Assembly (NCBI GenBank): GCA_964247055.1
Contig: OZ176051.1
Coordinates: forward strand, 8,060,001-8,124,000
Direction: 5' to 3'
Length of the DNA: 64,000 nucleotides
Origin: Paragordius varius
Taxonomy: Eukaryota; Animalia; Nematomorpha
Numbering within the stretch: the stretch's first letter is position 1; each line of letters begins with the position of its first letter. The notes beneath the pieces were generated by a model, which saw only the letters and a list, made by a program, of their open reading frames with translations, did not search any database and was not told the DNA's origin. Made by a program: the position numbers and the translations under genes. Below are positions 1 through 64,000 of the stretch, piece by piece.

Positions 1-17
1 TCAAAATTTAAAAAACC

Positions 18-112
18 AACTTGAAGTGTTCAAGGACCCACTTGAAGTTTTTAAGGACTAACTTGAAATGTTCAAGGACCAACTTGAAGTGTTCAAGGAC
101 ACTCTTGAGGTG
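18..112. repeat. 21-bp tandem repeat, about 4.5 units
   Basis: Unit approx AACTTGAAGTGTTCAAGGACC repeated with 1-3 substitutions. It explains the KLVLEHF periodicity of ORF 8..193. Confidence 0.9.
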
Positions 113-1194
113 CAAATGATAAATAACTATTTTGTAACTATAGTTATCGAAATACGATATTTTTTGGAATGAGGCATTTACAGTTGTCACCAAAAAACAT
201 GAAATTTTTCAATATGAAAAAGTATTTAGTTTATAGGCTCTGTTTAATTAAAAAAGCTTATCATTAGGGGCTAGGTATAGATGATATTTGGTTGGCGTTC
301 AAATACTGACAAATGTGAATCATAAAATAATTTTATTTGTATGTTAATAAGGTTAATAATATAAAGATTAGCAGTGTCTATTTGATAGAACGAACATATT
401 GTGGATTCCATTCGCACGTCTGTGAAAAATATTTAAATCATATTAAAATTAAAAAGCATATTTAAAACATCATAGATTTAGATATTTGCATAAAATTGTT
501 ACATTAAATAATTAAAGACAGTTTTTCTTAGTCCCGTATTAATATAAAATTGTTGCACCATTTTAGCTAATAAAAATAATAAGCTTGTAATAAAACAGTT
601 TTTAAATCTTTGGTTGATCAAAAAAGTCTGAATAAATAAATGGTATTTGTTAAAAAAACTAAACAGCTAATTTAAAGTTTACAATTAGGCAATGTATTAT
701 TTATAGATTTTATTGAAATACTAGTATTTTAAACGTATAATATATTTATTTATTTTGGGAAATACTTTTGCGTTTATTATAGCCAAACCCTAAAAATTGT
801 GATGGTATAATTGGTGTTTTAAATATCCTTACGTATATATGTTAAACGATTAAGCGTCAACAAGATTTTACCCAAAATTTGAGACTTTATTTATGTAACT
901 TAATATAATTAGTTCATTGAATAGAAAGTCGTTTACAGATATTCTATTGATTAGCAACCAAAATTAATTGCACCTAAACCCTAAGATAAATCTTAATGTT
1001 AAAAAAAATATTTTGGATACAGCGACCTAATTCGTACTATAAACTAAATTATTTATATTTTAAAATCTCTTCAATTATAATTTTAATTCTTAATAATTTG
1101 AAATTTAAAACAGAAAATGGCATGCATTAATGATATATAAAATTATTAAAATCATAAAACAAAATTTTGGTAAAACCGCCGCATAAGAAAAAAT

Positions 1195-3802
1195 TTACAT
1201 AATCTTTAGGTTTAGAAGCGTTAATTTTTCATCAGTTTGTTTCGTCTCATCGATATTTTTTGTGTCTTGTGTCATTGTTTCAGTTATAACTTGTTTATCA
1301 TTTTCATGTGACGCCATTGTAATAGGCCCCTCAAGTATTTCCACTTTTTCTATGTCATGATTTTCATCGCTGTTATTTGACACTACATCATTTGGCGTCA
1401 AAGCATCTAAAGCAAATAAACGTTTAACACTGGGAGCTGGTTCAGCTATTTTCAATAATTTTTGGTAGGATTCAATTTGATCGCATAGCTCTTTCCGTTT
1501 ATGTTTTAATCGACTTAGGGCTAAGAGACTATCATTTTCTTGTCTGTAAAAAGATTGTTTTGATTCATATTGGTTTTGTTTCTGAGTCAATTCATTCATG
1601 AACGCATCTAAAGCATCTACTTCTATACCCTCACCTGTTGGAGTTTGTTTAATAAGGGTAGTACTAAAATATAATTTTAATATAAATACAAATAAAAATT
1701 ATATTGTAATATACATGTAAATTTCGTATACAAGTTTAAATGATATCTTACTCTTCTAACTTTAGATTAGTGATGCGGTCAACTTCTTGGTCCAATGTCT
1801 ATTATAAAAATATATATTGCACATACTCATTTAAATATAACTAAAAGCATTATAGCAGAATTAATTAGTATTATTAGTAAAAAAACTTTTCATACAAGTA
1901 TTCGATTTTACAAATAATTTTATTAATGATAATAATATAATATGGAAAACAAATATTTAATATTCGGGAAAAAATTGATGGTTAAATTACGAAACTAATT
2001 ACTGATAACTCTTCGGTCAATTGATTTATTTGTGCAGTTAAAGATTCGTAAGTATGGACAATGGTGTTTGTATCAGCAACGGTTTCTTCCGTAGTATTGT
2101 TTTCATGTAGTATTCTAAAATTTGGTCAGTATAAATAAATATACGCAAAAAAGGTAAAATAAAGGTATGGTGATGACATACACCAAGAATTACCTATAAA
2201 ATAATGGTTTTATTAATTATGGATAATCAATGCCAAATTCATTTTGATAAATTAAATATACTATATTATAAAATTATAGTTGTTTTAATTATTAGAAGGA
2301 CAAGTCTTGTAATTTAATATGTGATGTTAAACAAAAGATTTGGAATCAATAAAATGGTTTGACCTTCATCTTAATTAGATACGGACCTAACGCAGTTTAA
2401 GCTGTGAGCAAATTTTTAATTATAAATAATAGGTTAATATAGATTTTAATTGACAAAACAATTGGGTGAGGAAAATTGTGTTTTTTGAACGGTTTAAGTA
2501 AAATCGCCGAATTTTATGATTTATTCAAATATGATTGTTAATACTAATCATAATTTTAGTCAATATTTTACACATGGTGTTAAATTAACATGCTGAGAGA
2601 AATATATATTTTTAATTATAAAATAATTTGTAACTTCGATGATAACTTTTTTACTATACAATAAAATACACTGTTAGCGCATTAAAACTTTAAAAATAAA
2701 CAAAATAAATAGTAATACCTTTTTTTCCTTAATTCCCGCTTCCGTGATAAAGTGCCAGTACGATCATCAAAGTCATCTTCATCACTTTCATAAAAATCTT
2801 GGCTTAACAACCGTTTGTTTTTAGCTTGCGCCCCAGTCATGTATCCTATCATATTACATATATTTTAGAAAATTAAAAAAATATAAATGAAAAATATTTT
2901 TTGAGTGAAATAATGAAAACTAATTTTTTAAGGCGTAATCATAAATTTTTACGTGATTTATTTGGGTTCTTAAATAATCCCAATACATTTAGAAATTTGC
3001 ATGCAGACTCACAACAGACTATTAATGCTTGTTTTTTATTTTGACCAACGCCTTCAATAACCTTCGTACTTGGGCCAAGTTCTGGTAAATTAAGCATTAT
3101 GCAGCAGATAAATTGTTTTTTCTTAACACCGGGTTCATCTTTTATTTCATATTCAAATGGGTGACCTATATATTTTAATGTAAAAACAACTCTAACCTTG
3201 ATTCTCTAAATAATTTTTTAAAAACTTTTTGGGATCTTTCAGAAAACTACTTTCATTAATTTGTTCGCTCTCTAAAGCGTTTTCTAATTCCGTTTCATTA
3301 ATAGCGTCTTCATCATCCTGCATTCCCCAGGTAGCGTAATTATTACCAGAATTAACATTTTTTGTTGTTTTAGTTTGTTCTTTTTCTTGATCATCATCTG
3401 GACCCTTAAAATCATGATTAATAAATATACTGAGATAACATATAAACGGGTGCTATTTCCGAATTTTATTACATAACCCGTGTGTAAACGATAATAAACC
3501 AATGAATCTAAACGCCTCTTATTTAAAAGAGTGCCATGAGTACTTCCGAGATCATATATATAGTATCCAGGATATTTATCTTCAAAACGTTTATCGCAAT
3601 ACTGAATGATAGCATGATACCTTGATACCGAGGGATGAAAAAGTTGAATATCGCAATTTTCACATCTTCCAAAAGATACAAACGATTTATCGTATTTAAA
3701 TTCAATTTTATCGATAATTGATCCATCTTTTAAAACTTCCAATGAATAATCGGAGTTAGTTTTAGCCGAGGCCCATATGGGTGTTTCATATGAAAGATCC
3801 AT
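1195..3802 (-). CDS. SLC4A1AP: Kanadaptin-like FHA-domain protein (multi-exon)
   Basis: Exon 1 has the FHA motifs YSLEVLKDG, FGR..CDI.L.HPSVSRYHA, YDLGSTHGT.LN and IKFGNSTRLY. After a 26-nt intron (3405..3430) come ATWGMQDDEDA and LKDPKKFLKNYL. A dsRBD-like exon follows a 31-nt intron (3166..3196). Then FYESDEDDFDDRTG, DALDAFMNEL and a coiled coil ending LLKIAEP. This motif order matches kanadaptin. The small middle exons are approximate. Confidence 0.85.
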
Positions 3803-6800
3803 CAATATGGTTTTAAAACCTTACACATTACCGTTAATGGTTAGCACTTGACAACACATTCATTTCAGTCCTACGATACAAGTTAAGATAGTTGGATACA
3901 CCACTTCAAAAAGCCCTTTATATAACATTGATGAACCGATATATAAAAATATTTTTAAAAAACACTTGATATTAGTTATTTTGAGGTAATATCCAAAGGT
4001 AGCAATTTACTTCACATGATATGTGTGATTTAGCTAAATTTAATATACAAAACAAAACTTTTTCTATATACACTGTGTGCGAAAAAAGTTTTTTTTCATG
4101 AGATAGCTTATGACCAGCGTCTTCATTTGCCGCAAAAATTTTTATTTGTTGACCTAGTTTTTGAAATATTGGGTGGAGTGATAAAAAATTTTTTGACTTG
4201 ACTTGGAAGTTTTTCAATGGTTTGCTTTCATGTGATAAAAAAATTTAATATTAGAGGAGTTAAGTCAAGCAAGAAAACTTGATTCGGAGGTGATAAAAAA
4301 TTATATGATCAAGTAAAATTTAAAGATTTTACATGTGTAGTGTAGGGCAAACATAATAGATTTAAAAATATGGATAAAATTATTTTGGAAACTATTTATG
4401 TATATAATTTAGGTTATATGTGTAATAAAAACCTTTGTTAATGAACTGTTTTATTGATAATTTTTGGCTAATTAACCTGTTCAAATTGGATGGATACAAA
4501 AGGGTATAATTTTTTAGAAAAACTCTGCTAATATTTAATTTTAGATTAAGGTTCTAAAAGTCCAAACTTTTCTATTTTAAAAAAGACTATTTCTCTTATA
4601 TTAAACGCAAAAATGCCGATGCGGAAAATTTTCAAATATATGATAAGAAAAAGTGTTATTATAAATATCTAAAGGCATATATCGTTTCCATCATGTCTCA
4701 AGCTAGGATGAAGTATGCCTAAACAAAATTTTGCTAAAAATTAAATTTTTTAAAAAAAGTATGCATTTTTTATAAATATTTTCAGCTGAAAAAATTTAGC
4801 ATTTATTCAAAAATTTTATTGCGTTGCGTTATTTTATATAGGACTAGCTCATTTTAGAAGAGCAAAAAAATTTGGGACTCTCGGAGCTTACACTCAAAAA
4901 ATATTTTTTAAAAAAAAATTATTGTTTTACTTTTTATATGTATTTTATAATATATTTTAGTTTTTTGGGCTGAAGCCTCTAGCTTTCACCAAAAAAAATT
5001 AATTAAAAAAGTATGCCTAAATTTTGCCATTTTCGGATATGGAGCACATACCACAAAAGTGTAAATAACTTTTTAAATCAAAAGGCCAAAACCAAAAGCA
5101 ACATGATATTCCTGATACATTTTCCTGTCAGAATATATATATTTCATCAGGTTATATTATACTCCCCGATTTCGGACGCAGCGTGATATATATTTTTACC
5201 TGCTGCATTAGCGACATAATATTAAGAAAAAAAGATGGCGGTACAAAAATATAAATAATCCTTTTTATCTAATACAGAAAAACTATGTTTGATAATTAAT
5301 TTTAAAATATAACTTTAAAACCGTACTTATCTACAAGAATGAGCTCTGAAATATAATAACACAATATATGATCGCAGGGAAAAAAGTGGAAAGGTCATGA
5401 ATTGTGAATCAGAATTTAGATTAAAATATTCCTTCGTTTGCAAATTTTTGTTAACAAAAATTCACTCAAATTTAAAAGCTAACAATGGATATCAACCGAT
5501 GGGATAGAAAGGTTAAGCATCATTGATTTATGTAGAAAAAATGTTTTTATTGTCTTAAAGTGTTTTGTATACCGTTTACACCATGCTTCAAGATACCATA
5601 TACCTCACCAAAATTTTAATATAAATTAAATTTTTAACCAAAATATCCATATTTTTGGAAAAAAAATTTGATGTTATAATTACCATATCAAAATTTTTTA
5701 TGCCGCACTCTCTGCATTTGTGTGTTTTGTTTAAATTGTTATTATAAAATGTGTGGACATCAAAGAAATTCCAAACAGCCAGCCAATTCGAATTCCTTTG
5801 TTTAAAAAAGCATTTAATATGAAGTGTTTTTATACCGTCATTAGGCTCCAAAATTAAAAATCTCCCTTCTCCTAAATTTTGCTATAAACTAATCTTTTAG
5901 ACAAAATATCCAATTTTCCGATAAAAACTTTTTATTATGAAAATTTAGCATATATTAATAATTTTTATCGCGTTATCTCGGCCCTTTCCTTTATCATAAA
6001 AAAACTTGCCCATTTTGGTGGCCAGAAACCTGAGCAACACACATCTAAAATAAAAAACCTACTGATTTCCTGGGTATTTCAAATCAACATGTTTGTTCCG
6101 AAAATTGGCTCAATCATCTTCGATGCTACTAAATACGATATAATTAAGAATTTGTTTTCCCTTTAAAACCCGTTATTCAACAACTACATTTTTAAAGGGT
6201 TAATTAAATTAGTATGGCACATTTCAAAAAAAACCAAATACTATTTAATTTAAATAGTCATACATTTTTTCCGGAAAATTTATCCAAAACCATTAATAGT
6301 TTTGAAATCCCTATTCTCACACGAGGTGGGGCCAAACTGATGAGTTGATCTAAACCGGCTCATTCACTTTAGTCATATTTATTTTTGATTAAAAATTTTT
6401 TAATTTTAATTCCATACGTTTTTTGTAAACGCTAAACACTGAGCTTTTTATTGATATATATGGCAAATATTTAAACGCTTTACTTGATTTAAAAAAAATT
6501 ATAGTCATAAAACTTTTAATCAATTGTTTTGACGAATTTTGGCATTTATATTAAAATAGACGCCCATTTAGATTAATTTCATTTACTTAATATATAGGTT
6601 TGCATCAAAGTAAAACGGATCCCACAATTTTCAATATTATATAGATATATAAAATTGTGATTTGTTCTTTACATTTTTTATTAATAAATGGAGATACAAA
6701 TTTAATAAAAACTATAAATTACTTCAATAATTTTCTCACGGTGTAACCAATGCCTAAATCCTAGCGTATGAAAATATAATTGGAATATTATAATATTTAA

Positions 6801-6922
6801 ATGATACGTTTTAATTCATATTTGGCTAATAATATCTTGCGCTATTGTAAGAAACTTCTCAGATTTATTCCAAAAATATAATTATTTCCGATTATTAATC
6901 CACATTATTTTTTTTATCATAA

Positions 6923-8200
6923 ATGTCTTTTTACAACAATACTCTGTTTAAAGCCCTTGATTTCTGCGATTTTAAGCAAAAGTATTTTCTCATAGAAAAA
7001 TGGCATTATGTAATTCTGATTCTTCAAACTGTAATCGTGGTAAGTGGTTTAATTGGCAACGGAGTAGGTTATTTCCTGGTTAACAAATTACCCATGTACA
7101 AACCAACAAGTCCCAATTACATTTATTACTACATCTTATCGTGGATGACAGGAATCAATATAATTGCTTGCGTTTTAGCCTTTTTGTCTGTTTGTGAAGA
7201 ATGGAGGTGGCTAAATTATGGTCGTTACTCCTCTAATATTTCATGGGTAAAGTTCCGAGCAAAATATTTGTATCTCTTAATTAACACATTTTATAATTCA
7301 TCATCTCTCATACTATGCCTTATGCTTTGGGACCGTTATTATAGAATAAAACACCCATTTCTCCATAATTTTATGCCAAGTCGGCGATGCTGGGATCAGT
7401 GGACTCTTAAAATATATAAAATTTTACCATTTTTTATTGTGGTACTATCCTTTAGCCTTTCATTTACTGGATACTATTATTTTGATATAAATGAATGCAT
7501 AATATTGGATGAAAGGAAAAACATTGTTAAACCCTTAGTAGATGATAACGATGATATTTTTCAAGTCAGCATTCATAGCGCTAATGAAAAAAATACCAGT
7601 TTAACTGCTTATGGTTTAAATGAAGTACAATCTGAAACAATGTATTTTTATACAAAAATGAAACGACCAGAATGGATTTTTAGATATGATAATGCACGCA
7701 TTGCCATACTTATTGTGTTACCGGCTTTAATCATATTTGTATTAGGAATCCTTATAACCTACAACGTATTAAAGTTTGTCAAAAAACACAATAGGGTCGT
7801 AAATTTTGTAGATCGAACAAGAACTATTCCTACAGAATTTCGATCCACAGATGCATCTCGTGGAACCACTATAGAGTTCTCGAGGGGCTCTACCACTCAA
7901 ACCAGACCTGCGGTAAGAGGAAAACGTAAAATGGTGGCCAAAAATATTTCATCTATGATTTATTTCATAATGTATTTAATTTTGATTACTCCTAATGTCA
8001 TAATTGCTATATCAAGAGATAAGCATATCAACAAAAAGTTTGAGGTATTGGCAAATATCATGGAAAACTTATTCTACTCTTTAAACATATTTGCTATCAT
8101 GTTTTTTGATCGGAACGTTATGAAACAAAGCAAAATTACATGGCTTATGCTGAAAGAAAAGACCATTAATTGTTGCAAAGCTAGTTTTATCGATAGATAA
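6923..8200 (+). CDS. Intronless class A (rhodopsin-like) GPCR, 425 aa, probably neuropeptide-receptor-like
   Basis: Seven hydrophobic segments, TM1 GN (SGLIGN), TM3 ending LWDRY, TM5 LP, a basic ICL3, TM6 ITPN and TM7 NIFAIMFF. Confidence 0.85.
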   Translation: MSFYNNTLFKALDFCDFKQKYFLIEKWHYVILILQTVIVVSGLIGNGVGYFLVNKLPMYKPTSPNYIYYYILSWMTGINIIACVLAFLSVCEEWRWLNYGRYSSNISWVKFRAKYLYLLINTFYNSSSLILCLMLWDRYYRIKHPFLHNFMPSRRCWDQWTLKIYKILPFFIVVLSFSLSFTGYYYFDINECIILDERKNIVKPLVDDNDDIFQVSIHSANEKNTSLTAYGLNEVQSETMYFYTKMKRPEWIFRYDNARIAILIVLPALIIFVLGILITYNVLKFVKKHNRVVNFVDRTRTIPTEFRSTDASRGTTIEFSRGSTTQTRPAVRGKRKMVAKNISSMIYFIMYLILITPNVIIAISRDKHINKKFEVLANIMENLFYSLNIFAIMFFDRNVMKQSKITWLMLKEKTINCCKASFIDR

Positions 8201-8324
8201 TGCATGCATAGATTATATTTATATATTATAAAATATTCTTTTGAATTTAAATGCATAAATTATACACCAAATACCCGAATGGGTGTTTTGACCAGATGAC
8301 ATATCAATAATAAATAAATATATT

Positions 8325-11300
8325 TTAGATGCGTATTTTGTTTCCCGTATCTGTATCAACGTTGTCCTTATTGGACGCATATTGTTGTTTAAAATGTTTT
8401 TCTAAATCATTTGAATAGGTTTGAATGTTGGATGAAACACCTTTTGTCATTACCTTTTGTTGATTATTAACATCTCTATTAGTGCCAGATAAATGTTTAA
8501 AGTTTGCCTTTAAAGCTCTATCAATTTGGGTTTGCTGGAGTTTTGCAAAATCCTCATTAATTTTTTGTAGTAAATGATTATTCTTTTCAGAACATGGCTG
8601 ATTAACACTAAAGCGATTTTGCGGATTTTGTTGAATTTCATAGAAGTTTTCAACTACAGTTTCGTTCGCATTTGTGCTATTTCCCACACTTCCATCCCCA
8701 AGTGAGACATTATTTTGCAGGGAATCTGTGGAGTTGTGTCCATTAGCGTTGAATGAACCATGTTTCACAATCGTACTTGCGTTGGGTTGTTGTGAATAGA
8801 GGCTAGGGTTCGAAATATTGTTCCATATGTCAGAGACTTTACTATATAAATAAATATTATATATATATATATATTATTTTGTGTTAAAATTTTAAAATAA
8901 TATTATTTTAGCGCTAGCTAATTATAGATATAATACCTGTTTAAATCTGATTCTTGATCATTTTGAGGGGGGATATCATTTTTTTCGTAATGATTTCCGT
9001 TCCAATCTACGTGTTTTCTATTGTTGTTTGAATATGATATAAAAAACTGTATTGTGTAATGCGGAAACATAATTAACATGGTTCCAATAAAAACCTTCTC
9101 AACAATATAAAAATACAACATTCCTAATAAAATAATTTATTTTGATTGAATTCTTATATGTATATATATAATTATATATTTAAAATTTTATGAACTGATC
9201 CCTTATTAAGCGATACTAAATGGTATTTTGCGACAAAGGTGTATTTTATAAAGGTATTAATGAATACACTACTTGTGAAAAATAGAGATAAAACGAAAAT
9301 ATATAATTAATACTTTTGTTAGTTTCCATGACGAAAAAAATTATTTTTATCAAATTTTTTAATTTTTATCCCTTTAACATTAAATAAATTCATATCATAA
9401 ATTAAAAGGCAATGATTAAATATCATTACTCTTTGTTTTAACCGTTAAGTGGTTTCAATCATCCAAATAGCCATAATTTAATTTTATTAATTTATTACAA
9501 CGGTTATCCTATTTAATATATTATCAATTTTTTTTGATCCGGTTAACCCCTGTTTTAAGAATGTATAATTAACTTTGTAACAAATTGTAAATAATAATGT
9601 CATAAGATTCAGCCGTGACAAAACAACAATAGTATTATATATAAAAAAAACTATAGCATACCCATGCAAAGCATTAATTTTTGGCAAAAATCCCCCTAAA
9701 GTTGATTGATTTTGATAAATTGATTCATGCTTATGGGAGATCCCATTATGTAAACGACTTATAGAGGTTGCCATGGCTGCTTTGAGTTTGCGGCGATACC
9801 TTGAAAAATTTTAAATTGTCGTACACATTTGATTTTATGAAATTTATCTATATAACGAGAGTAAAAGCAAATAATAATAAATAGTGTAATTAATGAAAAT
9901 GGTAAAGACCTATTAATTTAGAGATAAAAATACACCAATCTTTGCTAATATAATGAATATGGTTAGACTCTATAAAATTTAAAAAAATACTAAATTTTTA
10001 GGTCACATTCACGGCGCTTTAATATAAAAATTTATACGTTTTTTTTAATGGTAAGAACTTGAATTTTACAAAGATTAGGAAAGATTTTATAGGTTAGAGA
10101 GAAAGAAATAGTCAAAGATTTTTGCTCTTTCTGGATTCAAACTTTAGTATAGTCGCGCCCAGCTGCCTTTATATATTTAAATATACCATTAATCCTTATT
10201 TAGGTTTGGGCCTTTTGATAAATAATGTACATTTTAAAATTTAAAAAAAAGAAGTGTCGATGAAAAACAACCAAAAATTAAAGAACTTACTATTTGATTT
10301 GGGACTTACTTTCCAATTTTTGACATTTATAACTAATGGTTAAATTCAAATATTATTAAATAATAACATGAAATTAGTAAAAAAAGAAATTAGTATACTT
10401 TTTCCTTTCAGGAATCCAAATTGTTAATAATGTCAAAATAGTTATTGCAAAACATAACACCGTCCCATAAAAGGTGTACTTATAAAACGTTAGTGCATCA
10501 TAGTCACTATAATTCTTTTGTGCATTTGGGCTCGTCTATAAAAAAAATAATATATCTTTTAGTCTATTTATTTCTAAAATTGGTAATTTAAATATTTTTA
10601 AAAAACATCATTATGGAATAGATCTTTATAATTAATTATGATTCACAAAATTCACATAATTACTATTTTTTCGATGTCATACTCCATCTTTAGTTGAGCG
10701 AAATGGGCCCTATGCGTATCCAAAATTCTAAAAAAAATTATAGATATTAAAATTTGGATTTTTTAATATAAATTGAATTCATACAAAAACTTTTATAGGC
10801 AGATCAGAACGCGAATGAAGAAAATAAATTTAAAGGTCCTTGCTTTAAATAATATTTAAAAAATGGAAATAAAATTATCTTGATAAATCATTCGCGTGTT
10901 GCTGTGTTAGATAAAATTATGTAGACATTAGATTTGTATTGCATTGATTTATACCTGTTTAGTAAGGAGACATATTATTGATGGTTGGATTTTTTAATTA
11001 ACGAATTAATAAATAATATAAACTAGACCAAGTTTGCATTATATCGCTTTACCTAAATTCTACATACACAGGGCCATGTAAAGTTAGCCAGACATTTCGG
11101 TGAATGAGCCAACTGAAATTAACTAGCTATGCTTTATGGCTCAAGCTTAAATGGAAAAATCGGACCCATTTTGCGACAAAAAAATTTGAGAGAACCTAGG
11201 GTAGTGCTGACCAAATCATGACCCGGTCAATCAGTGACTATTTATTTTTTGACCATGGTCATTTCAGCTGTTTTTTGAAAAATTGTTGGTTATTTTTTAA

Positions 11301-14300
11301 TATATTACAAAAAAAATAAATAAATATTTAACTTTGCTTATTTAAAAATTTAAAATGCAAAACATGCATCCTTAAAACATTAGCATTTAAGCACATCCAG
11401 TTATTTCGAAAAAGAAAACAATCCAACTTTTTATAAAATATTCAATTATTCCATATATGTGAACTAATAAAATAAAAAACATTTTATAATTGGATATTTC
11501 AATGATCAAAGAAAGTGTAAAAAAACAGGAAAAATTTTATTTGAAATATCCAGTATTAAAAGCGAGGTATTTGATTCAGAAGTAATTCAATAATCCAATA
11601 TCGCATGGTATTTACTTAGGTAAAGTGGTCATGACCGTGGTCATGACCATGGTCTGACCGGGTCTGACCGGACTTTTTTGAAAAAGCAGTCAAATGCACA
11701 ACCCTAAGAGAATCACAAAAAGTATGAGAAAAATATGGTTATACACAAAAAAAACGAATTTCAGTCTGTGCAACAATGTACGCAAAAGCAAGAAAATACA
11801 TGATTAATTTGCTTAAATAAAATCTAATTTTTTCTTTATTAACCAATCTAAGGACCCTTTATAATAATGTTATTCACTAGTGAAAATATCCGTTGAAAAT
11901 TACTTCACCTTGGTTATAGATATAAACTGGAATACCAATTTTGTTGAATATCAAACCAATTCAATACATTATGTTATGATTACTGTATTATGACACAGAT
12001 ATTTTTCGAAGCTTTTTATAACTCATTAATAATTTTTACACCTCCCCTTTATCCATTAAATATAATTTTAACACAAACATTTTCACACAATAAAAAGTTT
12101 GAATGTTTTAAAAACATCTGTTAAATAATTTTAGCTTTAGATGATCAATTTTATCGAATAAATAAACACTGCAACATTCACTCAAATATATTATATATAC
12201 TTTATAACATCCTGGAAAGGTATTATTCGATCATGTTGGTCAACAAAATGTCCAATTACGCTTGTTCTGCAATCGTTAAGAAATAATAAATAGAAAGGCA
12301 AGTTAATATAACCGTAAAAATCAAAATAAAAACAAAATTTAATTAAAAGACATATTTTATGAACAGAGCCATATTTTAAATCTTGATAAATGGTTAAAAT
12401 GTTTACTATTTTGTTTGTATTTAGGGGTCGTTTTATATCCCAGAGCGATTTGAAGTTTGAATATATTAAAAAGTATCTAAGGTTTTAAGCCAAATTTAAA
12501 AATATGCTTTCTTTAGCCTTTTAGGCGCATTATACAAAGTTTTTTAGAAAAAATGTAAAAAAATCATCATCTAAAACTTTTTCGCCGCCATTTTTTATAC
12601 AAATTTTTATGAATCGCTCATGCAACAGGAAAATAATTGTAAATTATGGTTAAAAAAGTATATAATTATCCTTAAAAAGCTTTCAGGCTACATTTTACCA
12701 ATAAAAATTTGATATATTTTTATTTTAATGACAGCTGTTCGTTTTAAACGTTTTTTGGAGCTGTTCAGGCTTGAATCAAAACTGCATTTACCTAATACAT
12801 GAGAACATTGTTTGATAATTAAATTTTAACTAAAATAATTTTAAAATCTGTAGTTTAATTACAAAGTTGAGCTCTGGGATATAAAACTACTACCCCAAAA
12901 AGTAAACTAGGACAAAAAGTGAAAAGCTAATGAGTTAAATATAATTTATATAAAATAGACTTACATTGTGGCTGAATCCGTTTTACCGTTAATATCCATA
13001 TAATTATCATTGGCAATTTCATCTATGTTGTAATTAAACCCAGTAATTTGCCTCAAAGTTCTGCCCAGAAATAATATTATATTTATATAATAAAAATAAA
13101 ATTAACAAACGCCATACTCTGAGAAACGGGTTTGTTTAAGATTAAACATAACAACCGGCATAGAGAGCTGGAAACGTATTTGGTCCTCGGGATGCAATAG
13201 AAAAATCTGTTGGTATCATTTAAATAAATTTTTTTAGGTATCAAGTGTAAATAACGTGTGGTTATAAAGGGGAAAAGGAAAACACCCTATTTTATACCAA
13301 AAATTATGATTTTGAAATGCAAAACATACTGCGACCAATTCAGATTTGAGTACTCGAATAAAACAAAATTTTATCAGTTATATATTCTATAAATATATTT
13401 CATAGTGTCAATATCATTTTAAATAAAGTGATTGGTTTAAAATCGTTTAGTTAATTTTCCAGAGGTCCGATAATTGAATTATTAGGCTTCGCTCCCTTTT
13501 TATAAGCGTAAAAAGTTTATTGCTTAGCTAATCTATATTTTCTGTACATAATTTAATATAAATGGAACATTTCATACAGCGCAAAGACAAGTTAAATAAT
13601 TTTTATAAATAATTTATTACATTTAAACGGTTTTTGTTTAACCTATTTATAATGTTAATTAAAATGTTGTTTTAAGCAGGTTTTATTGTCAGTATAAAGT
13701 GAAAAAGCAAAAAAAACCCAATCTAAACTTTGATAACAAAAATACTCACTATATTTAATCATTTCATCTTTCAAAATGGTCAAATATAAAATAAATAACA
13801 TCGTCGGAAGAAAAGCTACATTTATAGTTTTATTAAAAGTTAAAATGCCTTTTAAATATTCAAACTTATTATTGGATTTTATCATATTTTAACAATATAA
13901 TGCTAGATTTATTTTTTGGATAAAGAATGTATTTAATATCGGCATATTTCGTTTATAGGTCGGAAATATGGCCTATATATTGAAATTTTAAATTATAAAT
14001 TTTTAGATTGTTTTTATGGGGATTTAAGCTAGCACAAATTATATACAACGGGTGCACACTGTATTAACACTTCGATTCAATGGGGTATCTAAATACCTTA
14101 GACTAAATTTATGCTAGGATTTTAAAAAAACTACTGAAGGAAACGGTCCCAATTTAAATTTATGCTTTTATCATATTAAAAATTATATAAATATGCCTAA
14201 ATATCCAAATAAAATTTTGTTTTGAAAAAATTTCATGTCCAACTACTTCGACGCCATTTTTATTTTACAAAATTTTAAAAAATCGTCTTCATTTAATTTT

Positions 14301-17300
14301 GAGGGTAAAATTAAAGCTAATATTTATTTAAATTACATCTAACTTTAATAGAAATAGAAAAAGCGGTTTATTTTGTATTATTTTTCAATTTTACCATTGC
14401 ACACATGTCACGTTGACAAAATTTTTACCTTTCAGTTTTAGCTTAAAATGAGTAATATAGTATTTTTTTAATATACATTGTATTAATGTTATATAAGTGC
14501 AAAATTTTGCCATGGTTTAGATTATTTCCATATTTTTTAAAAAATTTTATTTTAAATAGGCCTGAGGTATCCAACTACCCCAATTTGAATCGAAGGACTG
14601 AAATGAATGTGTTTGTATCCAAGTGTTAATATCCTAAATAACATTCATTAAAATAGTTAATATCATCAACATAAAATTCGCATTTTCGGTCAATTAAATT
14701 TATTCTATAATATTTATTTAGAATCGTAAATCTATACTTTTATTTGAGCCATATCACATCTATTGGGGAGCTTGGCATCGCAAACAATTAATTCTATTAC
14801 AAAATGGTTAATGGTGTCAGGATTATTCGTTTTCTTTAATGGTTTCTCCGCCTTTTGACCAGTGGTAAACGTTAAATTTACAAATGATTTTGTAATAATT
14901 AAATTTCCTGTCGAAGGATCTACGGTAAAATATTCATTTTTTTCAATGTTGTCGGTATTAGATAGGCCATTTGTTAGTGATGAATGTGGATCAAAATATA
15001 ATTGTTTTTCCATATTTTCTTTATCAAAGGTTTCTGTGTAGGATGTTAACTTTTCTAAACTGTTTAAACTTTGGGCAAATTCGAGATTTGGAAGGATAGA
15101 GCCATTTTCATAAATAAAACCCAAATTTGATTCAGCTAAATGTTGATTTTTAAAGATAGTTTCAACATTTTTTATTTGATATATTTGTCTGGCATTTTCA
15201 CCCTCATCTTTATCAATAACCTTTAAAAATCATTAAATGTAGTTAACAAAGTGCAATTTATCAAATCAAATATGATCAATCCTATATCATTAGTTAATCA
15301 TATAATTATATGAAATTTAAACCTTGAAAAAAAATGGAAACTATTTTTTATTTGAAAGTTTGATCATATTATTAAAGCTCCTACACGGTATAACCTATCC
15401 AAATAAATATTGTTTTAAATCAAAAAATTAAGTTTTATTAAAAAAAAGAATTAGAAATAGATAGATATTTTAACTTAGAATTTAGTTTCAGACGATCAAG
15501 CACATTAACCGGTCTCACCGCTTATAAACACAGATATTTGTATTAATTACTATAAAAATACTCATTCCAACTGTACTGATATATAATTATTTAAATTGGT
15601 CAAAAAGAGGTGTCCAAACTGATAAAATATTTCATGATTTTTATTTTAAATTTCGGCAATAAATATTCGAAAGGTGATTAACATATTTAAACTTATCGAC
15701 TAATTATAATCGGTCAATATAAATATTATTATACTTTAAATGGAATTTGTAAAAATGTTCCAGGCTTGCTATTTATACGAACACCCGATTGATAATGTTT
15801 GCTTTGAAACTTTGGGAAATTATCATTAATATCCAATATTTCTATTATGACCTTGGAATATATATATATATATTGAAACTGTATAAATTTAATTGCAAAC
15901 GTCCCCATTCCTGCATAAATAGGTCAATAAAATTAAGAAAATGCTATCCAAAAAAAGGCAATTAGTCTTTAATGCAAGCCCTGGTTTCGTAAATGATTAT
16001 CAGAAAACTAACCTTTAAAATGGATGGGTTTTCATCAAAATTTGATGGATCTTCGGTCGGATTAGAATTGCAATCGTTATTAGCTAAGATATAAATTGTG
16101 TAAACTGGAATTGTCTCTCGATCTAATAAACGCTGAGTAGAGAGTTTACGGGATTTGGTGTTTAAGTGAAAAGTATTGTCAATGTTTCCCGCTTTAATGT
16201 AAGTAAAGGAATAAAGTTTATGACAAACGCATATTGTACATTTTTATAGATAAAGATAACAAATACCGATAATAAAATAACATGTCTCCAAAGCATCGGT
16301 TAATTTGGAATTAGCACTATTATGACCATTTTGAGTGATAGCAGATGGAATGCTTCCAAGGTTTGAATTTATACTTACATTCTCGTACACATCCAAAAAC
16401 TTGAAGGTGCGCTGCATAAAAAAGGAGAATTTATTATAATTGTGCTCAATTAAACATTTATTTTTTACGTAAATAATTTTATATAAATATTTTAACGCTT
16501 TAACCCTTAATTCAACTGCAAAAATAATAATAATACAACCTTTTCCAAATCAAATATGGGTTTGACATTATTGTTTATCAAAAAAATATGCATTGGGAGA
16601 TTCGTTATCAATCGAGGGCTTCCATTATCCATAACTTGTGCCATAATCTAAATACAGAATATGTAGGTAACAAAAATTAAAAACCCCTTTGTAGCTAAAT
16701 GAATATAATGCTGTAAAAACGTAAAGTTTGAAATCGCTATACCTATTTTAGTTTAATAAATTTGATAAGCACCTAAAATACCCATACCTGAAATGAAACT
16801 TTAGGCACGTAATTGTTGGACACGAAATCATTCTGTAGGTTTAAAGCACCGTTATTGACATTTAAATCAAAATACTGTGAATCGGGGAAAAAGTGTGAGT
16901 TAAGGACATAACTAATTTCACCATTGATTCCACGATCCTGATCGATTGCCTCAATTTTGACGATAGATTTACCGTTTAATGTTGAAGCATTCTAATAACA
17001 TAAAATATTTTATACCCTTGAACTTGTAGAAAAGGAGAATACAGTTACCATACCAAACACAAACGTAAAAAAATATGGACCCAATATAACCAAAAAGATA
17101 ATAATAATAAATGTTAACCGTTCTTATCTCTTTGACCATGAATTGAAAAGCTTACATAAATTCCAATATTATTCTTATCCCAACTCCAAATTTATAAATA
17201 TTAGTAAATAAACGGCTCTTTCGGATTTAAAATTTAAATTATCAAAATTATATTAGTAAAATTAAAATTTTTAATAAATTCATGTTAAAACCTTATGGCA

Positions 17301-20300
17301 TATATCATAAATACAGTAAAATTTAAAATTATACAGACAAAACGTGAAAATATAAAGACAAATATTTTTTTCTAAAAGACAACCATACCTTTTTATCTTG
17401 ACTTTTTTAATATAACTCATTATAGAAATGTCAATTGTTAACACAATCAATTATGTATTTTACGATTGTAACAAAATGTTTTTTATAGGATAAATTAAGG
17501 ATTAAAATATGGTTGTCTTTTAAAAAAAATTTGTCTTAATATTTTTACATTTTGTCCGTATAATTTCAGTTTTTACTGTAAAAGATCCATCCTTACATTA
17601 TAATATATGTATAGCTCATTATTGTTGTTGTTATTGTTGGTTGGAAAAGATGAAATGTTAACGGGTAAAGCGGCAAACTCATCTTTAGTAGATTTTTTAA
17701 TTTTGTTTGATAAGGTAGTATAATTAAAATTATTGAATTGCGGATAGATAATTTGAGGAGCATGATCATTAATATCATCTATGTAAAGCCTTATGAATAA
17801 AACGGGTGACGTTAGCTGAGAATGTCCTGAGTCTTGAGCTATTACACTAAAAACAAATGGCCAAATTAATTTGGAGTATATCGTATCTTCTTGTATTATA
17901 TCCATGAGTGTTTGGGTTGGAAATATATCCCCCGTATTTGGATTAATCTCTATCATATCTAATAATAAAATATAATAAAATATTTTAGGACACGATGTAT
18001 CAAACAAGAGATAATTAAGCAAGAGGTCGTTAAAAATCAAACTAATTTAGATTTCTGTAAGTTTGTTAACTATTTTATACCAATTTAATATGTTTAGGTG
18101 CTCTAAAGCTAAAATAAATCCGTGACTAGTTTGAAAAAAAATCCGCTTTATATATACCATTTACAGATGAACACCCTTGAAAAATTAAAATTCACCCTAA
18201 AAAACTATATGTTTTCGAACGAATATAACTCATTGTTATAATATGAAATATATCTTTATGGCATAGTTAATGGTTTTAGTATTATTTTAATTTTTAATAA
18301 AATCTTATTTTTAAAAATATATCAAAATATAAGTAATTTTTAATCTTAAAAATCACATAATTTATTTGAAAGGTGAATTTAAATTGTAAATGGTATATTT
18401 TGAATAAAAACACTGGTAGAGTTAATTTCAAATGTTTTAAAAAGTTTATTGGGGCGGACTATAAAAAATTTACTTGAACCATTTTGGTTATCGTTATTCA
18501 TGAGATACTTAACCAAGGCATTTGGTGAGTCTTTTTGATCAAGGTCCTTGGCCTCTAGTCGGTATAGTGATTCGAAAGTTATATTTTCCAAAACATGTAA
18601 ATCAAATATCATTAAATTATTTGCTGTTAGATTAGGAGTTATCCAGTAGGGAGCATTATCGTTTTCATCCAGAATATTTATTTTGATCTAGATTTTTATA
18701 TCAATAAATTAATTGGTTTTATATATATTTTACAAATATTTAATTTATCAAGGTTTTGGTCCATTTTCTAAATTTTGTCCGATTTCAAATATTTAAAAAA
18801 CCCAAATATATCCTATAAAGTATGAATAATATAATTTTTTAGTAAAACTTAATTAAAAAATTTTATTCACAAAACCGATATACATGATTTAATTTGATGT
18901 TAATCTATTAGTTTTCAACAAGTTTATATTAATCTTCGTTTTTATTCGTTAGAAATGAAGCATAGTCTTTTATAGTCAAAACCAGTTCAAAATACGCCAA
19001 ATGCAAATTGTATCTTTATAAAAACAATTTAACCAATTAAATAGGTAGTAATTTCAACCCATTATTAAAAAGCCATATTTTTACACCTTAATACATGATA
19101 AATATTTGACTAGTATTAATAGCAAACAGGTCAATACATATATACACAACAACACTACTCTCATTAATAAATATTCTTGCTATAATATTGATTAATATTT
19201 AAGTATAATTTAATTAATTATTTTTTTTTGTGATATTTGTAAATTAAGTGTTAAGCTTCAATAAAAGAGGTTAAATTAAACAAAAATATTGAGATTAAAT
19301 ATTCTTAAATTAATTTCAAATGATATAAATATAAAATTAAGATACAGGTTAATATGTATGGTTAAACAAAGTTTAAACGTCGAATTAAAAGAAAAGATAT
19401 GTAAAAAACTAAATAATTTACTTTCGTTTTGTTTTCATTATAGTTTTCATTGAATTGGTTCATATCCCAATTATCGCGGACTGTTATTTCCAAAACATAG
19501 GAAGAGAGTGTTTCGCGATCAATGGGTAGGGTAGTTGTTATAACACCCTAAAAATATAAACAGAGTTATTCAACACTAGTCATATCCACTCTTTAATTCT
19601 TTATCTATTGCGCCATGGATATATATATATATGTAAAGCATACTAAATAATGGGACGTTAGTAAACTACTTTTCCACGATTATTTAGAATAATACTTAAT
19701 TACTAAGTTTTATAAGAATATTACAATTTGGGGTTTGATGAATTGGCACTGATGTAAAATATAATACAAAATAACTTTTGCATTTTTGCTATTCTGGCAA
19801 TCCAAAATTTGAATACCTCTTAACTAATGAAAACAATGATTGAATAAGTATCGATAATATCCTATAAAAAGATAATTAAAAATATTTATCGCATATTTAT
19901 ATCTATTTAGTATAAAACAGAAATATTGCGGCATTTGTTGAATATTGCGCCTTAACTGTAAAATGTAAATTTTATATTTGGATATTATAGATATTTTTGG
20001 ATGATTTTAAATTTAAATGTGCTCTGGGGTAGAAAACTGCCTTAAATGGTAGTAATGAAGTGATGACAACTTTGTATGAACGAATCAATTGTTATAAATG
20101 TGTTAATTGGAATTCGTTAGAACACTAGTATACAATTAAATTATATATAGAATTAAATTATGCTAGTTTGGAATAAATTTTTATTCTCACATCATCATCA
20201 TCATCAAAATTTGTAATGGATTAAAAGTTTTACTGTATTTGAATCGATTTTAAAACTTCCTTCCGAACCATGAGTTATGAAATATGATATACGTCCATAA

Positions 20301-23300
20301 TACCCCGAATCAAGATCATATGCTAAAACAGTGTGGACCACTGTATTAATGGGCACATTCTCATATATTTCAAGTGGTTTATTGGTTACATTGATGAATC
20401 TAAAACAAACATCAAACAGTTTTGTGTTGATACTTATTATACTATTTTAAAAAAAAATATTTTTCGTGTAATTTACCATGAGGAGTATTAATTCAAATTT
20501 GGCGTGAAAAAGATTATAAAAAATATTTCAGTTTTGGTGTTTAAATAATTTACATTTGGGTTAATAGCATATATTAAATTCAAAGCCAGATCATTTGTAT
20601 CTGTTATATTTACAATTTAATTTTTATTCTATGAGACTTATTTAACATATATAGTTATCAAAATTATTTATAAAAATAACTTTGGTGTGTTGTCATTTCG
20701 ATCCAAAATTTTAATTGTGACTGTGGCCTTGCTTATAAGTGGAGGTAATCCGGTATCCATGGCACTTACTGTAATGTTAATCCAATCAGTTTCTTCTCTA
20801 TCAAAGCCCTTTAATCCGTATATAATACCTAAGGAGGAATTTTTTTAATAAATAATACACGAATACATTTATTGAAATTGTGTTATATTAATAATTGTGT
20901 CAAGTTGCAATCAAACATATACCTGTTTGAGAATCGATAGTAATAAGATCTTTAGGATAAGGTTCCAAAAGGCTAAAAATTATGCTTGAATTATAGTCTT
21001 CATCAAGCGCATCCAAGTTTATCAATTCTTTCATGTGGTCTGATGGATCGTTTATGTGAACCGATTCAAAGATAGATTTAAAGTAGTGATTGGTTGGCAA
21101 AAACAAAGGTTGGAAATCATTAACATCCTCTATGATTACATCTACTATGGCTAAATTTTTGCATATTAAAATTATTTATTTTTTATATTTTTAATTAAAT
21201 ATTAAAACGCATTTATTCGACAACCTTTATTTTTAAGTGCTACTTTTGAAACAACTTTTTGCTATATATCTGAGCTTCGAGCCGGAACCGAAACCACATA
21301 GAACCGAAATCCGGTCCTGAGATTTTAGCACCGGTTCCGTTGGGTTGGAATTCCATTTTCGGTTCCATTTTTTTCGCATCGGTTCGAAGTCCTGCTATAT
21401 ATACTTCAACTAACAACATTTTTTATTAAGAACCATCCATATAAAAACTAACATATGATTTTAAGTAAATGGAGGTATTAATTTAAAAAATATTGTTTGC
21501 GTGTTTTGAATAAAAAGCTAATTCAAAAGTTTTTAAGCTATAATTTGAGAACCAGATTGATGTCTGCATAATATTTAAATAAAAACTAGAAACTCTATAG
21601 CTTTATAGTCAAATTTTATCAAAAACCTATATGAAAGCATCTGTTATATAATAAAATTTAAAGAGACGTTTAAATATATATTTGTTGTATTAACGATTAA
21701 ATTTCAATAAAGTATCAATTTGACAAAAGGAAATATATTTGTGGTACATAAAAAAAACATTTTTAATTTAATTTTATTACCAAAATCTTGTTGGGTTCGA
21801 GTAGCGTTAACATCCATAACCTTAATTTTAAAAGTTATTTTTTCAATAATTTCTCGATCAATATTTGCTTCTTTGACATAAATGGTACCATTTTCGGGAT
21901 CAATACTAAATAAATGTGTGATATACTGGAATTCTTTGTCGTTCAATCTAAATTAAATTTTATAATTTATTATTTTATTTCTAAACGCCGCCCAAATAAT
22001 AGTATGGCTAATTAAAATGGGATTTTTTCCCTCCCTAAAATAATTATATTTTAACAGTAATGAGCCCTTCACCACATTATGAACCCTTATGGCCTTTTAA
22101 CAATCATATCATTGGGTTAAACTAGCTGCTATAGCAGTGTTACAGATTTTATAACATTACATTAGTCAATTAACCAAAAGTTATACAAAAATATACCTGA
22201 TTGGATCTCTTTTTGGGGATATTGCTGATAAATACTCAACTATTTCGTATTTCAGTTTGGAATGCATATCTGGATCATGGGCGTGTATTCCTTCATATGT
22301 CGGAGTTTTTGATTTTGAATTTTCAATTATAACTTGTGCACCAATCATTGAGTTTTCGGTGATTCTCCCGACATAGTGTTCATTCGTAAACTTTGGCATT
22401 TCATCATTAACCTCTTCTACTAGTATGGTAAGCGTAAATATGTCAGATATTTGTTGGGGTATACCCCTATCTTTTGCAACGATATATAGAGTATAGTTAT
22501 TAGAATTTCTCAAGTTTTCACCCCACATTTGGCTCTTTGATAGTAAGTCTAAATTAAGAGTTGCCATAGGCAAAAGAGTCAGCGCTCCAGTTTCGGGATT
22601 TAACCAAAATTTTGGGGATTCTTGGGATATATTAAAGAAATAATTCACATCTCCATTGTATGGAGAATATATATCATTATCCTTGGCACTTACTTTATAA
22701 ATTATGGTATCTAAAACAGTTTAAAATAAGGATTAGACTAACGGAACTTATAAATTAAAAGGATGCACAGTATGGATAAAATATACCTGATTTTAAAGTT
22801 TCTGGAACGTAAATGATATCTATTGATTTTGGAAATAGAGGTCGATTATCGTTAGCGTCCTGTAGGTTAAAAACAAATATATTTGACAAATTACAATTTA
22901 ACTTATATCGGATTTTAAATTGGTCAAATAATTTGCTTATCTATGATAGCAGAATTTGCTTAATTTATGTAAGGAAAATATATTAATATATAATCACAAA
23001 GTACAATTAACAAAATACAACATCAAAAATATACCTCGATTTCAACTTTGACAGAAACTAAGTTTGATAAAAAGGGCGAACCCAAATCATATGCTTCCAC
23101 CATGAAAACCAGGGCATTATTAATCAAATATTTAAAAACCGTTTCATAATCTACGATCGTAACATTTGATGGCTGAATTAAACCATTTTCGGAATTCAAA
23201 TCGAAATGCGAAGTTATATATCGATCTTTGTCTGATTTGTAGACAAAGCGGTATTGCACCTTGCTATTTAAATTTTGAGGGTCATCCGCATCCTGGGCCT

Positions 23301-26300
23301 AATCGTTTATCATATAAAAAATAAATACGAATTACTAATACAGTAATGCATATTATGTTAAAATTACTAATAAAAAATTATTGGTATTCAAATCAAAAGT
23401 TTTCGCTTCTCTGCCATGCAATGCGAGATTAACGGTATTATTTCAACCTGACATATTTTAGAGTAGCGTATAATGATTAATAGATGGATGCAATTGAACA
23501 ACTTTTTCTCTATACGTTAACATAATTTTGTTAATTAATTAATTTGAGTAGAATACTGAAATTCAGACCATACACTACAGGTCGGACCTGTGGCCCTTTT
23601 CCAGTTTTTTGTGCCCACTTAAGTTCCAGAAAAATCAACAAACTTAGAAAGTGAGTGTGCCAAAATCTAGGCTGGTCAAAAAAATTCTTGTGAGGCATAA
23701 TTGGCGTATTTCACTACCAAAATTTATACATCAAAACCTACTAAACTAATGTAGCTTATCGTTTCAACAGTTTTACAGTATGAGTAAGAGTATATATTGA
23801 AAATTTATTAATTATTGCCAAATAACATACGCAACAAAGAGAATTAATATTGACTTATAATAGTAAAAAGTGGAAAAAATAATTATAAGCCAATAATACT
23901 GCCCTTTGTTAAATATGCTATTTGGCAATTATCAATAACTTTCTAGCAATATAAATTTACCCATACTGTATATTTGTTTATATGCGATACACGTACAAAA
24001 TAACAACCGTTTAACATATTATAATTTATTTTGGCATTTTTTACTTTATCATAAATACTAAGCATTTTACTATAATTACATAAAAAGTAAATAGATTTTT
24101 TATGGATTCAGCTAAACATATTGCACAAAAATCAACCAAACCACAATATAACCTTATTAAACGAAATTGACAAAAATAATAACCTACTTCTAAATTAAAC
24201 TGCTAACATATTGATTAAGGTTAGAGAGTCGTTAATTTTTTTGGAAATTGTATAAATTTGGCAATGATAGAAATCAAAGATTTAATTTTAACCTACAGTA
24301 ATTCGACGTGTGGTAATAAATAAAATCACACACCGAGGAAGATTTAATTTGCCGCCAGCATAAAATAATTAAAAGGGCAGACGACCAAAATTGCCTAGAC
24401 CTGCTCGATTAAAATATTTCAATAAGATGGCAGATAAAATTAATATTATGTAAGATCCTGCGTTTACAAATATTAAAATTACCAAATATTTTAATACAAA
24501 TTGGTTTCAAATATAAATTTGTATTAATTAAAAAATAGAATCAAATGATGATCATATAAGTCTCTAAATATTTTTTTAGCAAATTAATTAAAACGATTTA
24601 AATATTTAAATTATTAATTATAAAATATCGATATCATATAAATATAAACTTTTATATGGAGTGGTTGTCGAAAGGCTTTTTGACCCTCTACCAGGTAAGC
24701 ATCATAACTTGATTGTATAAATATGGGCCAATTGTCATTTACGTCAAGTATGTTAATTTCAATTTCTACGGTTAATTTGTTAATTTGGCCATTTATCAGA
24801 GACGTATTGGCGGTTGGATACATATGCATGTAATTTCCATCTGTTATATCTACATTCAGAATATATCTAGATTTTGTTTCACGATCAAGTGTGGAATTAA
24901 GTAGAATCCAACCATTAAATTGATTAATCGAGAATCTGGTGCATCGAAAGATATAATAAAATATTTTTTTATGGGTATAGTTGCATGAAAACCCTAAATA
25001 TGATCCTGATAGCCTATATATTTTTTATGGTATTAAAATTGGAATGGCCTTAAAATAGAAATAACATGTTAACTTTTTATATTATTTCTAAAGGTAACCC
25101 ACATCTATGAAATAGTAATTTGGGCGATTGTTAAAAAAATTAATTTAATTAACTTCAAATTTCCTTATATATGACAACAGATTAGTGTTAAAATTGATAT
25201 AAAAATTAATGGAAATATCTTATATTTATTATATTGCATCAATGGATCCCATATATTAAAGATCCAAAAGGTCAAGATTTAGTTAAAACTATTTAATACT
25301 TTTCATGAAATTCTCCATACAGCTTTTCATAACGTATCATTGAATATTTTTCACTGTAATCATCATCGCGAGCCTGTAAAACACCAATTAAAAATATGTC
25401 ATTTATATTTTAAGTAAAAAAAACTAAATAAAATAAATATCCAACTTTTTCATTTAAGAGGTCCAGAGAATGTATTAAAAAATATATTTTGATTGAAATA
25501 TTTTACAAAATATATATATTTGAAATGCGATACGCCCGAATGAGACACACAATAAGAATTTAACCGAATATTTATTAGACAGAAATTCTAGACTAGGGGT
25601 GTCCAACAAACGGCCCGCGAAAACTTTGGAAATTCATATATTGCAAAAATATCTCACAAAATCTTAGTAAAATTGATATTTCCAAAACAATTTTCAATAT
25701 AAATATCCAGTAAGAAGTAAAAAATATTTTGTGTTTGCATTTTACAGCTTTATATGAAATCTAATAATTTATTTATGAATGCCGATATATATTTTTAAGG
25801 CTCGCCAGATCATTTGGGTCAATACTGCGGCCCGCGAAGCCATTTCTGTTAAACACCCCTGTTCTAAAGATAAATTAAATGTTTCTTCTTTTTTCTAATA
25901 CTGCCAAATAATTATAACCTTTTTGATTTTTATATCAATTACCAATTATAATAATTAAAATATAAATCTAATAAAAAAATTTATGGAATAACCTACTTCA
26001 TGGATAGGGTATTAAGAAGAGGTTTATATATATTTTTCCAAGTCTACACAAAATATATAATAACTCCTACAAATCTCCCTAATAATTATGTTCACTAAAA
26101 TATACTATTTCTTAAAGTTAGAAAAAAATCTTACCTGTAAATGAAAAATTCTGTCCCCGACTCTCGTATCTTCAGAAACATTTATAAAAATTTTATTTCC
26201 CCCAATTATCTTGTATTGATTATTTTCCGTTTCATTTGATGAAACTGTTGTTAAAAGATACGGTTTTTCATCATTAACATCTTGAATTTCGATTGTCAGG

Positions 26301-29300
26301 TCGACTATGCTTTCCATCTTTTCTTTCGTGTTTGATTCAGTTGCGTATATCTATACTCAAAATCAGGACATATTTATTACCAATTTTCCATTCATCTTCT
26401 TAAAATATTTAGAAATTAAATTTTTATTTGTAAAAATAACTATTTTATAAAATTTATGAAAAGAAGAACGAAAAACCTTTAAATAAATAAATTGTATCTT
26501 TTCTCGATCCAACAAAGTGTTATTGATTATTCGTAACACCGGTGATATTTCTTTAGATGCATGGCTTGGGGAAATATCAAAATAGGACGAGAATTGTCCA
26601 TCGATGCGTAAATCGAAAACGCTATTTTCACCCTTGATAACAAAAATAATTTCTAAACAGATTCTGATATAATTAATACGTCTTTATTTCTATGAAACTA
26701 TATATAATAGATATATATATACTCGGTATCCATAATTTAAAATTATTATAATTGAATAAAACAAAAATTATCGAAACACGCCACAACTCTCAATTTATAT
26801 GGTTAAAGCCTATCTTGGCAGTCAGCGCATAAACTTATTTAAGTTAAAATTTATATAATTTTTGACATAGGTTATATCATATCAGATAAATAAATTATTT
26901 ATTTTTTCAACAAATATCTACATGATGTATTTGATCCGAATGTACGTAAAAAATTTATTGATGAAATATATATTCAGATAGGAAAATTAATCTTATAATC
27001 AAAAATATAAAATATTAATAATCCATAAATTATTTAATTTTCGTTTTAATATTGCTGTAATGCTTCAAATATTTTGACATACATTATATCTTAATGAAAT
27101 GCATTTTTTCAAAAAAAAACTTTTTTGATGTCATAACCCAGCATAGATTAAAATTCCACGCAATGTCGGCATTTCTGCCTTTAAGTTCGAATCCCTGATC
27201 TCAAAATTGAAATTTAATATATGGTTTGTTATATACTTAAATGATATTTTTGTAATTAACACTTCGATTCAAATTGGGATAACTAAAGATGCCATATTTA
27301 AATTGATATATTAAGAAACTTCTGAAGCAACGGTACCAATTTAATATTCCTCAATCAAAATAATCATCATATAAGCCATATTATAAATATGAGCTTAGAA
27401 AAAAAAATCCATATCAAACTGCTTCGACGCTATTTTACTTTTGCAAAATATCGTTTTAACATTAACATTAAAATTAATTTTTATTAGAATTACATTAAGC
27501 ATTAATATAAGCAGGAAAACCGGTTTATTAAATTATATTATATTTTATAGTAAGCTAAATTATTACCATCTGTTTTATCCATTAATTAAATACTAACTTT
27601 TTTTAATTAACCTTTTTTTTTATTTCGGTTCAATGTTATTGCAAACTTTTGCAATGGTTTCAATTTGTTTCATATTTTTACAAATTTGATTTTAAACAGG
27701 CCTGGGGTCCCCAAAGATCCCAATTTATATCGGAGAACTGAAATGAATGTGTTGTATCCAAATGTTTAACATATAGTTTTCACGAAAAGATATTTCAGCA
27801 AAGTGTGCGCAAATTTTGCAATTTTTTGATAATGAGCAATTACCATACAAGTATAATATCTTTTTTTAAAATATTTAGGTTTAAAACAACCAAATACACC
27901 ATAAGTATCCTTTTTATTTTTTACCAATATATATATATATATGTATATATATAGTTTTTAGACCTTCCGATTTCGTAAATCGTCCATATTTGGCTTTACA
28001 AAGTTTGGACAATAAATCATATAATAAATTTTTTCTCGGTGCCAATGAGCAATATATATATATACCTTAATAATAAAATAAATATATTTTTAACTAACAA
28101 AATTGATTTCGGATTTTAAACAACAAAAGTATTTGAAAAATATTTAATGAAATTTTAATTATTTACATAAATTAAGATACAGCTGACTGTCAAAATAGGT
28201 AGTTTATCGTTGCAAATGCATTCTAAATCTCACTTTTATACTGAGAGATACAGGGTTCTTTTCGAAAATTACATTTATGATTCAAACTTGTTATCCAATG
28301 ATCATATTTATGCTCCATTATTATTAATCAATTGGCAATCAAGCATGTGAACATATTAATGTTGTAAGGAAAAAAATTGTTTAATTTTATTTTAATTGCC
28401 AGTTGACCAACAATAATGTGACAATAAAGGAAAAATACACGGTATTCAAATTACTAAGTCAAGATCCAAAATTTTTATTTCGATACCATCCTGGCGCATT
28501 TGATATTTTTCGAGCTGCCCAGCCAAACTCATATGGGCTTTGGAAAAGCCGTTGAAAGGGTGTACTTTAAAATCATAAAATTGAATTGTGGAGTAATTTG
28601 GTGTGTTTTCCGGAACTATCCCGTAAAATTTTAAACGGTTAAATGTTGGGGCACAGTCATTCACGTCATCAATATGAACTATAACATTTGTTTCAGCCCA
28701 TATAATAGACTTGGATTGAGAATTTGATTCGATTTCTTCAGCCTAAATTAAGATTGTTTATTTATCATAATATGTTAAAATAAACTATATACTATTTTAT
28801 TTTGCATTTAGTAAATATAGATTTAACTATATTATTTGAATCAACTGTCTAGATTTCTTGTTTGTTAAAAATATTCATATAAATAGTTTATCGAACCCGA
28901 ACAGTGATGGCAAAAGTAGAGCTTTTATATTGAGACTCAAGTGCTTCTCTATCAATATGGTTATTAACTAATATTTGACCGGATTCCGCATCTATTTGAA
29001 AAGGGGCATGTAATATTGTTTTGGGTGTCGGTTGGGATAAAATCCTTTGATTTATCGTAATATCTAACACAACGAAAAAAAGCATTGCAAAAGGATGTAT
29101 ACTTTGGATATCGTTTATAAACTATTTTTTAAAATATTTATAAATGTAACTTGTAATAGAGTAAAGAATTTTGTTATTGATTTCTATATCGCCGTCTACC
29201 GCTCTGACTCTTATAACACGGGTACCCTTGTAAAAAAAATAGTAATTTATAATATTTGAAAATAAAAATTGGAACGCACATATGGATAATTAGTGAAATA

Positions 29301-32300
29301 ATTGACTGATTATTAAGTTTTTATATTAATAAATTTGTCACAATAAAATAGAAATCAAAAAAATTATCTATCGGCATTGTAAAGTCCTATTTAATCTAAG
29401 AGCCTATGGGTAAAAAACTTAATCTATATAATTTAAATTGGTTAGAGTTTTTTAAAATTTTAATCTTCGATAATTATAACTTTTAACATGTACTTCAGGC
29501 ATATTTTCTGGAAGGGAGTGTATGTAAGAAGATTGAGTAAATTTTGGTGGCATATCAGCAGTATCTCTTACATTAATAATCAATGTTGCATTACTTGATA
29601 AAGTTTGATCAATCGGTAAAATCGATCCTCCATCCTATATTGTAAATAATTATTACAAGACTCATTTTTCAGCATATGGAATTTTACTTCTATAGAAAAA
29701 AATCGATTTTTAGGGATCCTCGCTGAAAATTATGAATTTGCCTTATACCGTTAAAAAAAGATAGTAATTAAAGAATAATTTTTAATTTTAATAATAATGT
29801 GATTTTCGATTAGAGAACATTAGTAATAATAGGCTTCAATTATAAAAATCTGTCAGTCGTATAACAAATTTTGGGTCATTGAATGCCATTAAGAAAAACA
29901 ATCTTAATTTAACTCATTTAAGTCTAGAAAAATTTGTTTCATAATATTAAAATGGTACAAAATCTAATAGATATCAGATATATTTGGATAATAGGAATAC
30001 CCGTGCAGTAATGAGTATTTGATGGATTCTTTGTGTTTCAAAGTCCAAACTTCGTTTCAGTTTTATTTGAAAGCTTTGAATAGTTGTGGCATCAAGATTT
30101 TGAATATTTTTTACGGAAAATAAGTGGGAATAATCTTGATTTCTTTGTTTATTACTCATTGGTTCAATGGTAAAAAACGTATTGTTTTTTGTTATGACCT
30201 CATTACCAACTGATATTTCTTGCAATTCAAATGTTAAAGCGCCAAAGTATGATGAATCCAGATCATAAGCTGAGAGTTTGGCAATGCTTGTATCTACTGC
30301 TAAATCCTATTTTTCAATAATTATGTTATAATACAATGGCTTACATACAGTTTTTAGGCTTTTTTACCTCTATACTAAAGGCAAAGAATTTAAATTGCAT
30401 TATTGGACCCGTAGCTCTGTGAGTGCCCGTGGTCGACAATGATGATTGAATTTCATGCATTTTATGAAAACACCTCTAAAAAATCTTCGACCTTTTACCA
30501 TGCAAAAATATAGTCTAAATATTAGTTTTATTTTATATTTTTGTAAAATAAACAGTTTTTAAAATCCGAATATAATTAGGAGTTAGTTTGCCCTACCTAA
30601 TCCGAACATGTATCATTAGCATATCATTATTGAAAGCTGGCAACTATGTAAATCAATAAATCCATAAAGTTTTGAAATTTAAAAAGCAAACCTCTTAAAT
30701 GAATATGTTTTTGGAAATAAATCAAGAGTATTTTGAAAATATCAAAAAATTGTATCGTGAGATCCGACAATAGATCGTTCTTATATGAAACGCTTAGTTT
30801 TTTAAGTTATTACTTATGTAAAAATAACTCGCTTACCTCATATAGAGAAAAAATTAAAGTTTTTTTTCCTAAAATATTTTACTTTATAATTTATAACAAA
30901 AACTTCCACATTAAATATTCTTAAGTAAATACGAAATATTTGTTTTTGACAAAAAGTTTAGTAGAGTGGACAAAAATTCACCGTTTTAACAATTAATACC
31001 TAAGTCCACTTTTAATACTTATGATTCCACACTACAAATTTAAGCATCGTCTTTTTGTCCGTAAATACTAAAACTCTACTGCATTTCATCCCTAAATTTG
31101 CAGCCTATGTAATATATAATTATGAGGTAGTTTTCAGAAAAATCTAACCATAATACAACATAATTTATCAACCCTAGCAATAAAATACTTTACTTCATCT
31201 ATGCTAATAGGGTTAAGAAAGGGAAGAAACTGGGGTTTTTCATCATTTACATCATCGACGTACAAGAACGCTTGAGTTCGAATTTTACAGGTTATATCTG
31301 ATGGATTATCCGAAACCGTGAGATAAAATGAATATGAGGATTTCACCTATTTAAATATAATAAACTAATAAATTATATTTTTATTGCATAACAAAATTAA
31401 CAATTCGATTCAATTTGGGGTATCTAAATATCCCAGACTATATTTAAATTGAAATTTCTAAAAAACTACTGAAAGAAACGGTCCCAATTTAAATTTATGC
31501 TTCTATCCTAATCAAAATTATATGAATAAACCGATATATATAAATTAAATTTATTGAGAAAAAAGTTCCATGTCAAACTACTTGGACACCATTTATTCAC
31601 AACATTTTTGCAAAATTTCGTGTTTATTTGATTTTAAAGCTAAAATGAAAGCTAATTTATCATTTAAATCACATCTAACATTGATAAACGTGGTTTATTT
31701 TGTATTATTTTTAATTTAGCTAATGCACACATGTCATGTTGACTAAATTTTTACCTTTTGAGGTTTTACCTAAAAATAAGTAATATCAAGTATTTTTGAA
31801 TGAAATTTTTTACATATTTCGGTTCATTAATGTTATATGAGTGCAAATTTTTGCCATGGTTTCAACTCTTTCCATATCTTTTTAATTATTTAATTTTAAA
31901 CAGGCGTGGGGTATCCAACTACCCCAATTTGAATCGAAGGACTGGAATGAGTGTGTTGTATCCAAGTGTTAATTTTCCACATATATTTGATATTCGAAAA
32001 TAATATTACATACAAAAGGCAAAGTTATTAATTTGATAATATTGTTTTAGAATACTTAATATTTTAACACTTTATTCAATTTGGGGTAACTAATGACCCC
32101 AGTCATATTTTAATAGATATTATTAAATTACTACTAAAAAACATGGTTCAAATTTAAGTTTCTTCTATCCTATTTAAATTTATACAAATAAGCCAAAATA
32201 TCTAAATAAAATTTAATTTTGAAAAAAACTCCATATCAATCAACTTAGACGCCATTTTTTTCACAACATTTTTGCAAAATATGGTGTTTTGTCTAACGCT

Positions 32301-34279
32301 AGAAATAAAGTTAATTAGAATCACATCTAACAGAAAAGGAGGTTAATTTTTTATTATTTTTATATTGCATGTTGACTAAATTTATTAAGGTTTATCCATA
32401 AAATATGTAATATAAAGTTTTTTGAAGATTTTGGGTATCAATGTTATATAAGTCCAAATTTTCGCAATGGTTCAAATATTTTATATTAATATTAAACATG
32501 GTGTAACTAGTTACCCCATGAATCAAAGGACTGAAATAAATGGGTATACAAGTGGTAAATTAATCTAAAAACATATTTAATTATATTATTTCGTTTATTT
32601 TACTTTAAAGGATACACCAATATTGGAAATTTTAGGTTTAGTTTTAAGTATATTTGCAAGATTTCAAAACTATTGGACACAAATTTCAAATGTTTATGCT
32701 AATTAAAAGTATAAATAGGAAGCCCTATTAAAGCACTGATTATATAGGTATAAAATGTATTTGAATTTAAACTTAGACGCATTTTTATTAAATTCAAACA
32801 TTCAAAAAAGGCTACAAATAATAAAACATGCAATTTAGAGTCTTTTTTTAATATTTATAAGTACTTATAAAATTCATGAAAACTTAATATTCGCCTGTTT
32901 AAAGCTGGAAGTTAAAAAAAATATATGCAGTTTTAAGTATCAAACTCTCACATACTCAGAGTAAAAAGTTAGACGCCTTAACTCCAACAAGCATTTACTT
33001 AAATCCAAACCGTAAATTCATTATAAAATACGTTTTTAAAATATGTGAAGTTTTTTAAGTAAAAATATCCAACGAAACTACTTCTCTATCCAGTGGATTT
33101 GCCAGAATTAAATTGGATGCGGTGTTATTTAAAAATTGAATGCGCAACAAATTTTTCGGCATTTCAACGGATTCTATGTCGAAAAAACATGGGTTTTGAT
33201 CTAAATCCTTACATTGGACAACCATTATGATACTGCCTAAAAAACATATAGAATATAAATATAATAAATTACAGTAAAAATTGTATTCATACGGACATAA
33301 TGTAAAAATATAAAGACAAATTTTTTTTCAAAAGACAACCATACTTTTTTAAACTAATTTATCCTATAAAAACATTTAATTACAATCGTAAAATACATAT
33401 TTGATTGTGTTACCAATTTACATTTCTATTATATACTTTGTAGTTTAATACATTGAGTTTTATTACAAAAAAATCAAGATTAGAAAGCATGGTTGTCTTT
33501 TTGAAAAAAATATTTGCCTTTATATTTTCACGTTTTGTCCGTATAATTTCAATTTTTACAGTAAAGTTTATATTTTTTAGCTTACCTGGAGAGAGATCTT
33601 CTTTGACAATGACTTTGCGAAAATCTGAAGTCTGTAAAAAATATGGTTGGAAGGATCCAAGGCCTAATATATGTTAAAAAAATATTTTAATATATATATT
33701 ATGGTGCAAAATTTTTCAAAGCCTACTATTAAAAAACATATATGTTTGTGAATGACAATATTTACAAAATTAAAATATAAAAAAGGAATAAATTGTCAAA
33801 AACGGTTATTTATGATATAACCAATATGTCTTATATTTGTAAAACCTGCTCTTTACGAAAAACCTCTTGGTTAAAATATTTTAATAAAAAAAATTTTTTT
33901 GGGTTTCAGTATTTTAATATTACTATCGGTCCAATCTTTATTAAAATTTGTATTCAAACACATATAAAAGTGATGCTTATTATTTATATTTATTTATAAT
34001 TATAAATTTATGGCTTTTATAATTGATAAGGAAATATTAATTTTACGAAATAACCATCGATTACAAAAATATATATGTTCAATCTATTGAAAAAGTTAAA
34101 ATCTTAAAATTGAGTTAAATTCATAGATTATATCTCTGTAAATATTAAACGATAACGATATAATAAAATCCATTATCTATTATGAATTTATTAAAATATA
34201 ATTTACATTTGGTGAAGATCACTGGAATAATTAATCCCATCAATAACATAAAATTTAGAATTAATGCCTCAGAATTCAT
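8325..34279 (-). CDS. Large cadherin, Cad87A/CDH23-like: about 13-14 EC repeats, membrane-adjacent domain, TM and cytoplasmic tail; >30 exons
   Basis: Signal-peptide exon MNSEALILNFMLLMGLIIPVIFTK (34279..34207) joins CLGSFQPYF..VKEDLSPG. Many exons carry DxNDxxP, A.D.D and LDRE/LDFE motifs (e.g. 33236..33078 NPLDRE; DVNDEKP, DVNDCAP, DVNDNWP, EVNDEMP, DINDHAP). Membrane-adjacent segments read LRQITGFNYNIDEI (about 13050) and SVIGHFVDQHDRII (about 12250). The TM is TFYGTVLCFAITILTLLTIWI (about 10480..10410), then YRRKLKAAMA (about 9790). The last exon ends at the stop at 8325. The repeat count is an estimate. Confidence 0.88.
11197..11706. mobile_element. hAT-type MITE in cadherin intron
   Basis: Ends TAGGGTAGTGC / GCACAACCCTA; 8-bp flanks AGAGAACC / AGAGAATC (7/8); subterminal GGTCATGACC/CTGACCGG motifs. 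Confidence 0.75.
12424..12896 (+). mobile_element. MITE family B (about 470 bp), reference copy
   Basis: About 25-bp TIRs GGGGTCGTTTTATATCCCAGAGC / GCTCTGGGATATAAAACTACTACCCC. Homologous copies at about 39550..39993 (-), 40888..41320 (+) and 43948..44255 (+), with a fragment near 5170..5360. Confidence 0.75.
14068..14625 (+). mobile_element. piggyBac-type MITE family A (TTAA-flanked)
   Basis: TTAA|CACTTCGATTCAA ... TTGTATCCAAGTG|TTAA; internally homologous to the copies at 27260, 31401 and 32068. Confidence 0.8.
17312..17578. mobile_element. Tc1/mariner-pogo-type MITE family C with about 70-bp TIRs
   Basis: TA|CAGTAAAATTTAAAATTATACAGACAAAACGTG... and ...TTTTGTCCGTATAATTTCAGTTTTTACTG|TA; second copy at 33272..33561. 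Confidence 0.8.
18155..18395 (+). mobile_element. TA-flanked MITE family H
   Basis: TIR TACCATTTACA / TGTAAATGGTA with TA flanks; homologous to 60316..60619 in the opposite orientation. Confidence 0.75.
21270..21394. mobile_element. Minimal 125-bp hAT-type MITE
   Basis: Exact 8-bp TSD CTATATAT at 21262..21269 and 21395..21402; imperfect TIR CTGAGCTTCGA / TCGAAGTCCTG; GGAACCG/CGGTTCC motifs shared with 53066..53716. Confidence 0.75.
25596..25861. mobile_element. hAT-type MITE (AGGGGTGTC ends)
   Basis: TAGGGGTGTCCAAC / GTTAAACACCCCTG with GGCCCGCG subterminal motifs; flanks TTCTAGAC / TTCTAAAG (degenerate TSD). Confidence 0.65.
27260..27764 (+). mobile_element. piggyBac-type MITE family A copy
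   Basis: TTAA|CACTTCGATTCAAA start and GTTGTATCCAAATG end; internal homology to 14068..14625. Confidence 0.75.
31401..31968 (+). mobile_element. piggyBac-type MITE family A copy
   Basis: TTAA|CAATTCGATTCAA ... TTGTATCCAAGTG|TTAA; strong internal similarity to 14068..14625. Confidence 0.8.
32068..32554 (+). mobile_element. piggyBac-type MITE family A copy, more decayed
   Basis: TTAA|CACTTTATTCAATTTGGGGTA start and GTATACAAGTG end; collinear with the copy 100 bp upstream. Confidence 0.7.
33272..33561. mobile_element. MITE family C copy
   Basis: About 70-bp inverted arms (CAGTAAAAATTG...GACAACCAT / ATGGTTGTC...TTTTTACAG) with TA flanks. Confidence 0.75.
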
Positions 34280-36009
34280 TTGTAGTGGGGAGCGATAATT
34301 TTCGATCCAAATTATTTCTTGATAATTTTTTGTAAAAATGACAAATAAGATGACGTTTTTGTTAAATTTTTGCGCATTTTCAAATATGGATTATGTAGAT
34401 AAATTTGTAATTAAAAATTTGGATGTTACATATATAGAGGATAGTATAGTTATATTATATTATAACGTTTGTGCGCATTTTTATGTTTTTTTAGAAAATG
34501 AAAAATGATATACACGCGGACGGTATTTTCTAACAGGATAAAATGTCGGTCAAATTCTGGAATGATGCTACAAAATTATATTTTTTGCATGCATAAAAAT
34601 TAATTAGCCTGATAAACATGTTCATAAGCACATTTAAGTGATATAAAGTTTATTTAAATATTAAAAAGTTTATATTATTAAATAGTTTTGCAAAAAATAT
34701 TGTTAAAAAATATAATTGGATCTTTTAAATCCTCCTTCTCTCTTTTTTTCGTTGAGCCATGGTTAAGACACAAATAATGATACATTTATTACTAAATAAT
34801 TGCACAAAAAAGCCTTTAAATAAGTAGTTTTAGAAAAACGAAAAGAAAAATAAATTATATAAATTTTATGAAGAACTGCCTTATATATTACATAAAAAAA
34901 TATTATATGGTTAGTTAAAGATGAAAAGTAAACAGGTATGCATGATAATTGCTTGTACGACAATTTTAAGAGATGATCATTATTTCTCATGTATTACATA
35001 ATTTTAAAAATACCTCTTATATATTGTACATATTTTTTCAGATAAATTTATTATGGACTATAAAATCTTGATAATTAAAAACAATTGGTCAATATTATAT
35101 GAAAAATATCCATAAAATTTGGAATTATTAATTTGGATGTAAAAAATATTATGAACCGATAGCGAACCCATTTTAATACTTGGAATGTTAATTATTTTAG
35201 AATTTATAATATGGGGATATGAGATTTGAATAGATATGGATTAGAATTAGATATAAATGCTTTAAAGAGCGAAGAGAAATAGGTTAAAATAATTATATCT
35301 TGTGATCTTCGAAATGTAATTTTTAAGGCAATTTTTAAGAAAATATTCCATAATTATCCATCATATATTGCCGATTCACATAATATGTAAGTGAAACCAA
35401 TTAAAAATTTTCTCTTCAGAACATTGCATTTTAAAAATAAACAAAATATATATGCTTAATATTATTTGCTGTGTCACATTAACTGTATTATTATATTAAA
35501 AACATTTATATTTCTATTGATTTTTATATGCACTACACACAGGTTATTAAGTCAAAACCTAGAAAACAAACGTTCAATGGTAAAAACAATATATATTATA
35601 TAACAAAACTCCAGGAGAGAATGGGAAAGAAATCAGTATTGATTTTGTAAGGCAGCAAGGTACTAATTTACTAAAAATATTTTATATTATTATATTTTCG
35701 CATATTCACGCATCTCTATACTATCATCAGTTATTTGGAAAATAATTCATTGTTTAAAATTAAAAAATACTCAAAAAATAGAATGACAAAATGAGTAATT
35801 GATATATTTACGTAAATTGAAACGAAATAACCTTGTAGAGTAAGCTTACAAGATTTATTTAGTATTATTAATCAGTATGCGATTTATTATCTATTACCAT
35901 AAGGGTAAATATATTTTTTAAACTGTCTATAATTTATATATATAATACCGGATTATTAACAAAAACAAACAAATGATTTTTTTACGCTAAGGTTTTTGAT
36001 TGCGTAAGG

Positions 36010-36943
36010 CAGGGGTCGACAGCCTTTTTTGGGGGTTAAGTCGTTTTCAAAATAGTGAATTTAGACACAAGCCCTACCCTTGAAAATATATTAAAATAGT
36101 ACTCTATGTCAATATAATAGTATATCAATAAATGGAATATTCTTAACATTACATGTTATTACGTAATAATAATAATGTGACTATGATTAAGCAATTTTAC
36201 ACTCCTTTCTATTTACGAACTTTATAATATGAGATATCATTTTCTCTAGATCTCTAATAGTTTATTTATTTTATTCATTTAAATTTGATTGTGTTTTCAT
36301 ACTGATATTCGCAACAAGTTTTGCACATATTCATCTGTCAACCTCGTTCTATATTTGATTTTATATATATTCTTAAAAAGTTGGTTCGAATAAATATGGT
36401 GTTATTTTGAGCAATTAATTATGAAATATGGAAGGAACTTCTTCATTACATCTTTTCAAAATGTTTTGTTGTGTTTCTCATAATCTTTTTATGTTTAGTT
36501 TCGTAGTGGCGACGAATATAAAATTCCCTGAACCACTTGATTCTTTGCTTATCATATATAGCGGTTTATTTAAACTATCAATAATAAAATATTTAAAAGT
36601 CAATTTAAATTTTCAGTATTCTTTAATCTACTATTCATTTTTTCTTCAATAAATTATAATTAAAACCATTAAATCATAAATTAAGATCTATCTAGGTGGC
36701 ATATTGTTAATGTGAGCATGTTAATGCGCAATATATATATATATATATATATATATAAGCATCTGGTGAAATGAATAAATGCTATTCCGAAAAAGCTGTA
36801 ATTATGTACAGGCCGCGTTTCGGCACGCTTACGGTTAAACTTTACTTTAATTTTTTTATAATTTTTTTATATGCTATGGCGAGGCATATAAAAACACATG
36901 GCGAACCAAGTTTGACTCATGAGCCCTTGGTTGCCGACCCTTG
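36010..36943. mobile_element. Non-autonomous hAT-type element, about 930 bp
   Basis: TIRs CAGGGGTCGACAGCC and (reverse complement) CAAGGGTCGGCAACC match 12/15; flanks GCGTAAGG / GGATAAGG (6/8); no transposase ORF inside. Confidence 0.55.
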
Positions 36944-37699
36944 GGATAAGGTATTCATGAACGCACAGTGTACAATTTAATGGTTGCTTATTTTATATAG
37001 TTAGGCAATTTACAATAAAGTAGTGTTTGGAAAAGAATAAAAAAATGAATAAAATAAACAAAGTTTGAGAAAGAAAAAAATTCTTTATTAATTATTTTTT
37101 TTTGTTTTTTCCATACACTACTGTGATGCAAGTTGACCAACTATAATGTGAAATAAGCAACCATTAAAATGCATACTGTATTTGTAGTTTTTTAAATGTA
37201 ACCGGCCTAAAACTGAAACGTATTCGACATATTCTTAAAACGGCCCATTTATTTTTTTTTTAATTTAGTGGTATTAAAAGGGCATGCTATAAAATAATAT
37301 GTGTGTGCGTTTACCGTCGAGGTCGATTTTTCGCAATATTGTAAATAAAACATCTCCAAAAATTGCGGTTTTAGTTTTAATGTTGAATTCGACCAAGGTT
37401 GCGTGGGTTTCTTATATAGCTAGCTACAACGAATTCACCCAAACAGATAAAGCTTATTTTTAGTATGTTTTCTACAATTCGCATAATTTTAATATTTTTG
37501 AAATGACCCTCACTATTATCCTATATAGATACATTTTATATACATCTTTATACAAGGTCGCTTTTGAATGTGCAATAATTGCATTAAATATATTTTTAGC
37601 AAGGCCAATTAACACAATATATATATATATATATATATAGAAAGCCAATAACCTTATTGGTATTAATTTATATTGAGTGAATAGTTTTTATATGAAAAA

Positions 37700-40600
37700 A
37701 TGTTGAGTGTAATTTTAATCTTTTTGTTACGTCTACAATATTCGGTTTCAACTTCCCTTTATCAATGTCCATCAATTAGTGACAACATGTGTAATTTGGA
37801 TCGTTTGTATACTCCTAGCATTGGGTATGATTAGAAATGTTTTAAAAGTTTTTTAAGAAATATTAAAATATATTTATGTCCAAATTTATTATACCGATGA
37901 TGACCGTAATTGCTTTAATTTTGCAATTGCGTAAGAATAGGAGTCTTGCAATTGAATAAATTTTGACATTTTTAGTACCATTACAGATCACTAAATTACA
38001 TCATTTAGGTGATAATTATAAGTTTATATAATGATGAAGTTAAAATTTTTTAATAGGGATACTGATTTTCAGCCATTTAATTAAACCAAACTATATTATA
38101 AAATATCTTTAAATAGACATGAAATCTCTCAATTTAGGTAGCAGGTCATTTTTATAATAGAAGATTAAATGTTAGCTTTTTATAATATTATCACTTTTTT
38201 ACTTTTTGAGGTGATTAACGCAAATTTAAATTTAAATACTTATGAAAATAACGATAATATTGGATTAAAAAAACATTTTATGGCCTTTAAGGCGGTAAAT
38301 TATTTCGGATTTAGTGTTAGGATCATATCACAATGGCGGTATTTGAAATTTGATACAGTTTTTAAAATGCTGGTCATAAAAAAACATGAATAAGCTTTGT
38401 TATGCAACAAAACTAGTTTGGTAAGTTATGATAACCAAAGCTTTTATTAATAGATTGAACATTAGCATTCCATGCATGGAGTATGAATATGGATTTAATC
38501 TAATGTTACCCCAAGGAATCTATATATATTTACGAGAAAACATATACACTTATTTTTTACGACAAAACGAATTGTTACTTTGGCACCGAATATATTCATC
38601 TCACAAACCTACGGTATTTGTGATTTTTATACGCAACCTTCAGATAATATTTAAAACACATTTTATATAAAAATTAGATATATATAAGATATCAATGCGA
38701 CAAAATTTTAACCATGTTTGACTATAAATTATATCTTGTCAAAGTTTACGACCGAAACTTCGGATCCTTGCTGTCAGCCATGGGCAGGCAAGTTTTTAAC
38801 ATAGGTTTTTTACCAGTCTTAAAGCCGATAATATAATAATGAAAAATATGATTTTAAAAAGTTGCAAAGTTAGTTATCTATTTCTATAATCATATAATAT
38901 ATATGCAGCTAGAGATGTATAGCAATTTAAATAGTGTTGGACCTGGTACCAATAGTGTTAATAAAGCCTTTAGAACTCAGATTTACGATTTTAATTTTTT
39001 TATAATTTTTACACTATATTTATTTTAAAAATGGATTAGTATTTTATAGACGTTAATTTCAAACAATTGTTTGGATTAATAATTAAAAATGGACATCATT
39101 TATACGGAAACTTAAGCTATCGCAATATATTACTAATCATGCCATTTGCAACTTTGTATACCCCTTACCCCATTAATCAGCCAAAGCAAGTATAATATGT
39201 TGAATATGAAGTTAATAGCACAAATATTAATTAAGTTCATTGAGAATTCAAAAAAAACATATAATTATCAGATAAGTTTAAAATATCGTAACATAGAATA
39301 AAAACAATATTATATTTGGAGTTTATATCGTTTTTTTAGTTTTAAAATAAAATGGGCTTGATAATTAAATTTAAAAATCTGAAACCTGATTAAATATATG
39401 TAAATATAATCAAAATGAGCAGAAATATTATTTATGAATTATAATTTTTATGAGTAAGAAATAATAAACACGTATGTTAAAAGTTTTTAAGTTGTTATTT
39501 AGAGGTCACATCGGTTTAACATTCACTATTTGTCCTATTGTCATTGATTAGTTTTATATCCCAAAGCTCAATTTTGTAAATAAACTACTGTTTAGAAAGT
39601 TATTTTAGTTAAAATTTAATTAATAATTGTATGTATTGGATAAAAATCTTATAATTTTTAAAGTATCGTGACTTTTAGAGTCTAAAGTAGGACAGTACAC
39701 ATGATCGAACCAACAGCTGATATCTATATATAAATATTTCAAATTTTTGCCAAAGCATCCTGAAAGCTTTTTAAAGTTGATTATTTCCATTTTCTAAACA
39801 TAATATACATTTATTTGCCTGTTGCATTAGCGATTAAAAAATTTAAAGAAAAAAATGGCGGCGAAAAGTTTGAAATGATTTTTTTTAATTTTTCATTTTT
39901 TTTGTATTATGCGCCTAGGCTAAACATATTATTCGGCTTAATTACCTTAAATACTTTTATAATACATTAATGACTCTGGTATATAAAAAAGCCAAAAGGT
40001 CATGGAGTGCTGAATGCATTTATGGATGAATTCTGAAACAAAGAATCAGTGTTTATAGGCATGACATTTTCTATAAAACAGAATATTTGGTAAACATTTT
40101 TAATAATTTAAATAACCAAATAAACTGGCTCCAAATATAATTTTTAGATAAAAGCGTTTTCGTAATTCAGTTAATTCTGAACATAAAATTATTATTAATG
40201 ACCCGGATAAAATTTAAAATTTGTATTAAATAATATAACTACTATGTATTCTGTTTATTATTGTATAAACTTCAAAAAGCTTGTCCAAAATATATTAGAA
40301 TGCACCAGCGAGAGAAATACACATATGTTTTCCAAAAAAATGGCAATTAATAATTACATAACATTTAACGATATCTAAATTTATGGATAATATTAAAGCT
40401 TTAAATAATTATGCTATAGTTCATAAACACCGCAAGGTCATTATGCACCTAAAATGTTTAACTACTAATTTTTACATATATATGTAAATAGTTTAAAGTT
40501 TTGAGATATAATTGCTTTATAGTCAGCTGTTTTGCTTTTTTGCATTTATTTCTTTTATTTAGCGTTTGAAAGCCCGTTAATCCTTTTTAACGGTTCAAAA

Positions 40601-43220
40601 CATAAAAACTGGAGTTTTAAATTCTTTAAAATATTTACTGATGCAAGTAAGCTAGTAAAATTTTTATCATATATGGTCATATTCCCAAAACTTTAAAAAA
40701 TTATTAAATAAATTTAAAAATAGGGAACGAAAGTTTCAGTTATTTTGATCCATATACTTTAAAAATCTTAACATTTTATATTTAACTATGGATCAAATTT
40801 GAACATATTATAACGATAGGTTTGACAATGTATAATAACCACAATTCGTATATTATTAAAACAAACTGGCACATTTCCATCACCTTTTGGGGATTTATAT
40901 CATAGAGGGTTTGAAATTTTAAAAAAGTATTTAAGGTATGAAGCTGAATTCAAAAATATGCTTTTTTAGTCTTTCAGGATTATACAAAATGTAAAATTCT
41001 ATCATCCCAAACTTTGCCATTTTTTTCGATGTAAATCGCTAATGAAACAGGCAAATAATCGTATATTATGGTTAGAATATGTAAATAATTAACTTAAAAA
41101 GGCTCTCAGGCTATACTAAACCAGAAAAAAATGATATATTTTTATTTTATTAAAAGCTGTTCATTTCAATCGTGTTTTGGAGCTGTCCAAATTTTAGACT
41201 CTAGAAGTCACAAAATAAAAAATAAAGTATCTAATACATAAGAAATGTTTAAATTTAATTAAAATACCTTTCAAAACTGTAGTTTATTTACAAAATTGAG
41301 CTGTAGGATTACTCCAAAAGGTAGGACAAAAAAGTGAAAAGGTATTGAAGTGATAAGATAAATTAAATACCAAATATTTTATACATATCCTCCCTAGGTC
41401 TAACTAAGTGTCTGACTTTTGAAAACTCCACTCCCAAAAAATTTAGTTAATAGTCAACTGTTTATCATAAAGCAGTTAAAAAGGTTTTTCTGATTTTGTA
41501 TTTATTTTTTTATCTCTGTTTCTTATAGGTTAGGCTTGTTCAAACTTCAAATAATGGATTACTGTTGTATGAAATTCACACCAACTATATGATATATCGA
41601 GGTTCTATCCTAAATGCAACTTTCACTTTAACAAACATAATATTTAAATATTCTCAAGATGATCAAATCGATTTTGTAAATCCAAATTTTCAAATACAAT
41701 ATCCCTGTCATCCTGAATTATTGGGTATATTTAATCTCTTACTATTAAATTTACGTTTTCTACCAAATAATTTATTGATATTTTACTATATCATGTAAAT
41801 AGGGAGACATGGCTTAATTCCAAAGACGAAATTGGACAATCAAAGTGATTTTGTCTATTTTAATGTATTAGTACTGTTTTATATCTATGATGAATTATGT
41901 CAATTGATTACTGAAGATTATTTAGTTAACGTAATATACCTAAACAGAAATCAAAGTGACCCAATAAGCGCAATCACCTTAATCAAGTTTACTTTTGATA
42001 TTTATTTATCGAAATAAGAGCAAATAATATATAATTAAGCAAATGATTTAATTTTTGGTTTTTATAAACCAATGTCATACCACAAATTATACCATACATA
42101 AAATTAGATAGACTTATCTAAGGCTTACTTACATTTTATTTTTTGAAGGGGTATGCCACAGGCCTCATTAAAAAATATGGGCATTATTAAATATTTAATA
42201 GATTTCAAACATAAGATCAAGAAAATAAAAAAAAATGCTATTATATTACCAATTTTTATAGTTTTCTTATTGGTTAGAACTATATTGAAAATTTGTTCAA
42301 AAAATTTTATTATGATTTTGTGAGTATATTTTTGGATTTTTTTGTTTTCATTTTTTGGGCTCGGATTCGTAAATTAATGCAATAAATAGAGATACTTTAA
42401 CTTATGGGTGGATGCATACATCTTAATTTATCGAAACGGTCTAATCCAATGCGGCGCCCCATTATGTCACAAATGCCGTGTTTTTTCAATATGGAATTTG
42501 TTTGACACTATACCTACATTAAAAAATGAATTATTGGAAATGACCATCGAACGCAAGATAGCAAATAATTTTAGCGGATCACATCTAATAGTTGATTGAA
42601 TCGGCTAATTAATAGCCTCCAACTTATTTATGGCAACCCATATTATTACTGGTTGAAATACTTAAAAAGTGACATATTAAGCCTCAAAGGCAATGCTTTC
42701 CGTATGATATTTGGTATATTCATTTGTGTCCTCTGCATACATAGTATATATGCGATGAAATAAAGTTATGTGCTTGCTTAGTTAAAAGGTTTAAATTCGA
42801 TGCACAACTAAGTGTAAAAGAATTTTTAGGAAAGAAATAAGGTTGATTAGTTTAAATATTAATTGTATTGATTTTAACAGGCTGGTGGAGAATTTCGGTC
42901 GGCATTTAGCGTTTGATATCCAAATCCTTTTGCGGATAACGCTCAACATTATCCCAAAATTTGACAAACTATATATGTATTTTAAAATATTTTATACATG
43001 ATTTATTTTAAGGTTTTTGCCGATATATACGACGAATAGCCCATCTCTAAAAATAAAATTTGTGTCATATTTTGAACTGGTAAGGACCATGTTTGAATAC
43101 AATTTAAACTTCTTTGACAATGTGGAAGAGATCATAAAAAGCTTGATTACCTTTCATAATCAGTTTGCAGTATCTATGAACCAACGGGTAAGGCCATTTA
43201 TTGTTGTATTGCATATTTAA
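37700..43220 (+). CDS. Putative multi-exon orphan gene(s), possibly a membrane protein; structure unresolved
   Basis: GC-enriched open segments with AG/GT borders, e.g. 41529..41724 (VRLVQTSNNGLLLYEIH...YPCHPELL) followed by 41803 (RHGLIPKTKLDNQSDF). Others lie near 38750, 38910, 39090, 42400 (LWVDAYILIYRNGLIQCGAPLCHKC), 42600..42760 (hydrophobic MIFGIFICVLCIHSIYAM) and 42880..43220. No family recognised. Confidence 0.35.
39550..39993 (-). mobile_element. MITE family B copy
   Basis: Reverse-complement homology to 12424..12896 (GTTTTATATCCCAAAGCTC end; AAAATGGCGGCGAAAAGTTT core). Confidence 0.65.
40888..41320 (+). mobile_element. MITE family B copy
   Basis: Collinear with 12424..12896 (GGGGATTTATATCATAGAG start; AAATTGAGCTGTAGGAT end). 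Confidence 0.65.
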
Positions 43221-43947
43221 TATTTTATAACATCTAAAACCATGAAATATGCATATCGTAATAGTTTGGTTATTTTCGCCAGCATAATTTAAAATGCATA
43301 TGCTGTCGTAGAAGTCATTTAAACGTTAAAACATTGATTATTTTAAGAAATTTAAGTCTTCTACAATAAATTAATTTAAACTAAAAATATTTTATGTGTA
43401 TGGATAATATTTTGTAAACACTTGTTTTAATTCATTACAAAAGAATGTCCTTTATCACACCAAACTATAAGTCTTTATCAAACATAAGTTATCATTATAT
43501 TTCATTTTATTAAAAAAGTTTAATATTGCTTTGCTCATTAAATGTAGATTTATGTATTTTAGTAGTAATTTTTGGAATGAATCATTAAGCTTTGCAAAAG
43601 AATTTTATTTGGAATAATGTGCGCAAATTTTGCAATTTTCTGTTATAGAGCAGTTATTACAAAAGTGGTACTAACACTTTACACTCATAAGGGTTAAAAC
43701 CAAAATCAGAATATATATATATATATATATATATGTCATCAGGTTTTTTTGTGAAAACAGTTATTCGCACGCACAAAAAAATACAGTCACTCTTTTTATG
43801 CGGTACCGGTTTAAAATGGAAATTTATCTTTTTAGCAATAACTTTTGATAAAAAGGATTTCAAATATCGCCTAAATCTGATTTTATATACTTAATTAAAA
43901 AAAACTTAATATTACAGAGGATTGGAACAATTTGATACTGACCTTTT

Positions 43948-44255
43948 AGTAGTTTTAGATCCAGGAGCGATTTGAAATTTGATTATCTTACTAGGCCGAT
44001 ATGCTTATTTTTTTTAAAAAAAAAATGTTAAATCGTAAAAATCCTCATCTCAAACTTTTTCACCGCCATTTTCTTATTTTTTTTCTCGGATAGAAAATTT
44101 TAATTAACTTTAGTAAGGTTTCAGGCAACATTTTACCAACTAAAACTTGATATTTAAAATTAGCCGTTTTTCGATAGTGTTTCGGAGCTGTGCCAATTTT
44201 AGACTCTGGGAGTTATAAAACTGTAATAAATATAAACTTTTTTATCCAATACAGG
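43948..44255 (+). mobile_element. 5' part of a MITE family B copy, cut by the hAT insertion
   Basis: Matches 12424..12800 up to CCAATACAGG; the continuation is on the minus strand at 54125..54060. Confidence 0.75.
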
Positions 44256-45406
44256 CAGGGGCGTACCGAGGGGGGTGCAAGGGGGTGCATCATGCCCCGG
44301 GCGCCGTTATTTAGGGGCGCCTAAATGATTTTTTAAAATTAATTAATTATGCAAAAATAATAAGAACTTTCAAATGAAATTTTTTAGCAATTTAGGTAAT
44401 AATCCTTATAATATATACTTAAGGTGACCAGATTTTTTAAAGGAAAAAGCGGGACAAATCTGAGGGGGGGGTCATTGGGGGGGTGCAACTAAAAATTTTT
44501 ATACAAAAAATTTATCGTGATATTTATTTATTTTTAACACAAATATATTATAAATATAAAAAAAAATGTACCTTATAGGTTGTTTGTAACTTATTCAATA
44601 AATTTACATGTGCACGAACAAAGGGTGAAGTGATTGTAATATACTAAAAAAAATAATAAAGACGAAATCATCACAAAGTGCGCTGGGTGATGCAAGAAGC
44701 GGCACAAAAAATATTTTTAACAATTTAGTGAATAATCTTAATCAAAACATTATTGGCAGATACACGTTATTCAAATAGCTACTGATTTGTTACCCCTGGA
44801 TGTGGAAAATATAGATGTTAAAATGCTTGGATATTGTACAACTGTTAATTTGCTCTTTTGCTAGCGATTGAAATATTTATAAAAATGTGATCTCCTAGAA
44901 TCCTATTAGTCAAAAAATGTTAGAAAATAATTTTATACCATTACCTAATCGCAATATTATAAAGCATCCAGAAAAACAAGGCTCAGTGAATAGCCAGAAT
45001 ATAAAAATGTTTTATACAAACAGAAACGATTATTTGGAAGAAAAGACGGTGCATAATGACACTTTTTTATGAAGTCTCATTATAAAATAAATATATTGAA
45101 TGAAAACTTATATTATGGACAAAAGAAAAAAATACGTAGGATAGAAATGGTTAAAATAATCATTTTTAAACAAATTATGTTCCATACAATAATATTTTAA
45201 TTGTAGAATTCGCATTATCCTTACCTGAACCACTGCTATTGAACGTCTTTTTTCACAGTAAATTAAGTAAGGACACGGAATCAAATTTAAATGTTAAATA
45301 AAAGCCATTTTATGTGTTCAAATATAATTTAACAAATTATGAAGACTTATACAATATTTTAAGTAGTTTTGTTTATTTTTAACACAAAAACTTTTAAGAA
45401 AATATT

Positions 45407-47232
45407 TTATTTTTTGGTATATTTTTTGTTTGAGTGAATGCGTTTTAGCAGATTGTCATCATTTTTTAAAATATTGTAGAAGTCTTCACAAGAATTTGTC
45501 AAATTATATTTGATAGATAAAACGGCCTTTAAAGTTTCAACATTTAAATTGATTTTTCCGATGTCCACACCAGATTTACTGTGGAAAAAACGCGCTCAGT
45601 AGCAGCGTTGGTTCCAGGTAAAGATAGTGCGAATTCTACAATTTTTAAAATATTATTGTATGTAATATAGTTGGCTTCAAAAATATTTCGAACCAGTTCT
45701 TTTCTAGTGTTTATTTTGTCATAATTTAAGTTTTTCATTATTAATATATCTTTTAACTAATGATACTTCAGAAAAAAGATCATTTTCTGAAAGATTACTT
45801 TTTGAAAATTTTTGGGAGCAGATATAATCAAATGATTTTTGAACATCGCATCAATTAAATTCTGATTTTAATGTTATCCAATGAAAATAATCAATTTCAT
45901 TGATTTGCGTCGTCCAGTCTTCCAAATAATCTTTACAGTTTGTATAAAACATTTTTATATGGTACAGGATATCTTGGCGATTTATTAAGCCTTGTTTTTC
46001 TAAATAATTTATTATATTGCGGATGGTTAATGGTCACAAATTATTATCTAACCGTTCTTGACATTGGAATTTTAGGTTACTAACTTCATTGGCTACTTCG
46101 ATTGTCGAAATTTTGTCACCTTCTATAAATTTAATAATATTTTGAAATAGAGAAGCTTGATTATGTAAGAATTCTAACCATGATTTTGAAGAATCACTTT
46201 CAAAAAACTTTTTTAAAGTTGTAGGACATTTGTACTGTGACAAAAAAATGATTTTAAATGATCATACATTTTTAAATTCTTTCGATAGCTGGCATAAAAG
46301 CTAACCAACGAGTTTTACAATATCCAAGCATTTTTTGATATTGAACTTCTGCATTTTCACAGAATTCTTTAAGCGTTTCAACACGTACCGTTTATATATA
46401 AAAATAGGAATATATTTTAACGACTACATTTTCCACATCTACGTTGTGTATTATATGCGCTGCACACCCGACGCCAATAATGTTTTGATTAAGATTATCT
46501 GTTAATTTATTAAAAATATTTTTTGTTCCCTCCTTGCTTTTCCCCCAAAGTTCGTATTGGTGTTGTCAGCGCAATATGCGATAATTTTGTCTTTTAAATT
46601 ATTTTTTTCTAGAATATGCATTATTGAAGTAAATATTATTTCGGAATTTTTACCGAGTAGAGAAATTAAATCTAAAATTTTAATTTTTACTCCGGTTTTT
46701 AAATCAAAATATCTTATTAAAGCGGGAAATAATATTGTTTCATGTGATTTGATGCATCAGAGTATAGGGATAAGAAATTACTTTTCAGCAAATCTTTTTG
46801 TATTTCAGATAATGCATGTGGCGAAAGGACATTGCATACAATGGCTTCAGCCTTTGTACGGGCACATGAAAATTTTTTATTGAATAACGTGCGAATAACT
46901 TGTGAGGTAAAATCCATAGATCTAAAGAAATGATTGTGATAAACGGCGTGAAAAGATAAAACGCCTTCGGCTAATGCCAAATTCTTTTCTTCCTCTCCAA
47001 AAGCGGTTTTTCGATAAAAATCGCTCAATTTGTAAGATGATGCCGCCATATCCAAACATTTTTTTATTTTCTGTGTTTACATATGCTTTGTAATATCATG
47101 CTTGCCGCCATGTTCTATGGTGAATTCCCCTTCGGATAAAAAACATTTAACAAATGATTCATTCTTGGTTTTGATAAAAGGAAATTCTTTCATTAATTTA
47201 TCGTTGAATTTACAACCTCTTTTTGTGCTCAT
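45407..47232 (-). pseudogene. Disrupted hAT transposase (left arm)
   Basis: BED-like start (KCFLS..FTIEHGGKHDITKH), then SLYSDASNH, YCADNTNTNFGG, GCAAHIIHN, TRWLAF and the dimerisation motif LSLPGTNAATERVFS; several stops and frameshifts. Confidence 0.88.
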
Positions 47233-47279
47233 ATTTATAAACTACTATTAGTATAATAAATATTATATTACCTTATCTG

Positions 47280-47640
47280 GAATAAACGTGTAAGGTACCG
47301 ATTTGTGGTATCAATTTGTCGTTTAAGCTACCGATTTGTGGTATTAATTTGGCTTTAAAATAATGTTGGCAAGTAATAAAACTAAAATATTAGTATATGA
47401 AATAAACGTGTAAGGTACCGATTTGTGGTATCAATTTGTTTTTTAAGCTACCGATTTGTGGTATTAATTTGGCTTTTTGATATGTTAGCAAGTAATAAAA
47501 CTAAAATATTAGCATAGTAAATATTATATTACCTTAATTTTCTGAAATAAACGTATAAGCTAACCCATTTGTGGTATTAATTTGTCTTTTAATCTAGAGA
47601 TTGTGGTATTAACTTGGCTTTTTGATAATGATGACAGTAG
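47280..47640. repeat. About 120-bp tandem repeat x3 with internal 31-bp subrepeats, upstream of the transposase
   Basis: Units begin GAAATAAACGTG/GGAATAAACGTG; each holds two TACCGATTTGTGGTAT(C/T)AATTTG motifs; mirrored at about 54600..54960. Confidence 0.85.
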
Positions 47641-48584
47641 TAGTAGGAATCAAAGTGTATAATTTTATGATATAAATTCGAAAAAAATAAATATTTTTGA
47701 TTTAAAAATAAAAAATTTTAATTTAAAATTGAATAGATTTTAAAGATATTTAATGAAAACTTAAAACGGATAAAAAAAATTTATTCGTATTAAAAAAAAT
47801 TTTTTTTAGATAATCGTGAAAAAGCGGGACATTTTAAAAACGTAGCGGGACGCGGGACAAAGTGTTAAAAAGCGGGACGTCTGCTTATATATAATCTATT
47901 ATTCACCGAATTCGTACCATTGAATTAATTTAGTATCATATAAATATATATATTTATTAGATTTAAAATTTATATGACTAGGCTGTCCTATCTATGGTGT
48001 TTAGGTTACAACGTTTGTATTTTTTTACTAAATTGTTTTATTGGTTTTTTAAAAAAAGGGGGGAGGGGCGCCATAAAATTTTTATGCCCCGGGCGCCGCA
48101 AATGCTCGGTACGCCACTGATGGTGTGATACAAAATTATTATTCGAGATCTTATATTTAATTTGGATATTATCATTCATTTTAAGCCAATAACCCCTTTT
48201 AAAAACCGAAAGAATCTTTGATTAAGTTTTCATTGTAATCAATATTTTAATATTATCGCTTTCCATCATTTGTTTTTTATGATCGGCATTTTCCATGCTT
48301 TTATTCGCTTGTTGATTCATTAATCTATTTGTATATCATCAATTATTGTAGGTTTTACTCACAAGATGTGGTAAAGGGTCAAATACCCTTAAACTGAAAC
48401 CGAGGTTAGGAGATAAAACCGCCCCCAATACCTAAATTCATTTAAATTGCGATGGCCCGCGGCCTGCGGATTTATACTATATATCATAGGATATGCGTTG
48501 TACAAAATTTGACATTTACCTTTAAAAACATATTATTTTATCTAAAAACTATCATTCACAATCCGGCTATAGATTTACCCTAAT

Positions 48585-48880
48585 CCAGAGGTGTCCTACA
48601 CAAATGGTGCGCGAACCGCATTTTTAACTAAAAAACCCGAAGGGGGCATTTGAAATATATATGGGCATTCCTAAATCATTCAGTAGATTTCAAACATAAG
48701 AAATGCAAACACATTATAGCAATAATTTATAGTTCTTGCCAATTGGATAAACTGAATTAGAAAAATTGTTTATGTAATATTAATTATATAAGATTTTGTG
48801 CATATTTATATATTATAGATTTCCAAATTTCTCGAGGGCTATACATAAAGTCTCGAAGGGGCGCGTGTTAGACACCCCTG
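48585..48880. mobile_element. hAT-type MITE inside the inverted segment
   Basis: CAGAGGTGTCCTAC / GTTAGACACCCCTG; flanks CCCTAATC / CTCTAATG; internal similarity to about 42150..42370. Confidence 0.65.
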
Positions 48881-49680
48881 CTCTAATGGATAACAAAACA
48901 TTCACAAATTATTAATATCCTTTGCTCATAAAAAATTAATAATATACTTCTTATAACATGGGATATTCCGCAAAACAATTATTTGGGAGTTTAAATTTAA
49001 AAAAGACTCTTTTTTTAAAAACTTGTTTCGGAAATTTTTTTTTTTAAAATAAATTAACACTGTTTTTTGAATCCACAATTTATGTGATTCATGTATCTTA
49101 ATAAAAAATTATTTATCTATAGTTAATTAAATTTTTTTTGTAGAACATCACATTAAGGAATGCTTGTCTCGAGCTTTTAAAAATATTGATATTAATATGA
49201 CCTATTTATTTAATGGAAAAAAATAACTTTTTTACTGTTTTTAACTATAGTTAATGATTGGATAGATCTTTAAAACTCCTGTATCGTATTACTTTTCCAT
49301 CGGTTTTGCTTATACATATTTAAATAAAAACAGGCACCTTCGTCCTACTTGCTGTGATAGGAGATTTATAATGTTATCCCAATTTAAGTGAGCTTAAGGT
49401 TTTGTAATTTTTATAAACCATATATTAGCTATAACAATTTGATAATTTGACTGATTTGGTTGATGTGAAAATAACCGACTTAGAGGTACAAAATCCGGCA
49501 AACTAACCGTTTAGGTTTTAAAGAGCTTTGTACATCCGATATTTTTAAAAGCAATCGATTATCAACTCTATGGAAACCACTTGTCCGGTAACAATCAATC
49601 ATATTTTCCATTTTATATTGGTGTCAAACTGCTAATACCAAATGTATTTTATAGTATTTGACATATATAATAAATATTTT

Positions 49681-50363
49681 TTAATTAATAAAATTTATCA
49701 TATTAATAATTTCTTGAAATGTGTCGGAATAATCTTGATAGGGAAGCAAAAGACTTTCACGGTTATTTTTCACATCCACTGAATATTTGTTATAATTATC
49801 ACATATTTTTTGACTATTTATAATAATTTTGGTTTGAGATTTTGGAAGGTCTTTAAGCCTCAATAAATAATTTTCCTGAAAAAATTAGATGTAACACACC
49901 TGAAACGGTTTATCCATATTATTATCATAGCCCAAAAGATTATTTAATGATAATGAAGGTTTGTGAATTAAAGTGTAATTTTTGCATAGATCAGGATGGC
50001 GACGAAGCTGGATTGTAGGAAAGCAGGAATATTTTTTTGTATAATCCGCTAAAAAATCGCTGGTTGATTCATTAAAGTAAAATACGCTATCGTTATTTTT
50101 AAGCTGTAAATGCAATGGAATGGATTCTAAATTATCAACATCACATAGTTCATTATTTGGATCTATCAATTTCATTAAATTATTGGGATAATATTTAGTC
50201 CATAAAATTGGATGACATTTTTTCCGTTTTTTAGATGTATTATGATTTAGGTTCTTCTTATCTATAATTGTTATAAAATTTTACTATAATATGCAGGATT
50301 TTTTGTTTTCTTTTGTGAATAAGGTTTCAGTAAAAACTTATTGGAATCTGAGCTGCCTAGCAT
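49681..50363 (-). CDS. Hypothetical protein, about 210 aa, 3 exons, divergent from MRRF
   Basis: ATG 50363 MLGSSDSNKF...; GT-AG introns 50284..50262 (23 nt) and 49899..49876 (24 nt) join the three open segments, including ORFs 49885..50175 and 49681..49863, into one frame. No family recognised; the 3' end could extend. Confidence 0.6.
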
Positions 50364-50409
50364 AATATAATATTAACCATATGAATATTTTTTCACTAAA
50401 CGGCAAAGC

Positions 50410-51236
50410 ATGTTTCAACTTCTAAGATCTATACCTTTTTTGAGTCTTAACACCTATAAATATATCCGGCATTTCTCCTCAAAAAAGCGTAATTTAACAA
50501 TTTACTTTTAAGCTAAAAAAGTTAATATAGATGAAAATACTTTTTCCTCAATAATTAACGTAGACAAACTAAATAATGAATTTCAGGTAATTTTGGAAGA
50601 TGCATTAAAACGGTTGAATAATTACTTTTTACTTTCAAACGGGCCAAGTTGAAATGATTTTATTATTAGATTTAATTTGTGACCTGACAATTGAAAAAAA
50701 CAATAAAGTTTTAAAATTAAAAGATGTGTCCCAGATAGTTTTGAAAGGGCAAAACTTATTAGCCGTTAATTTGATGAGCAATCCTGACGTTTATATACAC
50801 ACTTTAATATAAAGCTAATAACAAAAGTAGAAAAATCCTTGAATACGAGTGGATTGAATTTGAGTATTCAAAAGGAAGGACCCGTTATATACGTAACTAT
50901 GCCCAGGTTGGATACATTATAATTAGAGAATTACACAAGAATATAAATTAAATTTAGTCAAGTCCGGAAAAACTATACTACAAAAATATAAAAATTGCAT
51001 AAAAGAGACCCAAAATTCTTATATAAACCAGACCAATTCATTAAACAACAAATTCTCCAAAGATGACATATACAAATCCAAAATGAAAGTAAAAACCAAC
51101 AAATATTTATTTCTATAACATAATATAAAATTATTTATTTTCTTTCTTGCAGATCCAGGAAATGGCCCATGAATATTTCGATAAAATTGATGGTGTATTT
51201 GAAAAAAAGAGTCAAAAATTTTTAAAGCACGTTTAA
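50410..51236 (+). CDS. MRRF: Mitochondrial ribosome recycling factor, 222 aa, 6 exons
   Basis: Exons 50410-50488, 50513-50647, 50670-50788, 50815-50906, 50929-51088 and 51153-51236 give one open frame. It starts with a basic/hydrophobic presequence MFQLLRSIPFLSLNTYKYIRHFSSKK. Later segments are KDVSQIVLKGQNLLAVNL, SLNTSGLNLSIQKEGPVIYVTMPRITQEYKLNLVK and IQEMAHEYFDKIDGVFEKKSQKFL, which match RRF motifs (SG.NL.P..EG..I.VPIP..T.E.R..LVK; IQ...D..I..ID..L..K.KEL). Missed by the ORF track. Confidence 0.85.
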
Positions 51237-51302
51237 AATAAATTAATAATCATGTACATCTCCTTAAAATATTTTTTGCCGAGAATATTAAAATCTCAAC
51301 AC

Positions 51303-52083
51303 TTATTTTTTGATTCTTCTTGGATACATGAATCTGTGTTTCATCAAGTTATATGGTTGAATTTTTAATTGTATTTTATTATCTTTAAACAATTTTTTGA
51401 CAAACGGGTATGTCAAGATCTCAATTAAATGCGATTCTGTTTTTCTGAAACATTTACCTTTTTTCACTTAAGTCCCTGACCTATGGCCACAAACTGGGGG
51501 GTGGACATATATAAAATTATATGCCTCATAATTAATAAAAGTATAAACTTTAACTAAACATTATTAATTGTTGGAGAACAATATTTTTAGTTCCTTTTCC
51601 TCATTTGAAATTGGATTTTATTGTATACATATGGGTAAAGTTCTTAAATTAATTATTTTTATGTTTATGTAATGGTTAATTCTTAAGTTTTTCAATTAAA
51701 TATTTGGTATAAATTATAATATCAGAAGAATATTTTTACCACTTTGTTGTTTAAATAAGATTTTAGATTTTATTACACCTAATGCAACAAGATTTCTTTT
51801 TTTTTCGGACGCAAGGCGTTTTGTATGATACCAATCAAAAATACATTCTTGACCTAAAATTAGACAAAATATAATATATTTATGAAATAGTTGGGCAATT
51901 AATTATTTTTGATAGAATTATTTTCGATCGTTGATTTTCAATTTCAAAATTCATGGTAGTTTTATTGCGCTGACATGTTATTTGATACAGATATGTGTTG
52001 GCCCACTCCACTCGGTATAGATTATTATTGATATGGATTTCCCTGTAAATTTTGACTTTCTGATCACTCATAATTATTAACAC
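51303..52083 (-). CDS. Possible hypothetical gene convergent with MRRF
   Basis: Open segments 52083..51880 (SDQKVKIYREIH...), about 51850..51740 (QECIFDWYHTKRLASEK) and about 51445..51303 (TESHLIEILTYPFVKKLF...RRIKK*) with plausible splice sites; the joins are not resolved. Confidence 0.3.
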
Positions 52084-52843
52084 CTATTTATTTAAAACAG
52101 TTTATATTACTTTATGATTGTATTTTAGTCGTAAACTCCAATGTTTAATTAAAAGTATTTTATTCTTTTCAAAATTTAATTTTGATTAAACATAAATAAC
52201 CGGTCCTGATTAAGAATGCAATCATTCAATGGAATTTGGAAGTATATGTATGCGTTGTAATTAAATATAAAATGGGATTCAGTCACATAAAAAGTGTCGA
52301 TAGACAATGAATAAACATGATGGCATTTCTACAAATTTTTAATATTACGAGATAAACAAGCGTTTAAAATTTTTAAAGAATGGACTCCAAACAGCTTAAA
52401 CGTAAACTTAAATAAGCAACTTGTTGGAATAATTACTTTAAAATTAGTTTTTACCGTAATTATATTAAAATATTTTAGAGTAGTTCTTGTATATAATAAC
52501 AATGGAAATATATAAATAATTTACTTTTTCATTTTCCAGAGTCATAATCTGTCTTTTTTCTCCACTTAAAGTAAAAAGATTCAGTTGACATTTTGATGTA
52601 TGGTTATATCTAATTATGATCTAAAATATATTGGATAAAATTTTTCAGTCAAAAGCAACGCTTATTCCTAAATACACATTGTTCAAATCATCACAGCATT
52701 TTAATTGAAACAATGTTGAGTTGGTAAAAAGTGTTGGTTTCGATTGAAAATGCTATATTATATTTAATTTTAAATTTAATACATTTATGCCTTTAGTGTT
52801 ATTAAAACATAACGAAATAGCTGAGACTATATTAACCGCGTTT

Positions 52844-52990
52844 GATATACCTTCAATCTATGTGTTAATATAAATTTATTCATAAAAATTTAATTTTAGT
52901 ATGATTCGCCTTTTCGCCCAATAAGTGATATACCTTCAATCTATGTGTTAATATAATTTTAATATGATTCGCCTTTTCGCCCAATAAGTG
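52844..52990. repeat. Local tandem duplication, about 83 bp plus a 63-bp copy with an internal deletion
   Basis: GATATACCTTCAATCTATGTGTTAATATAA ... TATGATTCGCCTTTTCGCCCAATAAGTG occurs twice in a row. Confidence 0.85.
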
Positions 52991-53065
52991 TCCGATTATT
53001 ATTTTTAGTAAATATATCAACCGTCTTCAAAAAATGTAAATATCTCAGATTTTGTTAATTTAAAT

Positions 53066-53716
53066 CAGGGCTAACCGCTTCAAAAAAAGTGGAACCGGAA
53101 CCGGGTCGGTTCTTGATCAAGTGGGACCGGAATCGCGTTGGTTCCTTAAAAATTTGCGGATCCGGAACCGGTTCCATTTTCGGTTCCTAACTTTTGATTA
53201 AATGATTTACAAATTTTTATTATAATAATAAAACCAAGATATTAACAATTATAAATCAAACAATTTATTTTAAATTGCCGAATGAATAGTAAAGAAATAT
53301 AGTGTAGCATTATAAATTAAACAAATTATAAATATATAATAGGAAAATGTATAAGTACAAAGGTAAGTTAAATTAAGTATGGCATTTAAAAAAAAATCTT
53401 TATTTAGATTTAAAAATTATTGCACCAAGCAAAATAGAAAATTAAGGGTGAAAAAGCTCCTTTCAATGGATTATGTATACGAACATATGTATTATAAATA
53501 AACTCGTCTTATGACTACAGGCGCTTAATTTTGGGTTTAAAGTTTTATGTAATATGTAGTGGTACAATCAAATTTAAATTATAAAATAATATTTTTATAA
53601 TAAAAATCATATGGAAGCCAGTAATTAAGGGGTTGAACCAGAACCGCGTTGGTTCCATTCCAATGGAACCGGTTCTTGTTAAAATCCCAGGAACCGGGTT
53701 CCGGTTCCAAGCCCTG
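53066..53716. mobile_element. hAT-type MITE with GGAACCGGTTCC subterminal arrays
   Basis: TIR CAGGGCT / AGCCCTG; flanks ATTTAAAT / GTTTAAAT (7/8). Confidence 0.75.
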
Positions 53717-54125
53717 GTTTAAATTAATTGATCGCTAAATATACTACTTCCTCATTATACTAGGGTAGCTAAAAAAACTATTTTAAAAAATGATATATTC
53801 ATTATTATCATCTATCTATTGGCAAAATTTATAAAAGATCTAATTTGGAGATAATTTGTTTGTTTTAATCTAAGAGAATGACAATACTAGTAGAAAAATG
53901 TAGAGTTACGGGATTTAATAAAGCATAAATCAGATACATAATACCTATTTACAATAAGTTTATATTATAGCCATTTTTAAATTGATATACGGTTTGCGTA
54001 ATAAAAGTGTGTGTGGTGTAGGGCTTTAATCAAATGACTTTGTTTTAATACTTTATAACCTTTTTTACTATTTTGAAAGTTATTTTGGTTAAAATTCTAA
54101 TTGTCGAACATTGTTCTCCTGTATT

Positions 54126-57100
54126 CAGTGGCGTACCGAGCATTTGCGGCGCCCGGGGCATAAAAATTTTATGGCGCCCCTCCCCCCTTTAAAAAACCAA
54201 TAAAACAATTTAGTAAAAAAATACAAACGTTGTAACCTAAACACCATAGATAGGACAGCCTAGTCATATAAATTTTAAATCTAATAAATATATATATTTA
54301 TATGATACTAAATTAATTCAATGGTACGAATTCGGTGAATAATAGATTATATATAAGCAGACGTCCCGCTTTTTAACACTTTGTCCCGCGTCCCGCTACG
54401 TTTTTAAAATGTCCCGCTTTTTCACGATTATCTAAAAAAAATTTTTTTTAATACGAATAAATTTTTTTTATCCGTTTTAAGTTTTCATTAAATATCTTTA
54501 AAATCTATTCAATTTTAAATTAAAATTTTTTATTTTTAAATCAAAAATATTTATTTTTTTCGAATTTATATCATAAAATTATACACTTTGATTCCTACTA
54601 CTACTGTCATCATTATCAAAAAGCCAAGTTAATACCACAATCTCTAGATTAAAAGACAAATTAATACCACAAATGGGTAGCTTATACGTTTATTTCAGAA
54701 AATTAAGGTAATATAATATTTACTATGCTAATATTTTAGTTTTATTACTTGCTAACATATCAAAAAGCCAAATTAATACCACAAATCGGTAGCTTAAAAA
54801 ACAAATTGATACCACAAATCGGTACCCTACACGTTTATTTCATATACTAATATTTTAGTTTTATTACTTGCCAACATTATTTTAAAGCCAAATTAATACC
54901 ACAAATCGGTAGCTTAAACGACAAATTGATACCACAAATCGGTACCTTACACGTTTATTCCAGAATAAGGTAATATAATATTTATTATACTAATAGTAGT
55001 TTATAAATATGAGCACAAAAAGAGGTTGTAAATTCAACGATAAATTAATGAAAGAATTTCCTTTTATCAAAACCAAGAATGAATCATTTGTTAAATGTTT
55101 TTTATCCGAAGGGGAATTCACCATAGAACATGGCGGCAAGCATGATATTACAAAGCATATGTAAACACAGAAAATAAAAAAATGTTTGGATATGGCGGCA
55201 TCATCTTACAAATTGAGCGATTTTTATCGAAAAACCGCTTTTGGAGAGGAAGAAAAGAATTTGGCATTAGCCGAAGGCGTTTTATCTTTTCACGCCGTTT
55301 ATCACAATCATTTCTTTAGATCTATGGATTTTACCTCACAAGTTATTCGCACGTTATTCAATAAAAAATTTTCATGTGCCCGTACAAAGGCTGAAGCCAT
55401 TGTATGCAATGTCCTTTCGCCACATGCATTATCTGAAATACAAAAAGATTTGCTGAAAAGTAATTTCTTATCCCTATACTCTGATGCATCAAATCACATG
55501 AAACAATATTATTTCCCGCTTTAATAAGATATTTTGATTTAAAAACCGGAGTAAAAATTAAAATTTTAGATTTAATTTCTCTACTCGGTAAAAATTCCGA
55601 AATAATATTTACTTCAATAATGCATATTCTAGAAAAAAATAATTTAAAAGACAAAATTATCGCATATTGCGCTGACAACACCAATACGAACTTTGGGGGA
55701 AAAGCAAGGAGGGAACAAAAAATATTTTTAATAAATTAACAGATAATCTTAATCAAAACATTATTGGCGTCGGGTGTGCAGCGCATATAATACACAACGT
55801 AGATGTGGAAAATGTAGTCGTTAAAATATATTCCTATTTTTATATATAAACGGTACGTGTTGAAACGCTTAAAGAATTCTGTGAAAATGCAGAAGTTCAA
55901 TATCAAAAAATGCTTGGATATTGTAAAACTCGTTGGTTAGCTTTTATGCCAGCTATCGAAAGAATTTAAAAATGTATGATCATTTAAAATCATTTTTTTG
56001 TCACAGTACAAATGTCCTACAACTTTAAAAAAGTTTTTTGAAAGTGATTCTTCAAAATCATGGTTAGAATTCTTACATAATCAAGCTTCTCTATTTCAAA
56101 ATATTATTAAATTTATAGAAGGTGACAAAATTTCGACAATCGAAGTAGCCAATGAAGTTAGTAACCTAAAATTCCAATGTCAAGAACGGTTAGATAATAA
56201 TTTGTGACCATTAACCATCCGCAATATAATAAATTATTTAGAAAAACAAGGCTTAATAAATCGCCAAGATATCCTGTACCATATAAAAATGTTTTATACA
56301 AACTGTAAAGATTATTTGGAAGACTGGACGACGCAAATCAATGAAATTGATTATTTTCATTGGATAACATTAAAATCAGAATTTAATTGATGCGATGTTC
56401 AAAAATCATTTGATTATATCTGCTCCCAAAAATTTTCAAAAAGTAATCTTTCAGAAAATGATCTTTTTTCTGAAGTATCATTAGTTAAAAGATATATTAA
56501 TAATGAAAAACTTAAATTATGACAAAATAAACACTAGAAAAGAACTGGTTCGAAATATTTTTGAAGCCAACTATATTACATACAATAATATTTTAAAAAT
56601 TGTAGAATTCGCACTATCTTTACCTGGAACCAACGCTGCTACTGAGCGCGTTTTTTCCACAGTAAATCTGGTGTGGACATCGGAAAAATCAATTTAAATG
56701 TTGAAACTTTAAAGGCCGTTTTATCTATCAAATATAATTTGACAAATTCTTGTGAAGACTTCTACAATATTTTAAAAAATGATGACAATCTGCTAAAACG
56801 CATTCACTCAAACAAAAAATATACCAAAAAATAAAATATTTTCTTAAAAGTTTTTGTGTTAAAAATAAACAAAACTACTTAAAATATTGTATAAGTCTTC
56901 ATAATTTGTTAAATTATATTTGAACACATAAAATGGCTTTTATTTAACATTTAAATTTGATTCCGTGTCCTTACTTAATTTACTGTGAAAAAAGACGTTC
57001 AATAGCAGTGGTTCAGGTAAGGATAATGCGAATTCTACAATTAAAATATTATTGTATGGAACATAATTTGTTTAAAAATGATTATTTTAACCATTTCTAT

Positions 57101-57986
57101 CCTACGTATTTTTTTCTTTTGTCCATAATATAAGTTTTCATTCAATATATTTATTTTATAATGAGACTTCATAAAAAAGTGTCATTATGCACCGTCTTTT
57201 CTTCCAAATAATCGTTTCTGTTTGTATAAAACATTTTTATATTCTGGCTATTCACTGAGCCTTGTTTTTCTGGATGCTTTATAATATTGCGATTAGGTAA
57301 TGGTATAAAATTATTTTCTAACATTTTTTGACTAATAGGATTCTAGGAGATCACATTTTTATAAATATTTCAATCGCTAGCAAAAGAGCAAATTAACAGT
57401 TGTACAATATCCAAGCATTTTAACATCTATATTTTCCACATCCAGGGGTAACAAATCAGTAGCTATTTGAATAACGTGTATCTGCCAATAATGTTTTGAT
57501 TAAGATTATTCACTAAATTGTTAAAAATATTTTTTGTGCCGCTTCTTGCATCACCCAGCGCACTTTGTGATGATTTCGTCTTTATTATTTTTTTTAGTAT
57601 ATTACAATCACTTCACCCTTTGTTCGTGCACATGTAAATTTATTGAATAAGTTACAAACAACCTATAAGGTACATTTTTTTTTATATTTATAATATATTT
57701 GTGTTAAAAATAAATAAATATCACGATAAATTTTTTGTATAAAAATTTTTAGTTGCACCCCCCCAATGACCCCCCCCCTCAGATTTGTCCCGCTTTTTCC
57801 TTTAAAAAATCTGGTCACCTTAAGTATATATTATAAGGATTATTACCTAAATTGCTAAAAAATTTCATTTGAAAGTTCTTATTATTTTTGCATAATTAAT
57901 TAATTTTAAAAAATCATTTAGGCGCCCCTAAATAACGGCGCCCGGGGCATGATGCACCCCCTTGCACCCCCCTCGGTACGCCCCTG
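54126..57986 (+). mobile_element. Composite hAT element, right arm (3861 bp), inverted copy of 44256..48119
   Basis: CAGTGGCGTACCGAG ... CTCGGTACGCCCCTG; nested element 54354..57822; identical ORF translations in both arms; only a few homopolymer indels and substitutions seen. Confidence 0.92.
55009..56834 (+). pseudogene. Disrupted hAT transposase (right arm)
   Basis: Same motifs and the same disabling lesions as the left arm (e.g. TAA after DITKHM). Confidence 0.88.
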
Positions 57987-58661
57987 CACACCATAAATTT
58001 AAGGAAACGTTTATAATAAAAACTTAAAACAAGAAATACAACAAATGAAATGGATATTATGAGAACATTTATGGATAAAAAAAATTTTTCAGGAAAAAAG
58101 AGCTAAAAAGTACCGAGAATACCCCCAAAAATTCGTATTCAATTAGGAAAAATTTCGAATTGCATTGCAGCAACCATCAAAACCTTTTGTGGAAAAAATA
58201 CATGGCTCTATGCATCAAAAACTATTTTTGAAAATTTTGGATTTCACTTTTTATTAATAATAGATAATTTTTATTATTTTACGAATATATGAAATATTTG
58301 AAAAATATTTATATTTTAATGATTTTAGTTAATTATGAGAGCATCAAAATACCCACAAAATATAGGCTTAGAATAGCTTTAATTTAAAACTTGGACCTTA
58401 TTTTAAAATCGGAAGAGCGCATGATAACCAACTGAGATGTCATATGATTACAAATTCTAGAAAACCAAAGACAATTTAAGGTATGATATAAACCAGGATA
58501 TAAAGTAAATAAAATTCATTGTTATTTATTGGTTAAAAAATTAAATTTAATAATATTGTTATATATGGTGTTTTGTTTTTACAATATAGATTTTTCGTAT
58601 AACAATAATAATTGTATATAATCTAAATATTATTAATTTTTTGTTTATGATTAATATCTAT

Positions 58662-58663
<2 letters not shown>

Positions 58664-58707
<44 letters not shown>
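58664..58707. repeat. (AT)n microsatellite
   Basis: About 22 AT units; shorter ones occur elsewhere (e.g. 36730, 59065, 62270, 63057). Confidence 0.9.
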
Positions 58708-58712
<5 letters not shown>

Positions 58713-59525
58713 ACATAATGTATGTTTAAAGCTTTAAAATTGTCACCTAAATTTTAAAACAATGATTGCGTAAAATTTAGAGATATATTACTGAAACCAG
58801 GGAAAAATTTGTATAGATATTTGATTACAATGATTATAGAAACATGGAATAAGTTTTAAAACTAAATATAATTATTGGTTGGAAAATTAATCACATTGTG
58901 TGTTTAGTTTATAAAAGTTGATATTTAAGATTTGGTTTGGTGTGAGATAAAATCAATCATATAGTTGTCGATTATGAATTAAATGAAAAATATATATACT
59001 ATACTATAATATTGTTAATAATTAATTAAGATGAGACATGTACAAAGGTCACTTTTTTTAATAATATATATATATATATATATATATATGCATCGCGAGA
59101 AATTTTGAATATTTTATCACCGAAAATAAAAAATATTGAATAGTTTTGAATGCACACAAGGTTAGGAATTGGTTTAAAATGAAATTTATATTAATATTAA
59201 AAAAGATTAAGTTGCTTAAATGTGTTGTGTGTGTGTGTGTTTGGGAGTAAAGACTGATCTACATACAAACGAGTTGTATTAAAAAACCAGAAAGACGGGT
59301 TCTTATTAAAAGTTCGTTTGACCAAATTTTTTACGATGTTAATAACAATAATAATAATACTGCTTTTAGTTTTGTATAAACTAAAAAATAAATTTATACC
59401 CAGATGGATCAATGGGAAGAATGATGCTTATTTTAATAATATATTCTCTAAAATTTAAGTACATATATATAACACATTTCCAGATGCCGAAATCTTAATC
59501 TATATCTATCTATCTATTCCTGGCA

Positions 59526-61538
59526 TCAATAATAAACGCGAGGATGTTTAAGCATAGTGTTAGCTGTTAGATTGTCATCGCTCTCCCCCAATGCAATTTC
59601 GGTCGGGAGTGGTTTAATCAAAAAGGAAAGAATGTCAGAAAGGGAAAGCATACCGACACATTTCCAATGTTCATCAACCACAACGAGCCTGTGAACACCG
59701 GCTTTAACAATTCTAATATTTTAATTATATGAGTCTTATATGCTAAGTATAAGTATATTGATATATAAATATATATAATTTTATTAATGGGAGTAAGTAC
59801 TTTATGTAATCTACATTAATCATATAAAATCGGTTACATTTGACTAAAAGTAATTACAAACAAATAGTTATATCCATAGTTAAAGTCATGTATTCTCAAA
59901 ACATTATTAGGAATATATTATGGGGTTTAGAACTATCCGAAAATACCATTATTTCAATCATAAAAATTTTATAGTTTAGTTCAGTGCCACGCTTTTTTCG
60001 GCACGCAAAAGTCCTTTCAAAGTGTTAAAAAATTGGATTTACGATTATTTAAAAGATATATCTTCCAAAATTGGACTTAAAATAACCCAAAATTGGTTAA
60101 ACTTAAACTCACCTATCTATGACAGCCCCCAATTTTTCTCCTTTCTGGCAACTATGGACCTCTTCTATGATATGGGATCTGTATCCAAGAGCCTCCCGGA
60201 CTGACACATCCAATTGACGATATGAACGTTCCGCGGCCAAATTTATCACATCAAACTAAGGTAGAAAGTAATGATAAGAAATTGTTTAAAAAATCTAACA
60301 AAATCGCAAATAATATTCCATTTACAGTTCAAATTCACCATTAAATTAGTCAAATTCACCCTTAAACTATTTAAATTCACCCTTAATCCAAATTCACCCT
60401 AAACGAAATTAATTTTTAAGATTAAAAATTACCTATATTTTTTATATTTAACAAAAAATAAAATTACGTGTAAATTTAACATAATACTGAAATACAATAA
60501 ACTATGCCATAAGACAATATATTTTAATTAAATGATGAGTTATATTAACCCGAAAACACATAATTTATTTTTAGGGTTAATTTGAATTGTTCAAGGGCGA
60601 ATTTAGATTGTAAATGGTATAAATAAATAATTTTATAAAACAAACTTTTGCGTAAACATCGATAACGCGATTGTCCGAATGTTTAAGTACTGGAAGCGCA
60701 GATATACGTTTTTCTGCAAACAAATCTAATGCATGACCGATCGGGGTGTCTTCATAAACAGTTTGAACATTTTCATATGTACCTACCAACAAATATATTG
60801 AAAAATGAAAAAATGTCCTTTATAATTTTTAATTAATATTATTTTTATTTATATCCGTAAAACAGATAAATAATGTAAATTTTTAAATTTTTTGTTAACT
60901 TCCTAAAAAAATACAACATAGTCAATCAAGCATCAAAAGAACAAATGGTTAAAAAACTTTTTTTATTTTAAAAAATATTAAATGTATCATATCAATGTCA
61001 TTAATAAATAGTGTTATACCAATATCAAGTTCCTCCAAAGTTTTATCCATAAACTTTGGCCGGGGCGTAAGATCATCCATGTACAAGCAAAGGAATCGTA
61101 AGATACGCTTATGCGTTAGAATGTATAATGCATTACCCGTCATTGGATCAACTACGGGTAATCGATGTACCCTGTTTTTAACCAAAAGACGGGCCGCCCT
61201 CAGTAGATTAACGCGCGGATCAACCCATAAAAATGGTCTGCAATGTTCACGAAGGAATTCGTCTCGCCACGTTTGAATTTTATGTTCTTCCAAATTATCT
61301 ACCGTTATAACCGGATTCAGATTCAAGGGTGGTGGTACAGTTTTAGCTGGATTATCTGATGGCTCATTCGTATAGGTTGACGTTTCTGTTTTTAAAGCAG
61401 AATGATGGTTATGGATATTATTTTTGGAAGAAATGGTGTTGTGGTCATTTGATTTTGTATTTGCAAAATTCGTGATATTGGTATCCCCTGAGATTTGAGC
61501 GTCATGCGTGTTTTGATTATTATTTTCTGTTTGTTTTT
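59526..61538 (-). CDS. PRKAG: AMP-activated protein kinase gamma subunit, 3' exons (5' part not located)
   Basis: Exon 61538..61020 LEEHKIQTWR...RVHRLPVVDPMTGNALYILTHKRILRFL; exon about 60785..60646 GTYENV...RISALPV...VIDVYAK; exon 60255 to about 60113 FDVINLAAERSYRQLDVSV; last exon VHRLVVVDE...GMLSLSDIL to the TGA at 59526. Confidence 0.92.
60316..60619 (-). mobile_element. MITE family H copy in PRKAG intron
   Basis: TTCCATTTACAG / TGTAAATGGTA ends; homologous to 18155..18395; extra AAATTCACCC repeats. Confidence 0.7.
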
Positions 61539-62265
61539 CTGTCCGACATTTAGATAAAATATAAATTTATGATTGTTTGTAAAAGAAATGTTTTTGCACA
61601 ATAACAGGAATATATTTAATTCTAAGGCAAATAATCTTCTTGGCAACGGATTCATATCAATAAAAATAGATTAAATTTCAATATAATTTTATCTAAAAAC
61701 GCCTATAGTATATAGTGGAGTAATTAAAACCTGTAAGTTAATGTCTAAAGACTTAAACGTCATTTTAATCAAAACTTATAAATTTCGCCTAATATCATTA
61801 TTTTATATATATGTATGTGAAACAATATATCAAAACTATTTCATAAGTTATAAACACAATGTAAGTTTTGAGCAAAGTAGGCATAATAAGTTAAAATATC
61901 ATTAGTATCGATTTTTTGTAATTTTATTTTCTTATTATATAACAATGAGCACTATAAGTGTTATGAAAAACAATTTCTAAAAATTCTTTTGTCTAAATGG
62001 TATATCGAATCAAATATATATAAATTATTTTTGAAAAATAGATTTTGCTTCATAAATACTTTCTCGCAATGAATATATAATGGGTTAATTAAAATATTCA
62101 ATTATTCAATATGATATTTTAATATCCCAAAAACTGCATATCTAAAGCTCAAATTTTGACACTAATTATCATAAATATTTTAATGGTAAGGGAGGAGAAA
62201 ACGAGACAATTTCTATATTGTCTATTCTAAATATAGAATTTTATACCGTATTGTCGTTCTCGTCG

Positions 62266-62298
<33 letters not shown>

Positions 62299-64000
62299 AA
62301 AAAATATGACAAAATAAATTTAAATCACCCTATTTATGAGTGTGATATGTAATATTTTTAGCGCGCTTGTTGTTGTTTTTTGAAACCCAAAAATTTTACA
62401 CCAATATGTCAATTAAGGATAGATAGATAGATGCCCTGGGCTAAAACAGAAATTAATATATTAGTAATATATGGATTAATTATTTCAATCAGTATAGGCA
62501 TGTACATGATAAGTGTGAAATTTTGTACAAAGTATTTATAAAACATTTTATAATTATTTAAAAATTAAACTATAAATTTTTGCAATATTTTAGGCAAAAA
62601 AAATTAGATTGTAAAATAAATCAGCAGCATTTTCGATAGGATTTTCAGGCCTTAAATAATAAAAATTAGAAGTAAGAAGCGATTAATTTAAAACTGATGA
62701 ATATTCTAAACTTTTGAGCGTAAGATTAAGTTTTGACCGGTAAAAATAACCGATCGAGTCTGACTGATTACAAAACAAATTATTCAAACAAATAATATTC
62801 GGTAATTATAAATATTTATATAAGAGTGACTTTAAATTATAAAATTATTGCTTTAAACTGTACCTGAGCGTACAATGAAATAATTATAAATGCGCTAAAT
62901 TTAATTTTGAACCCATTTTTCAATATATTATTATGACATGATTCACAACCGGTTAGACCCAAATTGTGTAAATAAAATTTTCTAATCAAATATATGAGTT
63001 CTAAACGACAATATTTGCGCTATTAGTTATCTGATATTTACAAAAACAAAAATCTTATATATATATATATATATATATATGAATTTAGCTGATGACACAA
63101 TAATATATTTTCAATATTGATATTTTGTTAAAATCCCTAATAAAATTTATGTTAATTAGTTGTACTCTAAATAAATAAATGCGTTTTAGCCACTTTGTTT
63201 CAACTATACAAAATATTTGTTGTATGACTAAAATATGATTACTATTCTTACATAGCCGACTCAAAAGAGCCATCAATTTTTTTATCTAAACAAATTTTAA
63301 AGTTTACTGTTGTAATTTAAGATATGATAATTATTTAAAAAGAAAACGGTTAGAAGCTTAAATTATTAATAAATTCATTAATTAGGTGAATGTCTAATTG
63401 ATGAATTGGAATAATTTTTATTAATAATCAACAACTTGAGCTTTTTCACAAAGTCCATAGATTGCCAACCATATAACCTTTATGGCAGACTAAAAGGCGG
63501 CGCAAAATATAAAACAGTGTATTATGGAAAAAAAATTACGTGACCAATTTAAGTAGTATGGCTAATTTTAACAGCACTTATAACAAGGTACATGACGACA
63601 TTTATAAATTAATAGTCTTACTACGGAAAAAAATTCCTAACCATATATTTAATTTGTGACAATTCAAATGACTAATGTAACTAACTCCTCATGATATGCC
63701 TGTTTATAGTAGATAACAGTCGCCACAATTCTTGAGGCGGGCATTTATATATATAAAAAAATGCTAATACAAAAATCGATATTCAAATTTAACTATAACT
63801 GAGAACTGTTAATATAACAGAGGAGAAGTATTCTTATCTTAGTTTTACAAGATAATTGGTTAAAATGAGTTCAAAAGTTCACAAGTTAAATTTTTACCAA
63901 TTAAGCTTCAAAATTGGTCGGTAACACACACAAAGTTTAAAACCGTAAAAAAGATAGGTCATCATCTGATTTGTACAAAAGATTAAAATATACTGAAAAC

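Follow-up and report, generated by a model that had tools for sequence, protein, structure and literature searches.

Exchanged target-site duplications point to a small transposon-made inversion in the hairworm Paragordius varius

A 64,000-nucleotide stretch of contig OZ176051.1 from the hairworm Paragordius varius (assembly GCA_964247055.1), here called the window, contains two copies of the same element in opposite orientation, pointing outward from a gene-bearing block of about 6 kb. Was this block turned around by the elements that bound it and, if so, by which route, and in the animal or in the assembly? The whole unit measures 13.7 kb and every junction can be read (Table 1). The locus appears to be a small, complete and young inversion made by a transposable element (TE), of a type already known from fruit flies. 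What is new here is the phylum, together with the small extent of the inversion and the nested structure of its arms; a search of the literature for a TE-made inversion of such kind in Nematomorpha found no described case.

Table 1. Positions of the elements, duplications, repeats and genes discussed in the text (window coordinates, unless a metagenome contig is named)
Feature	Position	Strand	Details
Target-site copy A, outer	44248..44255	+	AATACAGG; 8/8 reverse complement of 54118-54125
Left arm, composite	44256..48119	-	3864 bp; 15-bp TIRs
MITE shell, outer part	44256..44419		holds passenger TSD copy TATATACT at 44412-44419
Nested passenger hAT	44420..47887	-	3468 bp; terminus TAAGGTGACCAGA at one end, 5 bp of that TIR missing at the other
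Internal foldback copy of passenger transposase	44569..45362	+	inverted, heavily deleted, 72-86% identity
Broken passenger transposase	45410..47241	-	split over several frames into some ten stop-free pieces; hAT dimerisation domain toward the end
120-bp tandem array	47274..47523		arm differences 47275 and 47413 inside, 47562 just past
MITE shell, inner part	47888..48119		begins with passenger TSD copy TATATAAT
Target-site copy B, inner	48120..48127	+	ATGGTGTG; 8/8 reverse complement of 57987-57994
Inverted unique block	48128..54117		5990 bp, between the arms
Host-repeat second half	54066..54117	-	first half about 43950-44255 on +
Target-site copy A, inner	54118..54125	+	CCTGTATT; partner 44248-44255
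Right arm	54126..57986	+	3861 bp; passenger inside at 54354-57822
Target-site copy B, outer	57987..57994	+	CACACCAT; partner 48120-48127
Arm difference 1	44463/57778		G8 vs G9 run
Arm difference 2	47275/54965		1-bp indel
Arm difference 3	47413/54827		A/G, sole substitution
Arm difference 4	47562/54679		1-bp indel
Arm difference 5	48051-48054/54191		A7 vs A3 run
Left neighbour gene	41529-43220	+	multi-exon; ends at good donor site 43187
Gene 1	49681..50363	-	three exons, 211 aa, open frame; introns 23 and 24 nt; local model
MRRF	50410..51236	+	six exons, 222 aa, intact; introns 24, 22, 26, 22, 64 nt
Doubtful third gene	51303..52882	-	exon-like pieces, without homologue, low model score
AMPK-gamma gene	59526-61566	-	about 75 aa of apparently low complexity precede the matched CBS region
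MITE-like elements	L008 438-685; L009 1346-1593; L010 1198-1445; L011 (385 bp)		metagenome contigs

Junctions and identity of the arms

Global alignment of the left arm with the reverse-complemented right arm revealed one substitution and four short indels, five differences in all, and the central 2813 bp of the arms are 100% complementary. Near-identical inverted arms of about 3.86 kb had been predicted for this locus, a description that is borne out by so few differences. The same prediction placed at the arm ends four 8-mers, each paired with its reverse complement on the other arm; arms and 8-mers were all found where predicted, and both swapped pairs match at 8/8 positions. The joint chance of these matches is about 8e-11 under the local composition, and chance was hence rejected as their source. 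Compared as direct repeats, the flanks of each single arm match at 2/8 positions only. No further copies of the arm termini were found within the 64-kb window.

Target-site duplications (TSDs) that are exchanged between inverted copies have been described as the hallmark of an inversion made by a TE (PMC2775673, PMC3355041, PMC7642927). As far as sequence can tell, the locus belongs with the TE-generated inversions with exchanged TSDs of the Galileo/BuT5/FB type. The enclosure of host genes by two inverted element copies would also suit a composite (macro-)transposon of 13.7 kb, and a template-switch inverted duplication could be envisaged as well, the 8-mer matches being incidental in either case; both are very improbable and largely refuted. 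The two outermost flanks match at only 3/8 positions as direct repeats, and the macro-transposon was rejected for want of a direct TSD at its outer ends. Furthermore, at each of the four junctions the homology ends precisely 8 bp beyond the element, which counts against both the composite and template switching, and a host repeat at the left site (site A, described below) puts the block at this locus beforehand.

A MITE shell with a nested passenger

Each arm is a nest, in which a hAT-type MITE shell of 388 bp encloses a dead foldback hAT of 3.47 kb. The outer ends carry the features of hAT elements, namely short and intact terminal inverted repeats (TIRs) of 15 bp, CAG(G/T)GGCGTACCGAG, which match at 14/15 positions, together with the 8-bp TSD. 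The passenger likewise has hAT features: transposase domains in a broken gene, subterminal GTCCCG repeats, and a TIR and an 8-bp TSD of its own, the TSD matching at 7/8 positions (chance 0.003). Its transposase matches PF05699 with E=3.4e-4 and 20.8 bits, just below the cut-off of 21.4, and relatives give a weak zf-BED match. Within the passenger (44569-47241, mirrored in the right arm), the inverted, deleted transposase copy sits behind the end of the gene.

A related transposase contig (L003) shares with the passenger 70% nucleotide identity over 1.45 kb and the GTCCCG block, and nothing of the shell; since this contig ends near the passenger terminus, it offers what seems to be partial evidence for the nest. 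Passenger-free elements with the end type of the shell occur in metagenome contigs and measure 248-385 bp. Three of them (L008-L010) display the same T/G asymmetry at TIR position 4 as the shell here, and the flanks of the 248-bp stand-alone elements match at 6/8 positions as a TSD.

The locus was originally described as bearing a pair of hAT elements. This holds for the hAT-type outer ends and their 8-bp TSD, while the arm as a whole is not one element but a MITE shell with a dead passenger. Because the arm is a MITE carrying such a passenger, the enclosed transposase, which is the passenger's, is probably not the maker of the outer ends; a cognate transposase for these ends was looked for and none was found. 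We infer that the mobile unit is a MITE with old cargo, moved in trans by a transposase from elsewhere.

The single substitution in 3857 bp between the arms amounts to a divergence of 2.6e-4 (95% interval 7e-6 to 1.4e-3), or about 1e3-2e5 generations at a borrowed mutation rate of 3e-9. At the heterozygosity of Gordionus montsenyensis (0.548%), which as that of a different species is a proxy at best, 21 substitutions would be expected against the one seen. The near-identity of the arms therefore suggests that the arrangement may be young and possibly unfixed, although gene conversion or polishing can also homogenise arms.

Orientation of the block and the route to it

Evidence independent of the TSD swap is found at site A. 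When 44255 is joined to 54117, read downward in reverse complement, an older dispersed host repeat is restored. Alignments to the repeat copies at 39586-39695, 5248-5320 and 41164-41276 run through the re-joined site with E values of 2e-12 to 9e-11, a fourth copy, at about 12.4-12.85 kb, matches both sides of it in order, and a control join that preserves the assembled orientation is spanned by none of them. The re-joined empty sites were compared within the 64-kb window, and the support at site A comes from paralogous repeat copies; at site B (48120/57987), no comparable repeat marker of the original orientation was found in this comparison. Since the split repeat heals only in the reversed join, the block would have pointed the other way before the insertion, and the presence of the host repeat at site A implies that it was already at this locus by then. 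The predicted inversion of the inner segment relative to the pre-insertion chromosome is hence supported on two counts, by the swapped TSDs and by the host repeat that is divided at site A.

The split-repeat evidence fits a real inversion and an assembly swap alike. In the latter case the animal would carry two inverted copies with direct TSDs, between which the unique block was mis-oriented, and an assembler that swapped the repeat exits would yield the identical sequence. A point in its favour is that all arm differences but the substitution are small indels, which lie in base runs or in the tandem array. We nevertheless consider it improbable: the window contains no N, the contig continues for at least 2.3 Mb before and at least 6.1 Mb after it, which implies long reads, and long reads should normally span repeats of 3.9 kb. 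The two arms also bear distinct variants, no GATC or GANTC site lies at any arm edge, and no identified gene is broken. A real inversion in the animal, whether by a hop and recombination or by hybrid insertion, seems highly probable to us. Were reads to refute it, the locus would be a useful marker of repeat-driven mis-orientation in this assembly.

How such an inversion may have arisen can be framed in two ways, both offered in the original prediction as recombination or a single alternative transposition, and both reproduce the sequence exactly in string models. In the route that we prefer, to which we would give about an even chance, a non-autonomous composite with hAT-type MITE ends and a dead passenger would first have been present as a single insertion, flanked by an ordinary 8-bp duplication. 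With transposase provided by some other locus of the genome, a second copy would then have landed 6 kb off, inverted with respect to the first, which most likely stayed in place as the donor of a local hop. A crossover between the inverted 3.86-kb copies would finally have flipped the block and swapped the duplications. With the real flanks, two insertions followed by a crossover anywhere in the arms reproduce the observed sequence letter for letter. We infer the local origin of the second copy, its mobilisation in trans, a course of two steps instead of one and the presence of the arrangement in the animal; our weights for the routes are judgements, not computed values.

The exchanged TSDs, the opposite orientation of the arms and the split host repeat at site A support this recent two-step history, and so does a precedent of like anatomy. 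In(2L)Cy of D. melanogaster, which has 99% identical FB foldback copies at its breakpoints, was attributed to a hop, after which new and donor copies recombined (PMC7642927). It shares with the hairworm locus near-identical copies at both ends, exchanged TSDs and no gene loss, but it spans about 10 Mb, involves FB elements and 9-bp TSDs and was confirmed by long reads, whereas the hairworm inversion spans 6 kb and is read from an assembly. The D. buzzatii inversions 2j, 2q7 and 2z3 (Galileo) and 2s of D. mojavensis (BuT5) are also alike in their oppositely oriented copies, exchanged TSDs, single target copy per empty site and nested secondary elements (PMC2775673, PMC3355041). Their elements belong to the P superfamily, however, in contrast to the hAT-type ends here; furthermore, the copies of 2z3 are demonstrably chimeric with one-sided nested inserts, whereas the hairworm arms share one nested passenger (PMC2775673, PMC3355041).

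The original prediction also held that the MRRF block could be polymorphic or flip recurrently. Balanced inversions that toggle between highly identical inverted repeats are known in humans, where they flip at rates between 3.4e-6 and 2.7e-4 per generation (10.1101/2021.12.20.472354; PMC3961182). Borrowing these rates over the estimated 1e3-2e5 generations makes one flip feasible. Their recurrence was seen in haplotypes, and 72% have arms of at least 10 kb, compared with the 3.86-kb arms of a single assembly here (10.1101/2021.12.20.472354; PMC3961182); the prevalence of such long arms counts against the two-step route. So does the need to fit two events into the period in which 3857 bp came to differ by one substitution, as well as the lack of detectable chimerism between the arms, for which only five differences serve as a guide. 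Chimeric copies are the published diagnostic of ectopic recombination and identical copies that of hybrid insertion (PMC2775673).

Hybrid element insertion would achieve the outcome in one step, with ends on different sister chromatids pairing after replication and the hybrid inserting 6 kb away, so that the inversion, the exchange of TSDs and a pair of identical copies in opposite orientation all arise from a single event. We hold this to be a possible route, less probable than the two steps above. In the string models it yields the observed sequence exactly, whichever site is taken as the donor, and the arms, with their one substitution, come close to the identical, non-chimeric copies that it predicts (PMC2775673). 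A single event without gain or loss beyond the TSDs and with intact outer TIRs is in keeping with it, a necessary but not a sufficient condition. Identical copies are, however, also expected from a local hop with recombination, no transposase to match the outer ends was found, and the authors of a 2020 Drosophila paper knew of no wild-population inversion formed by hybrid element insertion (PMC7642927). The laboratory precedent, P-element hybrid insertion (Gray et al. 1996, as related in PMC2775673 and PMC7642927), predicts exactly such a product with identical copies; it comes from crosses, whereas the hairworm case is inseparable from a hop with recombination unless population data are at hand. 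That the locus represents a natural inversion in a wild animal by one hybrid insertion of hAT-type MITE ends, perhaps still segregating and perhaps one among several products of alternative transposition in this genome, is a tentative and rather unlikely reading.

Ends of the hAT type do make inversions in Ac/Ds (PMC3470690), and inversion breakpoints in cod are enriched in hAT MITEs. The reversed-ends inversions of Ac/Ds resemble this locus in their hAT ends, an 8-bp TSD split across the breakpoints and local targets, but they need two pre-existing reversed ends, lose the intervening segment and split one new TSD (PMC3470690). Transposition of this type was rejected here, given two whole copies, two swapped TSD pairs and nothing lost.

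The 13.7-kb unit is small enough to be typed by one long read or by four-primer PCR, and typing a population could separate hybrid insertion from the preferred ectopic recombination, between which the Drosophila cases were either settled for recombination or left open. A proven one-step origin would be of greater consequence, as the Drosophila paper of 2020 was aware of no such inversion in wild populations (PMC7642927).

Genes in and around the block

The block had been predicted to carry housekeeping genes. One of them, MRRF, is identified and intact, and no other block gene was identified. Two successive MRRF exons match Pfam RRF positions 56-84 and 86-137, and one 22-nt intron is bracketed by contiguous RRF matches. 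MRRF and gene 1 lie head to head, their start codons 46 bp apart. The spliced gene models are local only, and searches were run exon by exon; for gene 1, the third gene and the left neighbour, the Pfam, PDB, Atlas and homologue searches and a fold gave nothing usable, the predicted fold of gene 1 having a pLDDT of 39 and an exon of the left neighbour matching a cubilin CUB domain non-significantly (E=1.2). The MRRF exon search of representatives returned one match, a compositional artefact.

All four junctions lie 1.06-1.55 kb from the nearest modelled exon. No effect of the arrangement on genes is evident, and no identified gene is broken. The left neighbour may at one time have run on into the third gene across site A; a local parse gives the ancestral join 26.5 and the control join a nearly equal 26.2.

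To the right of the unit, an exon of the AMPK-gamma gene finds its best match in Gordionus sp. m RMFG-2023, at 74% identity; no 5' exons of the gene were found. The Gordionus model XP_065323537.1 (L006 2575-9992) comes from an unplaced contig of 24 kb, and one of its exons is interrupted by an in-frame stop; it is probably a degraded or low-quality copy. Synteny with Gordionus, compared on that contig only, gave no MRRF or gene 1 match.

Several minor features were also observed in the window. A short tandem duplication with a unit of about 60 bp (52860-52992) overlaps the place where the doubtful third gene may begin. An older hAT-type MITE of 651 bp, with CAGGGCT ends and an 8-bp duplication of 7/8, was recognised by eye at 53066-53716. 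Elsewhere, inspection by eye revealed an FHA-domain kanadaptin-like gene (1198-3820, - strand), an intronless GPCR-like ORF of 425 aa (6923-8197, + strand) and a long cadherin-repeat gene (14735-33327, - strand).
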